The notes beneath the pieces are model-generated. The model was not told the origin of the DNA. It was given only the letters and a program-made list of their open reading frames with translations, and did not search any database. Shown here one piece after another: positions 1 to 55,786 of a stretch of 55,786 nt of DNA. This DNA is from an uncultured virus (IMG/VR IMGVR_UViG_3300011008_000014) (Duplodnaviria > Heunggongvirae > Uroviricota > Caudoviricetes). The DNA lies in IMG/VR virus record IMGVR_UViG_3300011008_000014; one strand, written 5' to 3'. A program made the position numbers and the translations under genes. Position 1 is the stretch's first letter, and each line of letters begins with the position of its first letter.

Positions 1-27
1 TCCTCCCCTGTTTAATTAAATAGTAGT

Positions 28-444
28 ATGGAAGAAGAGAACATTCAGATACCCAATGCGGCCAAGACCGTAAGCAGCGCGCTTCTCGGAATGGATATAA
101 AGGTTGTGCTGGTGAACGATAAAAGGTATGTGTTGAAGCCGCCGACGATAGATAAGTTAGCTGGAGGCGGCTACTGGCTGTCAACATTCGACCGCGAAGG
201 AAAGAACACCATCGACGAAATCATCATGGCAATGACCGACATCGTGCCAGTCTGCAAGGCTTTGTCGTGGATGATACAGGGTGACGAGTCGCTGGAGGAG
301 GAGTTGCGCAAGGGAACACTGGAAGAGAATCTTGTTGCCCTGTGTACTGCCTTTAGCTTGGTGAATACCAAAAATTTTCAGATGCTATCAGCTTTAGCAA
401 GGAACGTCGGAAGACTGATAGCAAAACCAAAACGACAACAGTAG
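28..444 (+). CDS. Tail assembly chaperone (gpG-like)
   Basis: 138 aa acidic ORF upstream of the tape measure region; carries slippery heptamer A AAT TTT (372-378) with an open -1 frame. Confidence 0.65.
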   Translation: MEEENIQIPNAAKTVSSALLGMDIKVVLVNDKRYVLKPPTIDKLAGGGYWLSTFDREGKNTIDEIIMAMTDIVPVCKALSWMIQGDESLEEELRKGTLEENLVALCTAFSLVNTKNFQMLSALARNVGRLIAKPKRQQ

Positions 445-704
445 GCAATGAGTGTCTGCTGGGTCAGATAGCGACGTTCATGGAGAACCTGCACCTGTCA
501 TACGAAGATGTGGTGTATAGGATTCCGTACAGGAACTTGCAGATTATGATGAAGGATAAACTGCATACCATCTATGGCGAGGTTGACCACGAAGTCGATA
601 GTCTTGATGAATACTACAGGCTCATGGGGCGTGAGAACCCGTTCAAGAAGCCGTCGGAAGGTGCGGATGATTCACAATCCGAAATGGTGAAAACAAGCGA
701 ATAA
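372..704 (+). CDS. Chaperone frameshift extension (gpGT-like); -1 frame includes ORF 480..704
   Basis: -1 frame is open from TAG(354-356) to TAA(704) and reads ...TVGNECLLGQIATFMENLHLSY... Confidence 0.6.
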   Translation, partial: KFSDAISFSKERRKTDSKTKTTTVGNECLLGQIATFMENLHLSYEDVVYRIPYRNLQIMMKDKLHTIYGEVDHEVDSLDEYYRLMGRENPFKKPSEGADDSQSEMVKTSE

Positions 705-733
705 ATTTACATTGTGCCTCAGAAATAAAGCGG

Positions 734-741
734 TATATTTG
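734..741 (+). promoter_or_regulatory. Bacteroidetes -7 promoter element (TATATTTG) for antirepressor
   Basis: Matches TAnnTTTG, intergenic, ~115 nt before ATG 857. Confidence 0.65.
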
Positions 742-856
742 CATCAGAAATGAATGATGTGCTGCCGCACGGCACGGAATGACATAGGAAAAGTTTTAGG
801 GGTGGATTCGGGAAGTGCGGTCTCGTTTCTGCCCCGCTTTCGTAAAAAGAAGTAGT

Positions 857-1729
857 ATGGAAGGAAAGAATGAAATTGTGTTGTCAAAAGACAGCAGTAG
901 CGATGAACTAAGGCAGTATTTCAGCAAAATACTGGAACTGGCACGAAGTGGTAAGGATTATCCCGTGAATCTTGATGAGGTTTGGATGCTTGTGTACTCG
1001 GAGCGTGGAAAGGCAGTACGCGCATTGAAGGAGAATTTCATTGAAGGTGAAGATTATACCAGCTTTGCCCAAAATGGCAAAACTGCTACAGGTGGCTACA
1101 AATACACGGTTTACATGCTTTCCACGTCATGCCTTGAATACTTTATCGCCCGTAAGATTCGGGCAATATTTGAGGTGTACCGTACTGTGTTCCATAAGGT
1201 AGCCAGCCGTGAACTATCACGCAAAGAACTTGCTCAAATGGTGCTGGAGGCCGAGGAAGAAAAGGAACGTCTGATGCTGGAGAACAAACAGCAGAATGAA
1301 ACCATCCAGCAGCAGAATATTCAGATTGCGGCCATGTCCGAGGAGATTGTGGAAATGAAGCAAAAGACCGACTATCTTGAAATCATCCTGTCAAGTGTCG
1401 GCTCTGTCACAACGACTCAGATAGCACAGGACTATGGAATGTCGGCAGTTGCATTCAATAAGCAACTGGAGGCGATGCGTATTCAGCGCAAGGTAAACGG
1501 CCAGTGGATTCTCTATGCCCCATACATTTCCGAAGGGTTCATTCTTAGCAAGACAATCAACATTACCCGCTCCGATGGCAGACCCGATACAGTCATGCAC
1601 ACCGAATGGCGACAGAAAGGCCGTCTGTTCCTTTACAATAAATTGAAGGAGATTGGCATCCTGCCTTTGATAGAAAGGATGGCAATTCAGCAAGTTCAGA
1701 ACAGTCAAGAAACAATCGACCAACAATGA
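857..1729 (+). CDS. Phage antirepressor (N-terminal AntA-like DNA-binding region, coiled coil, C-terminal KilAC/ANT domain)
   Basis: YPVNLDEVW..VY and FIEGEDY at N-terminus; TTTQIAQDYGMSA..FNK.L..QW.LY..W.QKGRLFLY at C-terminus; ATG 857 preferred over GTG 815. Confidence 0.85.
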   Translation: MEGKNEIVLSKDSSSDELRQYFSKILELARSGKDYPVNLDEVWMLVYSERGKAVRALKENFIEGEDYTSFAQNGKTATGGYKYTVYMLSTSCLEYFIARKIRAIFEVYRTVFHKVASRELSRKELAQMVLEAEEEKERLMLENKQQNETIQQQNIQIAAMSEEIVEMKQKTDYLEIILSSVGSVTTTQIAQDYGMSAVAFNKQLEAMRIQRKVNGQWILYAPYISEGFILSKTINITRSDGRPDTVMHTEWRQKGRLFLYNKLKEIGILPLIERMAIQQVQNSQETIDQQ

Positions 1730-1954
1730 AGGAGCAGGGTTAATAATTTGTGTTCCAACGACTTGCAGACGCTTAAAAATGGCAAATAACAAGGTAGCAA
1801 CATCAAAACAATAAAGAAACAACAGCGAATCCCCACACCTTATTATATAGGGTGAGGGGTAGTTGAAAACCAGTTTACTTTGGCCTATCTGTTAAAATAA
1901 ACTAAATGACTTTATTTTCTTTGCAAAATGTTTGGCGGTTTCAATTTATTTGCT

Positions 1955-1962
1955 TACCTTTG
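1955..1962 (+). promoter_or_regulatory. Bacteroidetes promoter (-7 TACCTTTG; -33 TTTG at 1931-1934)
   Basis: Consensus elements 20 nt apart, upstream of a small-gene cluster. Confidence 0.8.
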
Positions 1963-2019
1963 CAGTATCAAAACCATTTAGAACAGACGAGCCGACTGAA
2001 CAAACAGGCAACAGACAAC

Positions 2020-2337
2020 ATGGCAACAGCTAAAAGAACTTTCATTCGCAGGGCATATAAAGCCATTCAGAATGCAACCAGCAAGAAGTATTACGATGAG
2101 TGCTGGCAGGGCGTTAAGAACGTCGTGGAGGGCATTCTCAGTGCCGACAGCAGCATAACGATGTATCTTGAAAACGCCGCCTATGAGGGTACGATTGGCG
2201 AAAGTGGCCATTGCAAGGTGTACCGCTATACCATTGCAGGATGTGACAAAGACATCGACATGCAGATTATCGCCTCCTTCTGTGGCACGGTGAAAGACCC
2301 GATGAGTGCATACGACTTGACAGTGTTAATGAACTGA
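2020..2337 (+). CDS. Hypothetical phage protein
   Basis: ATG 2020 (MATAKR) lies downstream of promoter and leader; the track start at 1906 overlaps the promoter. Confidence 0.7.
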   Translation: MATAKRTFIRRAYKAIQNATSKKYYDECWQGVKNVVEGILSADSSITMYLENAAYEGTIGESGHCKVYRYTIAGCDKDIDMQIIASFCGTVKDPMSAYDLTVLMN

Positions 2338-2366
2338 TATATCGAACCATTTAGATATTTACAGCT

Positions 2367-2471
2367 ATGTTTGAATTGTTTCTTATAGGTTGCATTATTG
2401 CAATATGTGTTTCGGGCAGAACGCCCGAAGAGTGGCGTAAGGTTATCAACGAATGCAAGGAGGAGGATTGA
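2367..2471 (+). CDS. Small 34-aa membrane peptide (MFELFLIGCIIAICVSGRTPEEWRKVINECKEED), not in ORF track
   Basis: Fills the intergenic gap, hydrophobic N-terminus, preceded by the AACCATTTAGA leader motif. Confidence 0.55.
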   Translation: MFELFLIGCIIAICVSGRTPEEWRKVINECKEED

Positions 2472-2473
2472 CT

Positions 2474-2809
2474 ATGAAGAATGATGATTGCTTGAAGATG
2501 CTGGGTGAAGAAAAAAGGCGTTATTTGTTGGAAACCGAAGAATCAAGAAAACGGCACAATGCAAATAATCAAAAGATTCTGAACCAGTGGGCGAAAGCCA
2601 ATGCGAGATTCAAGGTTGGTGATATTATACAGTCAAATGACAATATCATCAAGGTCACTGACTTTTATGGTGTGTATTCGCTTTATAATGTGGATAAACT
2701 CTATGTAACGTATCGTGGCATTCTTCTTACAAAGGCTCTGAAACCGCGAAAAGACGGGAGTACGAAGGATTTATATGATGATGGACGCAAGATAATCAAA
2801 TTGGTATAA
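2474..2809 (+). CDS. Hypothetical phage protein
   Basis: Tightly packed co-oriented ORF. Confidence 0.65.
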   Translation: MKNDDCLKMLGEEKRRYLLETEESRKRHNANNQKILNQWAKANARFKVGDIIQSNDNIIKVTDFYGVYSLYNVDKLYVTYRGILLTKALKPRKDGSTKDLYDDGRKIIKLV

Positions 2810-2811
2810 AT

Positions 2812-2976
2812 ATGAAAGATAACGGAAGATGGAGTATCGTTGCACCCATGATGTTGATGTTGTCAATGAAACTGGATGACAGGGGCTATAACGAGGCCGA
2901 ACCCGAACAGAAAGAATCCATCTATGCCGAGTGCGTGGATGAAGTGGCAAACGAAATAGTAGAGATATTCGCATGA
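2812..2976 (+). CDS. Small hypothetical protein (54 aa, not in ORF track)
   Basis: ATG 2 nt after the previous stop; open to TGA 2976. Confidence 0.5.
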   Translation: MKDNGRWSIVAPMMLMLSMKLDDRGYNEAEPEQKESIYAECVDEVANEIVEIFA

Positions 2977-3076
2977 AGTACGGCTATTGTAACGACTGCA
3001 AACTGCGGAATGACTGCCCCGAAAAGACATGCTATCGGGGTAGCCACTACGAAAAAGAAGAAACGGAGGCAGAACC

Positions 3077-3292
3077 ATGACGATATTCTTCAAATGCCCT
3101 AAGTGTGGCAGCACTGATATACGAAATGTCAGAAGCGGAATAGTGGATGCCCATGTCTGCTATGGCTGCGGTCATAAGTGGGGCTATACACCCGACAGAA
3201 AGAGAGTGATGCGTTACAGGTTAATTGTCGTATGCTGGATTCTTTTGCTGATTCTGATTATTGAATATTTTATGATATGGATAAATATGTGA
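3077..3292 (+). CDS. Zinc-ribbon protein with C-terminal TM helix
   Basis: CPKCG...CYGCG plus hydrophobic tail. Confidence 0.6.
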   Translation: MTIFFKCPKCGSTDIRNVRSGIVDAHVCYGCGHKWGYTPDRKRVMRYRLIVVCWILLLILIIEYFMIWINM

Positions 3293-3525
3293 TAATACTG
3301 ATAGACGGGAAGCGGAAGCGGGCAGTGACCGTTGAAGAAAAGTCAGATTACGAAGCCCGAAAGCATTTGGAGGAATTGCTCCTGCATAACCGCTGGAAGC
3401 GTGGCGAACTATACACGAATGACTGTATTTCGCCAGCAATGGAGGATAGTTACCTGTTAGAAGCGTCTGCCGTCAAGAATGGCAGTGAAGTATATTGGAA
3501 GGAATCAAATCTGAAACCGATATGA
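3277..3525 (+). CDS. Hypothetical phage protein
   Basis: Overlapping start/stop packing. Confidence 0.6.
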   Translation: MDKYVIILIDGKRKRAVTVEEKSDYEARKHLEELLLHNRWKRGELYTNDCISPAMEDSYLLEASAVKNGSEVYWKESNLKPI

Positions 3526-3752
3526 CAAAGAATAACGAACAAATCATTATGGCCGTGTTCAGCATAACTTTTGCAATGCTGTGGATTCTGTTTTTCATGC
3601 AGATGGGCGTGATTAAAGAATGCCAGCGTGTGCATGACGGCCAGCAGGAGGTCATTGACAGGCAGCATGTCTTGATTGATTCGCTGATTGTGCGGAATGA
3701 AGTGCTGTGGGATAAACTTATCGAACGAAAATATAAAGGATATGAGCATTAA
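3522..3752 (+). CDS. Small membrane-anchored protein
   Basis: ATGA overlap with previous stop; N-terminal TM segment. Confidence 0.6.
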   Translation: MTKNNEQIIMAVFSITFAMLWILFFMQMGVIKECQRVHDGQQEVIDRQHVLIDSLIVRNEVLWDKLIERKYKGYEH

Positions 3753-4266
3753 AATCGGAGGCAAGCCCTTAGATGAATACATCAAGGAGCAGAAACAGAA
3801 AGGTGAAGTGCTGGAGGATGTGCATGGAACGCAGAACATAGGCGGCTGCATCATCAACTCCTTCAATGGTGGTACTATCTGCGGCACGGGTGATAATTTC
3901 GTGCTGACAAACAATGCCAGTGTGACCATCAACAGAAACGGCAAGAAATATCGCTTGAAGGGCAACCGCATCGAGAAGAAAAACGGCCAATGGTATGTTG
4001 ACGGCAATGCTGTGGACTGGAACGAGTTAGGCGGCAAGTACGAAGATGAGCAGGTAGTCAGCATAGAAATCACTGGCAACGTGCAGAATCTCAACGCTTC
4101 AATGGCTAACGTGGTTGTTCATGGCGACTGCTGGAACGTCAAGACTGGAAGCGGTGATGTGCAGTGTGATAATGCAGTGAACATCTTCACTGGCAGCGGT
4201 GACGTTCATTGTGGGGATGTCGCTGGCATGGTGTCAACTGGCAGTGGTAATGTATATAGAAAATAG
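3742..4266 (+). CDS. Beta-repeat protein (DUF4097/adhesin-like TGSGDV repeats)
   Basis: Repeated (K/F/S)TGSG(D/N)V motifs at the C-terminus. Confidence 0.6.
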   Translation: MSIKIGGKPLDEYIKEQKQKGEVLEDVHGTQNIGGCIINSFNGGTICGTGDNFVLTNNASVTINRNGKKYRLKGNRIEKKNGQWYVDGNAVDWNELGGKYEDEQVVSIEITGNVQNLNASMANVVVHGDCWNVKTGSGDVQCDNAVNIFTGSGDVHCGDVAGMVSTGSGNVYRK

Positions 4267-4269
4267 GAT

Positions 4270-4482
4270 ATGGAAACTTTGCTGTTGTTGAAAAAAGTTG
4301 CCGAGCGGCTGGCGGGTGAGATTGCGGATATTCGCAAGCGTTCATCTGTCAGCCGTCATCCTATGACTAAATACCAGCGTGAGCGTTATCGGAAACTACA
4401 GGAGATAGCCCGTAACATCAACGGTCAGATAGGCCAACTGGAGGCATTGGACGCAAACAAAGAAAAGTATGATGATAATTGA
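4270..4482 (+). CDS. Hypothetical phage protein
   Basis: Packed ORF. Confidence 0.55.
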   Translation: METLLLLKKVAERLAGEIADIRKRSSVSRHPMTKYQRERYRKLQEIARNINGQIGQLEALDANKEKYDDN

Positions 4483-4678
4483 ACGAACAGCAATACAGCA
4501 CGGCATTAAATGTACCGTGAGAAAGGGCAAATCATCAACCCGAATATATCTGAATGATGGTATTGGCTGGGCTGGTGCGGTGATATGTCATGCAGATTCA
4601 TATTGCATGAAGAAAAACAAAATGGGATTCATCAATCATTCGTTACAAAACATGATAGGCAGACATGGAAACAGTTAA
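4469..4678 (+). CDS. Hypothetical phage protein
   Basis: Packed ORF. Confidence 0.55.
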   Translation: MMIIERTAIQHGIKCTVRKGKSSTRIYLNDGIGWAGAVICHADSYCMKKNKMGFINHSLQNMIGRHGNS

Positions 4679-5222
4679 GGATTTGAAAGAACGGCTTGGC
4701 GATAGCCTGTGCGATTATTGCCCGTACACCCGTGGCGAAACGCAACGAAGCCGTATCAGTACATGCGAGGGTGACTGGTGCGACAATGCCCTGCAAGAAT
4801 ACTGCGACGAGAACGGGCTGGAAATTGTAGGCGATAATGTCATATCAGAAACAGACCTGCTGAAAGATGCCATCAAGCACTGCAAAGATGTGGAGAAATC
4901 CTGCAACGGAAACGCCTGCGGACTTGAGCATCATCGTCTGCGTGGCTGGCTGGTTGAACTGCTGAATATCAAACTGCGTGAAGAAAACGATGAAGAAACA
5001 ATTCAAGTGCAGACACTATCGGGTTCATCATACAATTTGACGCGCAACGAAATTTGGGCATTGCATAAGCCAACGGAAAAGAATCCATACGTGGATATTC
5101 AGCTACCCGATGAATGCGAAGATTGTACTAATTGCCATATTAGGGTAGATAGCAAAGAATATGACAGAATAAAGGCTTTTCTAATGAAGAAATTAGAGCG
5201 GTATGAAGTGGTCGATGATTAA
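4665..5222 (+). CDS. Cys-rich hypothetical phage protein
   Basis: CDYC, CEGDWC, CNGNAC, CEDCTNC motifs. Confidence 0.65.
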   Translation: METVKDLKERLGDSLCDYCPYTRGETQRSRISTCEGDWCDNALQEYCDENGLEIVGDNVISETDLLKDAIKHCKDVEKSCNGNACGLEHHRLRGWLVELLNIKLREENDEETIQVQTLSGSSYNLTRNEIWALHKPTEKNPYVDIQLPDECEDCTNCHIRVDSKEYDRIKAFLMKKLERYEVVDD

Positions 5223-5562
5223 ACGTGCTGCGAAGAAGTTCATCCTGCTCGTTCAAGCAACGAGAAAGACGGAAGAGGAGGCCATTGTGAACGCATTTAT
5301 GGCTGGAGTGGCGTGGCATGAAGAAAAGGCATGGGTGCGCGTAAGCGACAGACTGCCCGAAATAGACAGGGAGGTGATAGTGTTCAACACTTTTCCCAAT
5401 GCGAACGGAAAGACTTGTTATCAGCTTTGCTTTGCCCATCGTGTCGATAAGTCGAATAAGATTGTGGTTGACGGCAAGGAGTATGAGCCCGAAGCCTACG
5501 ACAAAGGCGGCTGGAACATCGGCGGTGTTAAGTATTGGCTGGATTTGAAATTACCTTGTTAG
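5203..5562 (+). CDS. DUF551-like phage protein
   Basis: AFMAGVAW...WVRVSDRLPE...VKYW pattern. Confidence 0.65.
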   Translation: MKWSMIKRAAKKFILLVQATRKTEEEAIVNAFMAGVAWHEEKAWVRVSDRLPEIDREVIVFNTFPNANGKTCYQLCFAHRVDKSNKIVVDGKEYEPEAYDKGGWNIGGVKYWLDLKLPC

Positions 5563-5564
5563 AA

Positions 5565-6026
5565 ATGAAAGAAGAAGTAGTAACAACAACCGTATATATT
5601 GCGGAAGATGGCAAGCGTTTTGCAGAAAAGAACGATTGCGAAAAGTATGAGAAAGAAGTGCTGACACTGAAAAAGCATGTTAAGTATTTCAAGGTGCTGT
5701 GCAGTCCCGACCTTACGGAAACAGGATGTATGCAGGGTGCTTTTTTGGTGGCAGTCTATTGCGGGAATCTATGTCATCGTGATGTCGTTGAAAACTGGTG
5801 TGTGAAACAAATGGGTATGGCCATTTTGGGCGAAGGTGTTCAAGGCTATGGATTTCAACGGCATTTCAATATAGTGGAGTCATCAGAAGAAGAGTTTTTG
5901 TTATTCAAAGAAGGTGGCAATATGGGTGGCCGAATCTACATGGATGGCCAAGTGTTTTTGTCACCTGTTGAAGTGGCAGGCTACCCGAAGCCGTTCAACT
6001 ACATGGAAGCGTGGAATTTTAAGTGA
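5565..6026 (+). CDS. Hypothetical phage protein
   Basis: YIAEDGKRF...C.KYE N-terminal motif common in phage ORFs. Confidence 0.7.
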   Translation: MKEEVVTTTVYIAEDGKRFAEKNDCEKYEKEVLTLKKHVKYFKVLCSPDLTETGCMQGAFLVAVYCGNLCHRDVVENWCVKQMGMAILGEGVQGYGFQRHFNIVESSEEEFLLFKEGGNMGGRIYMDGQVFLSPVEVAGYPKPFNYMEAWNFK

Positions 6027-6033
6027 TACTGGT

Positions 6034-6267
6034 ATGAAGAAGCCGATATTGGGTATAAGATGCCACAAGTGCGGGCGTGTGTACTATGGTCATGCACTTG
6101 CCTATGGTGTAGATGCCGATGCCTCTGAGACAATTAAAAAGGCTGTTGCGGAAGGTGATGACCTGTTTATTGAAGATGCTGATTCAATAGTTTTCAAACT
6201 GGAAGCGTGTAAATGTGAAGCCGATGAGTATTTATGTCAATTCAGAAATGAATCCCGATTGGGCTGA
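6034..6267 (+). CDS. Small Cys-containing protein
   Basis: CHKCG...CKC; ATG 6034. Confidence 0.55.
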   Translation: MKKPILGIRCHKCGRVYYGHALAYGVDADASETIKKAVAEGDDLFIEDADSIVFKLEACKCEADEYLCQFRNESRLG

Positions 6268-6439
6268 CGATGAATTGGAGGTACATCCACCATCGGAACA
6301 TGAACGCTGGGGTACTAACGAGAAGGTCGGCGGTATTGATGACGTGGTAAAAGCTGACAATGCCCGTTTCAATGCGCTATGCAAGAAATACGGCTGGAAG
6401 ATGCCGAAGGAAAATAAACCAAAGAAGAAAAGGAGGTAG
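6224..6439 (+). CDS. Hypothetical phage protein
   Basis: Packed ORF with basic C-terminus. Confidence 0.5.
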   Translation: MSIYVNSEMNPDWADDELEVHPPSEHERWGTNEKVGGIDDVVKADNARFNALCKKYGWKMPKENKPKKKRR

Positions 6440-6441
6440 TT

Positions 6442-7392
6442 ATGGATGCAGACAAGTTTACATACCCGAAAAAGGAAGATTTTGCGAATACACCTGCAAA
6501 CATGGTGGAAGCGGAAGAGGATAATAGCAGGCCAAGGATAGGCATTGCCGTAATCATACATCCCAAACTGCTGAAACATCCTCCGTATATCGAAGAGCGG
6601 AAGAGATGGTGTCTTGACTGCATCAAGGCTAATGGGCGATATGATTCTGAAAAGCCCGTGTACTTTGAATTTGAAGGAACTAAATTAAAAGTTTGGCAAT
6701 ACATAGATAATATGAAAAAGTTGAAGCAAATCACGTTCACTGGCATAGACGGGTGGACTGATGTAAGTGAGTTAAATATGATTCAGCGGGAATACCCGAT
6801 GGTCGAGTTTGGTGTGCTGTTGTCTAAGAACTGGCGCGAAAACGGAATGCGATACTATAACCCCGATGCGCTTGGCAGATTGGATTATGAAGGTCTTAAC
6901 TTGTCATGCCATCTGTGCGGCAAGATAGCCCGTGAAGCCGTGCGGAACAACTTTAATCCAGTCATTGACCTTTGCAAAGGTAAATTTGACATCTTCAAGC
7001 GTTGCCAGTTGAATATTGCGGGATATACGAACAACCCCGAAAAACTGGTGCTTGATGTACCCGACACGCTGGAGGAGGTCATCATTCAGCAGAAGTCTGT
7101 TGATGACATCGGTCTGTGGAAAAGCGGACTGCCTAATCCGAAGCTGTCTGTGCTGCTGGATGCGTCGGGCGGCAGGGGCATTGATACGGCTATTCGGGTG
7201 CTTGATACGCCGTTGAAGGTTGGATATGCTGGAGGCATTTCTGTTGAGAATGTGGTCGAGAAAGTGCGCTTTCTTGAAGATTCTCCGCTGGTGCGCCAAT
7301 ACTGGATAGACATGGAAAGCAGCGTCAGAACGAATGACGTTTTCGACGTGGATAAGGTTTGGGATGTGTTGAACAGATTAGATATTAAGTGA
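6442..7392 (+). CDS. TIM-barrel protein, phosphoribosylanthranilate-isomerase-like (domain starts near ATG 6712)
   Basis: ITFTGID, LSCHLCG, LLDASGGRG, GYAGGI..EN, WIDMESSVR resemble TrpF-like barrel motifs. Confidence 0.6.
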   Translation: MDADKFTYPKKEDFANTPANMVEAEEDNSRPRIGIAVIIHPKLLKHPPYIEERKRWCLDCIKANGRYDSEKPVYFEFEGTKLKVWQYIDNMKKLKQITFTGIDGWTDVSELNMIQREYPMVEFGVLLSKNWRENGMRYYNPDALGRLDYEGLNLSCHLCGKIAREAVRNNFNPVIDLCKGKFDIFKRCQLNIAGYTNNPEKLVLDVPDTLEEVIIQQKSVDDIGLWKSGLPNPKLSVLLDASGGRGIDTAIRVLDTPLKVGYAGGISVENVVEKVRFLEDSPLVRQYWIDMESSVRTNDVFDVDKVWDVLNRLDIK

Positions 7393-7631
7393 TTATGGAA
7401 ACAAAACTTGTTAGGACTGTAGCCCCGCCGCTGGGCGTGACTCCAAAATTCGTACTGGAGGAGCGACGATTCAACGAATTGAAGGAAGCCATCGGAAGGT
7501 TCACGGAGGCCAACTGGCCTATACCGAATGAAATCCTGTGGGAGTATAACCACATGGCGGGCAAGCTGCCAAAGGAAAAGGCGAATGAAGATGCCGACGA
7601 TGTGATTAGCAAACTCCGCGATATGAAATAA
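7389..7631 (+). CDS. Hypothetical phage protein
   Basis: PPLGVTPK...EW-type motif; packed ORF. Confidence 0.65.
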   Translation: MIMETKLVRTVAPPLGVTPKFVLEERRFNELKEAIGRFTEANWPIPNEILWEYNHMAGKLPKEKANEDADDVISKLRDMK

Positions 7632-7681
7632 TGGCGAAGCGGTCTGCCAGCAAGTGACCGCAAACAAAAACAATTTCCAAG

Positions 7682-8335
7682 ATGAAGAAAACAATTCTTC
7701 TCGGCCTCTTGCTGGCGATAGTCAGCATTGTGGCCACGGGCTGCTCTTCCTGTCAGTCCGAAAACAAGACACAGGGAGATGATGTCAAAGTTCTTGCGCT
7801 GACCCCCGAAAGGTGCATCAGCAATGACCGCGAGGCCATTTTCCTTCGCACGCCGAAGGATTACACCCTTCTGTGGATGCAGACAGAAATCACGCTAACG
7901 TCATTCCTTACCGATGCAGCCATACAGGATGCAACCATCATGGAGGTGACAAACGGATTTCAGACGCTGCATGAGATGGAAATTGAAGGTCGTAAGGCTA
8001 TAGATACCAAAGTCACGCTGATTACGACAAACACAATGGCGACGGACTCACTGGTGATGCAAACATTCTATCTTGACAACAAACCGCTGAATGACAAGCA
8101 AATCACTCTGACGTTCAAGGATGCAATCGGAAAGGCACTACAGGCGAACTGCCCGAAGCCGCAAACACGAATATGTGTGTTGCGATGCCCTGTCGGGCCT
8201 GTTGGCGTGGAAGATGCCTATTACATGTTCGGTAATGAAGATTTAGGCACACCGATGATATTCGTCAATGCGCGAACAGGTGATGTCACGACCGAAAACC
8301 CAGCATTCACCAAGCCATCGGAAGATGAACAATAG
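7682..8335 (+). CDS. Predicted lipoprotein
   Basis: MKK + hydrophobic stretch + ATGC lipobox. Confidence 0.7.
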   Translation: MKKTILLGLLLAIVSIVATGCSSCQSENKTQGDDVKVLALTPERCISNDREAIFLRTPKDYTLLWMQTEITLTSFLTDAAIQDATIMEVTNGFQTLHEMEIEGRKAIDTKVTLITTNTMATDSLVMQTFYLDNKPLNDKQITLTFKDAIGKALQANCPKPQTRICVLRCPVGPVGVEDAYYMFGNEDLGTPMIFVNARTGDVTTENPAFTKPSEDEQ

Positions 8336-8346
8336 TAATTAACCAG

Positions 8347-8372
8347 CCCCGCTCAGAAATGGGCGGGGATTT
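8347..8372 (+). terminator. Stem-loop CCCCGCTCA-GAAA-TGGGCGGGG
   Basis: 9-bp GC-rich stem just after the lipoprotein stop; weak U tract. Confidence 0.55.
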
Positions 8373-8387
8373 CATTAAAACAATGAT

Positions 8388-8756
8388 ATGGAAAAGGATA
8401 TGAAGATGGCTGCTCAAATGGCCATTGACGAGATAGAACAGCTATTGCCACCGATGGATTATAACGAAGAAACCGAGAACGCTGGCCGACACCATGCACT
8501 GAATGAATATGGGCTGGATTTGTTCAAGGCTGGTGCAAAGTGGGCTTTGGAGATGCTCTGGAGTGACCTAACGGAAGCACCCGAAAAAAGCGACGGTATC
8601 ATTATTCTTGATGACAGGGATGAAATACGCCAGTGCAAGAAGGATGGCAGTTATTATGAAGATAAGAAAGACGGCCTCCCGATGCTCAACGATGAAGTAT
8701 GTAGCTTTATCAGCATTGAATCATTGCATAAGAAACTGACCGAGGGTTTATGGTGA
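8388..8756 (+). CDS. Hypothetical phage protein
   Basis: FKAGAKW motif related to the DUF551-like ORFs in this cluster. Confidence 0.6.
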   Translation: MEKDMKMAAQMAIDEIEQLLPPMDYNEETENAGRHHALNEYGLDLFKAGAKWALEMLWSDLTEAPEKSDGIIILDDRDEIRQCKKDGSYYEDKKDGLPMLNDEVCSFISIESLHKKLTEGLW

Positions 8757-8886
8757 TGGCAGATGAAAATCTGCCATTTGCTATATAAATAAGGTAGAAA
8801 ACGGCTGAAAATGGGCTTAAATTGTTAAATAAAGCAAATAACTTTATTTTTCTACTGAAAAATTTGGTTATATCAATTTTATTGCT

Positions 8887-8894
8887 TAAATTTG
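8887..8894 (+). promoter_or_regulatory. Bacteroidetes promoter (-7 TAAATTTG; -33 TTTG near 8863)
   Basis: Consensus in an AT-rich intergenic region. Confidence 0.8.
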
Positions 8895-8960
8895 CAACAT
8901 CAAACAACAATAGAACCATTTAGAGCAGCCGCCGACTGTTGAAACACTGGCAAGACGATT

Positions 8961-9308
8961 ATGACAGCAACGACAAGAAATCAGATGAGACAGGTGATGA
9001 ACATGGCACACAGCATTATGAAGGCCACAGGTTACACCCGCACATGGAGCGAAGTATTAAAGAACGCTTGGATGGTCATCAAGTTGCAGTTGAAGATGCG
9101 CACGAAGTCAGTAGAGTTTTGGTACGTCAAGGTATCAACAGGAGAGACCCGACAGGCATTTGGGACACTCATACCTACCATCATTGACCCGCTGATTAAG
9201 AACAGCGAGAACCACAAGCGCGGTAAGGATTGCATTACCTATTTCGACATTCAGAAGCAGGAGTTCAGATGCTTCAAGTCTTACAACCTCGTCAAGGTAG
9301 TGGCCTAA
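8961..9308 (+). CDS. DUF2693/WYL_2-type SH3 beta-barrel protein
   Basis: VEFWYVKV.TGETRQAFGTL...YFD...FRCFK. Confidence 0.8.
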   Translation: MTATTRNQMRQVMNMAHSIMKATGYTRTWSEVLKNAWMVIKLQLKMRTKSVEFWYVKVSTGETRQAFGTLIPTIIDPLIKNSENHKRGKDCITYFDIQKQEFRCFKSYNLVKVVA

Positions 9309-9377
9309 ATAAAGGCCGCTACAGGGCGAAAGACAGGCGAATGGATATAGTACCCACAAACGAAAAGAAAAGGCGAT

Positions 9378-9659
9378 ATGAAAGCATTATATTGGTTTAT
9401 TTTGGCACAGGTTATCACATTGTCATATTCGATATATGACATTGTACGAATGAACAGGAGAAACGGGCTGTTTAAGATGACGGTGCTTCAAGTGTATTTG
9501 ATGAAGCATCATGGCATCAGCGCGGAAGAAGCGGAGGATGAATATATCAAGTTCATCAAATGCGAAAAAGAAATCTTGGACGAAATAAAAAGTATCTGCC
9601 TAACTGAAAACTATGGCAGGCATGAAGTTGCGAAGTACAGACAGAGACATGGATTGTAA
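9378..9659 (+). CDS. Hypothetical membrane-anchored protein
   Basis: N-terminal hydrophobic segment. Confidence 0.55.
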   Translation: MKALYWFILAQVITLSYSIYDIVRMNRRNGLFKMTVLQVYLMKHHGISAEEAEDEYIKFIKCEKEILDEIKSICLTENYGRHEVAKYRQRHGL

Positions 9660-9671
9660 AACAAGGCCGTC

Positions 9672-9947
9672 ATGCGAAGAATAAGCCAAATAAAGTATTA
9701 TCAGCCGATAACAGCCAACACGCCCGAAAGGTGCATTGAGGATGGCTATGCGTTTGCTTTTGGCGAAAGCTACCCCAGCGGATATGCCGCAAAGGTAATA
9801 CAGGCCAAAAGGCACACAAAGAACGGCAAATATGCAATGATATGCGTGATAAGCTATGAAATGGCAAAGGGCAACGTGGTAAAGTCTATCACACGCGAGT
9901 ATTTCAAGAATGGCGAACTGGCAGAAACAAAGAAACAAACATTTTAA
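9672..9947 (+). CDS. Hypothetical phage protein
   Basis: Packed ORF. Confidence 0.6.
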   Translation: MRRISQIKYYQPITANTPERCIEDGYAFAFGESYPSGYAAKVIQAKRHTKNGKYAMICVISYEMAKGNVVKSITREYFKNGELAETKKQTF

Positions 9948-9959
9948 TCAGATAAGACT

Positions 9960-10148
9960 ATGACAGTAAACGGAGTAAAAGTAGATAGCGTGAGAATCGT
10001 AGGCGACAATGGCGTTTGCGTGAATATCACAGATACGGAGAAAGGCAACCTTCGCATTACGGAAGTCGGCCAGTACCTCAAGACATTGCAGGTCATCCCG
10101 CAAAATTCAAACAGTCTAATCATCAGCAGCACAAGAGACATGTATTGA
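9960..10148 (+). CDS. Hypothetical phage protein
   Basis: Packed ORF. Confidence 0.6.
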   Translation: MTVNGVKVDSVRIVGDNGVCVNITDTEKGNLRITEVGQYLKTLQVIPQNSNSLIISSTRDMY

Positions 10149-10149
10149 T

Positions 10150-10380
10150 ATGATAGCATACAAATTCACTATATCCAGCGACATCTGCGGAAAGGTGGAA
10201 TCCTATATCCGCAAGAAGTTCAGAGGCAGTAAGCGCGTTTTCGTTCAATCACAATTCGATGACGAAATCTTACTGGTGGCCGAAAGCAGGGAAGCGTGTA
10301 GCGGAATAAGGAGCGACGTGGAGGTCATCTGTGAATATGAGGGTGTAGAATACAAATGTGATATACTTAAAGACGATTGA
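10150..10380 (+). CDS. Hypothetical phage protein
   Basis: Packed ORF. Confidence 0.6.
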   Translation: MIAYKFTISSDICGKVESYIRKKFRGSKRVFVQSQFDDEILLVAESREACSGIRSDVEVICEYEGVEYKCDILKDD

Positions 10381-10625
10381 TTATAGCCGAAACGGTTGAG
10401 GTAAATGGAATGACATTTCAACGAACAAAATTGCTCCCGAATTTTCAAGGGGTATATGATTCAGACCCATGCACTGAGTGCCATCTTGATATTCACTGGG
10501 TAGATTACGGTGGCAAATGTTTGTGCGGTAAGATAGACTGTGCAAGAAAGAACAGAAAAGACCCCCATGTGTGGACGATAGTAGGAGGTATAGAACAACT
10601 AAAATCAAAGGATACGAAACTATGA
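10377..10625 (+). CDS. Cys-rich hypothetical protein
   Basis: CTEC...CLC...C. Confidence 0.5.
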   Translation: MIIAETVEVNGMTFQRTKLLPNFQGVYDSDPCTECHLDIHWVDYGGKCLCGKIDCARKNRKDPHVWTIVGGIEQLKSKDTKL

Positions 10626-10789
10626 CAGCAAGACAGGAGAACAATCTGAATAAGGTGAGGGATTTGCTAAAGCAGGCGCGGAACTTGCTCGACGGTGTGA
10701 TGTACGGCGATGACCCGCTGGCCGATGGCGAATTTAAGAAGGTGCGCGGATGCCATGACTGTATCTGTAGGGCAAACGACTGTATTTGA
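10622..10789 (+). CDS. Small hypothetical protein
   Basis: ATGA overlap with previous stop (MTARQE). Confidence 0.5.
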   Translation: MTARQENNLNKVRDLLKQARNLLDGVMYGDDPLADGEFKKVRGCHDCICRANDCI

Positions 10790-11076
10790 AAGCTATGACG
10801 GTATTTGAACGGAACGCCCGCTATTCGTACAGCGAGACACTGAACCACCTTATCGGCAATGGCTGGCGGTGGCCTCACCTTCGCACATGCCGACACAATG
10901 GGTATGAAGTCATTACCTATGCAGACAGCAACCGCACAAGGGGATTTCATGCAAAATTCTTCTTGAACGGAAAGCTGGTGAAGATGCGGGATAAAATTTT
11001 CAAGGCCAACATCGAAGAGTATTGTAAGAACTATATAGACCAAGTGTTAGTGAAAGAGAATTATGGAACAGAATGA
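10786..11076 (+). CDS. Hypothetical phage protein
   Basis: Packed ORF. Confidence 0.55.
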   Translation: MKAMTVFERNARYSYSETLNHLIGNGWRWPHLRTCRHNGYEVITYADSNRTRGFHAKFFLNGKLVKMRDKIFKANIEEYCKNYIDQVLVKENYGTE

Positions 11077-11455
11077 ATTGAAACGTCTGATGGTGGGCGA
11101 TTGGGTATATAACACCCACAACAGGCAGAACGAGCAGGTGCAGCAGATATTGGAATTGGGCGTTATGCTTGATTACAATGACATCTACAGTGCCGACGAT
11201 ATAGAGCCAGTGAAGCTGACCCCCGAAATACTGGAGCGGAATGGCTTTACGAATTATGGTGAATCTTGGTACATCCCAACAAAAAATGATGAAGATATTC
11301 ATATAATGATAGGCTTTCACCGAAGGGAGAATGTGATTGATGTTTGGCAGAACTTGAAAGTGTCTTATCGGAAAACAACTGTAAACAAGTTATATGTTCA
11401 TCAACTCCAGCAAGTCTTACGCATTTGTGGAGTCAATAAAGAAATCGAGCTATGA
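11063..11455 (+). CDS. YopX-like phage protein
   Basis: LMVGDWV...IEPVKLTPEILERNGF...VHQLQ..LRICG. Confidence 0.7.
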   Translation: MEQNELKRLMVGDWVYNTHNRQNEQVQQILELGVMLDYNDIYSADDIEPVKLTPEILERNGFTNYGESWYIPTKNDEDIHIMIGFHRRENVIDVWQNLKVSYRKTTVNKLYVHQLQQVLRICGVNKEIEL

Positions 11456-11772
11456 ACGAAGTAAACGAAAGGCTGCAACAGGCAGCGGAAGAAAAGGCTA
11501 TCTGTCTTGAAGAGACCATTGGCACGTCGCCGCATTCGCGGGATGCCATTGTGGATTGTCTGATAGAAATGGCTGGCTGGCAGCGCGATAACATGTGGCA
11601 TGACGTTTCGGAACTGCCGAGCAATGGCAGTAAGATTGTTGTTGTCGGTCAAAGTGACGATGTGTTTTCATGTACCCATGTCGCTGGCGGCAAGTACAAG
11701 GCTTATTGGGATGTGTACGACTTGCGGAATTGCAAGAAATGGTGCTACGTTGAAGATTTATTGCCTGTATAG
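11452..11772 (+). CDS. DUF551-like phage protein
   Basis: WHDVSELP...KWCYVEDLLP. Confidence 0.65.
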   Translation: MNEVNERLQQAAEEKAICLEETIGTSPHSRDAIVDCLIEMAGWQRDNMWHDVSELPSNGSKIVVVGQSDDVFSCTHVAGGKYKAYWDVYDLRNCKKWCYVEDLLPV

Positions 11773-11838
11773 CGGCAATTATTATAACCACGGCTGCAAT
11801 TTTTGTTGTTTGAAGTGCGGAATGTGGAAAACTTTTCG

Positions 11839-11846
11839 TACCTTTG
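11839..11846 (+). promoter_or_regulatory. -7 element TACCTTTG in front of the putative sRNA
   Basis: Perfect TAnnTTTG followed by C; no credible ORF before the terminator ~90 nt downstream. Confidence 0.65.
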
Positions 11847-11849
11847 CAG

Positions 11850-11940
11850 CCGAATGGCCATTTGGTCATTCATGCACCCGAAAGGGTGTATCTAAATGGT
11901 TTTGGGCGTATGGCGTTGTGAAATGCTGTGCGCCTTTTTC
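11850..11940 (+). ncRNA. Putative structured small RNA: two hairpins, unpaired seed CTAAATGGTTTT, intrinsic terminator
   Basis: Hairpins 11852-11871 and 11872-11891 (GAAA loop), unpaired 11892-11903, terminator stem 11904-11935 plus T run; seed is antisense to the repeated leader motif. Confidence 0.65.
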
Positions 11941-12026
11941 GTATGCCTTAAATCGCCTTTTTCTTCACCTAAACACAAGGTGAAATCATAAATCAGCACA
12001 TTTTGGATTCTGTCGGATAATAGGTG

Positions 12027-12034
12027 TAACTTTG
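12027..12034 (+). promoter_or_regulatory. Promoter for tape measure operon (-7 TAACTTTG; -33 TTTG 12002-12005)
   Basis: Consensus elements with a 21-nt spacer. Confidence 0.7.
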
Positions 12035-12062
12035 CCCGAAATGAATTAAAAGAAGCGAACAG

Positions 12063-15000
12063 ATGGCCGAGTTATATTTCAAGGTACATTCCGACTGGCA
12101 GGAGGTAGTAAGGTTGCGCAATGAAATTGTGCATCTTGAAAGTAAGTTGAATCAGTTCAACGGTAAAGCACCGCTGGATGTGCTGGATAAGATGTGTGAC
12201 GAACTGACGGCGGCAAAGGCAAGGCTAACGGAATTGGTCAATGCAGCAGCCATTGAAGGGTCGAAACTGGATGGTGCTCTTAAAAAGGGTACTACCATTG
12301 ATATGTCAACTCCGATAGGACAGCTTAAAGCGTTTGATGACGAACTGATAAAGCTGTGTTCCAACTTGAATACCTACTTCGATACATTGAAGGGCAAGTT
12401 GCAGGATTTGACTTCCGTACTTGGCAATGGTGCAAACATCACCGACAACATCAAGGTCAATGATGACAACATAGCCAAGCTGGAAGAATTGAAAAGGCAG
12501 AATGCCGAACTGATGGAGTTGGTAAAGAAGCGTCAAGAGGAACTTGAAAAGGAGCGCGAGATATACAACCAGCTTGCGAATGCCGTGCGTACAAACAACA
12601 CGTCGGCCATAAGCATGATGACGAACACAGCAACGGAAAGTGTCAGTCAGATAAAGGCGAAAATCAAGGAGGCCAATGCCGAGGTCGCACAGCAGAAAAT
12701 CATTGTCGAAGAGATGTCGGCTGCTTATGACAAACAGCAGGCAAAGGTTGACAAACTGGAGAAAAAACTTGCAGGCTTAAAGGCGTTCTATGGCGAATCG
12801 CGTCAAAGCTACAACGGCCAGTCGCAGATTATCGAAGCGGAGGAGAATCTTCGGAAAGCCCAGCAGCAACTCACCAGCATCAAGACGGACTTGACCGTGG
12901 CGAAGGATGAGCAGAAGCAGATGAACGATAAGGTTGCCGAATATGAGGAGCAACTGGAAAGCGCGGGAAACAAGGCCGTAAGGATGCGCACACAGATAAT
13001 GAATGCCCGCGAAGCCATGATGCAGCTGATAGCGGCTGGCAAGGGCGGTACTCCCGAATTTCAGAAACTTGCGGAAGAGGCTGGTACGATGCGCAGGCAT
13101 ATGGCTTTGGCAAACGCCACCATGCAGTATTTCGCAACCCCGAACCGTCACCTTGAAGGATTAAAAACCGCTTTGCAGGGCGTGGCTGGTGCAGCGAGCC
13201 TTGCTACTGGCATCTTGGGCATATTCAATACCAATTCCGAGAAGATGGCTGAGATACAGACTAAGATACAGTCGTATTTGGGTGTTATCATCGGATTGGA
13301 AAGTGCTTACGCTGCTGTCAAGAAAACAAGTAATGCCATGCTTCTGATTTCGGAGGTACGGTCATTAGCGTTGGCAAAGGCAAAAACGTATGAGACTGTT
13401 GCGACGAATGCAGGAACGATAGCAACGATGAAAGCTGCCGCCGCACAAGCATTCTTCAATACTGTTGCGAAGATGAATCCCTACCTTCTGCTGATTAGTG
13501 GAATAGGTCTTTTGTGTGGTGCTATATGGGGATTGACAAAGGTGCTTAACTCAGAATCCGAAGCAGAGAAGAAGTTGCAAAAGGAACGTGAAGCCCGTAT
13601 TAAAGAGGCGCGTGAAGCACATGAAAAATGGGCTAATGAAGTCGCCAGTTCTGCGGGCAAGCAGATTGCATCTTACGAAAACCTCAAACGGAAATGGAAA
13701 GAACTTGGCAACGATTTGAATGCCAAGAAGAAATTCATCGACGACAATAAGGATGCCTTTCACGATTTGGGGTGGGCTGTTAATAATGTTGCTGATGCAG
13801 AAAACCTGTTTACAAAGAACACACAGGCAGTTATCAATGCTATGCTGGCAAGGGCAAAGGCTGCGGCCTATCAGACAGCGATAGCAGATGAATATGCTAA
13901 GTCCATCAAGAAGCGCGACCAAATAGACAACACAGTTGCTGGTGGTGGATATAGAAGGGTATATAAGGAAGGTGACAGGCTGACAAATGACCAAATAAAG
14001 GCTCTTAATCAGCAGTATGGGGTTAATCTGAGTGCAACATCGTTAGACCCAAGAACCCAAATCAAAGGCGTTTCATTTTCCACTGATTCAAAGCTGACGG
14101 CAGCTTCGGCGGCTTATCTTACATCACTGGAGGCGAAAGACGCCACTAAGCGATGGAAAGCCAATGTGGATGCACTGAACAAAGAAACCGAAGAGCGTGT
14201 TGGCTACCTTACGAAAGGACTTGAGCAGGCTGTGAAGCAACAGGAGCAAGCCGTGAAAGCTGTAGGTGTTCAAGAATGGCAAGGCGGCGGGAAACGTGGT
14301 AACAACAAAAAAGGAAACTCGCCCGATGATATAGTACAACGCCAGCTTTTGCAGCAACAGGAAGCCGCCCGCATACAACATCAGAACCAGTTGCTACAGG
14401 AGCAGGCCGTCATCGACCAAATGGATGACGGAGCGGAAAAGGAACTGGCACAGATGCGCCTTAACCATAAGAAGCGCATGGCCGAACTTGACAACGAGCA
14501 ACAGGACATCTTGAATAAGAAGATTGAAACTGCAAGCAAGGATAAAAGTGGCAATACCATCAACGGGTTCTATACAACAGGACAATATAAGAAGGTTCAG
14601 TTGACAGAAGATGACATGCTCGGAGTCAATTCCAAGCGTATGTCGGAACTAATTGCTTTCTTTGATTCAATCGGAGGCAGTTCTGCTTATGCGGAGGATA
14701 GGGTGAAAGCCTTACGTCAAGCCTATTCGGATTTCATGGCTGGTACAAAAGATGCTGATGGAAACCCGTTGGTATCTGATGACATACTTAATAACATCGA
14801 GGCACAGTTCAACAAGGTACAGGATGAAATCCGAAAAGAGGAACTTCGTGCCATGCGTGATTATCTGCGTGAATACGGCAGCTTTGAACAGCAGAAACTC
14901 GCCATCACGCAAGATTATGAAGAGCGTATCAAGAAAGCCCGTACAGAAGGTGAAAGGATGAAACTGGAGAAAGAGCGTGACAAGGCTCTTTCCAGCTTGT

Positions 15001-17219
15001 CTTATGAAAATATTTCTATGGGTATAGACTGGTCGGCATTACTGAAAGGTGTTGGCAGTCTGAGCCAAGAAATGCTGAAACCGATGTTGGAACAGCTACA
15101 GGCATTCACAAAGACAGATGAGTTCAATGAAGCTGATATACAGGAACGTGAAAAGGTTATTGAACTGATAAATGAACTGCGGCGATATGTTGGTACTGAC
15201 CAAAACGCAACATGGCAACAGCTATCCACTGCTATTGCAAAATTCTCTGAGTCTGTTGCAAAATACAAAGAAGCAGAAAATAACGAAAAGGTGGCTATTC
15301 AGAATGTCGCAAATGCACGTACAAAGCTGGCAAAAGGTGAAATCACACAGGCAGACTTTGAAAGAATGCAGCGCGAAGCGAATGAGTTAGGCCAAAAGAC
15401 GGCAGAGGCAAGGGATGAGATGCAGAATCTTGGACGGACGCTGAATGAAACAAGCGAACAGGTCAAAGGATATGTGTCACCACTGACCACGGCATTAAGC
15501 AAGATGACATCTTGGAGTGGCGTGGAAGGCTTCAGCGGATTACAGAATAGTGTATCACAAATCGACCAGTTAAAGGGTACGCTTGATTCTATATTACCCA
15601 GCATGGGCGATGGTATGGCGAAAACCATTGGAAGCAGCCTGTCATCTGTAATGGGGTCGGGATTGTCTGCTTTAGGCAATGGTCTTTCATCTGTAATGTC
15701 GAGTGGCATTGGCGGGTTAATCGGCATTATTGCACAGATTCCGAAAATGATTCTGCAAATTGCAGAAATTATAAAGAATGTTGTGACTGGCATATTGGAT
15801 GCCATCACTACTATCTTGAAACTGGAATGGGTCAGCGACCTTGTGAACAGCATATTGGAGGCAGTCGGCAATCTGATTGATGCTATCTTTGACCTGCCCG
15901 AAAACCTGTTCAAAATGCTTTCAAGCATTGTAGTCGATGGTGTCGGCGGGCTTGTTGACGGCGTACTTGGAAGAGTCGGAAATGTCTTGTCTTTTGGCTT
16001 GCTTGACAGTGCAGGGCCATCTTCATGGTTCACCAACGGAAACGAAGAGGAGGTTGCCGAAACATCGAAAGCACTTACAGAAGAGAATGAAAGGTTGCGA
16101 AAGTCCATTGACAGGCTTAACGACAGCATGAACAAAAAGAGCGGTGTTGCTGCCATCAAGGATTATGAACAGTTAGTAGCCCAACAAAGGAAGGTTAATG
16201 CCAATCTTGTCGCGGAAATAGATAATCAGATGGGCTACCATTCAGCCCACCATTCAAACAACTACTATGCCAACGATGATGTGGTACGTTCATGGCAGGC
16301 AAGACTTAATGCCCTGTTCCGTGAGCATCAGAATGACTACGGCAAAAACAGCGTACAGCAGGCTAACCTCTCAAGCGGTATTGGTGCATTCTATCAGATG
16401 ACACCCGAACAGTTGGCCATCGTCCGTGACTATGCAGGTGATATATGGGAGTATCTGACAACGGTAGGTAAATATGACAAGTCGGAATATTGGGAAAATG
16501 CCGCTGATGCTGCTGGCGAGGTGCAGAAAATAACACATTCCTTGTATGAGAACTTGACTCAAATGAGTTTCGATACCCTCAAAGACAATTTCCTTTCATC
16601 GCTGATGGACATGAGCACTGATTGGGATGACACCTTGGACGGTATGATGGATAACTTTGAGGAAATGTTCAGAAAGGCAGCTTTGAACTTTGCACTTTCA
16701 AGCGTCAACCAAGAATTGCAGGAATTTTGGGAAGATTGGGGTGAAAGGATGAAAGCTGGCACTGAACTGACAGAGGGTGACATCGAAGAATATAAGCGCA
16801 GATACCAACAATTAGTTGAAAAAGGATTGGCAGAACGTGAAAGAATCGCAGATATTACTGGATATGACGAAACACATGCCGCCAAGCAGGAGGCAGACAA
16901 GAAGGGATTTGCTGGCATGTCACAGGATTTGGGCGAGGAGTTGAACGGAAGGTTTACTGCTGTTCAGATTGCTGGCGAGAATATTTCTGCACAGATGAAT
17001 GTGGCCGTGCCTATACTTACTGGCATAGGTGTTTCCATGTCACGGACTGCTGAAATGGTTGACGGCATAGGCCGCGTGGCTGATGACATGCTGACGAACA
17101 TCGTAGAGTGCTATACGGAACTGAACCTTATACGCATCAACACTGATGACATGTATAAGATTATGAAGGAGAATAAAGGTACACTGGAGAAAATAGAAAA
17201 GAATACACAATCATTATAG
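12063..17219 (+). CDS. Tail tape measure protein
   Basis: 1718 aa, helical/coiled-coil, Ala/Gly-rich hydrophobic segments, C-terminal MSQD..EELNGRFTA motif, position before distal tail. Confidence 0.9.
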   Translation: MAELYFKVHSDWQEVVRLRNEIVHLESKLNQFNGKAPLDVLDKMCDELTAAKARLTELVNAAAIEGSKLDGALKKGTTIDMSTPIGQLKAFDDELIKLCSNLNTYFDTLKGKLQDLTSVLGNGANITDNIKVNDDNIAKLEELKRQNAELMELVKKRQEELEKEREIYNQLANAVRTNNTSAISMMTNTATESVSQIKAKIKEANAEVAQQKIIVEEMSAAYDKQQAKVDKLEKKLAGLKAFYGESRQSYNGQSQIIEAEENLRKAQQQLTSIKTDLTVAKDEQKQMNDKVAEYEEQLESAGNKAVRMRTQIMNAREAMMQLIAAGKGGTPEFQKLAEEAGTMRRHMALANATMQYFATPNRHLEGLKTALQGVAGAASLATGILGIFNTNSEKMAEIQTKIQSYLGVIIGLESAYAAVKKTSNAMLLISEVRSLALAKAKTYETVATNAGTIATMKAAAAQAFFNTVAKMNPYLLLISGIGLLCGAIWGLTKVLNSESEAEKKLQKEREARIKEAREAHEKWANEVASSAGKQIASYENLKRKWKELGNDLNAKKKFIDDNKDAFHDLGWAVNNVADAENLFTKNTQAVINAMLARAKAAAYQTAIADEYAKSIKKRDQIDNTVAGGGYRRVYKEGDRLTNDQIKALNQQYGVNLSATSLDPRTQIKGVSFSTDSKLTAASAAYLTSLEAKDATKRWKANVDALNKETEERVGYLTKGLEQAVKQQEQAVKAVGVQEWQGGGKRGNNKKGNSPDDIVQRQLLQQQEAARIQHQNQLLQEQAVIDQMDDGAEKELAQMRLNHKKRMAELDNEQQDILNKKIETASKDKSGNTINGFYTTGQYKKVQLTEDDMLGVNSKRMSELIAFFDSIGGSSAYAEDRVKALRQAYSDFMAGTKDADGNPLVSDDILNNIEAQFNKVQDEIRKEELRAMRDYLREYGSFEQQKLAITQDYEERIKKARTEGERMKLEKERDKALSSLSYENISMGIDWSALLKGVGSLSQEMLKPMLEQLQAFTKTDEFNEADIQEREKVIELINELRRYVGTDQNATWQQLSTAIAKFSESVAKYKEAENNEKVAIQNVANARTKLAKGEITQADFERMQREANELGQKTAEARDEMQNLGRTLNETSEQVKGYVSPLTTALSKMTSWSGVEGFSGLQNSVSQIDQLKGTLDSILPSMGDGMAKTIGSSLSSVMGSGLSALGNGLSSVMSSGIGGLIGIIAQIPKMILQIAEIIKNVVTGILDAITTILKLEWVSDLVNSILEAVGNLIDAIFDLPENLFKMLSSIVVDGVGGLVDGVLGRVGNVLSFGLLDSAGPSSWFTNGNEEEVAETSKALTEENERLRKSIDRLNDSMNKKSGVAAIKDYEQLVAQQRKVNANLVAEIDNQMGYHSAHHSNNYYANDDVVRSWQARLNALFREHQNDYGKNSVQQANLSSGIGAFYQMTPEQLAIVRDYAGDIWEYLTTVGKYDKSEYWENAADAAGEVQKITHSLYENLTQMSFDTLKDNFLSSLMDMSTDWDDTLDGMMDNFEEMFRKAALNFALSSVNQELQEFWEDWGERMKAGTELTEGDIEEYKRRYQQLVEKGLAERERIADITGYDETHAAKQEADKKGFAGMSQDLGEELNGRFTAVQIAGENISAQMNVAVPILTGIGVSMSRTAEMVDGIGRVADDMLTNIVECYTELNLIRINTDDMYKIMKENKGTLEKIEKNTQSL

Positions 17220-17222
17220 GAT

Positions 17223-17618
17223 ATGGCAGTATTATCATTAACACTGGACGGCGACAGGATAGGAGCCGCACACATTGACGAGGGATTTCTCGACAACCTT
17301 GAGAATGGCGTGGAAATGAAGCCAGTGCCATCAAATTCTGTTAGGACGGAGCACGGTGAGACCGAACTGGATATAGAACCCCGCAAGGCCAGCCGTGAAG
17401 TCATGCTGCCATTCGCCTTTGGCGGTACGAATGCGCGGGCATTGTGCAGCGCGTTTGTCGCTTCGCTACAGGCCGCAAGCATGGTGCATCTGACGGCCAA
17501 CGGCACGACATACAAGCTGAGATACCTTGGAAAGAGCAATACCTATAAGTCGTATGCCTATGGCAAGGTGGTGAAGATAAACATCCGCTTCAAAGAGCCC
17601 AATCCCAATGACAGATAA
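17223..17618 (+). CDS. Distal tail (Dit-like) protein
   Basis: 131 aa immediately after TMP, ends F.EPNP.DR. Confidence 0.7.
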   Translation: MAVLSLTLDGDRIGAAHIDEGFLDNLENGVEMKPVPSNSVRTEHGETELDIEPRKASREVMLPFAFGGTNARALCSAFVASLQAASMVHLTANGTTYKLRYLGKSNTYKSYAYGKVVKINIRFKEPNPNDR

Positions 17619-17632
17619 CAAGCAAGAAGATT

Positions 17633-20600
17633 ATGGATATTGTACGCAAGTCACAGAGTGACATATATTCCGCACCGTTGTGCGAAGGGTCGCTGGTTCA
17701 CCGTGAACTGATGGGCGACCATTACATGCTTTTGGTGTTCAACTCGGCAGAGGCGCAGCATTTCCGCTTGGGCGACTACTGCGACACCGATTTTGGCCGC
17801 TTTGAACTGACAGACCTTTACGAGCCCGAATACAATGAGGATGGCGGCTTCAAGTACCAGCTTCGTTTGGATGCCTACTACATGAAGTGGAAGAATAAGA
17901 TTGTCAAGTTCACCCCTTCAAACCAGCAGAGCGAGATGGCATTCACGCTGACCCGCGACCTTGCAGGCCACATGGAACTGTTCATGGCTAACCTCACCTA
18001 TCTTGGCACAAAGGATAGCAGCTATCTGTTCAACGGAAGCACGGCATTCACCTATGATATAGACTATAGCCATATCAGCAAGAAGATGATGCCAGTCAGC
18101 TATGACAGCCTTTCATTGATTGATGCACTTAACCAGTATGCAAGCCTTTGGGAGTGCGAATGGTGGGTAGTGGATAACGTCATACACCTTGGCCGCTGTG
18201 AGGGTTCTGTGAATGTCGCTACCTTCAAGCTGAATGACAACGTGGCGCAGATGTCACGCGCACAGGGCAGCAAGCAGTATATTACACGTCTTTATGTCTT
18301 TGGCTCTGAAAGAAACATCCCGTCGAACTACAGGAAGGAAGAAGGGGCAACGGTTGTGAACGGCGTGGTGCAGCGCAGGTTGATGCTCCCCGAAGGTACG
18401 CCCTATCTGCAAGTGGCGGGAATCACGGAGGAGCAGGCCGTCGAGGGTGTGCTGATACTGGATAACGTGTACCCGCGAACACAGTGCAAGGTGGGTGCAG
18501 TAAGTACCTATGTCAGCAAGGGAACGGACGAGGAAGGTAACGAGACCACAGAGACCTTCTACCGCGTGTCTGACACCAGCGGATTCATCGACTCCATCGA
18601 CAACGATATGCGCCTTGACGGTGACAGCTTCCATATCCGCTTTACCAGCGGCAAGATGAACGGCATGGAGTTTGAGTGTAATCTGATTGCCAATGACCAG
18701 CGCATAGGAAGGTGCTTTGAGGTTATCGCTAACGAGGATTACGGAATCAAGCTGCCACGGGAGAATTTCTGCCCAGCAGTAGATGATGAGTATATCATAT
18801 TCGGATGGGATGCCACGAAGATTGCCGACACGTCGCTGATAACGTCGGCAGAGCAGGAACTTGTGACGGAAGGTAACAAATACCTTGCAAAGTCGCAGGT
18901 TGACCCGTCGGAGTACACCTGTACGATGATTTCAAAGAAGATGCAGGACATCGGTATGCCAGTGAAATACGGAAGGGATGCCAATGTCGGCAATGACCAG
19001 TATGTACCCATCCCCTATGACTTGGGTGACAAGGTGCAGATGGATAACCCCGCGCTTTTCGGAAGTTCAAGAAGTTCGCGCATCATCGGCTATGAGATAA
19101 AACTGGATATACCTGCTGACAGCCCGCAGTTCATTGTCGGCGAATCACTAAGGTATTCGCGCAGTGGCGCAATGGAAAGCAAGCTGGATGAACTGACCTA
19201 TGAGGGCAACCTCTACACTGGTGCTGGCGGTTATGGCGGCGGCTCTGTGTATATCATCGGTACTGGCGACACCACCCCTGCATCGAATAAGAACGTCTAT
19301 TCTGCCATCAGAAGTGATAATCAGTATGCACGGAAAGACAGGAACGATGTCATCAAGTCATTGTGGACGTTTAAGAATGGGAATGGAGTAAGGCGTGGAT
19401 TGCAGACCGATGATTATCTGCTGAACACCAACGAGGGCAACCTTTTCGGGAAGGGCTTTGAACTTGTCTCGCAGACTAACGCTTTGGGCGATACACGCAC
19501 ACGTCTTGAAGTCGATGAGTTGTTTGTCAGAATCAAGGCGTTCTTTGCCTCATTGGAAATCCGCGAGATGTCCTACGTCGGTGGCAACTACGTTTTCTCT
19601 GCTGCTGGAAGTAAAATCTATTATGTCGAGTGGCTTGATGCAAATGGAAACATTGTCAGCAAGACTGGCGGCGCAATATCAAGCGTATATAAATTCCGCT
19701 GTTATCTGTACTCCGACAATGGCACGACTGCCACCATCAATAAGTGGGCTGTTGATGACCAAGTGATGTGCCGTACATTCAACATCGACGCTGGAGTGCA
19801 TCAGAACGTGTCTAACAAATACTACTGGCGCAGGGCTACTGGCGTAGGACAGGAAATCATCAAGACAAAGGCTTTGGCCGCTGTCGAAAAGCAGTACCTT
19901 GCAGATGTCGAGGCAATCAATAACTGGCAGGTGATGACCGACGAGGAAAGGGTGGAACAGGCACAGGCACTTGCAGACCTTGAGGAGGCATACGAACTTG
20001 CGAAGCAGACCGTAAAGAATGGCGGTGTTCCCGACGGAGCAGCCGATGACATGGCTTTCACGTCCTATCAGTATGTGGATATTTCAATGACCGATTGCGA
20101 CCTTAACAGCGACTTCCCCGAAGATGACGATACCATCGTGCAGTTCGGAAACTGGACGAACACGGCAAGACAGGGCATCATCTACCTGCAAGTCGAAGGT
20201 GAGGGCTCTCCCGCCATCATGGAATATTCAAAGGTGGGTCTCAGCCACTTCACAATCCCCGAACCCAACCTTCTGCTTTCGCCGAAGAAAAACGTCATCT
20301 ATGGCGAGTTCCACTCCGTCGTTGACTCCGAGGGCGGCAATACTGGCAGCGGCGATTCCATTGCAGACCAACTGGCGGCTCTGATTGCATCCTTGAATTA
20401 CATTCAGAACCAAGCCGACAAGAAATTTGAGTTGTGGTTTGCCCCCTATGCACCGCTTCCTTCTATATCGTTTGATGCCGTGGAAGATACCGACGGCAAG
20501 AATCCTGCCGAGGAGGGATGGTATGAATGCGTCGATACGAACATCTATGAGACCACAAGGGATGCAACGCCTGTAGCTGGAAAGACGTATCTCATCAAGA

Positions 20601-23600
20601 CCGACAACAATACATCGGTGAACTATCCCGCGTCGGAATGGACTACCGAGGCACTGAAAGCCCTGCATGTGCAGGATTTGTTCTATGACACGTTTAGGGA
20701 GCCTGCATCGGAAGGTGGCAGGGCATGGCGGTGGACTACCATATCCGTTGACGGTGAAATCATCGACAGGTGGATAATCGTGACCGACCAAGATACGCTT
20801 GACTCACTGGAGAAAATATCGGACGTGGCCAGTGACGGCAGGCTGACAGGCGGCGCGGAAAAGACCCGCGTCTATATCGACTGGATGAAGGCCGTACAGG
20901 ACTATCAGAAGTACGAGGAACAGGCGCGAGACTACGGGCTGAATGATAGCGACTATTACGGCGAAGGTGTGAATATCTACCAAGCATACGTCACTGCATT
21001 CAAGAAGCTGGCACGTCTGCTTAACGGCGACGATACCACGTCGGAAAGCCTGTATGTCTCTGACGAGATAATGAACGGCACTACAGCCCCCGCATGGCTG
21101 GCAGACCTCAACTCGACCACGGACATCCCATCACCTGTTATATACAGGCAGATATGGAACACATATTATTCGGCCTTGGCCGCTTTGCTGAAAGCAATAC
21201 AGAAAAGAGCCAAGGAGTTGGCAGATGCGGCACAGGGTACGGCAGACAACGCCCATGAGCGAATTGATGACATTGTTTCGGACGGCATCATCAGTGCTGG
21301 CTCTGAAAAGTCGCTGCTTTACATCGACTGGCTGAAAGCCGTTGCGGAATATGCAAAGTACATCGAACAGGCCGAGGATTACTTCGGTGCAAACAACTCA
21401 CAGGATGACGCGCTGGTTACTGCCTATACCAATTTGGCGAAGATGCTGAACAATGGCGAGACCCCGACGGCGGCAATCTTGAACGGCACGGCTCGACCCG
21501 CATGGCTGACGGTTGCGAACATGAACGTAGACACGGCGCTGGCTGACACCCCGACAAAGAACGCCACCAACTATCACACGGTATGGAATAACTATCAAGT
21601 TGCGCTAACCGCCCTGCTTGAGACCATTACGACAAAGGCCAAGGAGTTGGCAGATGCGGCACAGGCCGATGCGACCACGGCATTGAACAAGATAGGCGAC
21701 ATGGGCAGCGACGGCAAGTTAGACCCGTCGGAAAAGCTGACAGTAAAGAGGGAGTTCATTGCCTCATGGAACGAAAAGGATAAAAGTGAAGGTATTATTG
21801 ATAAGTGCTATGATAACAATGACAATCTGCTTATTGCCAGTTCAACGGTCAACGCATACATCAATGCCTTTGTCGCACTTGGTACTTACCTCAACGGCGG
21901 CACGGCTTGGAATGCTGGAAAATCCATGCAAACCGATGCTTACAGGGCAACAGACGGCAATCTCCCTTCGTGGATTCAGTCGGATAACATGTCATCTACC
22001 AACAATATCACTGGCAGCACATGGCGCACGAAATGGTCAGATTTCTATGCAGCCCGCACAGCGGTTATGACCGCACTTTCGGAAGCAGCGAAGAATGCAG
22101 CCGATAACGCCTATGAAGAGGCCGTGACGAAGGTAAACTATTTCGTTGGTGCATCCGTTCCAACGCCGCCATACAAAGAAGGTGACTTGTGGCTTAAAAC
22201 GTCATCGGATAATCCGACTTTGGCACAGGCCGAGGCTGGCGAGATGTATGTGTGCGTGAAAACACGGGAAAGCGGCACAGGGCAGGCAAGCGATTGGGCG
22301 AACATGAAGGAAATCACGGAAAAGCGCGACCCGCGAATACTGCTGGCAGCACTTGTCAGCATGGTTTATTCGTACAATGGCGGCTATCTTCGTGAAAAAG
22401 GCACGAATGCTTATCAAAGAATATGCTTGGGGCAAAGAAACTATCATGCAGAAGGTGACTTGGCCTATTACGATTCCACTGTCTATCAGTATAGGGATGG
22501 ATGGGAAGAAATCAGCAATGAAACCCTGCGTGAGGCATTCAAGGCCGTCTATGAAGTCATCGGGCAGTACAATCTAAGGATATTCAGAACCCGACCGACA
22601 ATCACGAAGCAGATGTATGACATGGTATGTTCCACCGTGACATTCACAGACTCGTACTTGCCAGTTGGCAATGCCTATAAGACGGTGGAGGGCGGTGTGA
22701 ACATCGAGATGTGGAATGGTGACGATTGGGAAGTGCTGCAACGGTCTATGCAGAGCCTTATCGAGAACTTGCAGGGCTATGTCCGAGCCGTGGCTTATGC
22801 ACAGGCTGGGGATGTTGTCAATGCCAGCGGATTTATCACATCATCGGATTGGGCAACGCTTTTCTCGCAGGCTACCGATGCAGACGGAAACGTCATTGCA
22901 CAGGCTCATTTGGGTACTTATGTGACGAAGGACTCAAACGGCAAGATTACCAGCGGAATCACCCTTGAAGCAGACCAAATCAACTTTACAGGCAAGACAA
23001 TCATCAATGGAAAGTTTGTTGTAGATAACAATGGCAATCTGACATTGAATGACATTACAGCCAACAATATCACAGCAGAAGGAAAGATTGTAGGCTCGGT
23101 GCGAAATCCATTCTACCCGACAAACATCACACCGTCATATTATTCAAAAGATAGTATTGCACTTTTAAATTACACAAGTGGTAATGCTTCTTTTGTAAGC
23201 GGAGATATGAATCTGAATATCGGTTCTTCTCCGACACAAAGCTGTGGCCGTTTGATAAGACTTGTTGCTGGACGGTGGGGAACATCAAGTAGTTATGGTA
23301 CAGCAACGGTAAAGTTCAAAGACAGCAATAATAATTATTATAAAATATACGAAAATGGAAAAGAAGTTGATAGTATCGACATCTCTAATGAGGTAGTAGA
23401 GGTCATCGGCTATGGAAGTACCTCGCAGTTGTTTGGCTTTATTGTCTTAAACCGCATAGATTTCATGCCGCAGAATGCCTACGGAAAGACTTTGAAGATT
23501 CTTGCGCAAGGTCGAATGCTTTACAAAGACTCGGAAGACAGCAAGACATCCTTAAACTATATAGCTTTTGATAATACAACAATAGAATCAGTAAGAGAAT

Positions 23601-23986
23601 CAGAAGGCGAATATAAACTTACGTTTACCCATCCTACAAATAAAAGGTGGTTTGAAGATATTAAAGATGCCCTTGTTCATGTTACTGCTTTTGGAACTAT
23701 TATAGGAGGCGGAAATCCTTTGAAGGCAGGCGTTACAGGTATTGAGATAGAGACTACCACGTACACATTTACAAGTAGCGGATGCACAATAACTAAGGTG
23801 ACAAAAACATTAAATAGAGATGGTGTGTCAACTGATACAACAACATCATCAGCGTCCATCACTGGAAACAGCACAATATTTTATACTGTTATGCGCGTTT
23901 ACGTCAATACATCGGATGATGATTCAAGAAACGATGGTGGGTTCCAGTTTATGATTACCAATATGAATGATTTTAAAAATCGTTAA
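17633..23986 (+). CDS. Tail tip/baseplate hub protein with internal repeats and variable C-terminus
   Basis: ITRLYVFGSERNIP and VYPR hub motifs, LEVDELFVR fibre motif, three SDG.(L/I)...EK repeat modules. Confidence 0.85.
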   Translation: MDIVRKSQSDIYSAPLCEGSLVHRELMGDHYMLLVFNSAEAQHFRLGDYCDTDFGRFELTDLYEPEYNEDGGFKYQLRLDAYYMKWKNKIVKFTPSNQQSEMAFTLTRDLAGHMELFMANLTYLGTKDSSYLFNGSTAFTYDIDYSHISKKMMPVSYDSLSLIDALNQYASLWECEWWVVDNVIHLGRCEGSVNVATFKLNDNVAQMSRAQGSKQYITRLYVFGSERNIPSNYRKEEGATVVNGVVQRRLMLPEGTPYLQVAGITEEQAVEGVLILDNVYPRTQCKVGAVSTYVSKGTDEEGNETTETFYRVSDTSGFIDSIDNDMRLDGDSFHIRFTSGKMNGMEFECNLIANDQRIGRCFEVIANEDYGIKLPRENFCPAVDDEYIIFGWDATKIADTSLITSAEQELVTEGNKYLAKSQVDPSEYTCTMISKKMQDIGMPVKYGRDANVGNDQYVPIPYDLGDKVQMDNPALFGSSRSSRIIGYEIKLDIPADSPQFIVGESLRYSRSGAMESKLDELTYEGNLYTGAGGYGGGSVYIIGTGDTTPASNKNVYSAIRSDNQYARKDRNDVIKSLWTFKNGNGVRRGLQTDDYLLNTNEGNLFGKGFELVSQTNALGDTRTRLEVDELFVRIKAFFASLEIREMSYVGGNYVFSAAGSKIYYVEWLDANGNIVSKTGGAISSVYKFRCYLYSDNGTTATINKWAVDDQVMCRTFNIDAGVHQNVSNKYYWRRATGVGQEIIKTKALAAVEKQYLADVEAINNWQVMTDEERVEQAQALADLEEAYELAKQTVKNGGVPDGAADDMAFTSYQYVDISMTDCDLNSDFPEDDDTIVQFGNWTNTARQGIIYLQVEGEGSPAIMEYSKVGLSHFTIPEPNLLLSPKKNVIYGEFHSVVDSEGGNTGSGDSIADQLAALIASLNYIQNQADKKFELWFAPYAPLPSISFDAVEDTDGKNPAEEGWYECVDTNIYETTRDATPVAGKTYLIKTDNNTSVNYPASEWTTEALKALHVQDLFYDTFREPASEGGRAWRWTTISVDGEIIDRWIIVTDQDTLDSLEKISDVASDGRLTGGAEKTRVYIDWMKAVQDYQKYEEQARDYGLNDSDYYGEGVNIYQAYVTAFKKLARLLNGDDTTSESLYVSDEIMNGTTAPAWLADLNSTTDIPSPVIYRQIWNTYYSALAALLKAIQKRAKELADAAQGTADNAHERIDDIVSDGIISAGSEKSLLYIDWLKAVAEYAKYIEQAEDYFGANNSQDDALVTAYTNLAKMLNNGETPTAAILNGTARPAWLTVANMNVDTALADTPTKNATNYHTVWNNYQVALTALLETITTKAKELADAAQADATTALNKIGDMGSDGKLDPSEKLTVKREFIASWNEKDKSEGIIDKCYDNNDNLLIASSTVNAYINAFVALGTYLNGGTAWNAGKSMQTDAYRATDGNLPSWIQSDNMSSTNNITGSTWRTKWSDFYAARTAVMTALSEAAKNAADNAYEEAVTKVNYFVGASVPTPPYKEGDLWLKTSSDNPTLAQAEAGEMYVCVKTRESGTGQASDWANMKEITEKRDPRILLAALVSMVYSYNGGYLREKGTNAYQRICLGQRNYHAEGDLAYYDSTVYQYRDGWEEISNETLREAFKAVYEVIGQYNLRIFRTRPTITKQMYDMVCSTVTFTDSYLPVGNAYKTVEGGVNIEMWNGDDWEVLQRSMQSLIENLQGYVRAVAYAQAGDVVNASGFITSSDWATLFSQATDADGNVIAQAHLGTYVTKDSNGKITSGITLEADQINFTGKTIINGKFVVDNNGNLTLNDITANNITAEGKIVGSVRNPFYPTNITPSYYSKDSIALLNYTSGNASFVSGDMNLNIGSSPTQSCGRLIRLVAGRWGTSSSYGTATVKFKDSNNNYYKIYENGKEVDSIDISNEVVEVIGYGSTSQLFGFIVLNRIDFMPQNAYGKTLKILAQGRMLYKDSEDSKTSLNYIAFDNTTIESVRESEGEYKLTFTHPTNKRWFEDIKDALVHVTAFGTIIGGGNPLKAGVTGIEIETTTYTFTSSGCTITKVTKTLNRDGVSTDTTTSSASITGNSTIFYTVMRVYVNTSDDDSRNDGGFQFMITNMNDFKNR

Positions 23987-23995
23987 TTTGGTTTT

Positions 23996-24032
23996 GGGCG
24001 CATAACGGTTTAACGCTGTGCGCCCTTTACTT
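23996..24032. terminator. Stem-loop between convergent hub and lipoprotein genes
   Basis: GGGCGCATAACG...CGCTGTGCGCCC followed by TTT. Confidence 0.65.
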
Positions 24033-24695
24033 TTATCGCCCATTGTGTGTTTTCTTTATGACAATGCCAGTACCTGCTTCATCGTTCCACTCAACAATAA
24101 TAGGCGATTCTGACATGTGATTGAACTGCTGATAATACACATCTTTACCAAAGTGGATATAGAAAATATCTATTGGGTAATCAATCCCTTGCTCGTATGT
24201 GGTTGTTTGAACTCCAGCATAGCGAGTCGTATAGGTGGTAGTGCGGTATGTTTCAATATTTTCAATAAACTTCTGTTCTGAATAAGAATGACCGACGTAG
24301 TAATCAGCATCAAATGTTGTTAGATTCGCTTTAGTGAAAGACATTGTTTTACTTTTTGGATTGCCTTTCACATCGGAATAACTAACGGTCAATTTCATGC
24401 TGTTATTGTCAGACTCAATAATATTATAGGTGGTATGCTTGTTGAAATATGGATTGTGGCATCTGAATTGTGCAGTCGTTTCATCATATTCAAATGTGCC
24501 GCCATCAATAAAATCATCTTCCAAGTAGGCGGCATAATACCCATTTTTGAACGTCAAAAGGTATTCCCCCGACTGCCATGTGCCAACTGGTGGTTGTGTT
24601 ATTACATGCTGTTGTGGGTCATCTGTATTGTCATTGTCGCTGCTGCAAGACAGCAGGGCAAATATTACTGCCAAACTGAGAAAAATCTGTTTCAT
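24033..24695 (-). CDS. Lipoprotein moron
   Basis: LLSC lipobox followed by acidic SSDNDN; low GC; opposite strand to tail genes. Confidence 0.75.
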   Translation of the reverse strand: MKQIFLSLAVIFALLSCSSDNDNTDDPQQHVITQPPVGTWQSGEYLLTFKNGYYAAYLEDDFIDGGTFEYDETTAQFRCHNPYFNKHTTYNIIESDNNSMKLTVSYSDVKGNPKSKTMSFTKANLTTFDADYYVGHSYSEQKFIENIETYRTTTYTTRYAGVQTTTYEQGIDYPIDIFYIHFGKDVYYQQFNHMSESPIIVEWNDEAGTGIVIKKTHNGR

Positions 24696-24705
24696 AGTTA
24701 GGGAA

Positions 24706-26148
24706 TTATTTTATGATAGTTTTCAACTGATTAAACTTATTCGGATTATCTTGCATTTCATTCCATGAATAGCGGGTATAATTGTTTCTGTCGAATCCAT
24801 GTTTGCCGTCATAGACGTAGATAAACAATTTGTCACACAGAATCAATATATTCGCCTCCATCAGATGCGCGTATGATAATCCTTGCAGATATGCTTGTTC
24901 GCGTTCCTTGTTATTTGCCATGTATAGTTTTGCCTCAATGAGTACCTTTGCGGTATATCCGTTTGCACCTTTTCCGCAATGCAGGGCAAAATCGGGATAG
25001 ACACGCTCGCCACGACCTATTTTCAATGGAATCTGACGCTTGTAATCCAAATCATCAATGCCCATCGTATTGAGAAGTGGAATCAGCAGATTTTCTTCCA
25101 CATCCTTTTCAACCTTTATATCAAAGTTATTTGGTATGGATGCCGTCTGTAACTTTGGAATGGAGTCTGCGTCGCCACCTTTCGCCTTAATCATCCGAAG
25201 CAGATTTTGAAGGTCATCACCTGTCATCGGCCAGCCGCTAACTCCTTGGAACTTCTTGCGCACTAATGAATGCTTGGCAAAGTATTCATCTTCCTGTAGT
25301 TCATGTAGGGTGATATGCGGAATATCCCTTTTGTCTGATAGTTGGGCGAAAGACCAGTAATATTCAAATGGGTCTGCTATGCCGTCGGAGTATGCCCTCC
25401 AGTAGCAAGTAATAGCACTGACGGGGGCAGTTTCGTAATGGAACATCAAATCACCACGCCTTGTTTCAATATTGGATTGCCAATATTTATCTTCATTGGC
25501 TGTGTCGCGGTTGCTGAACAATCCGCCGACAAACCACGCTTGCTGCGGTTGTGGAATGGCAGATTTTGAATCATGCTTGATGTAATTAGGTGCAAAGGCA
25601 TACAGAAAGGCGCAAAGTTCATTAGGCGATAAGCCTGCATCCTTTCTGAACTGATAAAGTGTTTCGCAGAGTCGCCAGTAATACATACATCGGTCACGAT
25701 GCGCAGTCTTATTTGGCAGTGGTGGAAGATGTATGTCGAAAACGTCTGCTATCCTGTATAGGTCTTGTATGCGGACATTGAACAGATGCGGGTAGAAAAA
25801 TTCGGGTTCATATTCAAACAACAGAAATGAAATTTGAGTGACCCAATTTAATGTGTTTCTATACTTTCCATCGTGCGTTACACCATCTATTATATCCTCA
25901 TACAGTTCTTTGGCATGTTCTAATGAATCTGCTTCACCTTCTGAAAAGTTAGTAAAGATGTCATTCCACAGCAAATCGTAGAAATCCTCCATCTTCTTCC
26001 TGTCTTGGTATGGTGCAAGATGTGGATTGTATTTACATTCCAGTTCGGCCTCACGCATTTCTTCCCTTGCGGTGGCGAACTCTTCAATGGCAGATTTGCC
26101 TCTTTCGGATTCTTTGTATAAATCCCATGTAAACCGTTCAAACTTCAT
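24706..26148 (-). CDS. Putative restriction endonuclease: central EVE/PUA-like region plus C-terminal PD-(D/E)XK domain (HsdR-N-like)
   Basis: E.DVE..L..PLL, YPDFAL, LIEAK, QGLSYA motifs; WQSN..TRRGD..FHY.TAP.SAI central region. Confidence 0.7.
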   Translation of the reverse strand: MKFERFTWDLYKESERGKSAIEEFATAREEMREAELECKYNPHLAPYQDRKKMEDFYDLLWNDIFTNFSEGEADSLEHAKELYEDIIDGVTHDGKYRNTLNWVTQISFLLFEYEPEFFYPHLFNVRIQDLYRIADVFDIHLPPLPNKTAHRDRCMYYWRLCETLYQFRKDAGLSPNELCAFLYAFAPNYIKHDSKSAIPQPQQAWFVGGLFSNRDTANEDKYWQSNIETRRGDLMFHYETAPVSAITCYWRAYSDGIADPFEYYWSFAQLSDKRDIPHITLHELQEDEYFAKHSLVRKKFQGVSGWPMTGDDLQNLLRMIKAKGGDADSIPKLQTASIPNNFDIKVEKDVEENLLIPLLNTMGIDDLDYKRQIPLKIGRGERVYPDFALHCGKGANGYTAKVLIEAKLYMANNKEREQAYLQGLSYAHLMEANILILCDKLFIYVYDGKHGFDRNNYTRYSWNEMQDNPNKFNQLKTIIK

Positions 26149-26180
26149 AATGGTGCAAGCACTATGTTACTAACAGTCTG

Positions 26181-26188
26181 CAAAGGTA
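26181..26188 (-). promoter_or_regulatory. -7 promoter element (TACCTTTG on minus strand) for the nuclease-lipoprotein pair
   Basis: Consensus ~33 nt upstream of ATG 26148. Confidence 0.65.
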
Positions 26189-26222
26189 CTGGAAATCTGT
26201 GAGAATGCCAAAAAACGACGAG

Positions 26223-26489
26223 TTATTTATCTATTTTTATGGAAATCGGCTTGCCGCAGTGGGGGCAGGTGGCTCTCGGAACGGTTGTTTCTTCGTCAGC
26301 GACCAATTCAGAAACGGAAACACCGATGATGCTGGCAATCTCCTTGAGTTTGTCAAGAGTGGGATTTCCGTTTATAATCTGTGATACGGCTGCATGGGAT
26401 ATTCCCTTATCACCTTGTTTATTGGTCATTTCTGTTGCTAAACGCTCCAGCGTCCATCCCTGTGAATTGATTACTTTCCTAATATTCAT
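26223..26489 (-). CDS. XRE/Cro-C1 HTH regulator with C-terminal CPHCG zinc knuckle
   Basis: GWTLERLA..M....ISHAAVSQIINGNPTLDKLKEIA..IGV. Confidence 0.9.
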   Translation of the reverse strand: MNIRKVINSQGWTLERLATEMTNKQGDKGISHAAVSQIINGNPTLDKLKEIASIIGVSVSELVADEETTVPRATCPHCGKPISIKIDK

Positions 26490-26686
26490 AAGTTATAAAT
26501 TACATTTGTGGGTGCAAAATTACGAATTAAATCCGAATCGGCCAAACAAAACATAATTAAAATGTAATTTATAACTTTATTTAGTGAACAACATCTAATT
26601 TAGACCTTACAAGAGTTAATAATATTAAAATGTAAGCATAAACTTACAAAAATATTAGGTTTTTAAGTTTTATCTTACTAACTTTG
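26489..26686. promoter_or_regulatory. Divergent promoters with ~5 TAA(G/T)-N6-(C/A)TTA operator-like sites
   Basis: Leftward -7 at 26515-26522, rightward -7 TAACTTTG at 26679-26686; palindromic TGTAAG-N6-CTTACA at 26631-26648. Confidence 0.65.
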
Positions 26687-26714
26687 CACTTGTAATCAAG
26701 AAATTCTATAAGTT

Positions 26715-26846
26715 ATGACAAAGAAAATTAAAATCAGTGACAGCAAGGTTAAGGCATTATACAATGCACTTGCAACCTATAGAAACGGCTATCCCCTTTT
26801 ACCCAGTGAGATAAAGCTGCTTGAAGATTTTAACATCACAATATAA
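26715..26846 (+). CDS. Small 43-aa protein (not in ORF track)
   Basis: First ATG after the rightward promoter; MTKKIKISDSKVKALYNAL... Confidence 0.5.
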   Translation: MTKKIKISDSKVKALYNALATYRNGYPLLPSEIKLLEDFNITI

Positions 26847-26887
26847 TAAGGTAAACAACAACATTCACCATTTAATTATCAGACATT

Positions 26888-27217
26888 ATGGCACAGTTCA
26901 AGAATCAAATGAGAGAAATCATGCAGATGGCATGGCAGTTCGTAAAGCGCAACGGCTACAGCATGAGCGAGGCACTTAAAGTCGCATGGGCAAACTTTAG
27001 GTTGAAGATGGCGATGAGAACCCGAATCGTCAAGTTCTATTTCATCAAGGTCGATGGCAGCACACGCGAGGCATTCGGTACGCTGGCACAGGGCATGATA
27101 CCCGCTATCGCTGGCACAGACACCCGCAAGCCCAACGACACCATTCAGACCTACTACGACACCGAGAAACAGGCTTGGCGCTGCTACAAGAAAGCCAACC
27201 TGTTACGAATCGCATGA
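26888..27217 (+). CDS. DUF2693/WYL_2-type SH3 beta-barrel protein (second copy)
   Basis: VKFYFIKVDGSTREAFGTL...YYDTEK..WRCYK. Confidence 0.85.
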   Translation: MAQFKNQMREIMQMAWQFVKRNGYSMSEALKVAWANFRLKMAMRTRIVKFYFIKVDGSTREAFGTLAQGMIPAIAGTDTRKPNDTIQTYYDTEKQAWRCYKKANLLRIA

Positions 27218-27282
27218 CACACGCCCAAACCATTTAGAAAGCAATATAACGACATACAACAACCATTTTAGAACGTAAAATT

Positions 27283-27606
27283 ATGAATCAGACAGAAAAC
27301 ATTCAAGTCGCTACAGCATGTGCGATGCTTGCACAGCTGAATGATGCCGTCAACAAGCGCAACTGGTGGCTAAGAGCCAGTACAGACGGCAAGACCTTTC
27401 AGATTGAGGCCGAAAAGGATGTGCCGTGCAAAAAGACGGAAGCATTTCTTATCGGCGAAGTGAGAATGACGGCAGCACAGTTTCTTTGCACGGTGGCCGC
27501 ATTGCTAAGTGTAGAGTTCGGCAACGTATCAGATGACATGAACATGATAGAATACGGTGCGGTCGAGGATTACAAGGAATATGTGTTGAATCAAAAAAAC
27601 GTATAA
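27283..27606 (+). CDS. Hypothetical phage protein
   Basis: ORF with leader motif upstream. Confidence 0.65.
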   Translation: MNQTENIQVATACAMLAQLNDAVNKRNWWLRASTDGKTFQIEAEKDVPCKKTEAFLIGEVRMTAAQFLCTVAALLSVEFGNVSDDMNMIEYGAVEDYKEYVLNQKNV

Positions 27607-27608
27607 CT

Positions 27609-27803
27609 ATGGCAACGACATCAAACAACAAATGGGGCAAGGTGCTTGCCAGCTATGACGCGATGATTGAAATGGTTTGGGATTTGGCCTTTGGAGGCGA
27701 AATGTCAGACAGCGAATCAGCCGCATCAGACATCATCGTACAGGATTACAACAAATTCAAGGCGTATTTGGAAGCAAATTCGGTAATAAGTGCAGAGGGG
27801 TGA
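27609..27803 (+). CDS. Hypothetical phage protein
   Basis: Packed ORF. Confidence 0.6.
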   Translation: MATTSNNKWGKVLASYDAMIEMVWDLAFGGEMSDSESAASDIIVQDYNKFKAYLEANSVISAEG

Positions 27804-27859
27804 CTCTCTGCATTCTTCATTTAATAAAGTAACAACAACAACTTAAACATTTAGAACGT

Positions 27860-28690
27860 ATGGAAACAAAAGATTTGACCGTGGAGCTGATAACTCCCAC
27901 AATGGCAGAGAACTATCTGAAAGAACAGCGCAACAACAGGGCGATGAAGCCCCGACTGGTGAGCAAGTATGCCCGCATGATGGAAAACGGAAAGTGGCAT
28001 ACCAACGGCGAGACCATCAAGTTTGACATGAACGGCAAGCTGTGCGACGGCCAGCACCGCCTCATGGCCTTGATGCTTGTCGGCAAGGCTTTTCACTTCT
28101 GCGTGGCGCGGAACGTCACGGACGAGGGTATATTGGATATTGACACTGGCGGCAACCGCACGGCTGGCGACATCTTTCAGTTCAACAACATACCCAATGC
28201 AAAGGACTATGCAGCCGCCATACACAAGTATTTCTTTCTCAAGTACCATCAGATTGTGATTGAGAACCCCAATCCTGTCAGCATCCAGTGCAACAACGCG
28301 GAACTGCTCGAGATATACAATAGCAATGTGACCGAATGGCACAGGTGGCTGTTGTTCGCCCGTGGATGCTACAAGCAGTATTACGTCTTGTCGCCCGCCC
28401 TCATCGTGGCCTACAGCTTCTATCTTGTGCATGAATTGAAGCACACCGCAAAGGAGGTGGAAGCGTTCTTTACCCAGCTTTGCTATCAGAAGGATGTGTC
28501 TATGCAGGTTATTACCCTGTTCTTTAGGCGCATGATGCAGGAGCGCGGCATGAAGCGGTCGCGCATGAAGATGACGGCTGGCTACAAGCAGGGTATCTTC
28601 ATCAAGACATGGAATGCCTATGTGACAAAGAAGGATTTGCAGCACTTGACATATAATCCCGACAAAGACAAAGGGATTTGGTTCGTGTAA
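27860..28690 (+). CDS. ParB/Srx-like (DGQHR motif) protein
   Basis: NNR....LVSKYA..M..G.W..NGE.I.FD..G.L.DGQHRL.A...D.G..R. Confidence 0.8.
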   Translation: METKDLTVELITPTMAENYLKEQRNNRAMKPRLVSKYARMMENGKWHTNGETIKFDMNGKLCDGQHRLMALMLVGKAFHFCVARNVTDEGILDIDTGGNRTAGDIFQFNNIPNAKDYAAAIHKYFFLKYHQIVIENPNPVSIQCNNAELLEIYNSNVTEWHRWLLFARGCYKQYYVLSPALIVAYSFYLVHELKHTAKEVEAFFTQLCYQKDVSMQVITLFFRRMMQERGMKRSRMKMTAGYKQGIFIKTWNAYVTKKDLQHLTYNPDKDKGIWFV

Positions 28691-28711
28691 CAGGTCTCTG
28701 AATGGTTGTTT

Positions 28712-28737
28712 AGCGGGGTGCAATGCCCCGCTTTTTT
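28712..28737 (+). terminator. Intrinsic terminator
   Basis: AGCGGGGTGCAATGCCCCGCT followed by a T run. Confidence 0.8.
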
Positions 28738-28847
28738 GTGCTTAAAACGACAAAGTTTTCACCAAACAAAAATTGTGAAAACTAAAATCGGAATATCGCC
28801 GACAGTGCAATTTACTCTCTGTAACTTTGTCGAAAACTATAGTTTTT

Positions 28848-29177
28848 ATGAAGATAGTAAGATGCAAATGGTTTCCCCCCAAGGGGTTCTCGGCAATCAT
28901 GCTGGTGTGGGTGCTGATAGTGAAGCCGAAGGTTGAAGTGACCTCGCGGCTGCTTAATCATGAGGAAATCCACAGCAGGCAGCAGAAGGAGATGTTGGTC
29001 ATCTTCTTTCTGATTTGGTATGGACTGGAGTACCTGTTCAGACTTGCACAGTATCGGAATCATCAGACGGCATACAGGAACATCAGCTTTGAGCGCGAGG
29101 CATACGCCAACCAGTTCAATCTCGGCTATCTGACCGACCGAAAGTTTCTTGCGTGGACTAAGTATCTAAGAACATAA
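28848..29177 (+). CDS. HExxH-containing phage protein (metallopeptidase-like)
   Basis: LLNHEEIH..QQ.E...ISFEREAY; TAACTTTG promoter at 28822-28829. Confidence 0.65.
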   Translation: MKIVRCKWFPPKGFSAIMLVWVLIVKPKVEVTSRLLNHEEIHSRQQKEMLVIFFLIWYGLEYLFRLAQYRNHQTAYRNISFEREAYANQFNLGYLTDRKFLAWTKYLRT

Positions 29178-29199
29178 CATTTCAAAAACAAGTAGTAGT

Positions 29200-29475
29200 A
29201 TGAAAATCGACTTTACGAAAATCAAGGTGCAGGTATCGTTTGACGGTACGCACAAGACGTTTGACGTAGCAAAGAACGTCGGCAATGACATGATGTATAA
29301 CGGCTCGGTAATATCAGACATCGGCTTTGAGGAACTGGCACGGCAAATCTATTACAGCGACGGTGAGGTTGAAATACCGCCACAGTATGCCAAGCCGTTG
29401 TTGCAGGTGATATTGGAAAATAATTATATCGCAGCCATCAAGCGAGAAATGGCGAAGGTTCTGAATGGCCAATAA
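29200..29475 (+). CDS. Hypothetical tail-region protein
   Basis: MKIDF...LA.QIY.S.GEVEI pattern. Confidence 0.7.
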   Translation: MKIDFTKIKVQVSFDGTHKTFDVAKNVGNDMMYNGSVISDIGFEELARQIYYSDGEVEIPPQYAKPLLQVILENNYIAAIKREMAKVLNGQ

Positions 29476-29824
29476 AATAGGGTTCATAATAGAGGGCAAG
29501 GAAATCAGCACGGACGGCACTGGCAGGGTGACGGTGAGGATGCTGAACAGTGACAGGCCGTTTCTTCTCAGCAACGAACTGCCAGTAATCCTAAATTCGA
29601 TAAAGCGGAGCGCGTTCCTTCAACAAGGCTCACAGACTGGATTCGACTACATCCTCGACTTCCCCATTGCTGGCGGTTTCGGATTCCCCTATGCCCTTGA
29701 CTTTGAACTCTTGGATGATGATGACCGTATCATCGTTGAGACGGGATTCAACACGTACACATTCGACTTCCAACTGGAGAAAAGCGTGGGATTCCCATAC
29801 GCTATCGGTTCTGAATTAAGATAA
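29465..29824 (+). CDS. Hypothetical structural protein with GF.Y..DF repeats
   Basis: Four GF(D/P/N).Y-type motifs. Confidence 0.65.
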   Translation: MANKIGFIIEGKEISTDGTGRVTVRMLNSDRPFLLSNELPVILNSIKRSAFLQQGSQTGFDYILDFPIAGGFGFPYALDFELLDDDDRIIVETGFNTYTFDFQLEKSVGFPYAIGSELR

Positions 29825-29841
29825 ACAAAAATATATGTGAT

Positions 29842-30315
29842 ATGGCAGTAAAGAATATCAGCTATGCGGCAAAGAGCCGTGGCGACCTGTGGACGGCTAC
29901 AGATGCCAATGAGATTAAGGAGGTGGTGAACAACAACGCCGCCGAGTTGACTAACCAAGGGCAGCAGATAAACAACATCGGCAATTCCGTTGATTCGCAC
30001 AACCGCGACATCGCAACCTTGATGGGGCGCATCGGACAGGCGGCGCAGGTGCAGCAGACCGTGACGATACAGCCCAATGTTCTGAACAGGTGGGCGAATC
30101 CCGTGACGGCATTGAACATAACGATGGCGAATGGTACTGACGGCCAGCAGAACGAGTACATGCTGGAGTTCACGGTCAGCGGAAACAATTTTGAACTGAC
30201 CTTGAACAGCACGGTACGCTGGTTCGACACCCCGAATTGGGAGAACGGCCACACATACCAAGTATCAATCCTTAACGGCCTTGCAGTGGCAGCGGGATGG
30301 GAGGCCGCTTCCTAA
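29842..30315 (+). CDS. Putative tail-associated protein
   Basis: A.DANEIKEVVN N-terminal motif, beta-rich C-terminus. Confidence 0.65.
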   Translation: MAVKNISYAAKSRGDLWTATDANEIKEVVNNNAAELTNQGQQINNIGNSVDSHNRDIATLMGRIGQAAQVQQTVTIQPNVLNRWANPVTALNITMANGTDGQQNEYMLEFTVSGNNFELTLNSTVRWFDTPNWENGHTYQVSILNGLAVAAGWEAAS

Positions 30316-30437
30316 TGAGTACTTTCAGACGGTATCTGATGATGGTTGCCAATGCCGTGCGGTCATGCTTCGGTAGGGGCATTTGGATTCCAGCGAAGCC
30401 GTGGATAGGCACTGACAGGTGGAGAAACTCACGATGA
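30315..30437 (+). CDS. Small Trp-rich 40-aa protein (not in ORF track)
   Basis: TAATG overlap; RSCFGRGIWIPAKPWIGTDRW, paralogous to 32561..32740. Confidence 0.65.
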   Translation: MSTFRRYLMMVANAVRSCFGRGIWIPAKPWIGTDRWRNSR

Positions 30438-30449
30438 TTATAGACAGAT

Positions 30450-32558
30450 ATGGAAACATTCAGAATCGGTAATGACATCAAGGTAACGTGGCCTATCATC
30501 ACCAACGGCGAGGAGGTGGACTTGGAAGGCCGCGACCTTTCGCTCATACTGCAAGACAGGTATGGCGGCAAAAAGAATGTGGCATTTGGCCGTGTGCGGA
30601 ACGCCATAGTATTCACTTTCTATGCCACCGAGCAGAAGCTGACGGGCGTATATACGCTGACGCTGGTAGAGAACAGCGGGCAGGCTGGCATGGCTACCAT
30701 CGACAGGGTGCAGGTGTTCAACCTTATAGCCCGTGACAGCAGCGACGGCAGCAATACACCCGTTGAATTGTCCGTGCCTACTGGCTACCTGCAAGTGGGC
30801 GTACAGGGCATGTCGGCATACGAGATAGCGGTTAGGCACGGCTATCAAGGCACGGAGGCCGAATGGATTAGCCAGTACATGAACGCCGAGGAAAGGGCTA
30901 CGGTGGTCATCAACGAGACCAGCGAGAATGAAGAAGCCCGAAAACTGGCAGAACTGGAAAGACAGGAGGCCGAGCGTGACCGTGACGAAGCAGAACAGCA
31001 AAGGCAGGAGGCAGAACAGCAGCGTCAATCCACCTTCGACGATAACGAAGAAAGCAGGGCGCAGCAGTTCACCGAATCCCAGCAGTCACGGCAGGATGCC
31101 TTTGAGCGTGGCGAACAGGAAAGGAAGGACACCTTCGATGCCGCTGAACTTGAACGCGAAAAGGCCGAAAGGCGCAGAAGGGAATATGACCAGTCACATG
31201 CCGACGCAGAGGATGAACGTACAGAACTTTTCCAGCAAGGCCAGCGTGAGCGTGAACAGCAGTTCGCGCAGGCACAGGACAGCCGTGCTTCCGTGTTCAA
31301 CGAGAACGAGTCCACACGCCAGCAGACCCATGAAGCGGCCATGCGCAACAGGCAGGCTGGATATGAGTCGGCTGAATCGCAGAGGCAGCATACCTTCGAC
31401 ACCAACGAATCGGAAAGGATTGGTACATTCGATGCCAATGAAGCCCAGCGTCAAAAGACCGCAAAGGACAATCAGAAGGAACAGAAGGAAACCTTTGATG
31501 CCGACGAGCAGGGACGCACGGACACCTTCAACCGCAACGAAGCCCAAAGGCAGCAGACCGCCGAGGATGCAGAACGCCAAAGGGCTGAGACCTTCGCCGC
31601 TGGTGAACAGGAGCGTGACGGTGCTGATGACCAAAGGCAGGAGAATGAACACATCCGCCAAGAGAACGAGAAGCAAAGGCAGTGGAACGAAAGCGACCGC
31701 AAAAAGACAGAAGCGCAGCGTGACGCAGAACACAGGGAGCGCATGTCTGAAATGGAGTCGCTGGGCAACACGCTTGATGCCGACAATACCCGACGGAACG
31801 AGGCAGAGCGTCTGCGCAGGGCTGCTGAATCCGAAAGGGCTGAAAACGAACAGGACAGGCAGGCCAAGGAAACCATACGCCAGCAGAAGCAATCCGAATA
31901 CGCACAGAACGAAGCCGAAAGGCAGGGCAATGAAAACACCCGCGACCAGCAAGAGACCGTAAGGCAGCGTAATGAAGCCACACGGCAGCAGAACGAGGCC
32001 ACAAGGCAGGCCAATGAAAGTGACAGAAGCCTCGCGGAAGCACGGCGACAGGCCAACGAGACCCTTCGCCAGCAGGCAAGCATCAACCATTTCTATGTGA
32101 ACAATGAAGAGGTGGAGCGCGGCGAGGGCAACAGTGTGGATATTACCATTCCAAGGCGGCTGCAAGACCTTTCCGACGGCAACAGGATTACCCAGCTGGA
32201 GAATGCCCTTAATGCGCTGATAGGTGCTGATGACGTGACACAGGCCATCGACACATTCAATGAGGTTGCGGCTTTCTTGAGCGGCATAAGCGACACTACC
32301 CTGCAAACGCTTCTTAACGGCATATCGCAGGCTGTGACAAGCGGGCTTTCGGGTGAGCGTGAACGTGCCGAGGGTGCTGAACAGGCCATTAGGACGCTGG
32401 TACAGACACTTAGGACGTACATCGACTCAGAACTGGCGAAACGCCCGCCAATCTTCGCCGAGACAATGGAAGAATACAATGCCTTGTCACAGGCTGAGAA
32501 GATGGAAGGGCTGCATTTCATCTATGAAGAAGTTGATGATGAAGAAGAGGAGGAGTAG
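30450..32558 (+). CDS. Long coiled-coil tail fibre/neck-like protein
   Basis: N-terminal beta domain, GMSAYEIAV..GY.GTE.EW motif, ~400 aa of E/Q/R-rich repeats, IDTFNEV..FL.G motif. Confidence 0.7.
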   Translation: METFRIGNDIKVTWPIITNGEEVDLEGRDLSLILQDRYGGKKNVAFGRVRNAIVFTFYATEQKLTGVYTLTLVENSGQAGMATIDRVQVFNLIARDSSDGSNTPVELSVPTGYLQVGVQGMSAYEIAVRHGYQGTEAEWISQYMNAEERATVVINETSENEEARKLAELERQEAERDRDEAEQQRQEAEQQRQSTFDDNEESRAQQFTESQQSRQDAFERGEQERKDTFDAAELEREKAERRRREYDQSHADAEDERTELFQQGQREREQQFAQAQDSRASVFNENESTRQQTHEAAMRNRQAGYESAESQRQHTFDTNESERIGTFDANEAQRQKTAKDNQKEQKETFDADEQGRTDTFNRNEAQRQQTAEDAERQRAETFAAGEQERDGADDQRQENEHIRQENEKQRQWNESDRKKTEAQRDAEHRERMSEMESLGNTLDADNTRRNEAERLRRAAESERAENEQDRQAKETIRQQKQSEYAQNEAERQGNENTRDQQETVRQRNEATRQQNEATRQANESDRSLAEARRQANETLRQQASINHFYVNNEEVERGEGNSVDITIPRRLQDLSDGNRITQLENALNALIGADDVTQAIDTFNEVAAFLSGISDTTLQTLLNGISQAVTSGLSGERERAEGAEQAIRTLVQTLRTYIDSELAKRPPIFAETMEEYNALSQAEKMEGLHFIYEEVDDEEEEE

Positions 32559-32560
32559 CC

Positions 32561-32740
32561 ATGCTGTTGCGTAAGGGAAAGGAAGCCGTTGCCATGTTTC
32601 ACTTGGATATGGCCATCGGGTTTGTCTATTACAAGGGCAAGGTTGTTTGGCAGGCCATAAGAAGCTGTTTCGGCAGCGGACTGTGGAAGCCAAGGAAGCC
32701 GTGGGTCAATACTGAGAAATGGAAGATTCGCAAGTTATAA
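32561..32740 (+). CDS. Small Trp-rich 59-aa protein (not in ORF track)
   Basis: VWQAIRSCFGSGLWKPRKPWVNTEKW; paralog of 30315..30437. Confidence 0.7.
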   Translation: MLLRKGKEAVAMFHLDMAIGFVYYKGKVVWQAIRSCFGSGLWKPRKPWVNTEKWKIRKL

Positions 32741-32759
32741 ACCCCTAATTAGGATTATT

Positions 32760-35700
32760 ATGGCAGATATTGTTAATTTGCAAGAGGCGTGGGAAAACCA
32801 CACTGGCCTCGAAGTCGAAGCCTTCATAAAGAAGGAGTTCGGCAAAAGGGCGGGCGCAGTCAGATGGGTGCAGGACGGTACGTTCTACAACATTCAGATT
32901 TTCGCGTCTGCGGCTGACAAGGCCGCTTACATCAGCGACCCTGTGGAAAATGCAGCACTGCTCCTCGACGAGCAGCAACTGCCTATCTCGTCAACGACGA
33001 GTGACAGCTATGTCGCCCGTCTGTACTGTAACCGTGACACGTCAAAGAACTATGCCGTAAAGGACGGCGATTCGTTTGAGGCCAGCCTAAGATTCTCGGC
33101 CTTGCACATCATCGCAGCCACCAGTGAACAGGAGGGCATGAGCGGAAACGGAACGCTTATCATCGAAAGAAGCACCGACGGCAGCACATGGACGCGGGTA
33201 GCCACACAGTCCATTGCCAGTTCAGACCCGACGGCGGAGAACTTCCCAACGACGGTAGATGTCGGGAAATACCTGCTGACAGGCCGACAGAACTACATCC
33301 GCTTGAGGGCTACCTTCGGATATACAGACCCAAGCGGTGCTGATTCCACGATGGCCAGCGGCAACGTCATCCTTATCATCACGTCCGTATCGCTGGCAGT
33401 GACCCTACAGACGAACTGGGCGCAGCCCGTACAGGCAAGCCAGCTTACATCGCTTCCGCTGAACTTTATGATTGAGGGCGCGGTGGCCAAGACCCTGCAT
33501 ATACAGGTGTCGGGCGTTGACGGCTACAGCGGCCACGATGACACGGTGGACTATACGGCGGCACAGGAAGGCAGCATGACGGTGCAGTGCCAAGACGGTG
33601 CTGGAACGAAGGGCATCCTCCGTACTGGAGTGCATACCGTGACGGCATGGCTTACCGCTGATGACGGAAACGGCGGCACAATCACTTCGGATGTCATCTC
33701 CCACCAGCTTATGATGGTGAACACCAACCAGCCATCGACCTTGATGCAGCCCCGCCTGCTGATTCAGAGCGTCGCAAGCAAGGTTGACAACTTCGTGCAG
33801 GGCAGGGTGTGCCAGTTCGCAGTCTATTCGCCTAAACTCGTTGACGGCACATATACCAACCAAGGCGACCCCGTTACATTCTCCATGCTGCTGACGGACA
33901 GAAGCGACAACATCCTTACCACCAGTCAGACGGAGTACTTCAACCAAGAGTTCACGGCATCGGCAGGTGTGCAGTACGACTTGAACGCCACGATGGAAAT
34001 CGAGCAGAACGCTGGCGAGGTTGCGGCTTCGCAGTTCGACACTTTCCTCCATGCGACGAGGATGGTCGGCGGCACAAAGACGGACTTCCTTGCCGACAGC
34101 TACGGCACGGGCTATATGTACGTCAAGGTTGACAATACGGGCGGCTACCAGCCGACGGCAGGCTCGGTGTTCCTGCTGAACCCCAAGACGCGCAACAACT
34201 CGGAGGCCAACCCCAAGCGCATCCTTAACGCACGGAACAACAATGCCGTGGTGGATAGCGTGTGGAGTGACAGCTTCAAGATGGACGGCACGGACGGCTG
34301 GACGGTTGACGATGACGGCAACAAGGTACTGAGAATCCCTGCGGGGTGTCAGCTGAACATCAGATACAACCCCTTTGCACAGTTCATCAGCAGCCCCGAC
34401 TCAACGATGACGATAGACCTTGATTTCTGTGTGCGCAACGTCGTTAATGAGGATGACCCCATCATCCAGCTTTGCGAGACGCTTGATGCAGCGAAGGGAA
34501 CATTCCTCGGCCTGCGTATGCGCCCGATGGTGGGTACTATGGCATCCGCACTTTCCGAGGGCGTAGAGACAGAGACCGACTTCCGATGGTCTGAGGACAG
34601 GCGCACACATGTTTCAATCAACATCGTGCCTAACGTAGCACCGAACACATACGGCGACGGACTGGCGGTAGCAGCCGACCAAAGCAAGGCACGTGGAACG
34701 CTGAACCTTGTGCGCGTGTTCATCAACGGTGTCATCAACCGCGAACTGCGATTCAGCACCGAATCGGGCGCGAAGGAGTTCTGTACCGCTGCACTTTCAA
34801 ACGGCGGCTTCATCATCGGACAGGCTGGCGCGGACATCGACATCTACGGCATCCGCATTTGGGATAACACGGCACAAGCCATCGACCCCAAGGCGGCTGT
34901 TCAGAACTATATCTCGACCCTTCCGACCAGCGAGGAGAAAATCCGCGTGAAGAATGCCAATGCCATCACCAAGACCAACGGCCTTATTTCACTGGAGGCA
35001 TGTCAAGCCAACGGATTGCGCACGATGGTATGGCACGGCGTTGAGCCGTACATCAAGGAAACCAGCGGCTCTAAGGGCTGGCTGGAGTTGAAGTGCTACG
35101 ACTATGACGGCAACTATCTTCCCGAATGTTCGGGTACTATCTGCAAGGAGACCAAATCCCTCAAGCCGAAGCGACAGGGTACGACGGCCAACACCTACTA
35201 TTACAGTAACCTGCAATTCAAGCTGGGCGATGTCGAAAGCACCATCCTTGTTGCACTGGCAGACTTCCACTCCTCGATTGTCGTTGGCGCACCGCATGAT
35301 GACGGCGAGGGCAACATGGTAGTCAGCATCTACGGCGGCAACCTCGGCAGCGACTTCCCCGTAGGCAACGGAACGAAGGATTACCCCTATGCCGACGGCT
35401 ATGTGACAGTACCCGACGGATGGGTTGACGGAAACGGCAAGTACCGTGGCAAGGGCTACATGATTTCGCCCAACCAGCCGCTTGCACAGAAACTCGTCTT
35501 GAAAATCAACTACGCCTCTTCGATGCAGTCGCACCTTATCGGCGTGAACTGGCTTTATCACGAACTGCATACCCGCTTCTGCGGTCAGAACAGCTTGCAG
35601 CGTGACACACCTACGGCACTCACGGCAAAGCACACAGAACCTGTCATGTTCTTCACTGCTGGCGTGAATGACGAAGACCCTGCTTCCGCTGTCTATCGCG

Positions 35701-38700
35701 GGCCTGGGGCTTTCGGGCCTGGAAAGATGGATAAGCCCACATGGGGCTACAGCAAGAAGGCTTCCAAGATTACGACTGTCGGTGATGCCCACTACAGACC
35801 CGACGGCCATGACTATTTCGCTATGGCAGAGGGCGCGAACAACAACACCATCCTTAGTGATATGGTTGCACCGTGGGATGACGTGGCACACGGAAACCAA
35901 GAGGCCAAGGTGTTCTATGACCCAAGCGCAGAATCGTGGATGTACCGCAAACGTACCGCCGTCGATGTGGTGGACGAGAACACTGGCGCAGTGACAGGGC
36001 AGACCATCAGCACGACGGCTGAGAAGTGTGTTGGGTTTGACGCTGGCGCAGTCGATGAGGTGGAATCGGGCGGCGAGACGCTTGAATACCCCAAGGCAAG
36101 AATCACCAACATCTACAAGGCCGCATGGAATTTCCTGTACCTGCACAATCCGCGTATCAACCTGTACCGTGGCACGTTTGCACAGCTTCAGCAGGAGAAC
36201 CTCACCGACTATCAGAAGAAAGAGAAGTGGTGGTGTCGCTCGAATGCCGGAACGGACACGGACGATTACAAGCTGAAACGCTGGGATTTCTACGAGATGG
36301 GCTGGGTGGACGCTGGCCTGTGGAACGGCAGCAGCTACGATGCCGTTGACATCAGAGAATACACTGGCATGAACTGGAGCAGCATGACCGACGCACAGAA
36401 AGCCGACCATGCAGCCGTGAACGAAAAGCTGATTTCGTGCGTGGTGGCAGATGCAAAGTCGCATATCGGCGAATACTTCAAGGAGTCATCACTCAAGTTC
36501 CACTACTGCTTTGAGAACCACTTCATCGCTGGTACTGACAACTGTAGTAAGAACACCTACTATGTCATCGACCCCGTTACGCACCTTATCGAACTGCACC
36601 AAGATGACGTTGATACCGTGCTGGCTACCGACAACAACGGCTTCCAGTCCAAGCCGTACTATGTTGACCGTATGCACCCGTGGGATGACAAAGACACTGG
36701 TCATACCGATTGCTGCTATGAAGGCCGTCAGAATACGCTCTTCAACCTCTGCGAGGAAATGTGGGAAAACACGCATGAACTCAGCGCGGCAATGAACAGC
36801 ATCCTGTCGCTGATGGCACAGCTTACGGGCGGCATCGGCTCGGCAGAAAGTGACACGATGAGCGGTGTGTGGAAGACCATTAACCGCTATATCTTCGACA
36901 TCCAGCGTTACTTCCCGCAGGTGGCCTACAACGAGGCAGCGCGAATCCGCTATGAGTTCCCCGCCATGCTGGGCTTCTTAGGCCGTGACACCATCGACCC
37001 GCTTACGCAGTCTATGGGAGACCAGTTGGAATCGGAGTTGCAGTTTATGAACCGCCGCCTTGTCTATATGGCATCCTATGCAGTGTTCGGTGAGTTCCTT
37101 CCTTCGCAGTCATCAGCCCGCAACGGCCTTACAGGACTTGCAGACGCATCGGCTTCGATGGCTTTCAATGCAAAGGCACTGCCCGACGGACAGACAACGC
37201 CGACCTACACGTTCAAGGTCAAGCCGCACCAGTATATCTATCCGTGCTTCGGTTTCCAAACGGATTCCAAGCCGACATATACCCGCGTCGCACCGAATGA
37301 GGTACTGGAGTACACCGTGCCAAGCGTGGTGATTTCGGATAACGGCGTTTCGCTGTTCGGTCTTAACTACTTCCGCTCCGTCGGCAACATCGGCGATATG
37401 TCATGCGACCCCAACATCGCATTCAACCTTGATGGCCGTCGCCTTACGGAACTGATAGCAGAGCCCACCATCTACTACCCGACACCTGCGACACTGGCCA
37501 GCAACCCGTCTGCAACGACGCGCACGACACCAGCGGCAGGATATGAGCCAGCATTCAGACCCGCATCATTCCGTATTGCCACGGGTACGCGACTCAAGAA
37601 GCTGTCACTGAAAGGATGTTCTACCCTGTCATCGACTGAACGCGCACCGCTGAACCTGTCGGCTCTGACGCTGTGCGAGGAGATTGACCTGCGGCAGACC
37701 AGTATCGGTGCTGTGACTGTTCCGCAGACGGCATCGCTGACAACTATGCGACTGCCAGCCGCCATCACCGCCCTCAGTCTGACAAGCCAGCCAAGCCTTG
37801 AAACACTTTCCATCGAAAGCGGCTCACTGCTTGCATCACTGACCGTTACAGGCAGTCCGAATCTGAACGTACAGCAGATGCTCAGAAACATCTACGACGA
37901 GCGTTCCGCTGGCGGTCACACGCCTACAGCCCTTACGCTGCTTCACCTTGCCGATGTCAACTGGACTGACACAAAGGCCGACATGCTGATGTGGCTGGCT
38001 GGTTCTGTAACGTGCAACATGTACGGAAAGGTTGTCATGCTCCGTGCCACCAATGACCGATGGCTGTCATTCTCCGAGGTCATCCAACTTATACGGAAGT
38101 TCGGCGATATTCAGACCGTGCCGAGCGGCATACCTACAGACCGCCTGTATATCGACTATCAGAAGCGTGACGTGAACGGCGTGACCATCAAGGGCGACAA
38201 GTACCTATACACGCTTGGAACACATAACGACTGGAGCGCGGCGACTACAAATGACGTTGGCAACAATGTGGGCGTCAGCGGTGGCCGCGAGGCAGTGACG
38301 TTTGCGATTGTCGAGGCTGCGGCAGCGGAATATGCGGAGATTACCGATGCCGTGAAAGGTACGGTGAACGTGAAAAAGACGTATGCCTACAACGAATACC
38401 GTACATTCACCCTGCGTATGACGGTGACACTGCTGGACGGCACTGTTATGACCTATGACAAGAAGGTGGGATTCCACAAACGACTGCCTAAGATTGGCGA
38501 TTTCGCCTATGCCAACGGCGGATTTGATGACGAGTTCGACGCATCGAAGGAACTTGTTGGTACTATCGTGAAGATTGATGAACTGTCGGCTTCACAGCGC
38601 AAGTTGTGGGTATATGCCAAGGAGAATGCCAACCTGCGTAGTTCGGACGGAACGTACAACACCAGTGCGCATGTGTGGGGTATCTATCCCGACGATTCGG

Positions 38701-39530
38701 CTGCAAACGGATTCCCTGCCACGGTGTATAGTGAAATCGCGCAGGATGCTGGACTTACAAGTGCCATTGACACCGCTATGGCCAACTTGACCGCTTCGGG
38801 TATTACCAGCCCGACGGATGCCACCAACAAGGATGACCGATACATCAACGATGCCTCATTCCATGATGCGGCACAGGATGATGGCTATGCTGTTCTTAAC
38901 AGTAGCAATGCTGCTTGTAACGACTTCGATACCGAAAACAAAAACGACATCGTTGTCAACCATGCAAAGGCCATCATCAACGGGTATTTGGGCGAATCCT
39001 ATCCCACGACACCGACGGAACTTGCGGATGCTATGCAGGCTCTCGTCGCCACGATGTCTGCACAGGGCGCATCCAATCTTTCAAGATACCGTCAGTTGTA
39101 CTATCCTGCCATCTTTGCCTGCTACCTGTATCAGCCGAATGTCGAAGGAACGCTGGATGCTCAGTATGCGCGTAACAAGTGGATGCTGCCAGCTTGCGGC
39201 CTGTTGTCGAGAATATACAATTTCTTCTACAACAGCTGCGGTCATCAGACGTATGAGAACGGTGGAAGGTGTACGGTGGCAAATGCCAACGAGAATCCCG
39301 ACAGCGAGGCGTTACTGCCCCTGTTCGCAAATCTGTTAAAGAGGATTGCAGATGCAGGTGTCAGCACAACACCTTTTAACATTCCTACTAACAGCTACTA
39401 CTGGTCTGTTACTGAGCACGGCAGCGGCTATGCTTGGGGCGTCTACTTCAATAGTGGCTTCGTCTTCAACTACGGCAAGTCTGGCAGTCTCGTAGTTCGC
39501 CCTGTGGCCGCATTTGTTTATGACATTTAA
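32760..39530 (+). CDS. DGR target protein, 2256 aa (putative receptor-binding/tail protein with C-terminal C-type-lectin-fold variable region)
   Basis: C-terminal YWSVTE....AW.V.F..G........K.....VRPV; VR matches TR; internal LamG-like, CotH-like and LRR-like segments. Confidence 0.9.
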   Translation: MADIVNLQEAWENHTGLEVEAFIKKEFGKRAGAVRWVQDGTFYNIQIFASAADKAAYISDPVENAALLLDEQQLPISSTTSDSYVARLYCNRDTSKNYAVKDGDSFEASLRFSALHIIAATSEQEGMSGNGTLIIERSTDGSTWTRVATQSIASSDPTAENFPTTVDVGKYLLTGRQNYIRLRATFGYTDPSGADSTMASGNVILIITSVSLAVTLQTNWAQPVQASQLTSLPLNFMIEGAVAKTLHIQVSGVDGYSGHDDTVDYTAAQEGSMTVQCQDGAGTKGILRTGVHTVTAWLTADDGNGGTITSDVISHQLMMVNTNQPSTLMQPRLLIQSVASKVDNFVQGRVCQFAVYSPKLVDGTYTNQGDPVTFSMLLTDRSDNILTTSQTEYFNQEFTASAGVQYDLNATMEIEQNAGEVAASQFDTFLHATRMVGGTKTDFLADSYGTGYMYVKVDNTGGYQPTAGSVFLLNPKTRNNSEANPKRILNARNNNAVVDSVWSDSFKMDGTDGWTVDDDGNKVLRIPAGCQLNIRYNPFAQFISSPDSTMTIDLDFCVRNVVNEDDPIIQLCETLDAAKGTFLGLRMRPMVGTMASALSEGVETETDFRWSEDRRTHVSINIVPNVAPNTYGDGLAVAADQSKARGTLNLVRVFINGVINRELRFSTESGAKEFCTAALSNGGFIIGQAGADIDIYGIRIWDNTAQAIDPKAAVQNYISTLPTSEEKIRVKNANAITKTNGLISLEACQANGLRTMVWHGVEPYIKETSGSKGWLELKCYDYDGNYLPECSGTICKETKSLKPKRQGTTANTYYYSNLQFKLGDVESTILVALADFHSSIVVGAPHDDGEGNMVVSIYGGNLGSDFPVGNGTKDYPYADGYVTVPDGWVDGNGKYRGKGYMISPNQPLAQKLVLKINYASSMQSHLIGVNWLYHELHTRFCGQNSLQRDTPTALTAKHTEPVMFFTAGVNDEDPASAVYRGPGAFGPGKMDKPTWGYSKKASKITTVGDAHYRPDGHDYFAMAEGANNNTILSDMVAPWDDVAHGNQEAKVFYDPSAESWMYRKRTAVDVVDENTGAVTGQTISTTAEKCVGFDAGAVDEVESGGETLEYPKARITNIYKAAWNFLYLHNPRINLYRGTFAQLQQENLTDYQKKEKWWCRSNAGTDTDDYKLKRWDFYEMGWVDAGLWNGSSYDAVDIREYTGMNWSSMTDAQKADHAAVNEKLISCVVADAKSHIGEYFKESSLKFHYCFENHFIAGTDNCSKNTYYVIDPVTHLIELHQDDVDTVLATDNNGFQSKPYYVDRMHPWDDKDTGHTDCCYEGRQNTLFNLCEEMWENTHELSAAMNSILSLMAQLTGGIGSAESDTMSGVWKTINRYIFDIQRYFPQVAYNEAARIRYEFPAMLGFLGRDTIDPLTQSMGDQLESELQFMNRRLVYMASYAVFGEFLPSQSSARNGLTGLADASASMAFNAKALPDGQTTPTYTFKVKPHQYIYPCFGFQTDSKPTYTRVAPNEVLEYTVPSVVISDNGVSLFGLNYFRSVGNIGDMSCDPNIAFNLDGRRLTELIAEPTIYYPTPATLASNPSATTRTTPAAGYEPAFRPASFRIATGTRLKKLSLKGCSTLSSTERAPLNLSALTLCEEIDLRQTSIGAVTVPQTASLTTMRLPAAITALSLTSQPSLETLSIESGSLLASLTVTGSPNLNVQQMLRNIYDERSAGGHTPTALTLLHLADVNWTDTKADMLMWLAGSVTCNMYGKVVMLRATNDRWLSFSEVIQLIRKFGDIQTVPSGIPTDRLYIDYQKRDVNGVTIKGDKYLYTLGTHNDWSAATTNDVGNNVGVSGGREAVTFAIVEAAAAEYAEITDAVKGTVNVKKTYAYNEYRTFTLRMTVTLLDGTVMTYDKKVGFHKRLPKIGDFAYANGGFDDEFDASKELVGTIVKIDELSASQRKLWVYAKENANLRSSDGTYNTSAHVWGIYPDDSAANGFPATVYSEIAQDAGLTSAIDTAMANLTASGITSPTDATNKDDRYINDASFHDAAQDDGYAVLNSSNAACNDFDTENKNDIVVNHAKAIINGYLGESYPTTPTELADAMQALVATMSAQGASNLSRYRQLYYPAIFACYLYQPNVEGTLDAQYARNKWMLPACGLLSRIYNFFYNSCGHQTYENGGRCTVANANENPDSEALLPLFANLLKRIADAGVSTTPFNIPTNSYYWSVTEHGSGYAWGVYFNSGFVFNYGKSGSLVVRPVAAFVYDI
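39391..39513 (+). repeat. DGR variable repeat (VR)
   Basis: 123-nt ungapped match to 40255-40377 with 23 mismatches, all opposite TR adenines. Confidence 0.97.
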
Positions 39531-39543
39531 CATTTTATCATTC

Positions 39544-39567
39544 GGGCGCGTGTTCCAACACGCGCCC
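39544..39567 (+). other. DGR homing hairpin/cruciform downstream of VR
   Basis: GGGCGCGTGT-TCCA-ACACGCGCCC, perfect 10-bp stem 13 nt after the target stop. Confidence 0.85.
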
Positions 39568-39621
39568 ATCCTTGGAAAGAGAATAAGTTTAAGAAACAAC
39601 GAAAAGATTTAGAAAGCAGAT

Positions 39622-40158
39622 ATGCAGGAAACGGTTCATCCCACTGGGGTTGTCATCCCACAGTTGACGGTGGAAGATAGCAACACCAAGAAGAAGAGTA
39701 GCAAAAAGGCATTGGCTCAACTGCCTGTTTACAGAGCGTCGGCAAACTTGAAGTACATCGTGACATCCTTGATGGTGAAAAGTCCGAGGAGCCTCACGAA
39801 GTTCTTTGACCAAATGCTGGGAACTGCGTCGGAAGTCAAGAAGTCCATTGGCATGGCCAGTGTTGCGCGGACTCCCGATGAAAGGGCTTGGTACTTGGAT
39901 TGCGCGAAGGTGCTGGTGCAGGATTTGAGTGATGATTTCACGACGCTTCGCCGAATTGAGATGCCTTCAAAGAAAAAGGCAGACAAGGCCGATGAATCGG
40001 ATGCCGACAAGTCGCACAAAGTGCCGCTGGTCGGAAGAGACCTTGACAATAAGGTGAAAGCGTTGATGAAAAGTATAAAATCGCAGCTTGTGGCGTGGCG
40101 AGATTATACGATGAACGAGGGTGCTAATTCGGAGACCGATTCTGAAAGGAAAGAGTAA
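39622..40158 (+). CDS. avd: DGR accessory variability determinant (Avd-like four-helix bundle)
   Basis: LPVYR N-terminal motif, basic helical protein, I.SQL..W C-terminus, located between target and TR/RT. Confidence 0.75.
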   Translation: MQETVHPTGVVIPQLTVEDSNTKKKSSKKALAQLPVYRASANLKYIVTSLMVKSPRSLTKFFDQMLGTASEVKKSIGMASVARTPDERAWYLDCAKVLVQDLSDDFTTLRRIEMPSKKKADKADESDADKSHKVPLVGRDLDNKVKALMKSIKSQLVAWRDYTMNEGANSETDSERKE

Positions 40159-41663
40159 TGATTAGCAGAGTGTTACATAATCCCCTAAATGGGCGGTTTA
40201 CTGTGATGGACTTGACAGGCCGTCACAGTTACGAAGATGCAAAACCGCAGAAAGACAGCAACTACTGGTCTGTTACTGAGAACAACAGCAACAATGCTTG
40301 GAACGTCAACTTCAATAATGGCAACGTCAACAACAACAACAAGTATAACAGTAACGTAGTTCGCCCTGTGGCCGCATGTGGGGGCTTATACAATGCTTTC
40401 TACGAATCCGTGGTGTTTGCTTACAAAGACTGCTTGCGCGGCAAAATGGCCTCGACGCAGGCGGTCGAATACATGCAGATAGCCTATGTGGATTTGCCGT
40501 GTCTTGCTTGGGAGTTGTGGACTGGAACATACAAGCCCACGACTTCCACCTGCTTTCTTGTGAAATACCCGAAACTGCGTGAGGTGTTCGCGGCCAATTT
40601 CCGTGACCGCATCGTGCATCACTGGGTATGCCTGCGCCTTGAGCCACTGTTTGAGGAAAGGTTCATCATGCAGGGCAACGTGTCATTCAACTGCCGAAAG
40701 GGATTCGGTACTGACAAGTGCGTACAACACTGTGCCGAGGGCATGAAAGAGGTGTCCGACGGCTATACTAAGCCCGCTTGGGTGTTCAAGGGTGACTTGA
40801 CGGGATTCTTCATGTCGATTAACAAGAATCTGCTTTGGTATCTGCTGGAGCGTTTCATCATCCGATGGAGGAAACGCTATGAGCGTGAGGGCTGGCAGCG
40901 TATCACATGGGATATTCTTGACCGCCTAAGAATGGATGCCATGCCCGAAATGTATTGGGATATTCTGCTTCGGACGGTGAAGGTTATTGTCATGCACCAC
41001 CCCGAAAGGGATTGCGTGATAAACTCTGCTATTTCGCTTTGGAAAGGTCTTGCACCCAACAAGTCGCTTTTCGGATGTGGTGATGACGGCGAGCCTATCG
41101 GCAACCTAACGACGCAACTGTTCGCCAACTTCTTGATGTCTTTCTTCGACATATACGTGCTTTTCCTTTTCAGAGGCAAGAATCATTCTTATGAAAGGTT
41201 CGTCGATGATTGGGATAACAAGTGCGACGATAAGGAGTTTCTGCTACAGGCCATCCCGAAGATGGAGGCTTTCCTTCGTGACAAGCTGAAACTGGAGATG
41301 CACAAGGATAAGCGGTACTTGCAGCCTGTCTCGCACGGACTGGCATTTGTCGGAACGTACATCAAGCCGAACAGACTCTATCTGTCTAACAGGACGCTGG
41401 CGCGTTTTGAGGAAAGGGCGGTAGGATTCAGACGGCTTATAGACAGCAAAGAGGAACTGACGGTGCTTGACTGCAAGCGCATCGAGCAGGTCATCAACTC
41501 CTATCTTGGATTCTGCAAGGGTAAGGAAACTTACGCGAAGCGGGTTGAAATCCTCGACGGGATGGGTGCTGGCCTGTTCAGATACTTCTATATCCGTGGC
41601 CACTACGAAAGCATTAGGGCGCGGAGAAAATACAGGGAACTGGTGCTCCCATACGATTATTAG
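40158..41663 (+). CDS. DGR reverse transcriptase (start codon uncertain)
   Basis: PK.REVFAA.FRDRIVHH, CRKG.GT, KGDLTGFFMSI, PIGNLTTQLFAN, RFVDD, FVG motifs. Confidence 0.95.
   Translation: MISRVLHNPLNGRFTVMDLTGRHSYEDAKPQKDSNYWSVTENNSNNAWNVNFNNGNVNNNNKYNSNVVRPVAACGGLYNAFYESVVFAYKDCLRGKMASTQAVEYMQIAYVDLPCLAWELWTGTYKPTTSTCFLVKYPKLREVFAANFRDRIVHHWVCLRLEPLFEERFIMQGNVSFNCRKGFGTDKCVQHCAEGMKEVSDGYTKPAWVFKGDLTGFFMSINKNLLWYLLERFIIRWRKRYEREGWQRITWDILDRLRMDAMPEMYWDILLRTVKVIVMHHPERDCVINSAISLWKGLAPNKSLFGCGDDGEPIGNLTTQLFANFLMSFFDIYVLFLFRGKNHSYERFVDDWDNKCDDKEFLLQAIPKMEAFLRDKLKLEMHKDKRYLQPVSHGLAFVGTYIKPNRLYLSNRTLARFEERAVGFRRLIDSKEELTVLDCKRIEQVINSYLGFCKGKETYAKRVEILDGMGAGLFRYFYIRGHYESIRARRKYRELVLPYDY
40255..40377 (+). 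ncRNA. DGR template repeat (TR)
   Basis: AAC/AAT-rich copy of VR (16 AAY codons), immediately 5' of the RT domain. Confidence 0.97.
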
Positions 41664-41688
41664 TGTTCAACAAATAAAAAGTAAGATT

Positions 41689-42429
41689 ATGAGGTATTCA
41701 GAAAGACCACCATTCGTTGCAGTGTCGAGAACCCCTGCGGGCTTCCACTACACGATTAACTACGGCATCGAGCAGGTCGGTGAAGAGTTCGAGGCCAAGT
41801 CAGTAACCCTTGTGACGGAAGGGAAAATCAGCAAGGATGACTATTCGGCGATAGTCAGTGCGCTGGTGAACAACGAATATCCAGCCGACAGGATGGATGC
41901 AGTAAGGAACAACTACATGGCCAATGTCAGCGACATGCAGAGCGTCGTGGCATTCATTGAAATGCAGCGTTGGCGCGGCAGTGCGAAGGTGACTGCCCGC
42001 GAAGCCATGCGGTTCATCATGGATAACGGCCTCGGCGACGCGGAAGGGTTCGACGCGCTGGAGAATACCCGTGCCTTGGTGTTGCAGGACATCGAGAACT
42101 ACGACATCTCGGACGATGTGAACGCCTTTAAGATTAACGGCGAAAAATACTGGCTGACTAAGCCCATGCGTGAGTCGCTGCTTACGTCGCTTGGCCGTTT
42201 CCAAAAGGCGGGAATCGAGAACTTCCCCTTCGTGCTTGGGAATGTTCAGAAGCAGCTACCGTGTGACACGCTGGATGGCATGATTACACAGCTTGAGGTC
42301 TATGCCACACAGTGCATGGGTGTTACCACGGCACATCAGATTGCCGCTGCCGCCCTTGAGACGGAAGAGGAACTGATGGCCTACGACTACACGCAGAACT
42401 ATCCACCAATGCTTGAGTACACGCTATGA
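41689..42429 (+). CDS. DUF4376-like tail-fibre-associated protein
   Basis: I..YD.S.DVN.F......WL...R...LEVYA..C..VT..H...YDYT..YP. Confidence 0.7.
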   Translation: MRYSERPPFVAVSRTPAGFHYTINYGIEQVGEEFEAKSVTLVTEGKISKDDYSAIVSALVNNEYPADRMDAVRNNYMANVSDMQSVVAFIEMQRWRGSAKVTAREAMRFIMDNGLGDAEGFDALENTRALVLQDIENYDISDDVNAFKINGEKYWLTKPMRESLLTSLGRFQKAGIENFPFVLGNVQKQLPCDTLDGMITQLEVYATQCMGVTTAHQIAAAALETEEELMAYDYTQNYPPMLEYTL

Positions 42430-42884
42430 TAACGACTTATCTTTCACTTATGCTGGCCACGGCGGGGATTATCCTCGCCATGACCCGCAAGGAGGGTGCT
42501 TTGGAATCGGTGTCGGAAATTGCCTATGTCATCCCGAAATGGGCGTTTACGCTATGGATTGTCGCTGTCGGCGGTCTGCTGATGCCCGACTTGATGGAGC
42601 ACCTGTCGGAAAACTGGCAGTGGACGGGATTCTTGTGTGTTGTCGGTCTGTTCTGTGTTGCAGCGTCGCCGTACTACAAGACGGAATCGAAGGTGCTGCA
42701 TTTCTTCGGAGGATGGATGTGCGGTTGCTTTGCCACGGCGATAACGGCGGCTACATGCTGGCCTGTGCTTTTCGTGTGGCTTTGCTATCCGCTGTGTTTG
42801 CTGATAGCTGGCAGAAGGTTCTACACCTTTTGGGCTGAATACATCGTTTACTACGCTTTGGCTGGAGTGTTGCTGGTATGCTGA
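42426..42884 (+). CDS. Multi-pass membrane protein
   Basis: Five to six hydrophobic segments; S.SE..Y and H..GG motifs. Confidence 0.75.
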   Translation: MITTYLSLMLATAGIILAMTRKEGALESVSEIAYVIPKWAFTLWIVAVGGLLMPDLMEHLSENWQWTGFLCVVGLFCVAASPYYKTESKVLHFFGGWMCGCFATAITAATCWPVLFVWLCYPLCLLIAGRRFYTFWAEYIVYYALAGVLLVC

Positions 42885-43153
42885 ATCTACTACCAAGAAG
42901 CAAGGCGAGGTACATCGAACAACTGCCAAACGGCGAATGGGTGATACGCTACGGCATAAGACCCACGGGCGGCAGGGATGCCAACGGTGAGGAGATTGTG
43001 ACCTTCGGGATGTCGCAGTACCCGACGAAGCCCACGATGGAACAGATAAAGCGAAGCATACACAGGTACGCGATGGCCTGCCTTGGCGATGCTGATGTGC
43101 TGCCACTGGTTGCTAACCCCGATTACTCGGTTTATATGGTCACTGATGTCTAA
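42878..43153 (+). CDS. Hypothetical phage protein
   Basis: Overlapping packed ORF. Confidence 0.65.
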   Translation: MLNLLPRSKARYIEQLPNGEWVIRYGIRPTGGRDANGEEIVTFGMSQYPTKPTMEQIKRSIHRYAMACLGDADVLPLVANPDYSVYMVTDV

Positions 43154-43273
43154 CCCCTAAAAACGGAATGCTTATGAAGAAGTATGATGACAGCAGCTAA
43201 GAACTGCAAGGAAACTGGAAGAGTTACTCGACAAAGTGAACTTTTTCATCAACAATTTAATGTGATTTGAACA

Positions 43274-43750
43274 ATGGAGAAATTATTTGAAGGAACGGAA
43301 ACGATGATGATGATTGCAGTAGTGGCCATCATGGTTGTTTTCTTTGCCATTATCATCGACCTTGCATCGGGCATGTATAAGGCATGGTATCGGAAGGAGA
43401 AATGGAAATCGGACTATCTGAAACGCACGGGCTACAAGTTCGTGCTGTACCACGGATGCCTTTTGATTGCCACGCTGATTGACTTGATGATTCATTTCTC
43501 AAAGCTGTATCTGTGGTTTGGCTGGGATATTGTCTTTGGACTGCCGCTGATAACCCTTGCTGTGGCTATCTTTTGGTGCGTCGTGGAGTTCCTGTCAGTA
43601 CGCGAAAAGGCCGACGAGAAGGTGCATTCTGAAATCGCCCGTGCCGAAAGGCTTGCAAAGCAGGTGTTCAGCAAGGAGGAGATGGTGGAGATACTGGCAG
43701 AAGCCATGCGCCGCTCCGTTCTCGGTGACAAAACGAAGGAAACGGTATGA
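43274..43750 (+). CDS. Holin
   Basis: Three TM segments, DL.SG..KA, E..SV.EK motifs; directly upstream of the amidase. Confidence 0.85.
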   Translation: MEKLFEGTETMMMIAVVAIMVVFFAIIIDLASGMYKAWYRKEKWKSDYLKRTGYKFVLYHGCLLIATLIDLMIHFSKLYLWFGWDIVFGLPLITLAVAIFWCVVEFLSVREKADEKVHSEIARAERLAKQVFSKEEMVEILAEAMRRSVLGDKTKETV

Positions 43751-44451
43751 GGAAAGAAGAAATTGCCATCATGCTGGGTACTGCCCATCTTGACGAGATT
43801 TTGGGTAAGTGCTCTCCCGACGGAACGCTTCGCGAGTGTGTCTATAGCCGTGAAATCATTGCCGACGTTAAGGCAAAGCTGGAGTCATACGGATATAAGG
43901 TGTTCGTGGACTACGAGCCTTTGAAGAAGTCAGACAAGATGACTGGCAGCGGTACACTGCAAAGCCGTGAACTTGAATATCGCGTTAGGGTTGTCAACGG
44001 CCTGTGCGCCAAGTATGGAAAGGAAAAGTGCCTGTATGTAAGCATCCATGTCAATGCCGCTGGTTCAGATGGCAAGTGGCACGGTGCTGGCGGCTGGTGC
44101 TGTTATACGTCGAAGGGCAAGACAAAGGCCGATTTGCTGGCCGAGTGCATGTATGACGCGGCCTTTTCCAACTTGAAGGGATATGTCAAGCTGATGGACG
44201 AGGGCAAGCGTCGCGGTGAATACACCGAGAAGCAGACCCCGTTCCGCATGGATATGACTGACGGCGACAGAGACTTGGAGGCTGACCTCTATGTCGTAAG
44301 GAAAACCGCCTGCCCTGCCGTGCTGACGGAGAACATGTTTCAAGACAACAAGCGCGACGTGGCGTTTCTGCTTTCCGATGAAGGCCGTCACGCTATTGCC
44401 CGCCTGCATGTCGAGGGTATATTGAACTATATCCAAAAGTACATGCTGTAG
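43747..44451 (+). CDS. Endolysin, N-acetylmuramoyl-L-alanine amidase (Amidase_3)
   Basis: H....GK.SPDG..RE, VSIHVNAA, PAVLTENMFQDN. Confidence 0.92.
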   Translation: MRKEEIAIMLGTAHLDEILGKCSPDGTLRECVYSREIIADVKAKLESYGYKVFVDYEPLKKSDKMTGSGTLQSRELEYRVRVVNGLCAKYGKEKCLYVSIHVNAAGSDGKWHGAGGWCCYTSKGKTKADLLAECMYDAAFSNLKGYVKLMDEGKRRGEYTEKQTPFRMDMTDGDRDLEADLYVVRKTACPAVLTENMFQDNKRDVAFLLSDEGRHAIARLHVEGILNYIQKYML

Positions 44452-44513
44452 CCTGTTCGCCGAGGGTAGCCGCACACCCTTGGTTTAGTTTTAACTTAAC
44501 TGTAGATGGAATT

Positions 44514-45008
44514 ATGAAAAGAATAGTTTTCTTGCTGATGGCTGTTGTGGCCGTCATGCTGGCTGGATGCAGCCACAAGGTTTATGAGGGTACGGAATCA
44601 TCCTCAGTGATAAAGGATTCTACGCAGATTCATATCGTTGACAGTGTGCGGTGGGAAACCAAGACGCAGATACGGGATAGCGTGAATGTGCGTGACAGCA
44701 TCGTGATAAAGGTTGATGCGGAAGGTAATGAGGTGGGGCGCAGCGAATGGCACTACAAGGAGAAATACAAGGAGGTCAAGGATTCTACGGCCTACTATAA
44801 GATGATGTGTGACTCGCTGATGAAGAAAACGGAAGAAAAGGACACCGTGACGATTCACGATATAGAATACAGGGATAAACCGCTGAATAAGTGGCAGACG
44901 TTCAAGCTGGAGGTGGGAGGCATTGCCGTCGGAATATCCGTAGCGGCCATCCTTGCCCTGCTGGTGTGGCTGTTCGTCAAGTTCAGAAAGAAGATACCGT
45001 TTATTTAG
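44514..45008 (+). CDS. Putative unimolecular spanin
   Basis: LAGC lipobox, beta-rich middle, C-terminal TM helix plus basic tail; follows holin-endolysin. Confidence 0.7.
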   Translation: MKRIVFLLMAVVAVMLAGCSHKVYEGTESSSVIKDSTQIHIVDSVRWETKTQIRDSVNVRDSIVIKVDAEGNEVGRSEWHYKEKYKEVKDSTAYYKMMCDSLMKKTEEKDTVTIHDIEYRDKPLNKWQTFKLEVGGIAVGISVAAILALLVWLFVKFRKKIPFI

Positions 45009-45038
45009 GATTTCGTACTACTATATATGTTTATGTAA

Positions 45039-45100
45039 AGCCCCACGCCGCCCGCGAGGGTAGTATGGGGCATCCTATTCCGTAGCCCGCGAGGGTGAAC
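45039..45100. terminator. Stem-loop region between convergent transcription units
   Basis: GCCCCA...GCCC-GCGA-GGGT...TGGGGC; second GCCCGCGAGGGT at 45085-45096. Confidence 0.5.
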
Positions 45101-45104
45101 TCTT

Positions 45105-45323
45105 TCATGTGGGGCTGGCCGTCACAGGTCGGCCTCCTTTTTGTCTTGGCAGTTCAACGGTAAACCCTTTTTCTTGCAGATATTCAATAACGGCAAAAAG
45201 GCTTGTGTCAATAATGTTGTGAATCTGTTGCTTGTCAACCCGCATTGTAATGCTTGAATGATTGCCGCGTGTCACCAGTTGTACGTCATCGGACTCTATC
45301 GAAAGTGCAAATTCGTTTTCCAT
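45105..45323 (-). CDS. Hypothetical phage protein
   Basis: Last ORF of the leftward cluster. Confidence 0.55.
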   Translation of the reverse strand: MENEFALSIESDDVQLVTRGNHSSITMRVDKQQIHNIIDTSLFAVIEYLQEKGFTVELPRQKGGRPVTASPT

Positions 45324-45339
45324 ATTTCTCTGATTTTGT

Positions 45340-45636
45340 TTACCTAACCATATTTTCTATCCATGCGCGGCATGAATTGTAGCGGGGGATGATGTCAGCC
45401 CAACGGAACGGTTTTGGTTTCTTCATCAGCAGGTAGCCGCCTTTCGGACATATCGGCAGTATTGATTTGTCTGCCAGCTGAATATGGGCTATTTTGTAGC
45501 CCATCCGCTCGACGGTTTGCTTTACTGCCTCACGGTCTTCGTTGCGGCAGCATACCACCACCTCAGTGCCTTTTGGAAATTTGATACCAAAGCATTCTTT
45601 TATCTTGGCAGGATTGTGTGCGTTCATGTTTTCCAT
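45340..45636 (-). CDS. Hypothetical phage protein
   Basis: Packed ORF. Confidence 0.6.
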   Translation of the reverse strand: MENMNAHNPAKIKECFGIKFPKGTEVVVCCRNEDREAVKQTVERMGYKIAHIQLADKSILPICPKGGYLLMKKPKPFRWADIIPRYNSCRAWIENMVR

Positions 45637-45639
45637 ATC

Positions 45640-46035
45640 CTACCATTTTAAGTTATCATCAAGTCCGCACAGTCTAAGAAGGTGCTGCAACTGGTGAACG
45701 TGCTTTATTAGACAAGTGCTGATATATAGCCCTGCAACATCAAACTTCGTCTGAATGCTGCCATCATCCTTGAATACTACCTCCAAATCATCGTCGCCAT
45801 CTTCGCCAACAGATTTCCAGCAAGTTTTCCATACTTCACCATAGCATTCAAACCCGTTTTCGGTAAGGATGTACGGTGTCAGTTCTATTGGTTTGATACG
45901 CTCGATTTTCACATCAAAGAAACCGTTATTTGCAAGCACAACTTGGCCGTTACCCGTTATTTCCGTGACGGTATATACTCTTCTTCGACCAGTGATTTTT
46001 ACTTTATCACCGATGCAGATTTCATTTATCGTCAT
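45640..46035 (-). CDS. YopX-like phage protein
   Basis: ICIGD.V...IKPIELTPYILTENGF...HVHQLQHLLRLCG. Confidence 0.7.
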   Translation of the reverse strand: MTINEICIGDKVKITGRRRVYTVTEITGNGQVVLANNGFFDVKIERIKPIELTPYILTENGFECYGEVWKTCWKSVGEDGDDDLEVVFKDDGSIQTKFDVAGLYISTCLIKHVHQLQHLLRLCGLDDNLKW

Positions 46036-46864
46036 TGCTTATTCGTTTAAGTTCAAAATTATAGCTAATTCCGCAAAGCCTCAAGAGGTGCTGGAGTTCG
46101 TGAACATATTCGATGACAAGCCCTGTGATGTTTTGGTGTCGAAACGTCAGTGTGACATACCATCCGTATGGATGTCTTGCCAACTTTAACAGCCAGTAGT
46201 TATCGCCCAAAAACCAAATAGCATTTTTGGCAAACAGTGGCGATTCATCATTGACAAAACCAATCTGCTTCATGGTATCTGCATCCAACTTGATAGGCTC
46301 ACCGCAATCCTCCTCGCCGTTTTCCAGCATAAAGCCGTCATTCACCCTGCACTGGTAACGGTTTGTCAGCCATTTCAGAAGTGAAGATGTGATGAAGTGG
46401 TAGTTCCCAATAGGCTGCTGCCTCTTAAACTCCCCATTTCTACAATGGCTACACTGGATTTCGCGTTTGGTTGGCACACTGCCTTTGATTTCACCTCCTT
46501 CCAGTGCTTCAAGAATCGCTTCCTTGGCTTTTGACGGCATGAACAGGCGGGCAATAAGTGTTGCAACACGCAGGCTGCAATATGACGGGTTTTTGATTTC
46601 CACGATGGCATCCCTTGCGTCGTTATTGCTAATACGCACCCTTGAATAGATGATGTTGTCAATAGTCTTTTCAATCATTTTCTGCTCTTCTTCATAGTCA
46701 CGAAGATAAGCATCAACACTATTTTCTTCCGCATCTTTTGGCTCTTCGCCATCGTACACCCGCGTATGTGTGACCCAATAAAACCACTCATCGGCCTTTT
46801 TTGTGTCTGCTCCAGCGGCAATAGCTGCCTTTGCCAGTTCCAATCTAATCTCTTGCTCTGTCAT
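46022..46864 (-). CDS. Hypothetical protein with C-terminal YopX-like domain
   Basis: EPIKL......IGF...YVHELQHLLRLCG. Confidence 0.7.
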   Translation of the reverse strand: MTEQEIRLELAKAAIAAGADTKKADEWFYWVTHTRVYDGEEPKDAEENSVDAYLRDYEEEQKMIEKTIDNIIYSRVRISNNDARDAIVEIKNPSYCSLRVATLIARLFMPSKAKEAILEALEGGEIKGSVPTKREIQCSHCRNGEFKRQQPIGNYHFITSSLLKWLTNRYQCRVNDGFMLENGEEDCGEPIKLDADTMKQIGFVNDESPLFAKNAIWFLGDNYWLLKLARHPYGWYVTLTFRHQNITGLVIEYVHELQHLLRLCGISYNFELKRISNDDK

Positions 46865-47253
46865 TCTATATCAGCATTTAGTTTGTCCTTTGCATATCCC
46901 TTTACCATTATGGCGGTAGATTCGCTGACCCAAGCCATCTTGATAGCCCATTCAATCTCGCGTACTTCAACAGCGGCTTCATCCATGACCCTGTAGGCTG
47001 TTGTAGAGTCGTTGTTCTGCATGTAGAACGATTCAAGGCAATTCCACCATCCCTCGTTAAAGCGTGACTTGAATGTTCGTTTCTCCAACCTGTTAGCCCA
47101 TTCCACGCCTGCCTCAAAAGACTGGCGCATCTGTGAATACGTGAAGCCGTTATGCCCTTCTTCAAGTGGCACGTTAAACACATATATCTGCGCTGCCTGT
47201 TTTGGCTTGAATACCTTATGCAGATTCTCCAGTTTTCTTTCTTCGTTATTCAT
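46861..47253 (-). CDS. Hypothetical phage protein
   Basis: ATG 47253 (MNNEER); FEAGVEW and F.EGWWNC motifs. Confidence 0.65.
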   Translation of the reverse strand: MNNEERKLENLHKVFKPKQAAQIYVFNVPLEEGHNGFTYSQMRQSFEAGVEWANRLEKRTFKSRFNEGWWNCLESFYMQNNDSTTAYRVMDEAAVEVREIEWAIKMAWVSESTAIMVKGYAKDKLNADIE

Positions 47254-47504
47254 TGCTTTATCTGTTTCAACAAGTTTTTTATTCCGCGTCCATCTTTCAC
47301 TGATTTGCCAGTGAACCAACCAGTATAGGGATAGACCATAACGCGCTCGCCTTTGAAGATGATGCTGATGGCATTATTCGTTTCCATCGTGACCTTGTGG
47401 CCGAGGCCAGTAAGCTGCTTGATGGCAAAATCCATTCGGCTACCTTCTTTGTTTGCCCTGCGTTCTTTCCGCAGTTCTTTCAGCATGTCGCAGTCAGTAC
47501 TCAT
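47250..47504 (-). CDS. Hypothetical phage protein
   Basis: YPYTGWFTGKSVKDGRGIKNLLKQ motif. Confidence 0.7.
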   Translation of the reverse strand: MSTDCDMLKELRKERRANKEGSRMDFAIKQLTGLGHKVTMETNNAISIIFKGERVMVYPYTGWFTGKSVKDGRGIKNLLKQIKQ

Positions 47505-47505
47505 G

Positions 47506-47712
47506 TCACCCGATTTTTACGCTTCGACTGCCAGCGGCCAGCGTTTTAAGGCAATCGCCCATCTGCTGCATCTCCTTTTCATCTTCAAATGCCAGCGCAA
47601 ACGGCTGACGGCCATTGATGACAACATGCGCCATCACCTTTCCATCTTGATAGTCCTTTGTTATCTGTACCATATTGTTATTGAATTTGAGTGTCAATGT
47701 TTGGCAGGCCAT
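47506..47712 (-). CDS. Hypothetical phage protein
   Basis: Packed ORF. Confidence 0.6.
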   Translation of the reverse strand: MACQTLTLKFNNNMVQITKDYQDGKVMAHVVINGRQPFALAFEDEKEMQQMGDCLKTLAAGSRSVKIG

Positions 47713-48067
47713 AATATCTGCGCTGGTGCAGGTCGATACGCCATGAATCGCCCTGTTTGGTAAATGTCAGCACAGAATCAGTGTTATTGTTGTGAGTTGC
47801 TATCTCGGCAAACGTGAATCCATCGCCCCAGCGGTTGAGCATGTTCCACACCTTCATTTGGTACTGGTTATCGCACACCTTTCTTATATACGAGTCGATG
47901 GTCGAGTCATTCTTTAGGCCGACAAATAAGAATCTGTCACCGTACAGGCGCATTATTTCGTTTTTGAGCCTGTCATCAGATAGTTCTACGGCAATTTGCC
48001 TGTGATGTCTTGTTTCTGCCTTATACATTATTATATGTGCCTGTTTGCGCAGTTGGCTCGTCTGCAT
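47678..48067 (-). CDS. Hypothetical phage protein
   Basis: First ORF after the leftward promoter; start uncertain. Confidence 0.6.
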   Translation of the reverse strand: MQTSQLRKQAHIIMYKAETRHHRQIAVELSDDRLKNEIMRLYGDRFLFVGLKNDSTIDSYIRKVCDNQYQMKVWNMLNRWGDGFTFAEIATHNNNTDSVLTFTKQGDSWRIDLHQRRYYGLPNIDTQIQ

Positions 48068-48097
48068 CTAAATGTTTTTATTTGTTGTATTCGGGTG

Positions 48098-48234
48098 CAA
48101 AGATAAAGCAAATAAATTTAATATCAAAATATTTTGCGAACAAAATTAAATTCATTATATTTATTTAGCAAAGGTTAATTTTGTGTTAAAAACAAAAATA
48201 ATGATACGACTTTCAAAAATTCTTTGTATCTTTG
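48098..48234. promoter_or_regulatory. Divergent Bacteroidetes promoters (leftward -7 at 48098-48105; rightward -7 TATCTTTG at 48227-48234)
   Basis: Two TATCTTTG elements facing outward in an AT-rich gap. Confidence 0.75.
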
Positions 48235-48299
48235 CATCAGAATTAGAAACAACAACATTTAGAGCAGCCGCCGACTGTTGAAACACTGGCAAAAGAGAT

Positions 48300-48560
48300 A
48301 TGGCAAAGAAAACATTCATTCAGAAGGTTATGCAGTGGCAGGATATGACCGCCGACAACTTGCACACGGAGGTTTTGGTTGATGTCGCAAAGTATTTCGG
48401 GCTGAAAGACTTCAAGGCATATTTCAGCAGCTTACTGGATAAAGACTATCTAACTTTGGATGATTGCAACAAGCGATATGACATGCGGAACGCCATGATG
48501 ACGGTCATCAAGACCTGTCACGGCGACAGCACTTACAATAAAGTTATCAAGTGTTTCTAA
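48300..48560 (+). CDS. Hypothetical phage protein
   Basis: First ORF after promoter and conserved leader. Confidence 0.7.
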   Translation: MAKKTFIQKVMQWQDMTADNLHTEVLVDVAKYFGLKDFKAYFSSLLDKDYLTLDDCNKRYDMRNAMMTVIKTCHGDSTYNKVIKCF

Positions 48561-48562
48561 AT

Positions 48563-48982
48563 ATGAATAAGCCAGCAGTAAAATCGACAACGGATGTAGC
48601 GGCCATGCTTCACAAACTTGGCCTCCAGCCGAACAAATGGAATCACATTGCCATTCGCTTCGGATTGCGCGACACGTTCAGAGTCTATGTGAACGAGCCG
48701 ATGAAGGGCAGCATCGTGATAGAACTGGTTCGGGTGTGCGGCCTGTATGAGCAGCAGCACGAAAAGCAGATTGGCACTTATTCGACGCTGACAACAGATG
48801 AAAAGCGGTTGTTGGTCAGCCTACTGGAACGCGGGAAGTACGAAATGGTGGATGACGAAGCGGAGCAGTTCATCTACAGGTTGCGTAACTTTTCTTTCAT
48901 ACATGAGGCTCCGCTGGTAATGAGAATTTTCAACAGCAGAATCAATGAGGACGATACACGTTACATTCAAGACAGATGGTAA
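48563..48982 (+). CDS. Hypothetical phage protein
   Basis: ATG 48563 (MNKPAV). Confidence 0.6.
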   Translation: MNKPAVKSTTDVAAMLHKLGLQPNKWNHIAIRFGLRDTFRVYVNEPMKGSIVIELVRVCGLYEQQHEKQIGTYSTLTTDEKRLLVSLLERGKYEMVDDEAEQFIYRLRNFSFIHEAPLVMRIFNSRINEDDTRYIQDRW

Positions 48983-49247
48983 GACCATCAGCCGCACGGC
49001 CATTCTGACAGATGACCTTTCGGAACTGAGCAAAAGCAAGAAGAATCAGTGCGGGGATATTATCGACGATACCACGGATGATGGCTACTGGTCGCTGATA
49101 TTCTTTGAAAGCGACACCTTGCAGTATGAGGTGGAACTGGAATACGACAAAGAAGAATGGCGTAAGACCCTCAAGCCGATTAAGTGCTTGGTATGGGATA
49201 ACGACGTGATAAGTGACGAAGTAAAGGTAACGATAAAAGTATCATAG
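48945..49247 (+). CDS. Hypothetical acidic protein
   Basis: Packed ORF. Confidence 0.6.
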   Translation: MRTIHVTFKTDGKTISRTAILTDDLSELSKSKKNQCGDIIDDTTDDGYWSLIFFESDTLQYEVELEYDKEEWRKTLKPIKCLVWDNDVISDEVKVTIKVS

Positions 49248-49249
49248 AT

Positions 49250-49771
49250 ATGAAGGATGAAACAAAGCTGCGGAAATTGGGGCAACGTGCATCTAACGCA
49301 TTGGCGAAATACCTGCAAGAATGCAAGGCCATGACAGAACTTGTCAGACCTTACATCGAATGGGATGCTGGCGCAAGGTGCGAGTTTGACGGTCGGCTGA
49401 ATGATTTAGTCGTGGTGGCCTCGGTAAGCGGAAGGGCTCACAGATGCCCGATAGATGTATTTGCACAGGTGATGCGCGTACAGGCTGGCGAAAAGATAAC
49501 AGCTTCGGATTTCGTGGATGCCTGCAAGTGGCAAAAGGGATTTCGGAAGCAGACATTGAGATTACCAAAAGCATATAATATGAAGTATCTTGAATTTGAT
49601 GACTACGGCAGGGCGTATGTCAGCGAGGAGGAGTTCATGGCCTACTTGCAACAGACAGCCCAAGATGATGACTACACCAAGGAGAAAGACGGTGTTGTGT
49701 ACTATTTCAATGGTGGCGGCTGCAAGCTGGCTGAATACCATCGTAACGAAGGATATGGTGAAACATTCTAA
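49250..49771 (+). CDS. Hypothetical phage protein (possible internal start at 49580)
   Basis: Packed ORF. Confidence 0.6.
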   Translation: MKDETKLRKLGQRASNALAKYLQECKAMTELVRPYIEWDAGARCEFDGRLNDLVVVASVSGRAHRCPIDVFAQVMRVQAGEKITASDFVDACKWQKGFRKQTLRLPKAYNMKYLEFDDYGRAYVSEEEFMAYLQQTAQDDDYTKEKDGVVYYFNGGGCKLAEYHRNEGYGETF

Positions 49772-49787
49772 ATTAAACAGTGATAAG

Positions 49788-50039
49788 ATGAAAGACAAGA
49801 AGTTTATGCTCTTCACGATAGAGCACGATTTGAAAAGCATGTCACGCTACTGCGAACATGATGAGCGGTACGAAATGCGGTTTGAAAGAAAAGACGGCGA
49901 AAAGGTCGAGTTCATTTCATCAAGAACGGAAGTTGCTGCAAAGTACGGTGACGAAAGCAAAGAAGCCAGTGTTGGCCATTTTGAGGATATGGCGATGGAC
50001 TGGTATGCAGAAAAGTACAAAAACGAAGATAAAGAATAA
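49788..50039 (+). CDS. Hypothetical phage protein
   Basis: ATG 49788 (MKDKKF). Confidence 0.6.
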   Translation: MKDKKFMLFTIEHDLKSMSRYCEHDERYEMRFERKDGEKVEFISSRTEVAAKYGDESKEASVGHFEDMAMDWYAEKYKNEDKE

Positions 50040-50048
50040 TTCTTGATT

Positions 50049-50213
50049 ATGGAAGATAGAAAACTGATTATCGAGACCCTTGAAAGAAAGGTCGAAAAGC
50101 TGACGGCTGAAAAGGATGAAGCCGTTAAGCTGGGGTTATATGACAATGCCGCAAAGTGTCAGCATAAGATTGAAGCGTACAATGATGCTTTGGTGTGCGT
50201 CAAGACCCTTTAA
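50049..50213 (+). CDS. Small helical-hairpin (UVR-like) protein, 54 aa, not in ORF track
   Basis: LE.KVEKL..EKDEAVK...YD.AAK.Q.KI. Confidence 0.5.
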   Translation: MEDRKLIIETLERKVEKLTAEKDEAVKLGLYDNAAKCQHKIEAYNDALVCVKTL

Positions 50214-50246
50214 TGATTAAATACAAAACCATTTAGAAGAAAGAGT

Positions 50247-52154
50247 ATGAACAACGGAATCATCAAGAAATCGGATTTGCAGGTGGCCGTCAATGAAGAG
50301 TTGAAGGTTGGCAGCTATCTGTATGACCGTGACGGCCTATATAGGATAAAAGCCATTCGGGATGACGGCAGAATCATTACTGATGAAGTGAATCCCGAAA
50401 CGCTGGAGGTGATTGAGGGCAGTTGGCGCAACAACGCATCACATGACGCAAAATCACTGACAGAGCATTATAAGGTGCTTGGCACTGATGCCAGTGCCAT
50501 CAAGTCACTTGCTGAACGTCTGATAAACGGAGAGACCATTGAAGATTTTGCGGAAAGTAGTGATACGGCTTTGATGTCGCTTGGCAGCAAAGAGACACTG
50601 ATGATTCTGCGCGAAAATATCAGCAGGGCTTCATTGGTTGCAGAACATACCCGACGATATGCAGAACTGATGATAAAACAGAAGACTGCGGAACTGGAGG
50701 CAAGGCTGCGACCTATGAAAACCATGATAGAAAAGATGGGGCGTGAAGTCAAAAGACTGGATTACGTCATTCAGACCATCGAGACCTATGCGGGCATCAA
50801 GGAAAGCGTGGTACAGTTACATGCTGGAGAACCTGCACCCGAAACCACACCGATAGTATTCAGACAGGCCGTTATCTTCATGGATGAGGAACTGGCATTG
50901 ATTGATGATGATTTCGACTGGCAGAAGGTTGAAAAATTCGACGAATGGCTGTTGGAGAAAAGCCGCTATAAGGATTTCATGCCCGATGAGAAGTCTATGG
51001 TGGCAGTCAAGCCAAGACGGACGGATAAGGCGTACACAAGCGGGAAAACGGCGAGTGACCGCATGTATAACTGGATGATGAACCAGCCGAACCATCAAAC
51101 GGTATTCTTGATTCGGAACGGCGAAAACCTGTATAAGATAGAGTCGGAGCATATTTTTCTGCTGGATAGGATGTACCCGAACATGGATGAATACAAGGCC
51201 ATCATGGAAAAGGAGCAGAAAGATGTCTTTTATGAAAGCAGAAAGGAGAAAGACGAATTGGAGTCAGAAAATTTTCGCAAGCGTTTTACGCAGGTGGCTT
51301 TTCTGATGCAGGGCTTGATAGACCGTTCAGATGTCTTTGCACCGCACAATGTCACAGGCAGTGTCATCAAGATGGAAGGGTTTACGGATAAGCAGATTCA
51401 GCTTCGATACGAACTGGATATGTCACATGCCCTTGGTGACGGTAGGCCGTCTGTTAAGGATTGGTTCATCGAAATGAACGGAAAGCTGTGCGAGGGTAAA
51501 CGCATCATATTAGTGCGTCAAAAATACGGCATGGGATATGGCTATAGTTTTGACCGTGAGCATGATTTTGTGAAATGGTACAGAAGCGAATATTCAGCCC
51601 CCGAACTGCCTAACGATGGTATCTACACGCTGGAAGCATTGACGGAAGAAAAGGCAAACGGGTACTATAGAGAATATGACTTTGCCATTAAGTACATGCC
51701 TAATGATGAAGTGCGTGGATATTGGGAAGATACACCACGGAAGCAGCGTGTCACCATTCGCATACAGGTCAAGCCGCGATATAGTGAATACGAAAAGGGT
51801 ATCTTGAACTATGACGATGTTAGGATTGAAGATGTTGAGTACTACCTCAATTCACGTCTGCACAGGTCACAGTATTATCGTTTCGTGCGCATATTGAAGG
51901 ATTTCAAGACCCTTTATCTGAAAGAACTGGAGGCCGAAAACGAATATATAAAGATGTTTGTCGGTCAGATAATGGCCAAGGGCTTGCAGACAAAGGACGG
52001 CATAACGCCCGAATCTGTTGTAAGGGTTGCGATTGATACGATAAAGAACCGCTTAAAGTGGAAGCGGCCTATCACTGCCAAGGAGAAAGAGACCTATACA
52101 CTGGTGGAGCGCACATTGTTTTCACAGGCATTCAGAACTAAATATTTCAAGTGA
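50247..52154 (+). CDS. Large hypothetical protein (635 aa) with coiled coil
   Basis: Long ORF with leader motif upstream; no recognised catalytic motif. Confidence 0.85.
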   Translation: MNNGIIKKSDLQVAVNEELKVGSYLYDRDGLYRIKAIRDDGRIITDEVNPETLEVIEGSWRNNASHDAKSLTEHYKVLGTDASAIKSLAERLINGETIEDFAESSDTALMSLGSKETLMILRENISRASLVAEHTRRYAELMIKQKTAELEARLRPMKTMIEKMGREVKRLDYVIQTIETYAGIKESVVQLHAGEPAPETTPIVFRQAVIFMDEELALIDDDFDWQKVEKFDEWLLEKSRYKDFMPDEKSMVAVKPRRTDKAYTSGKTASDRMYNWMMNQPNHQTVFLIRNGENLYKIESEHIFLLDRMYPNMDEYKAIMEKEQKDVFYESRKEKDELESENFRKRFTQVAFLMQGLIDRSDVFAPHNVTGSVIKMEGFTDKQIQLRYELDMSHALGDGRPSVKDWFIEMNGKLCEGKRIILVRQKYGMGYGYSFDREHDFVKWYRSEYSAPELPNDGIYTLEALTEEKANGYYREYDFAIKYMPNDEVRGYWEDTPRKQRVTIRIQVKPRYSEYEKGILNYDDVRIEDVEYYLNSRLHRSQYYRFVRILKDFKTLYLKELEAENEYIKMFVGQIMAKGLQTKDGITPESVVRVAIDTIKNRLKWKRPITAKEKETYTLVERTLFSQAFRTKYFK

Positions 52155-52155
52155 T

Positions 52156-52479
52156 ATGGATATTATAAGTTACGCTACATTCAAAAAGCGTGTAAAGCCT
52201 ACTATCTATGAAGTTCGTGATGGCGGTGGCAAAGGCTGGTGCTGTGAAACGGTGCAGCCAACAATGCACAATGCTGGATGGAACGATTGCATCCAAGAAT
52301 ATGACTATGGGCTGTTTGACCAAGAAAAACCGAAAGATATGGCCATTCGGCTGTTGAAAGAATCTTATGGTGAAAACTGGTTGCAGGGCAAAAGATTTGT
52401 CTATTACCCGTACTATTATCATGGCGATAATAACTATATGGATTGCTTATATGTTTATTGGAAGGAAATAGTTGATTGA
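52156..52479 (+). CDS. Hypothetical phage protein
   Basis: Packed ORF. Confidence 0.65.
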   Translation: MDIISYATFKKRVKPTIYEVRDGGGKGWCCETVQPTMHNAGWNDCIQEYDYGLFDQEKPKDMAIRLLKESYGENWLQGKRFVYYPYYYHGDNNYMDCLYVYWKEIVD

Positions 52480-52481
52480 TT

Positions 52482-52745
52482 ATGAAACGTGAGGATATAC
52501 TAAAGAAAGCAGAAGATATAATGCGTAAAGGCGAATTTGGCTCACTATCTGATTTTGAGGTCACTACGCATGTAGCTTTGGAAACCGCAGAATGGGTAGA
52601 AAAGGCCACGCTTGATAAAGTGTGTGAATACCTGCATAATAAACTATATACAAGAGCCAACGGTGCGGAGCATTATGTCGCATCAAAGGCAAAAATAACG
52701 CAGGAAGAATTTGTTGCCAAGCTGCGTAAAGCAATGGAGGAATAA
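52482..52745 (+). CDS. Hypothetical phage protein
   Basis: AEW......DK.CE.L...F....RKAMEE pattern. Confidence 0.65.
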   Translation: MKREDILKKAEDIMRKGEFGSLSDFEVTTHVALETAEWVEKATLDKVCEYLHNKLYTRANGAEHYVASKAKITQEEFVAKLRKAMEE

Positions 52746-52872
52746 GGTATGACGAAGAATGAGCGTGAAATACTGGCTGGCATTGTCGATGATGTAGAAA
52801 ACAGCGACGATAAGATTTGGCCGCTTGAAAGGCTGTTGTCAGAGGTAAAACGAATGATAAATTACAAATGAC

Positions 52873-53220
52873 ATGGGACTATATGAATTTGTTGAATATG
52901 AAAGGATAAAAGAGCCGCTTTGCTTGGAACTATTCAAGACGTGCATTGCCTATCAGCGTGAAGATAAATGGAAAGCATTTACTGGCATCAACTATAAAGA
53001 ACTTATGAAGAGGATGCACATTGGACGTGATAGGCTTCAACGGCTATTGAATTGTATCAAACGAAACTGGCTCTACTTCAAGATAGAACATGGTTATATA
53101 GTCGAGGTTCACAACATCGTGCAAACTATAGATTGGAGCAAGCGATTCATCTATGACGGAAAGCCATTCTATCACATCAAAATAAATATCTATTACAATA
53201 ATAATAAAAGAACGATATGA
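52873..53220 (+). CDS. Hypothetical protein, possible winged HTH
   Basis: YKELMKRMHIGRDRLQRLL HTH-like segment. Confidence 0.55.
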   Translation: MGLYEFVEYERIKEPLCLELFKTCIAYQREDKWKAFTGINYKELMKRMHIGRDRLQRLLNCIKRNWLYFKIEHGYIVEVHNIVQTIDWSKRFIYDGKPFYHIKINIYYNNNKRTI

Positions 53221-53543
53221 TTACGGAAAAGACATATAAGGCTTTGAAGGTGCTGGAGTCAACATCTGTAATAGATGTAATGACTGCCACCACCTTTGCA
53301 ATCAAATACTGGGGTAATGATGAAGATAAGCGTTACCTGTTTACTGCTGTCACTAACAATGGCAATGGTGCGTGTGCTGGCAAAAAGGGATGGCTTTGTG
53401 CTGGCTCTTTGCTTGGCAAGCTGGCAAAGAAGAAACTTGTGCGCTGGGAGTGCAGAAGGGATGGAAGCCACAGGGGATATTTTCTGACGAACATAGGCAG
53501 GCAAGCCGTTGAAGAATATGAAAGGAGTCACGGTGAAGGTTAA
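53217..53543 (+). CDS. Hypothetical protein, winged-helix-like
   Basis: LGKLAKKKLV...GYFLT..GR. Confidence 0.6.
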   Translation: MITEKTYKALKVLESTSVIDVMTATTFAIKYWGNDEDKRYLFTAVTNNGNGACAGKKGWLCAGSLLGKLAKKKLVRWECRRDGSHRGYFLTNIGRQAVEEYERSHGEG

Positions 53544-53952
53544 GGCACGGGAATTGGAACTGCCTTTGGATGCTGATGTCATTGACTTGGCTACGCTCAA
53601 GCCAGTGCCGCGTTTCAGCGTCGGCGATACGGTCTATATCCCATGTCTTTACGGGCTGGATGAAATCGAGAAGGTGACAGCCCGCAAGATAAAGAATATT
53701 ACCGTGACGAAATCCGACATAGACGGAAAGTATCACGTACATTATTATATCACTGGCCATAATGTGCCGTTCAGCTATGGTGCAGACCACTGGAACTACT
53801 GGATGATTTATGCCACACCACGGGAGGCGATGGAGCAGAATCTAAAGAAATTGAAAGCGTTTCTGCAAAAGAAGTCTTTTATGATACGCGATGAAGCGAT
53901 GAAGATAGGCTATTCGGAACGTGAGGCAAGAAACTTGCTACAGGTGAAATGA
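53518..53952 (+). CDS. Hypothetical phage protein
   Basis: PRFSVGDTVY motif. Confidence 0.6.
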   Translation: MKGVTVKVKARELELPLDADVIDLATLKPVPRFSVGDTVYIPCLYGLDEIEKVTARKIKNITVTKSDIDGKYHVHYYITGHNVPFSYGADHWNYWMIYATPREAMEQNLKKLKAFLQKKSFMIRDEAMKIGYSEREARNLLQVK

Positions 53953-53953
53953 A

Positions 53954-53980
53954 AAAGGACGGCCATTTGGTCGCCCTTTC
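53954..53980. terminator. Possible bidirectional terminator
   Basis: AAAGGACGGCCATTTGGTCGCCCTTTC between convergent genes. Confidence 0.5.
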
Positions 53981-54073
53981 TTGTTAAAGACCATGTTTGC
54001 CCCTTGTTAAAGACCATTTTCAAACAAAGCGAAACAATCAGAATTTCAAAGGATTACGCTTGTTAGTTCCTTG

Positions 54074-55342
54074 TTATTTGTTTGTTAAATACCGTTTCTT
54101 TTGTTCATCCAGCAGTCCAAACACATAATCCAGCACCTTTTTGTTTGCGGCATTGATGATGCTGAAATCCTTCTTGATATAGACATCATCTATTCGCGTC
54201 TCTGCGTCGATATGGTTCAAGCACTCATGAACGGTGTACTTGTCTATTCCGACGTTGTTACGGGCTATCGTTGCCCATGTGTGACGAAACTGGTAGAATT
54301 GCAGGGTGTCAATCAGCTTCACCCTGTCCTTTGGCTTCTTCTGCCTGTTTTCCAGCGAAATCTCTGCATTGATGGCATCCATAATACTTTTCAGCCCGAT
54401 GTTTATTGAACGGTTGAAGCTGTCGGCGGTCGCAAACCGTCTGTGGAAGCTGAAAGCATGGGTGCTATCCGCATATTTGGTGATAAGAGCCTTGATGCGA
54501 GCATCTGCCACCACTTCAATATGGGCATTGTCGGAACGTCGCCCCTCGGTTTTAGAGCGATTATAAGCCAGTACTCCACCTTTGAATGATGTCGCATGGT
54601 ATAAGTCCACGGAGTTCATTCCCATGAAGCAGAAAGACAATATGGCACAGTCGCGGGCAAGTGTCTCGCGCTTGCCAACAGGCTTGTATCGGAAAATACG
54701 GAGCAGAATATCCAATTCTATTGCCCGCCCACCTTTAAGCTGCTGGCGTGGGAAGTCGAAGTTTTCAATGGCCGTAGAAGGAATTACGATGTTGCCGTCT
54801 GAGTTATAGGCTTTCCGTGCAAGATTGTGTATGTGGCGTATCAGCCCAAGATAATGCGATTGCGCCCGTGGGTACTGGCTCATGTAGTCAGAATATCCTT
54901 TTAGAAACATGTAGTCAATATCCTTGAATGACAGTTTGCGCCGCCCAAGGTACTTTTCCACAGAGTTCAGCATCGTGGCATAGTTCTTTTTCTCTTTGCC
55001 CTTACCTTTGAGCCATTCTTCCGTGAACTGGAAGAAATCGTATTCATCATTCTTCGGCTTCGCTGACGTGATGCGCTGGTAGATGTAATCGGCATCCACC
55101 CGTGCGCCAGTCAGTTCCAAGTCAAGCTGATATATCCTGTTCTTATACTCCGTCACCAAGTCATCAATAAGATGTTGCTTATATGTCGATATGATTCTGC
55201 CCGTTTTGGGCGACACCTCCTTTGCTTCCACCGAGATAGTCGTTGGGATGCGCTTGCGGGTGCAGGCGTGTGAAAGGATGATGTAAAGTTTGCGGCTTCC
55301 GTCTTTTGCGGGATTGCCAAGTTCTACTTTTAATGTTGCCAT
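54074..55342 (-). CDS. Tyrosine integrase (Bacteroidetes type: arm-binding, SAM-like and catalytic domains)
   Basis: Start MATLKV at 55342; GMNSVDL, YNRSKT, FYQFRHTWATIARN, LNH, VYI motifs. Confidence 0.93.
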   Translation of the reverse strand: MATLKVELGNPAKDGSRKLYIILSHACTRKRIPTTISVEAKEVSPKTGRIISTYKQHLIDDLVTEYKNRIYQLDLELTGARVDADYIYQRITSAKPKNDEYDFFQFTEEWLKGKGKEKKNYATMLNSVEKYLGRRKLSFKDIDYMFLKGYSDYMSQYPRAQSHYLGLIRHIHNLARKAYNSDGNIVIPSTAIENFDFPRQQLKGGRAIELDILLRIFRYKPVGKRETLARDCAILSFCFMGMNSVDLYHATSFKGGVLAYNRSKTEGRRSDNAHIEVVADARIKALITKYADSTHAFSFHRRFATADSFNRSINIGLKSIMDAINAEISLENRQKKPKDRVKLIDTLQFYQFRHTWATIARNNVGIDKYTVHECLNHIDAETRIDDVYIKKDFSIINAANKKVLDYVFGLLDEQKKRYLTNK

Positions 55343-55347
55343 AATTC

Positions 55348-55411
55348 GTGCGGTTAAATTTGCGGTGAATTTGAGGTGAATCTTCCGAATTGAGGCAAAT
55401 TTGCGGTGAAT
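55348..55411. repeat. 11-bp direct repeats TTG(C/A)GG(TG/CA)AAT, putative integrase arm-type sites
   Basis: Copies at 55360, 55371, 55390, 55401 and a degenerate one at 55348, between integrase and tRNA. Confidence 0.65.
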
Positions 55412-55531
55412 TTTCAAACAAAAAAGCCTCAAAAATTGCATCTTTGTGTTCTTTGTTCGGCTATGGCGGAATTTCCCGTAACACCGATAAACACTGGCAA
55501 TTAGCAATTTTTGAGACCTTTCCAAACTTTG

Positions 55532-55606
55532 GGTGCCCGCTCGGACTCGAACCGAGGACATTCAGAACCACAATCTGACGCTCTAACCAACTGAACTACG
55601 GGCACC
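55532..55606 (-). tRNA. tRNA-His (GTG)
   Basis: Cloverleaf with G-1:C73, acceptor GTGCCCG/CGGGCAC, anticodon arm TCAGA-TTGTGGT-TCTGA, T-loop TTCGAGT; TACCTTTG promoter at 55625-55632. Confidence 0.97.
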
Positions 55607-55751
55607 ATTTCTGAATTGCGGGTGCAAAGGTAGTAAATATTTGGGATACCACCAAACTTTTCTTGGAAATATTGAAAAAAAATTGTAGGTTTCTTCATTT
55701 TTTGCTATCTTTGCAGTTCAGAAGACAAACAGAATTAAAGAATTAGCACTT

Positions 55752-55786
55752 ATGGAATATATGTCGCAAGAAGGCTACGACAAATT
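55752..55786 (+). CDS. greA: Transcription elongation factor GreA, N-terminal fragment (host gene)
   Basis: MEYMSQEGYDK matches the GreA N-terminus; TATCTTTG promoter at 55706-55713; only 11 codons visible. Confidence 0.65.
   Translation, partial: MEYMSQEGYDK

Follow-up and report, generated by a model that had tools for sequence, protein, structure and literature searches.

Introduction

Antisense RNAs that phages direct against their own genes are known from a few enterobacterial models, each with one operon as its target. The immunity RNA of P4, CI, pairs with repeated complementary sequences in the leader transcripts of the same element and makes transcription stop early at two positions of one leader. 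The c4 RNA is cut from a longer transcript and presents two seeds in loops, which pair with two sites in one operon. According to a 2025 review of phage-derived sRNAs, c4 of P1 and P7 (immI) is a structured trans-acting RNA of ~77 nt whose short exposed stretches pair near a ribosome-binding site and block the antirepressor operon (PMC12197685).

Here we analyze a candidate of this kind in a 55,786-nt stretch of phage DNA (hereafter, the window). Like P1 c4, P4 CI and P22 sar, it would be encoded by a phage and act by pairing with that phage's mRNAs (PMC12197685). In contrast to c4, it has one linear seed located between hairpins, an apparent promoter and terminator of its own, and dispersed sites to face, from five in the window to eight in complete genomes. 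Within the window, no copy of the target motif lies in front of the antirepressor gene (815-1729), and the nearest copy (1969) is downstream of it. The comparison with P4 CI differs in another respect, as the sites of the window RNA are found in many separate units. The P1 c4 and P4 CI precedents named in the first-pass annotation hold as a functional analogy but not as family membership, given the lack of an Rfam match, the differing architecture and the many dispersed targets.

A further parallel is GcvB, a host RNA of enterobacteria. According to one study, a G/U-rich single-stranded seed of GcvB pairs with C/A-rich translation-enhancer elements upstream of the ribosome-binding site in multiple targets (PMC3879156). 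The window RNA is similar in that its seed is G/U-rich, its leader motif is C/A-rich and often upstream of the initiation zone, and its potential targets are many. GcvB, however, is Hfq-dependent and acts on amino-acid transport genes through degenerate targets, whereas the window RNA is phage-borne and an identical 11-mer is present in 13/23 of the leader cassettes compared. On the target side there is a likeness to the nut sites of lambda, in which a linear boxA and a hairpin boxB are read by an N-type antiterminator. The cassette described below likewise has a conserved linear box from which a short spacer leads to a small hairpin, the loop of which is conserved, and it is placed after promoters and between genes. 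This likeness is architectural. The cassette has no sequence similarity to nut, and no N-like protein was found in the protein sets described below.

Bacteroidota are not known to encode Hfq, nor are their ribosomes known to use Shine-Dalgarno pairing. The study of sRNAs in this phylum is young. Our full-text literature search found nothing relevant on phage sRNAs in Bacteroides, and the strings 'Bacteroid' and 'Prevotella' are absent from the 2025 review (PMC12197685). In the present case, one RNA confronts many leaders that bear the same tag and are scattered over the genome of a Bacteroidota phage. If confirmed, the RNA and its leader tags would serve the genetics of Bacteroides and Prevotella as a small, orthogonal switch, and would be a clear case for studying translation or leader control without Shine-Dalgarno sequences.

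The phage and its relatives

Pfam and PHROG scans indicate a large temperate siphovirus-like phage. In addition to the genes in Table 1, the window encodes a holin, an amidase, and tape-measure and tail proteins. Two IMG/VR phages are related to it: G001 (116 kb, 98% complete) and G002 (119 kb, with terminal repeats, 100% complete). The window represents about half of a genome of this type, and the N-terminus of the tape-measure protein is 54% identical between G002 and the window. We take the phage to be a temperate one of ~117 kb that belongs to Prevotella-type Bacteroidota.

Table 1. Features of the window. Site classes A and B are defined in the text; energies are those of predicted duplexes with the RNA.
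Feature	Position	Strand	Observations
Antirepressor	815-1729		Pfam/PHROG
Class A target	1969-1982	+	14/14 match; close to or at the start of the transcript made from promoter 1957-1964
Class B target	2345-2357	+	13-nt match within an operon
Class A target	8914-8924	+	11-nt match; leader of a WYL_2 (Sm-like fold) gene (8961-9308)
Conserved stretch 5' of the -7 box	11812-11838	+	GTGCGGAATGTGGAAA-type block in 5/7 variants, small hairpin in 2/7
Putative -7 box, TACCTTTG	11839-11846	+	Same letters in 7/7 variants
Hairpin 1 of the sRNA	11852-11871	+	Predicted fold; 4/8 pairs altered on both sides among variants
Hairpin 2 of the sRNA	11872-11891	+	Predicted fold; invariant GAAA loop (GNRA-type); 3/6 aligned pairs altered on both sides
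Seed, UCUAAAUGGUUUUG	11891-11904	+	Exact reverse complement of the leader motif
Terminator stem-loop and U run	11904-11940	+	Predicted fold, covariation; 14 pairs, stem 11904-11935
Terminator after the 2117-aa tail gene	23987-24031	+	Akin to the 3' half of the sRNA (UGGUUUUGGGCG... stem ...GCGCC), without UCUAAAU
Target just past the stop of the second WYL_2 gene (26888-27217)	27221-27238	+	18 nt with one bulge
Imperfect second copy, class B	27262-27274	+	One extra T; 8 nt before ATG 27283; -11.3 kcal/mol
Diversity-generating retroelement	Target 32760-39530, reverse transcriptase 40158-41663		Pfam/PHROG
Variant motif, class A cassette	48067-48080	-	Leftward promoter of the divergent control region; -11.7 kcal/mol
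Divergent control region	Near 48.1 kb		
Variant motif CAACAACATTTAGA, class A cassette	48250-48263	+	Rightward promoter of the divergent control region; pairs weakly (-9.9 kcal/mol)
Class B target	50224-50237	+	14/14 match; 9 nt separate its end from the start codon of a 635-aa gene (50247-52154); promoter box lacking upstream
Integrase adjoining tRNA-His	Right end of window		

A conserved, structured RNA gene

A 106-aa ORF ends at 11772 and a 1718-aa tape-measure-like gene begins at 12063; the candidate RNA gene is located in the 290-nt spacer that separates them. The predicted RNA of ~90 nt (11851-11940, +) has a folding energy of -46.3 kcal/mol, compared to -26.2 +/- 3.1 kcal/mol for shuffled sequences (z -6.44), and 0/200 shuffles fold as stably. 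Seed positions 11892-11903 are predicted to be unpaired with probabilities of 0.77-0.91. Folding and inspection of the letters reproduced all of the earlier coordinates for the -7 box, both hairpins, the unpaired stretch and the terminator. We take TACCTTTG at 11839-11846 to be a putative Bacteroidota-type -7 promoter box. The gene would be delimited by this box, conserved in 7/7 variants, and by a predicted, covarying terminator hairpin with a U run; a canonical -33 TTTG was not seen at the usual spacing from the -7 box.

Eight sequencing runs, all in contig form, were listed for 9000-14000, and four of them were aligned to 8500-14500. Contigs from the one run on record as RNA cover only 12312-13156 and 14351-14384 of the region 8500-14500, at a depth of ~3, and such contigs show neither transcript ends nor strand. 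The contigs of a second run, guessed to be RNA, cover scattered pieces of the same region. The sRNA lies outside the contigs of both runs, which are uninformative on expression. We also considered the ATG within the seed as a gene start and rejected it. Because the resulting ORF ranges from 16 to 125 aa over the 7 variants, with no conserved length, it is not conserved as a gene, in agreement with the first-pass annotation, which saw no credible ORF here.

Seven distinct versions of the element were compared (n = 7): those of the window, of G001 and G002, and of four metagenome contigs. Six of the 7 were retrieved with the seed 18-mer itself, so the invariance of the seed among them is partly forced. 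Searching metagenome contigs (metagenome_contigs) with the 18-mer gave 27 loci, comprising 7 sRNA loci, 7 target-type loci after a WYL_2 gene and 13 unrelated loci. The seven sRNA loci add the four new variants, and one locus is the same as the window over the 122 nt shown. The same search of genome contigs (genome_contigs) gave 6 matches, 5 of them unrelated (an archaeon, a Neisseriaceae member and others) and one a target-type copy in a Prevotellaceae MAG. When a seed-independent anchor (promoter plus hairpin-2 loop) was used in IMG/VR, only G001 and G002 matched; the motif-plus-cassette pattern described below matched these same two contigs only.

All three helices, with 28 consensus pairs, are kept in the 7 variants. 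In the seven-variant alignment, 96.4% of 196 cells at paired positions can pair, versus 37-55% when the partners are slid by 1-3 columns. Both sides have changed in 9/28 pairs (four in hairpin 1, three in hairpin 2 and two in the terminator), and 0/500 shuffles attain the observed value on any of five covariation measures. While hairpin 1, hairpin 2 and the inner terminator differ among variants, the -7 box and the GAAA loop are identical in 7/7, and the seed is unpaired in the consensus fold. These compensatory changes in all three helices bear out the original description of a structured RNA. The flanks and downstream neighbors differ between variants; because its neighbors differ, the element seems to behave as a self-contained cassette.

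The RNA matches no Rfam family, c4 included. At gathering thresholds, a tRNA was the only Rfam 15 match in the whole window. Relaxed thresholds brought up three matches in 11750-12070; they score 18-24 bits where the gathering scores are 50-80, and none overlaps the RNA in sense. The leader region 1850-2400 had no Rfam match. This agrees with the first reading of the locus, in which the RNA was not recognized as any known family, and extends it to permissive thresholds. A blastn search of INPHARED phages with 11780-12062 also returned no match.

Complementary sites in the window and in related phages

The reverse complement of the seed, the 14-mer CAAAACCATTTAGA, occurs exactly at 1969-1982 (+) and 50224-50237 (+), as had been reported, and at 11891-11904 (-), which is the RNA gene. 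Allowing up to two mismatches, there are 7 matches in the window versus 0.58 expected, and 0/100 shuffles attain 7. The 11-mer core is present six times, five on the plus strand and one, in the RNA gene, on the minus strand; with up to one mismatch there are 9 matches versus 0.91 expected. Contiguous complementarity to the RNA extends over 14 nt at 1969 and 50224, 13 nt at 2345, 12 nt at 27227 and 11 nt at 8914, with predicted duplex energies of -16.4 to -18.9 kcal/mol. Pairing was judged by contiguous match and per-site energy, as a sliding RNAduplex scan was swamped by G/C-rich looped duplexes. The other pairings listed at first, 13 nt at 2345, 11 nt at 8914 and 18 nt with a bulge at 27221, were likewise reproduced.

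Several of these sites have features beyond those listed in Table 1. The motif at 1969-1982 ends 37 nt before ATG 2020, the start of a 105-aa gene. The 11-mer core of the 2345 site ends 11 nt before ATG 2367, which opens a 34-aa hydrophobic ORF also present in G001 and G002. At 27221-27238, where the site follows one of the two WYL_2 genes of the window, pairing extends into the 5' arm of the sRNA terminator, and this site is perfect over 20 nt in 7 metagenome loci and in a Prevotellaceae MAG. The leftward-promoter cassette, which has a variant motif in the window (48067-48080), holds the exact motif in both G001 and G002.

The complete genomes show the same pattern on a larger scale. G001 and G002 each contain 9 copies of the 11-mer, compared to 0 for a reversed-pattern control and ~0.06 expected per 119-kb genome by simple arithmetic. 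The motif is among the top over-represented 10-mers in the window, G001 and G002. Eight of the nine copies in G001 and G002 precede the start of a same-strand ORF by 2-40 nt; one of these eight sense copies is on the opposite strand, ahead of an operon that runs in that direction. The remaining copy lies in the RNA gene and has no ORF. The seed is thus the only copy antisense to local transcription in the window, G001 and G002, as the first-pass annotation had proposed from the window. The 11-mer is not enriched in a 3.8-Mb Prevotellaceae MAG, where its 2 copies are about the number expected by chance. On these counts, the motif is a phage-specific word and not a host-wide one. Separately, pairing with 16S rRNA was considered as a role for the motif and rejected, the longest contiguous match to four Prevotellaceae-family 16S genes being 6-7 nt.

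Both seed and leader motif are invariant among the variants compared. The base immediately 5' of the seed fits 7/8 targets in G001 and G002 and only 1/5 in the window; since it tracks the targets in the complete genomes but not in the window, there is no signal of seed-target covariation. Judged from sequence comparison, the window RNA is a real, conserved, structured RNA gene with non-random, strand-specific and phage-specific complementary sites in leaders.

The leader cassette and two classes of site

The sites fall into two classes. At class A sites, the motif is the first block of a repeated leader of ~60 nt that follows a strong -33/-7 promoter. The order is motif, small hairpin, AAAC..GGCA, 8-11 nt and ATG. 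Here the motif coincides with the predicted transcript start or lies no more than ~25 nt from it, and 34-40 nt separate its end from the AUG, a distance that places it outside the normal ribosome footprint. Class B sites are intergenic and consist of the motif alone, 2-12 nt ahead of an AUG, with no hairpin and no promoter box upstream. The class B sites of the window are 2345, 27262 (imperfect) and 50224, and orthologous sites are present in G001 and G002.

There are ~10 cassettes per complete genome and four in the window. Some lie in the divergent control region; others follow the portal gene, precede an amidoligase gene, or fall within a 12-kb stretch of small genes that separates the head genes from the tail genes. 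Because the cassettes are spread over the whole ~117-kb genome, the head-tail interval included, they are not simply early-gene clusters, which corrects this part of the original proposal. The description of the target copies as sense-oriented in leaders was correct as to orientation; the motif there is not a free-standing word but the first block of the ~60-nt cassette.

The cassette hairpin has 3-5 bp, begins 5-7 nt after the motif and has a conserved loop, nnGCC(G/A)A. Among 19 distinct rows its middle pair is AU in 11, UA in 6 and GC in 2, and is unpaired in none; 0/500 shuffles attain its covariation score. Apart from this hairpin, the leaders have almost no structure, with energies of -3.6 to -8.6 kcal/mol for ~70 nt, and the sites should therefore be open. 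Two other phages, G004 and G005, carry the hairpin part of the cassette without the motif and gave no match to the RNA model; a search of both for an analogous repeated leader word found none. A loose version of the cassette pattern, run against viral contigs (viral_contigs), gave 6 loci with a promoter box or motif among the 117 examined of the matches listed, mostly attributable to chance.

Proposed mode of action

Taking together the conserved fold, the accessible seed, the placement of the sites and the co-occurrence of RNA and motif, we lean toward reading 11851-11940 (+) as a ~90-nt trans-acting antisense sRNA that controls a regulon in the phage's own genome. The sRNA would be transcribed from its own -7 box, and the two 5' hairpins and the terminator would leave 12-14 nt, UCUAAAUGGUUUUG, single-stranded. 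In the cell, this seed would pair with those mRNAs of the phage that carry the motif CAAAACCAUUUAGA(A). A duplex at a class B site would lie over the ribosome landing zone and could prevent initiation. A duplex at a class A site would hide the opening block of the conserved, unstructured leader, beside a small hairpin that a protein or the ribosome would recognize, and might hinder the loading of ribosomes or other factors, or alter mRNA stability. The predicted net outcome is coordinate control, presumably repression, of about eight dispersed transcription units, perhaps in the lysogen, as first proposed, or as a temporal switch in lytic growth.

A more elaborate scheme can be drawn, to which we give little credence. 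The sRNA, composed of a host tRNA-operon promoter and leader (see below) and a phage terminator, could be an RNA-only master switch governing about ten portable, nut-like cassettes that drive scattered accessory blocks. Orphan chromosomal copies, such as the one in G031 described below, could then be decoy immunity RNAs against incoming phages, and the two WYL_2 proteins encoded beside target sites might be RNA matchmakers in the absence of Hfq.

Alternative explanations

The alternative that survives best, although we regard it as unlikely, is that the motif is mainly a cis signal for a protein or for the transcription or translation machinery (nut-like, ops-like or a translational operator), with the RNA either its antagonist or unrelated to it. 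Such a signal would account for the covarying hairpin and conserved loop that follow the motif in cassettes, and for the presence of the hairpin part, with a compensating stem (CCG/CGG), in unrelated phages that lack the motif. It would also account for the variants ACATTTAGA, CCGTTTAGA and CCCATTTAGA, which break the duplex mid-way; the exact 11-mer being present in the remaining cassettes compared, these variants are tolerated in 10/23 and include both promoters of the divergent control region of the window. However, it leaves unexplained why the exact complement of the motif occupies the sole unpaired stretch of a conserved, terminator-ended RNA in 7/7 variants, and class B sites have the motif with no hairpin. 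Furthermore, no antiterminator-like protein was found by Pfam and PHROG among 55 proteins of the window and 117 proteins of G002 (those of 110 aa or more). A cis signal is compatible with the RNA as an antagonist, but it does not itself explain the RNA.

We consider it quite improbable that the RNA pairs with the motif and activates or stabilizes its targets, as it might if it kept nucleases away from class A 5' ends. The position of the class A motif, near the predicted 5' end and far from the AUG, would suit such a role. On the other hand, the leaders are already unstructured, so there is nothing for the RNA to open, and a duplex at class B sites would fall on the initiation zone and should be inhibitory.

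It is very improbable that the motif is a double-stranded DNA site, such as an operator or recombination site, with the copy in the RNA gene as one more in reversed orientation. Several copies do lie just downstream of promoters, a usual place for operators. The motif has no dyad symmetry, however, and 8/9 copies follow the direction of local transcription (two-sided binomial, ~0.04). The window copies at 2345, 27221 and 50224 are intergenic, near start codons and with no promoter box upstream, and for this reason an RNA-level signal fits them better than an operator. The covariation of the adjacent hairpin also points to a single-stranded role.

Finally, the region might be just a compound terminator or insulator of the upstream cluster with functionless complementarity, a reading encouraged by the kinship of its 3' half to the plain terminator at 23987-24031 and by the missing -33 box but made highly unlikely by a -7 box identical in 7/7 variants while flanks and downstream neighbors differ, by a 14/14 antisense match within a 12-14 nt unpaired window, far beyond chance, and by the GNRA-type GAAA loop in all variants.

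Terminator look-alikes and a chromosomal homologue

The kinship between the sRNA and plain terminators does bear on how the seed is interpreted under the antisense reading. The terminator at 23987-24031 scores 32 bits with covariance model R1, and the 3' half of the seed, GGUUUUGGGCG, is found both in this terminator and in terminators of other Bacteroidaceae genomes. Because this half occurs in ordinary terminators, only about UCUAAAUGG(UU) is special to the sRNA. The first-pass view of the seed as an exposed antisense word thus stands as regards the exact match, but its 3' half is shared with the 23987-24031 terminator.

We also used model R1 to look for the RNA in bacterial genomes. Among 151 genomes of the genus of the Prevotellaceae MAG there were 2 matches, in G031 (51 bits, a true homologue) and G064; among 151 genomes of the family there were also 2, both terminator look-alikes. 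The G064 match is on a 1.6-kb contig and has a different unpaired stretch, the complement of which occurs exactly once in that MAG, as the match itself, and is not repeated. The G031 homologue shares the GAAA hairpin and UUCUAAAUGGUUU, and its terminator shows many compensating changes; hairpin 1 is missing. Its neighbors are ordinary chromosomal genes, for a superoxide dismutase, a methyltransferase and an ECF sigma factor, and there is no prophage of this family at that location. No motif-bearing leader was found elsewhere in the 3.7-Mb G031 genome, where the 10-mer has a single further copy, in a coding context. The RNA can therefore exist without targets in its own genome.

The promoter and 5' part of the G031 homologue resemble those of a tRNA operon, its promoter and leader, with 80% identity over 63 nt. 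When a 221-nt G031 query was used, 132/401 genomes of the genus matched, mostly over the promoter part, and this tRNA operon was present at all 7 loci inspected of the 12 kept from this query. This similarity suggests that the RNA gene may have arisen from the promoter and leader of a tRNA operon.

Leader cassettes and the WYL_2 genes

The class A cassette, a repeated promoter-leader of about 60 nt, carries the motif antisense to the sRNA seed and a small hairpin of 3–5 bp. Within this hairpin the middle pair covaries and the loop is conserved as nnGCC(G/A)A, and it is followed on its 3' side by AAAC..GGCA and then by ATG. In G004 and G005, two unrelated IMG/VR phages without the motif or the sRNA, this hairpin part also lies upstream of genes, there with a stem of CCG/CGG. 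The hairpin part is a leader element in its own right.

Two paralogous genes of the window encode WYL_2 proteins (Sm-like SH3 barrel). A class A cassette lies upstream of one paralogue, and the longest match to the sRNA lies directly downstream of the other. A recurrent layout, in which the WYL_2 stop codon is followed by a 20-nt perfect complement of the sRNA, a second motif copy and an ATG, was seen at seven metagenome loci and in one Prevotellaceae MAG (L040). The WYL_2 protein is a possible RNA-binding partner.

Directly 5' of many cassette promoters there is an A/T-rich inverted repeat of the AAATAAAG...CTTTATTT type (window 1888-1920, 8828-8850 and other cassettes). This repeat is among the most repeated 10-mers of two complete related phages, G001 and G002; it could form the boundary of each cassette, either as a terminator or as an upstream promoter element.

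Coordinates of features in the window and in related genomes
Feature	Location	Strand	Remarks
Leader cassette hairpin part	window 1983-2022, 8925-8963, 48264-48302		also loci L043, L052
Leader cassette hairpin part	window 48026-48066	-	
WYL_2 genes	window 8961-9308 and 26888-27217		two paralogues
sRNA homologue, chromosomal	L209:4048-4142		G031 contig C3, 74048-74142
Covariance model R1 match	L207:1492-1577	-	G064, 1.6-kb contig; weaker, 34 bits
Integrase ORF	window 54074-55605	-	
Leftward operon	G002 reverse complement, 20187-29692		~24 small genes
Diversity-generating retroelement	window 32760-41663		
Variable region	window 39391-39516		126 nt; C-terminus of 2256-aa Lcl_C-ended protein
Template copy	window 40255-40380		81% identity to variable region
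Reverse transcriptase gene	window 40158-41663		

sRNA-like elements in bacterial genomes

The homologue in bacterial genome G031 lies outside any prophage of the window-phage family, and the genome contains no motif-bearing leaders. The promoter and 5' part of the homologue are similar to a tRNA-operon promoter and leader common to many genomes of the genus; within that leader, UUUUAAAUGUU is present immediately 5' of the tRNA. The match in MAG G064 shares with the sRNA an identical -7 box, one hairpin and a related terminator loop, and has a different unpaired stretch; it could be a sibling RNA that carries another seed. Several contigs of this MAG (L226-L229) also hold arrays of CATTAAT-type repeats, ATAACATTAATCnTCATTAAT...GTTAATC...TCATTAAT, which are unrelated to the sRNA finding.

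Sequence kinship with the 3' half of the sRNA is also seen in the terminator downstream of the 2117-aa tail gene (window 23987-24031), and other genomes of the Bacteroidaceae also have similar terminators, with the loop GUUGUGAAAC (L231, L232).

Prophage end and leftward operon

As called, the integrase ORF adjoins tRNA-His (55531-55605), with an overlap of about 30 nt. The end of the prophage and its attachment site probably lie at this junction, and the integrase probably starts further in than called. In G002, the leftward operon begins with a class A cassette in a divergent control region and contains several paralogues of PHROG families 98, 8684 and 10066.
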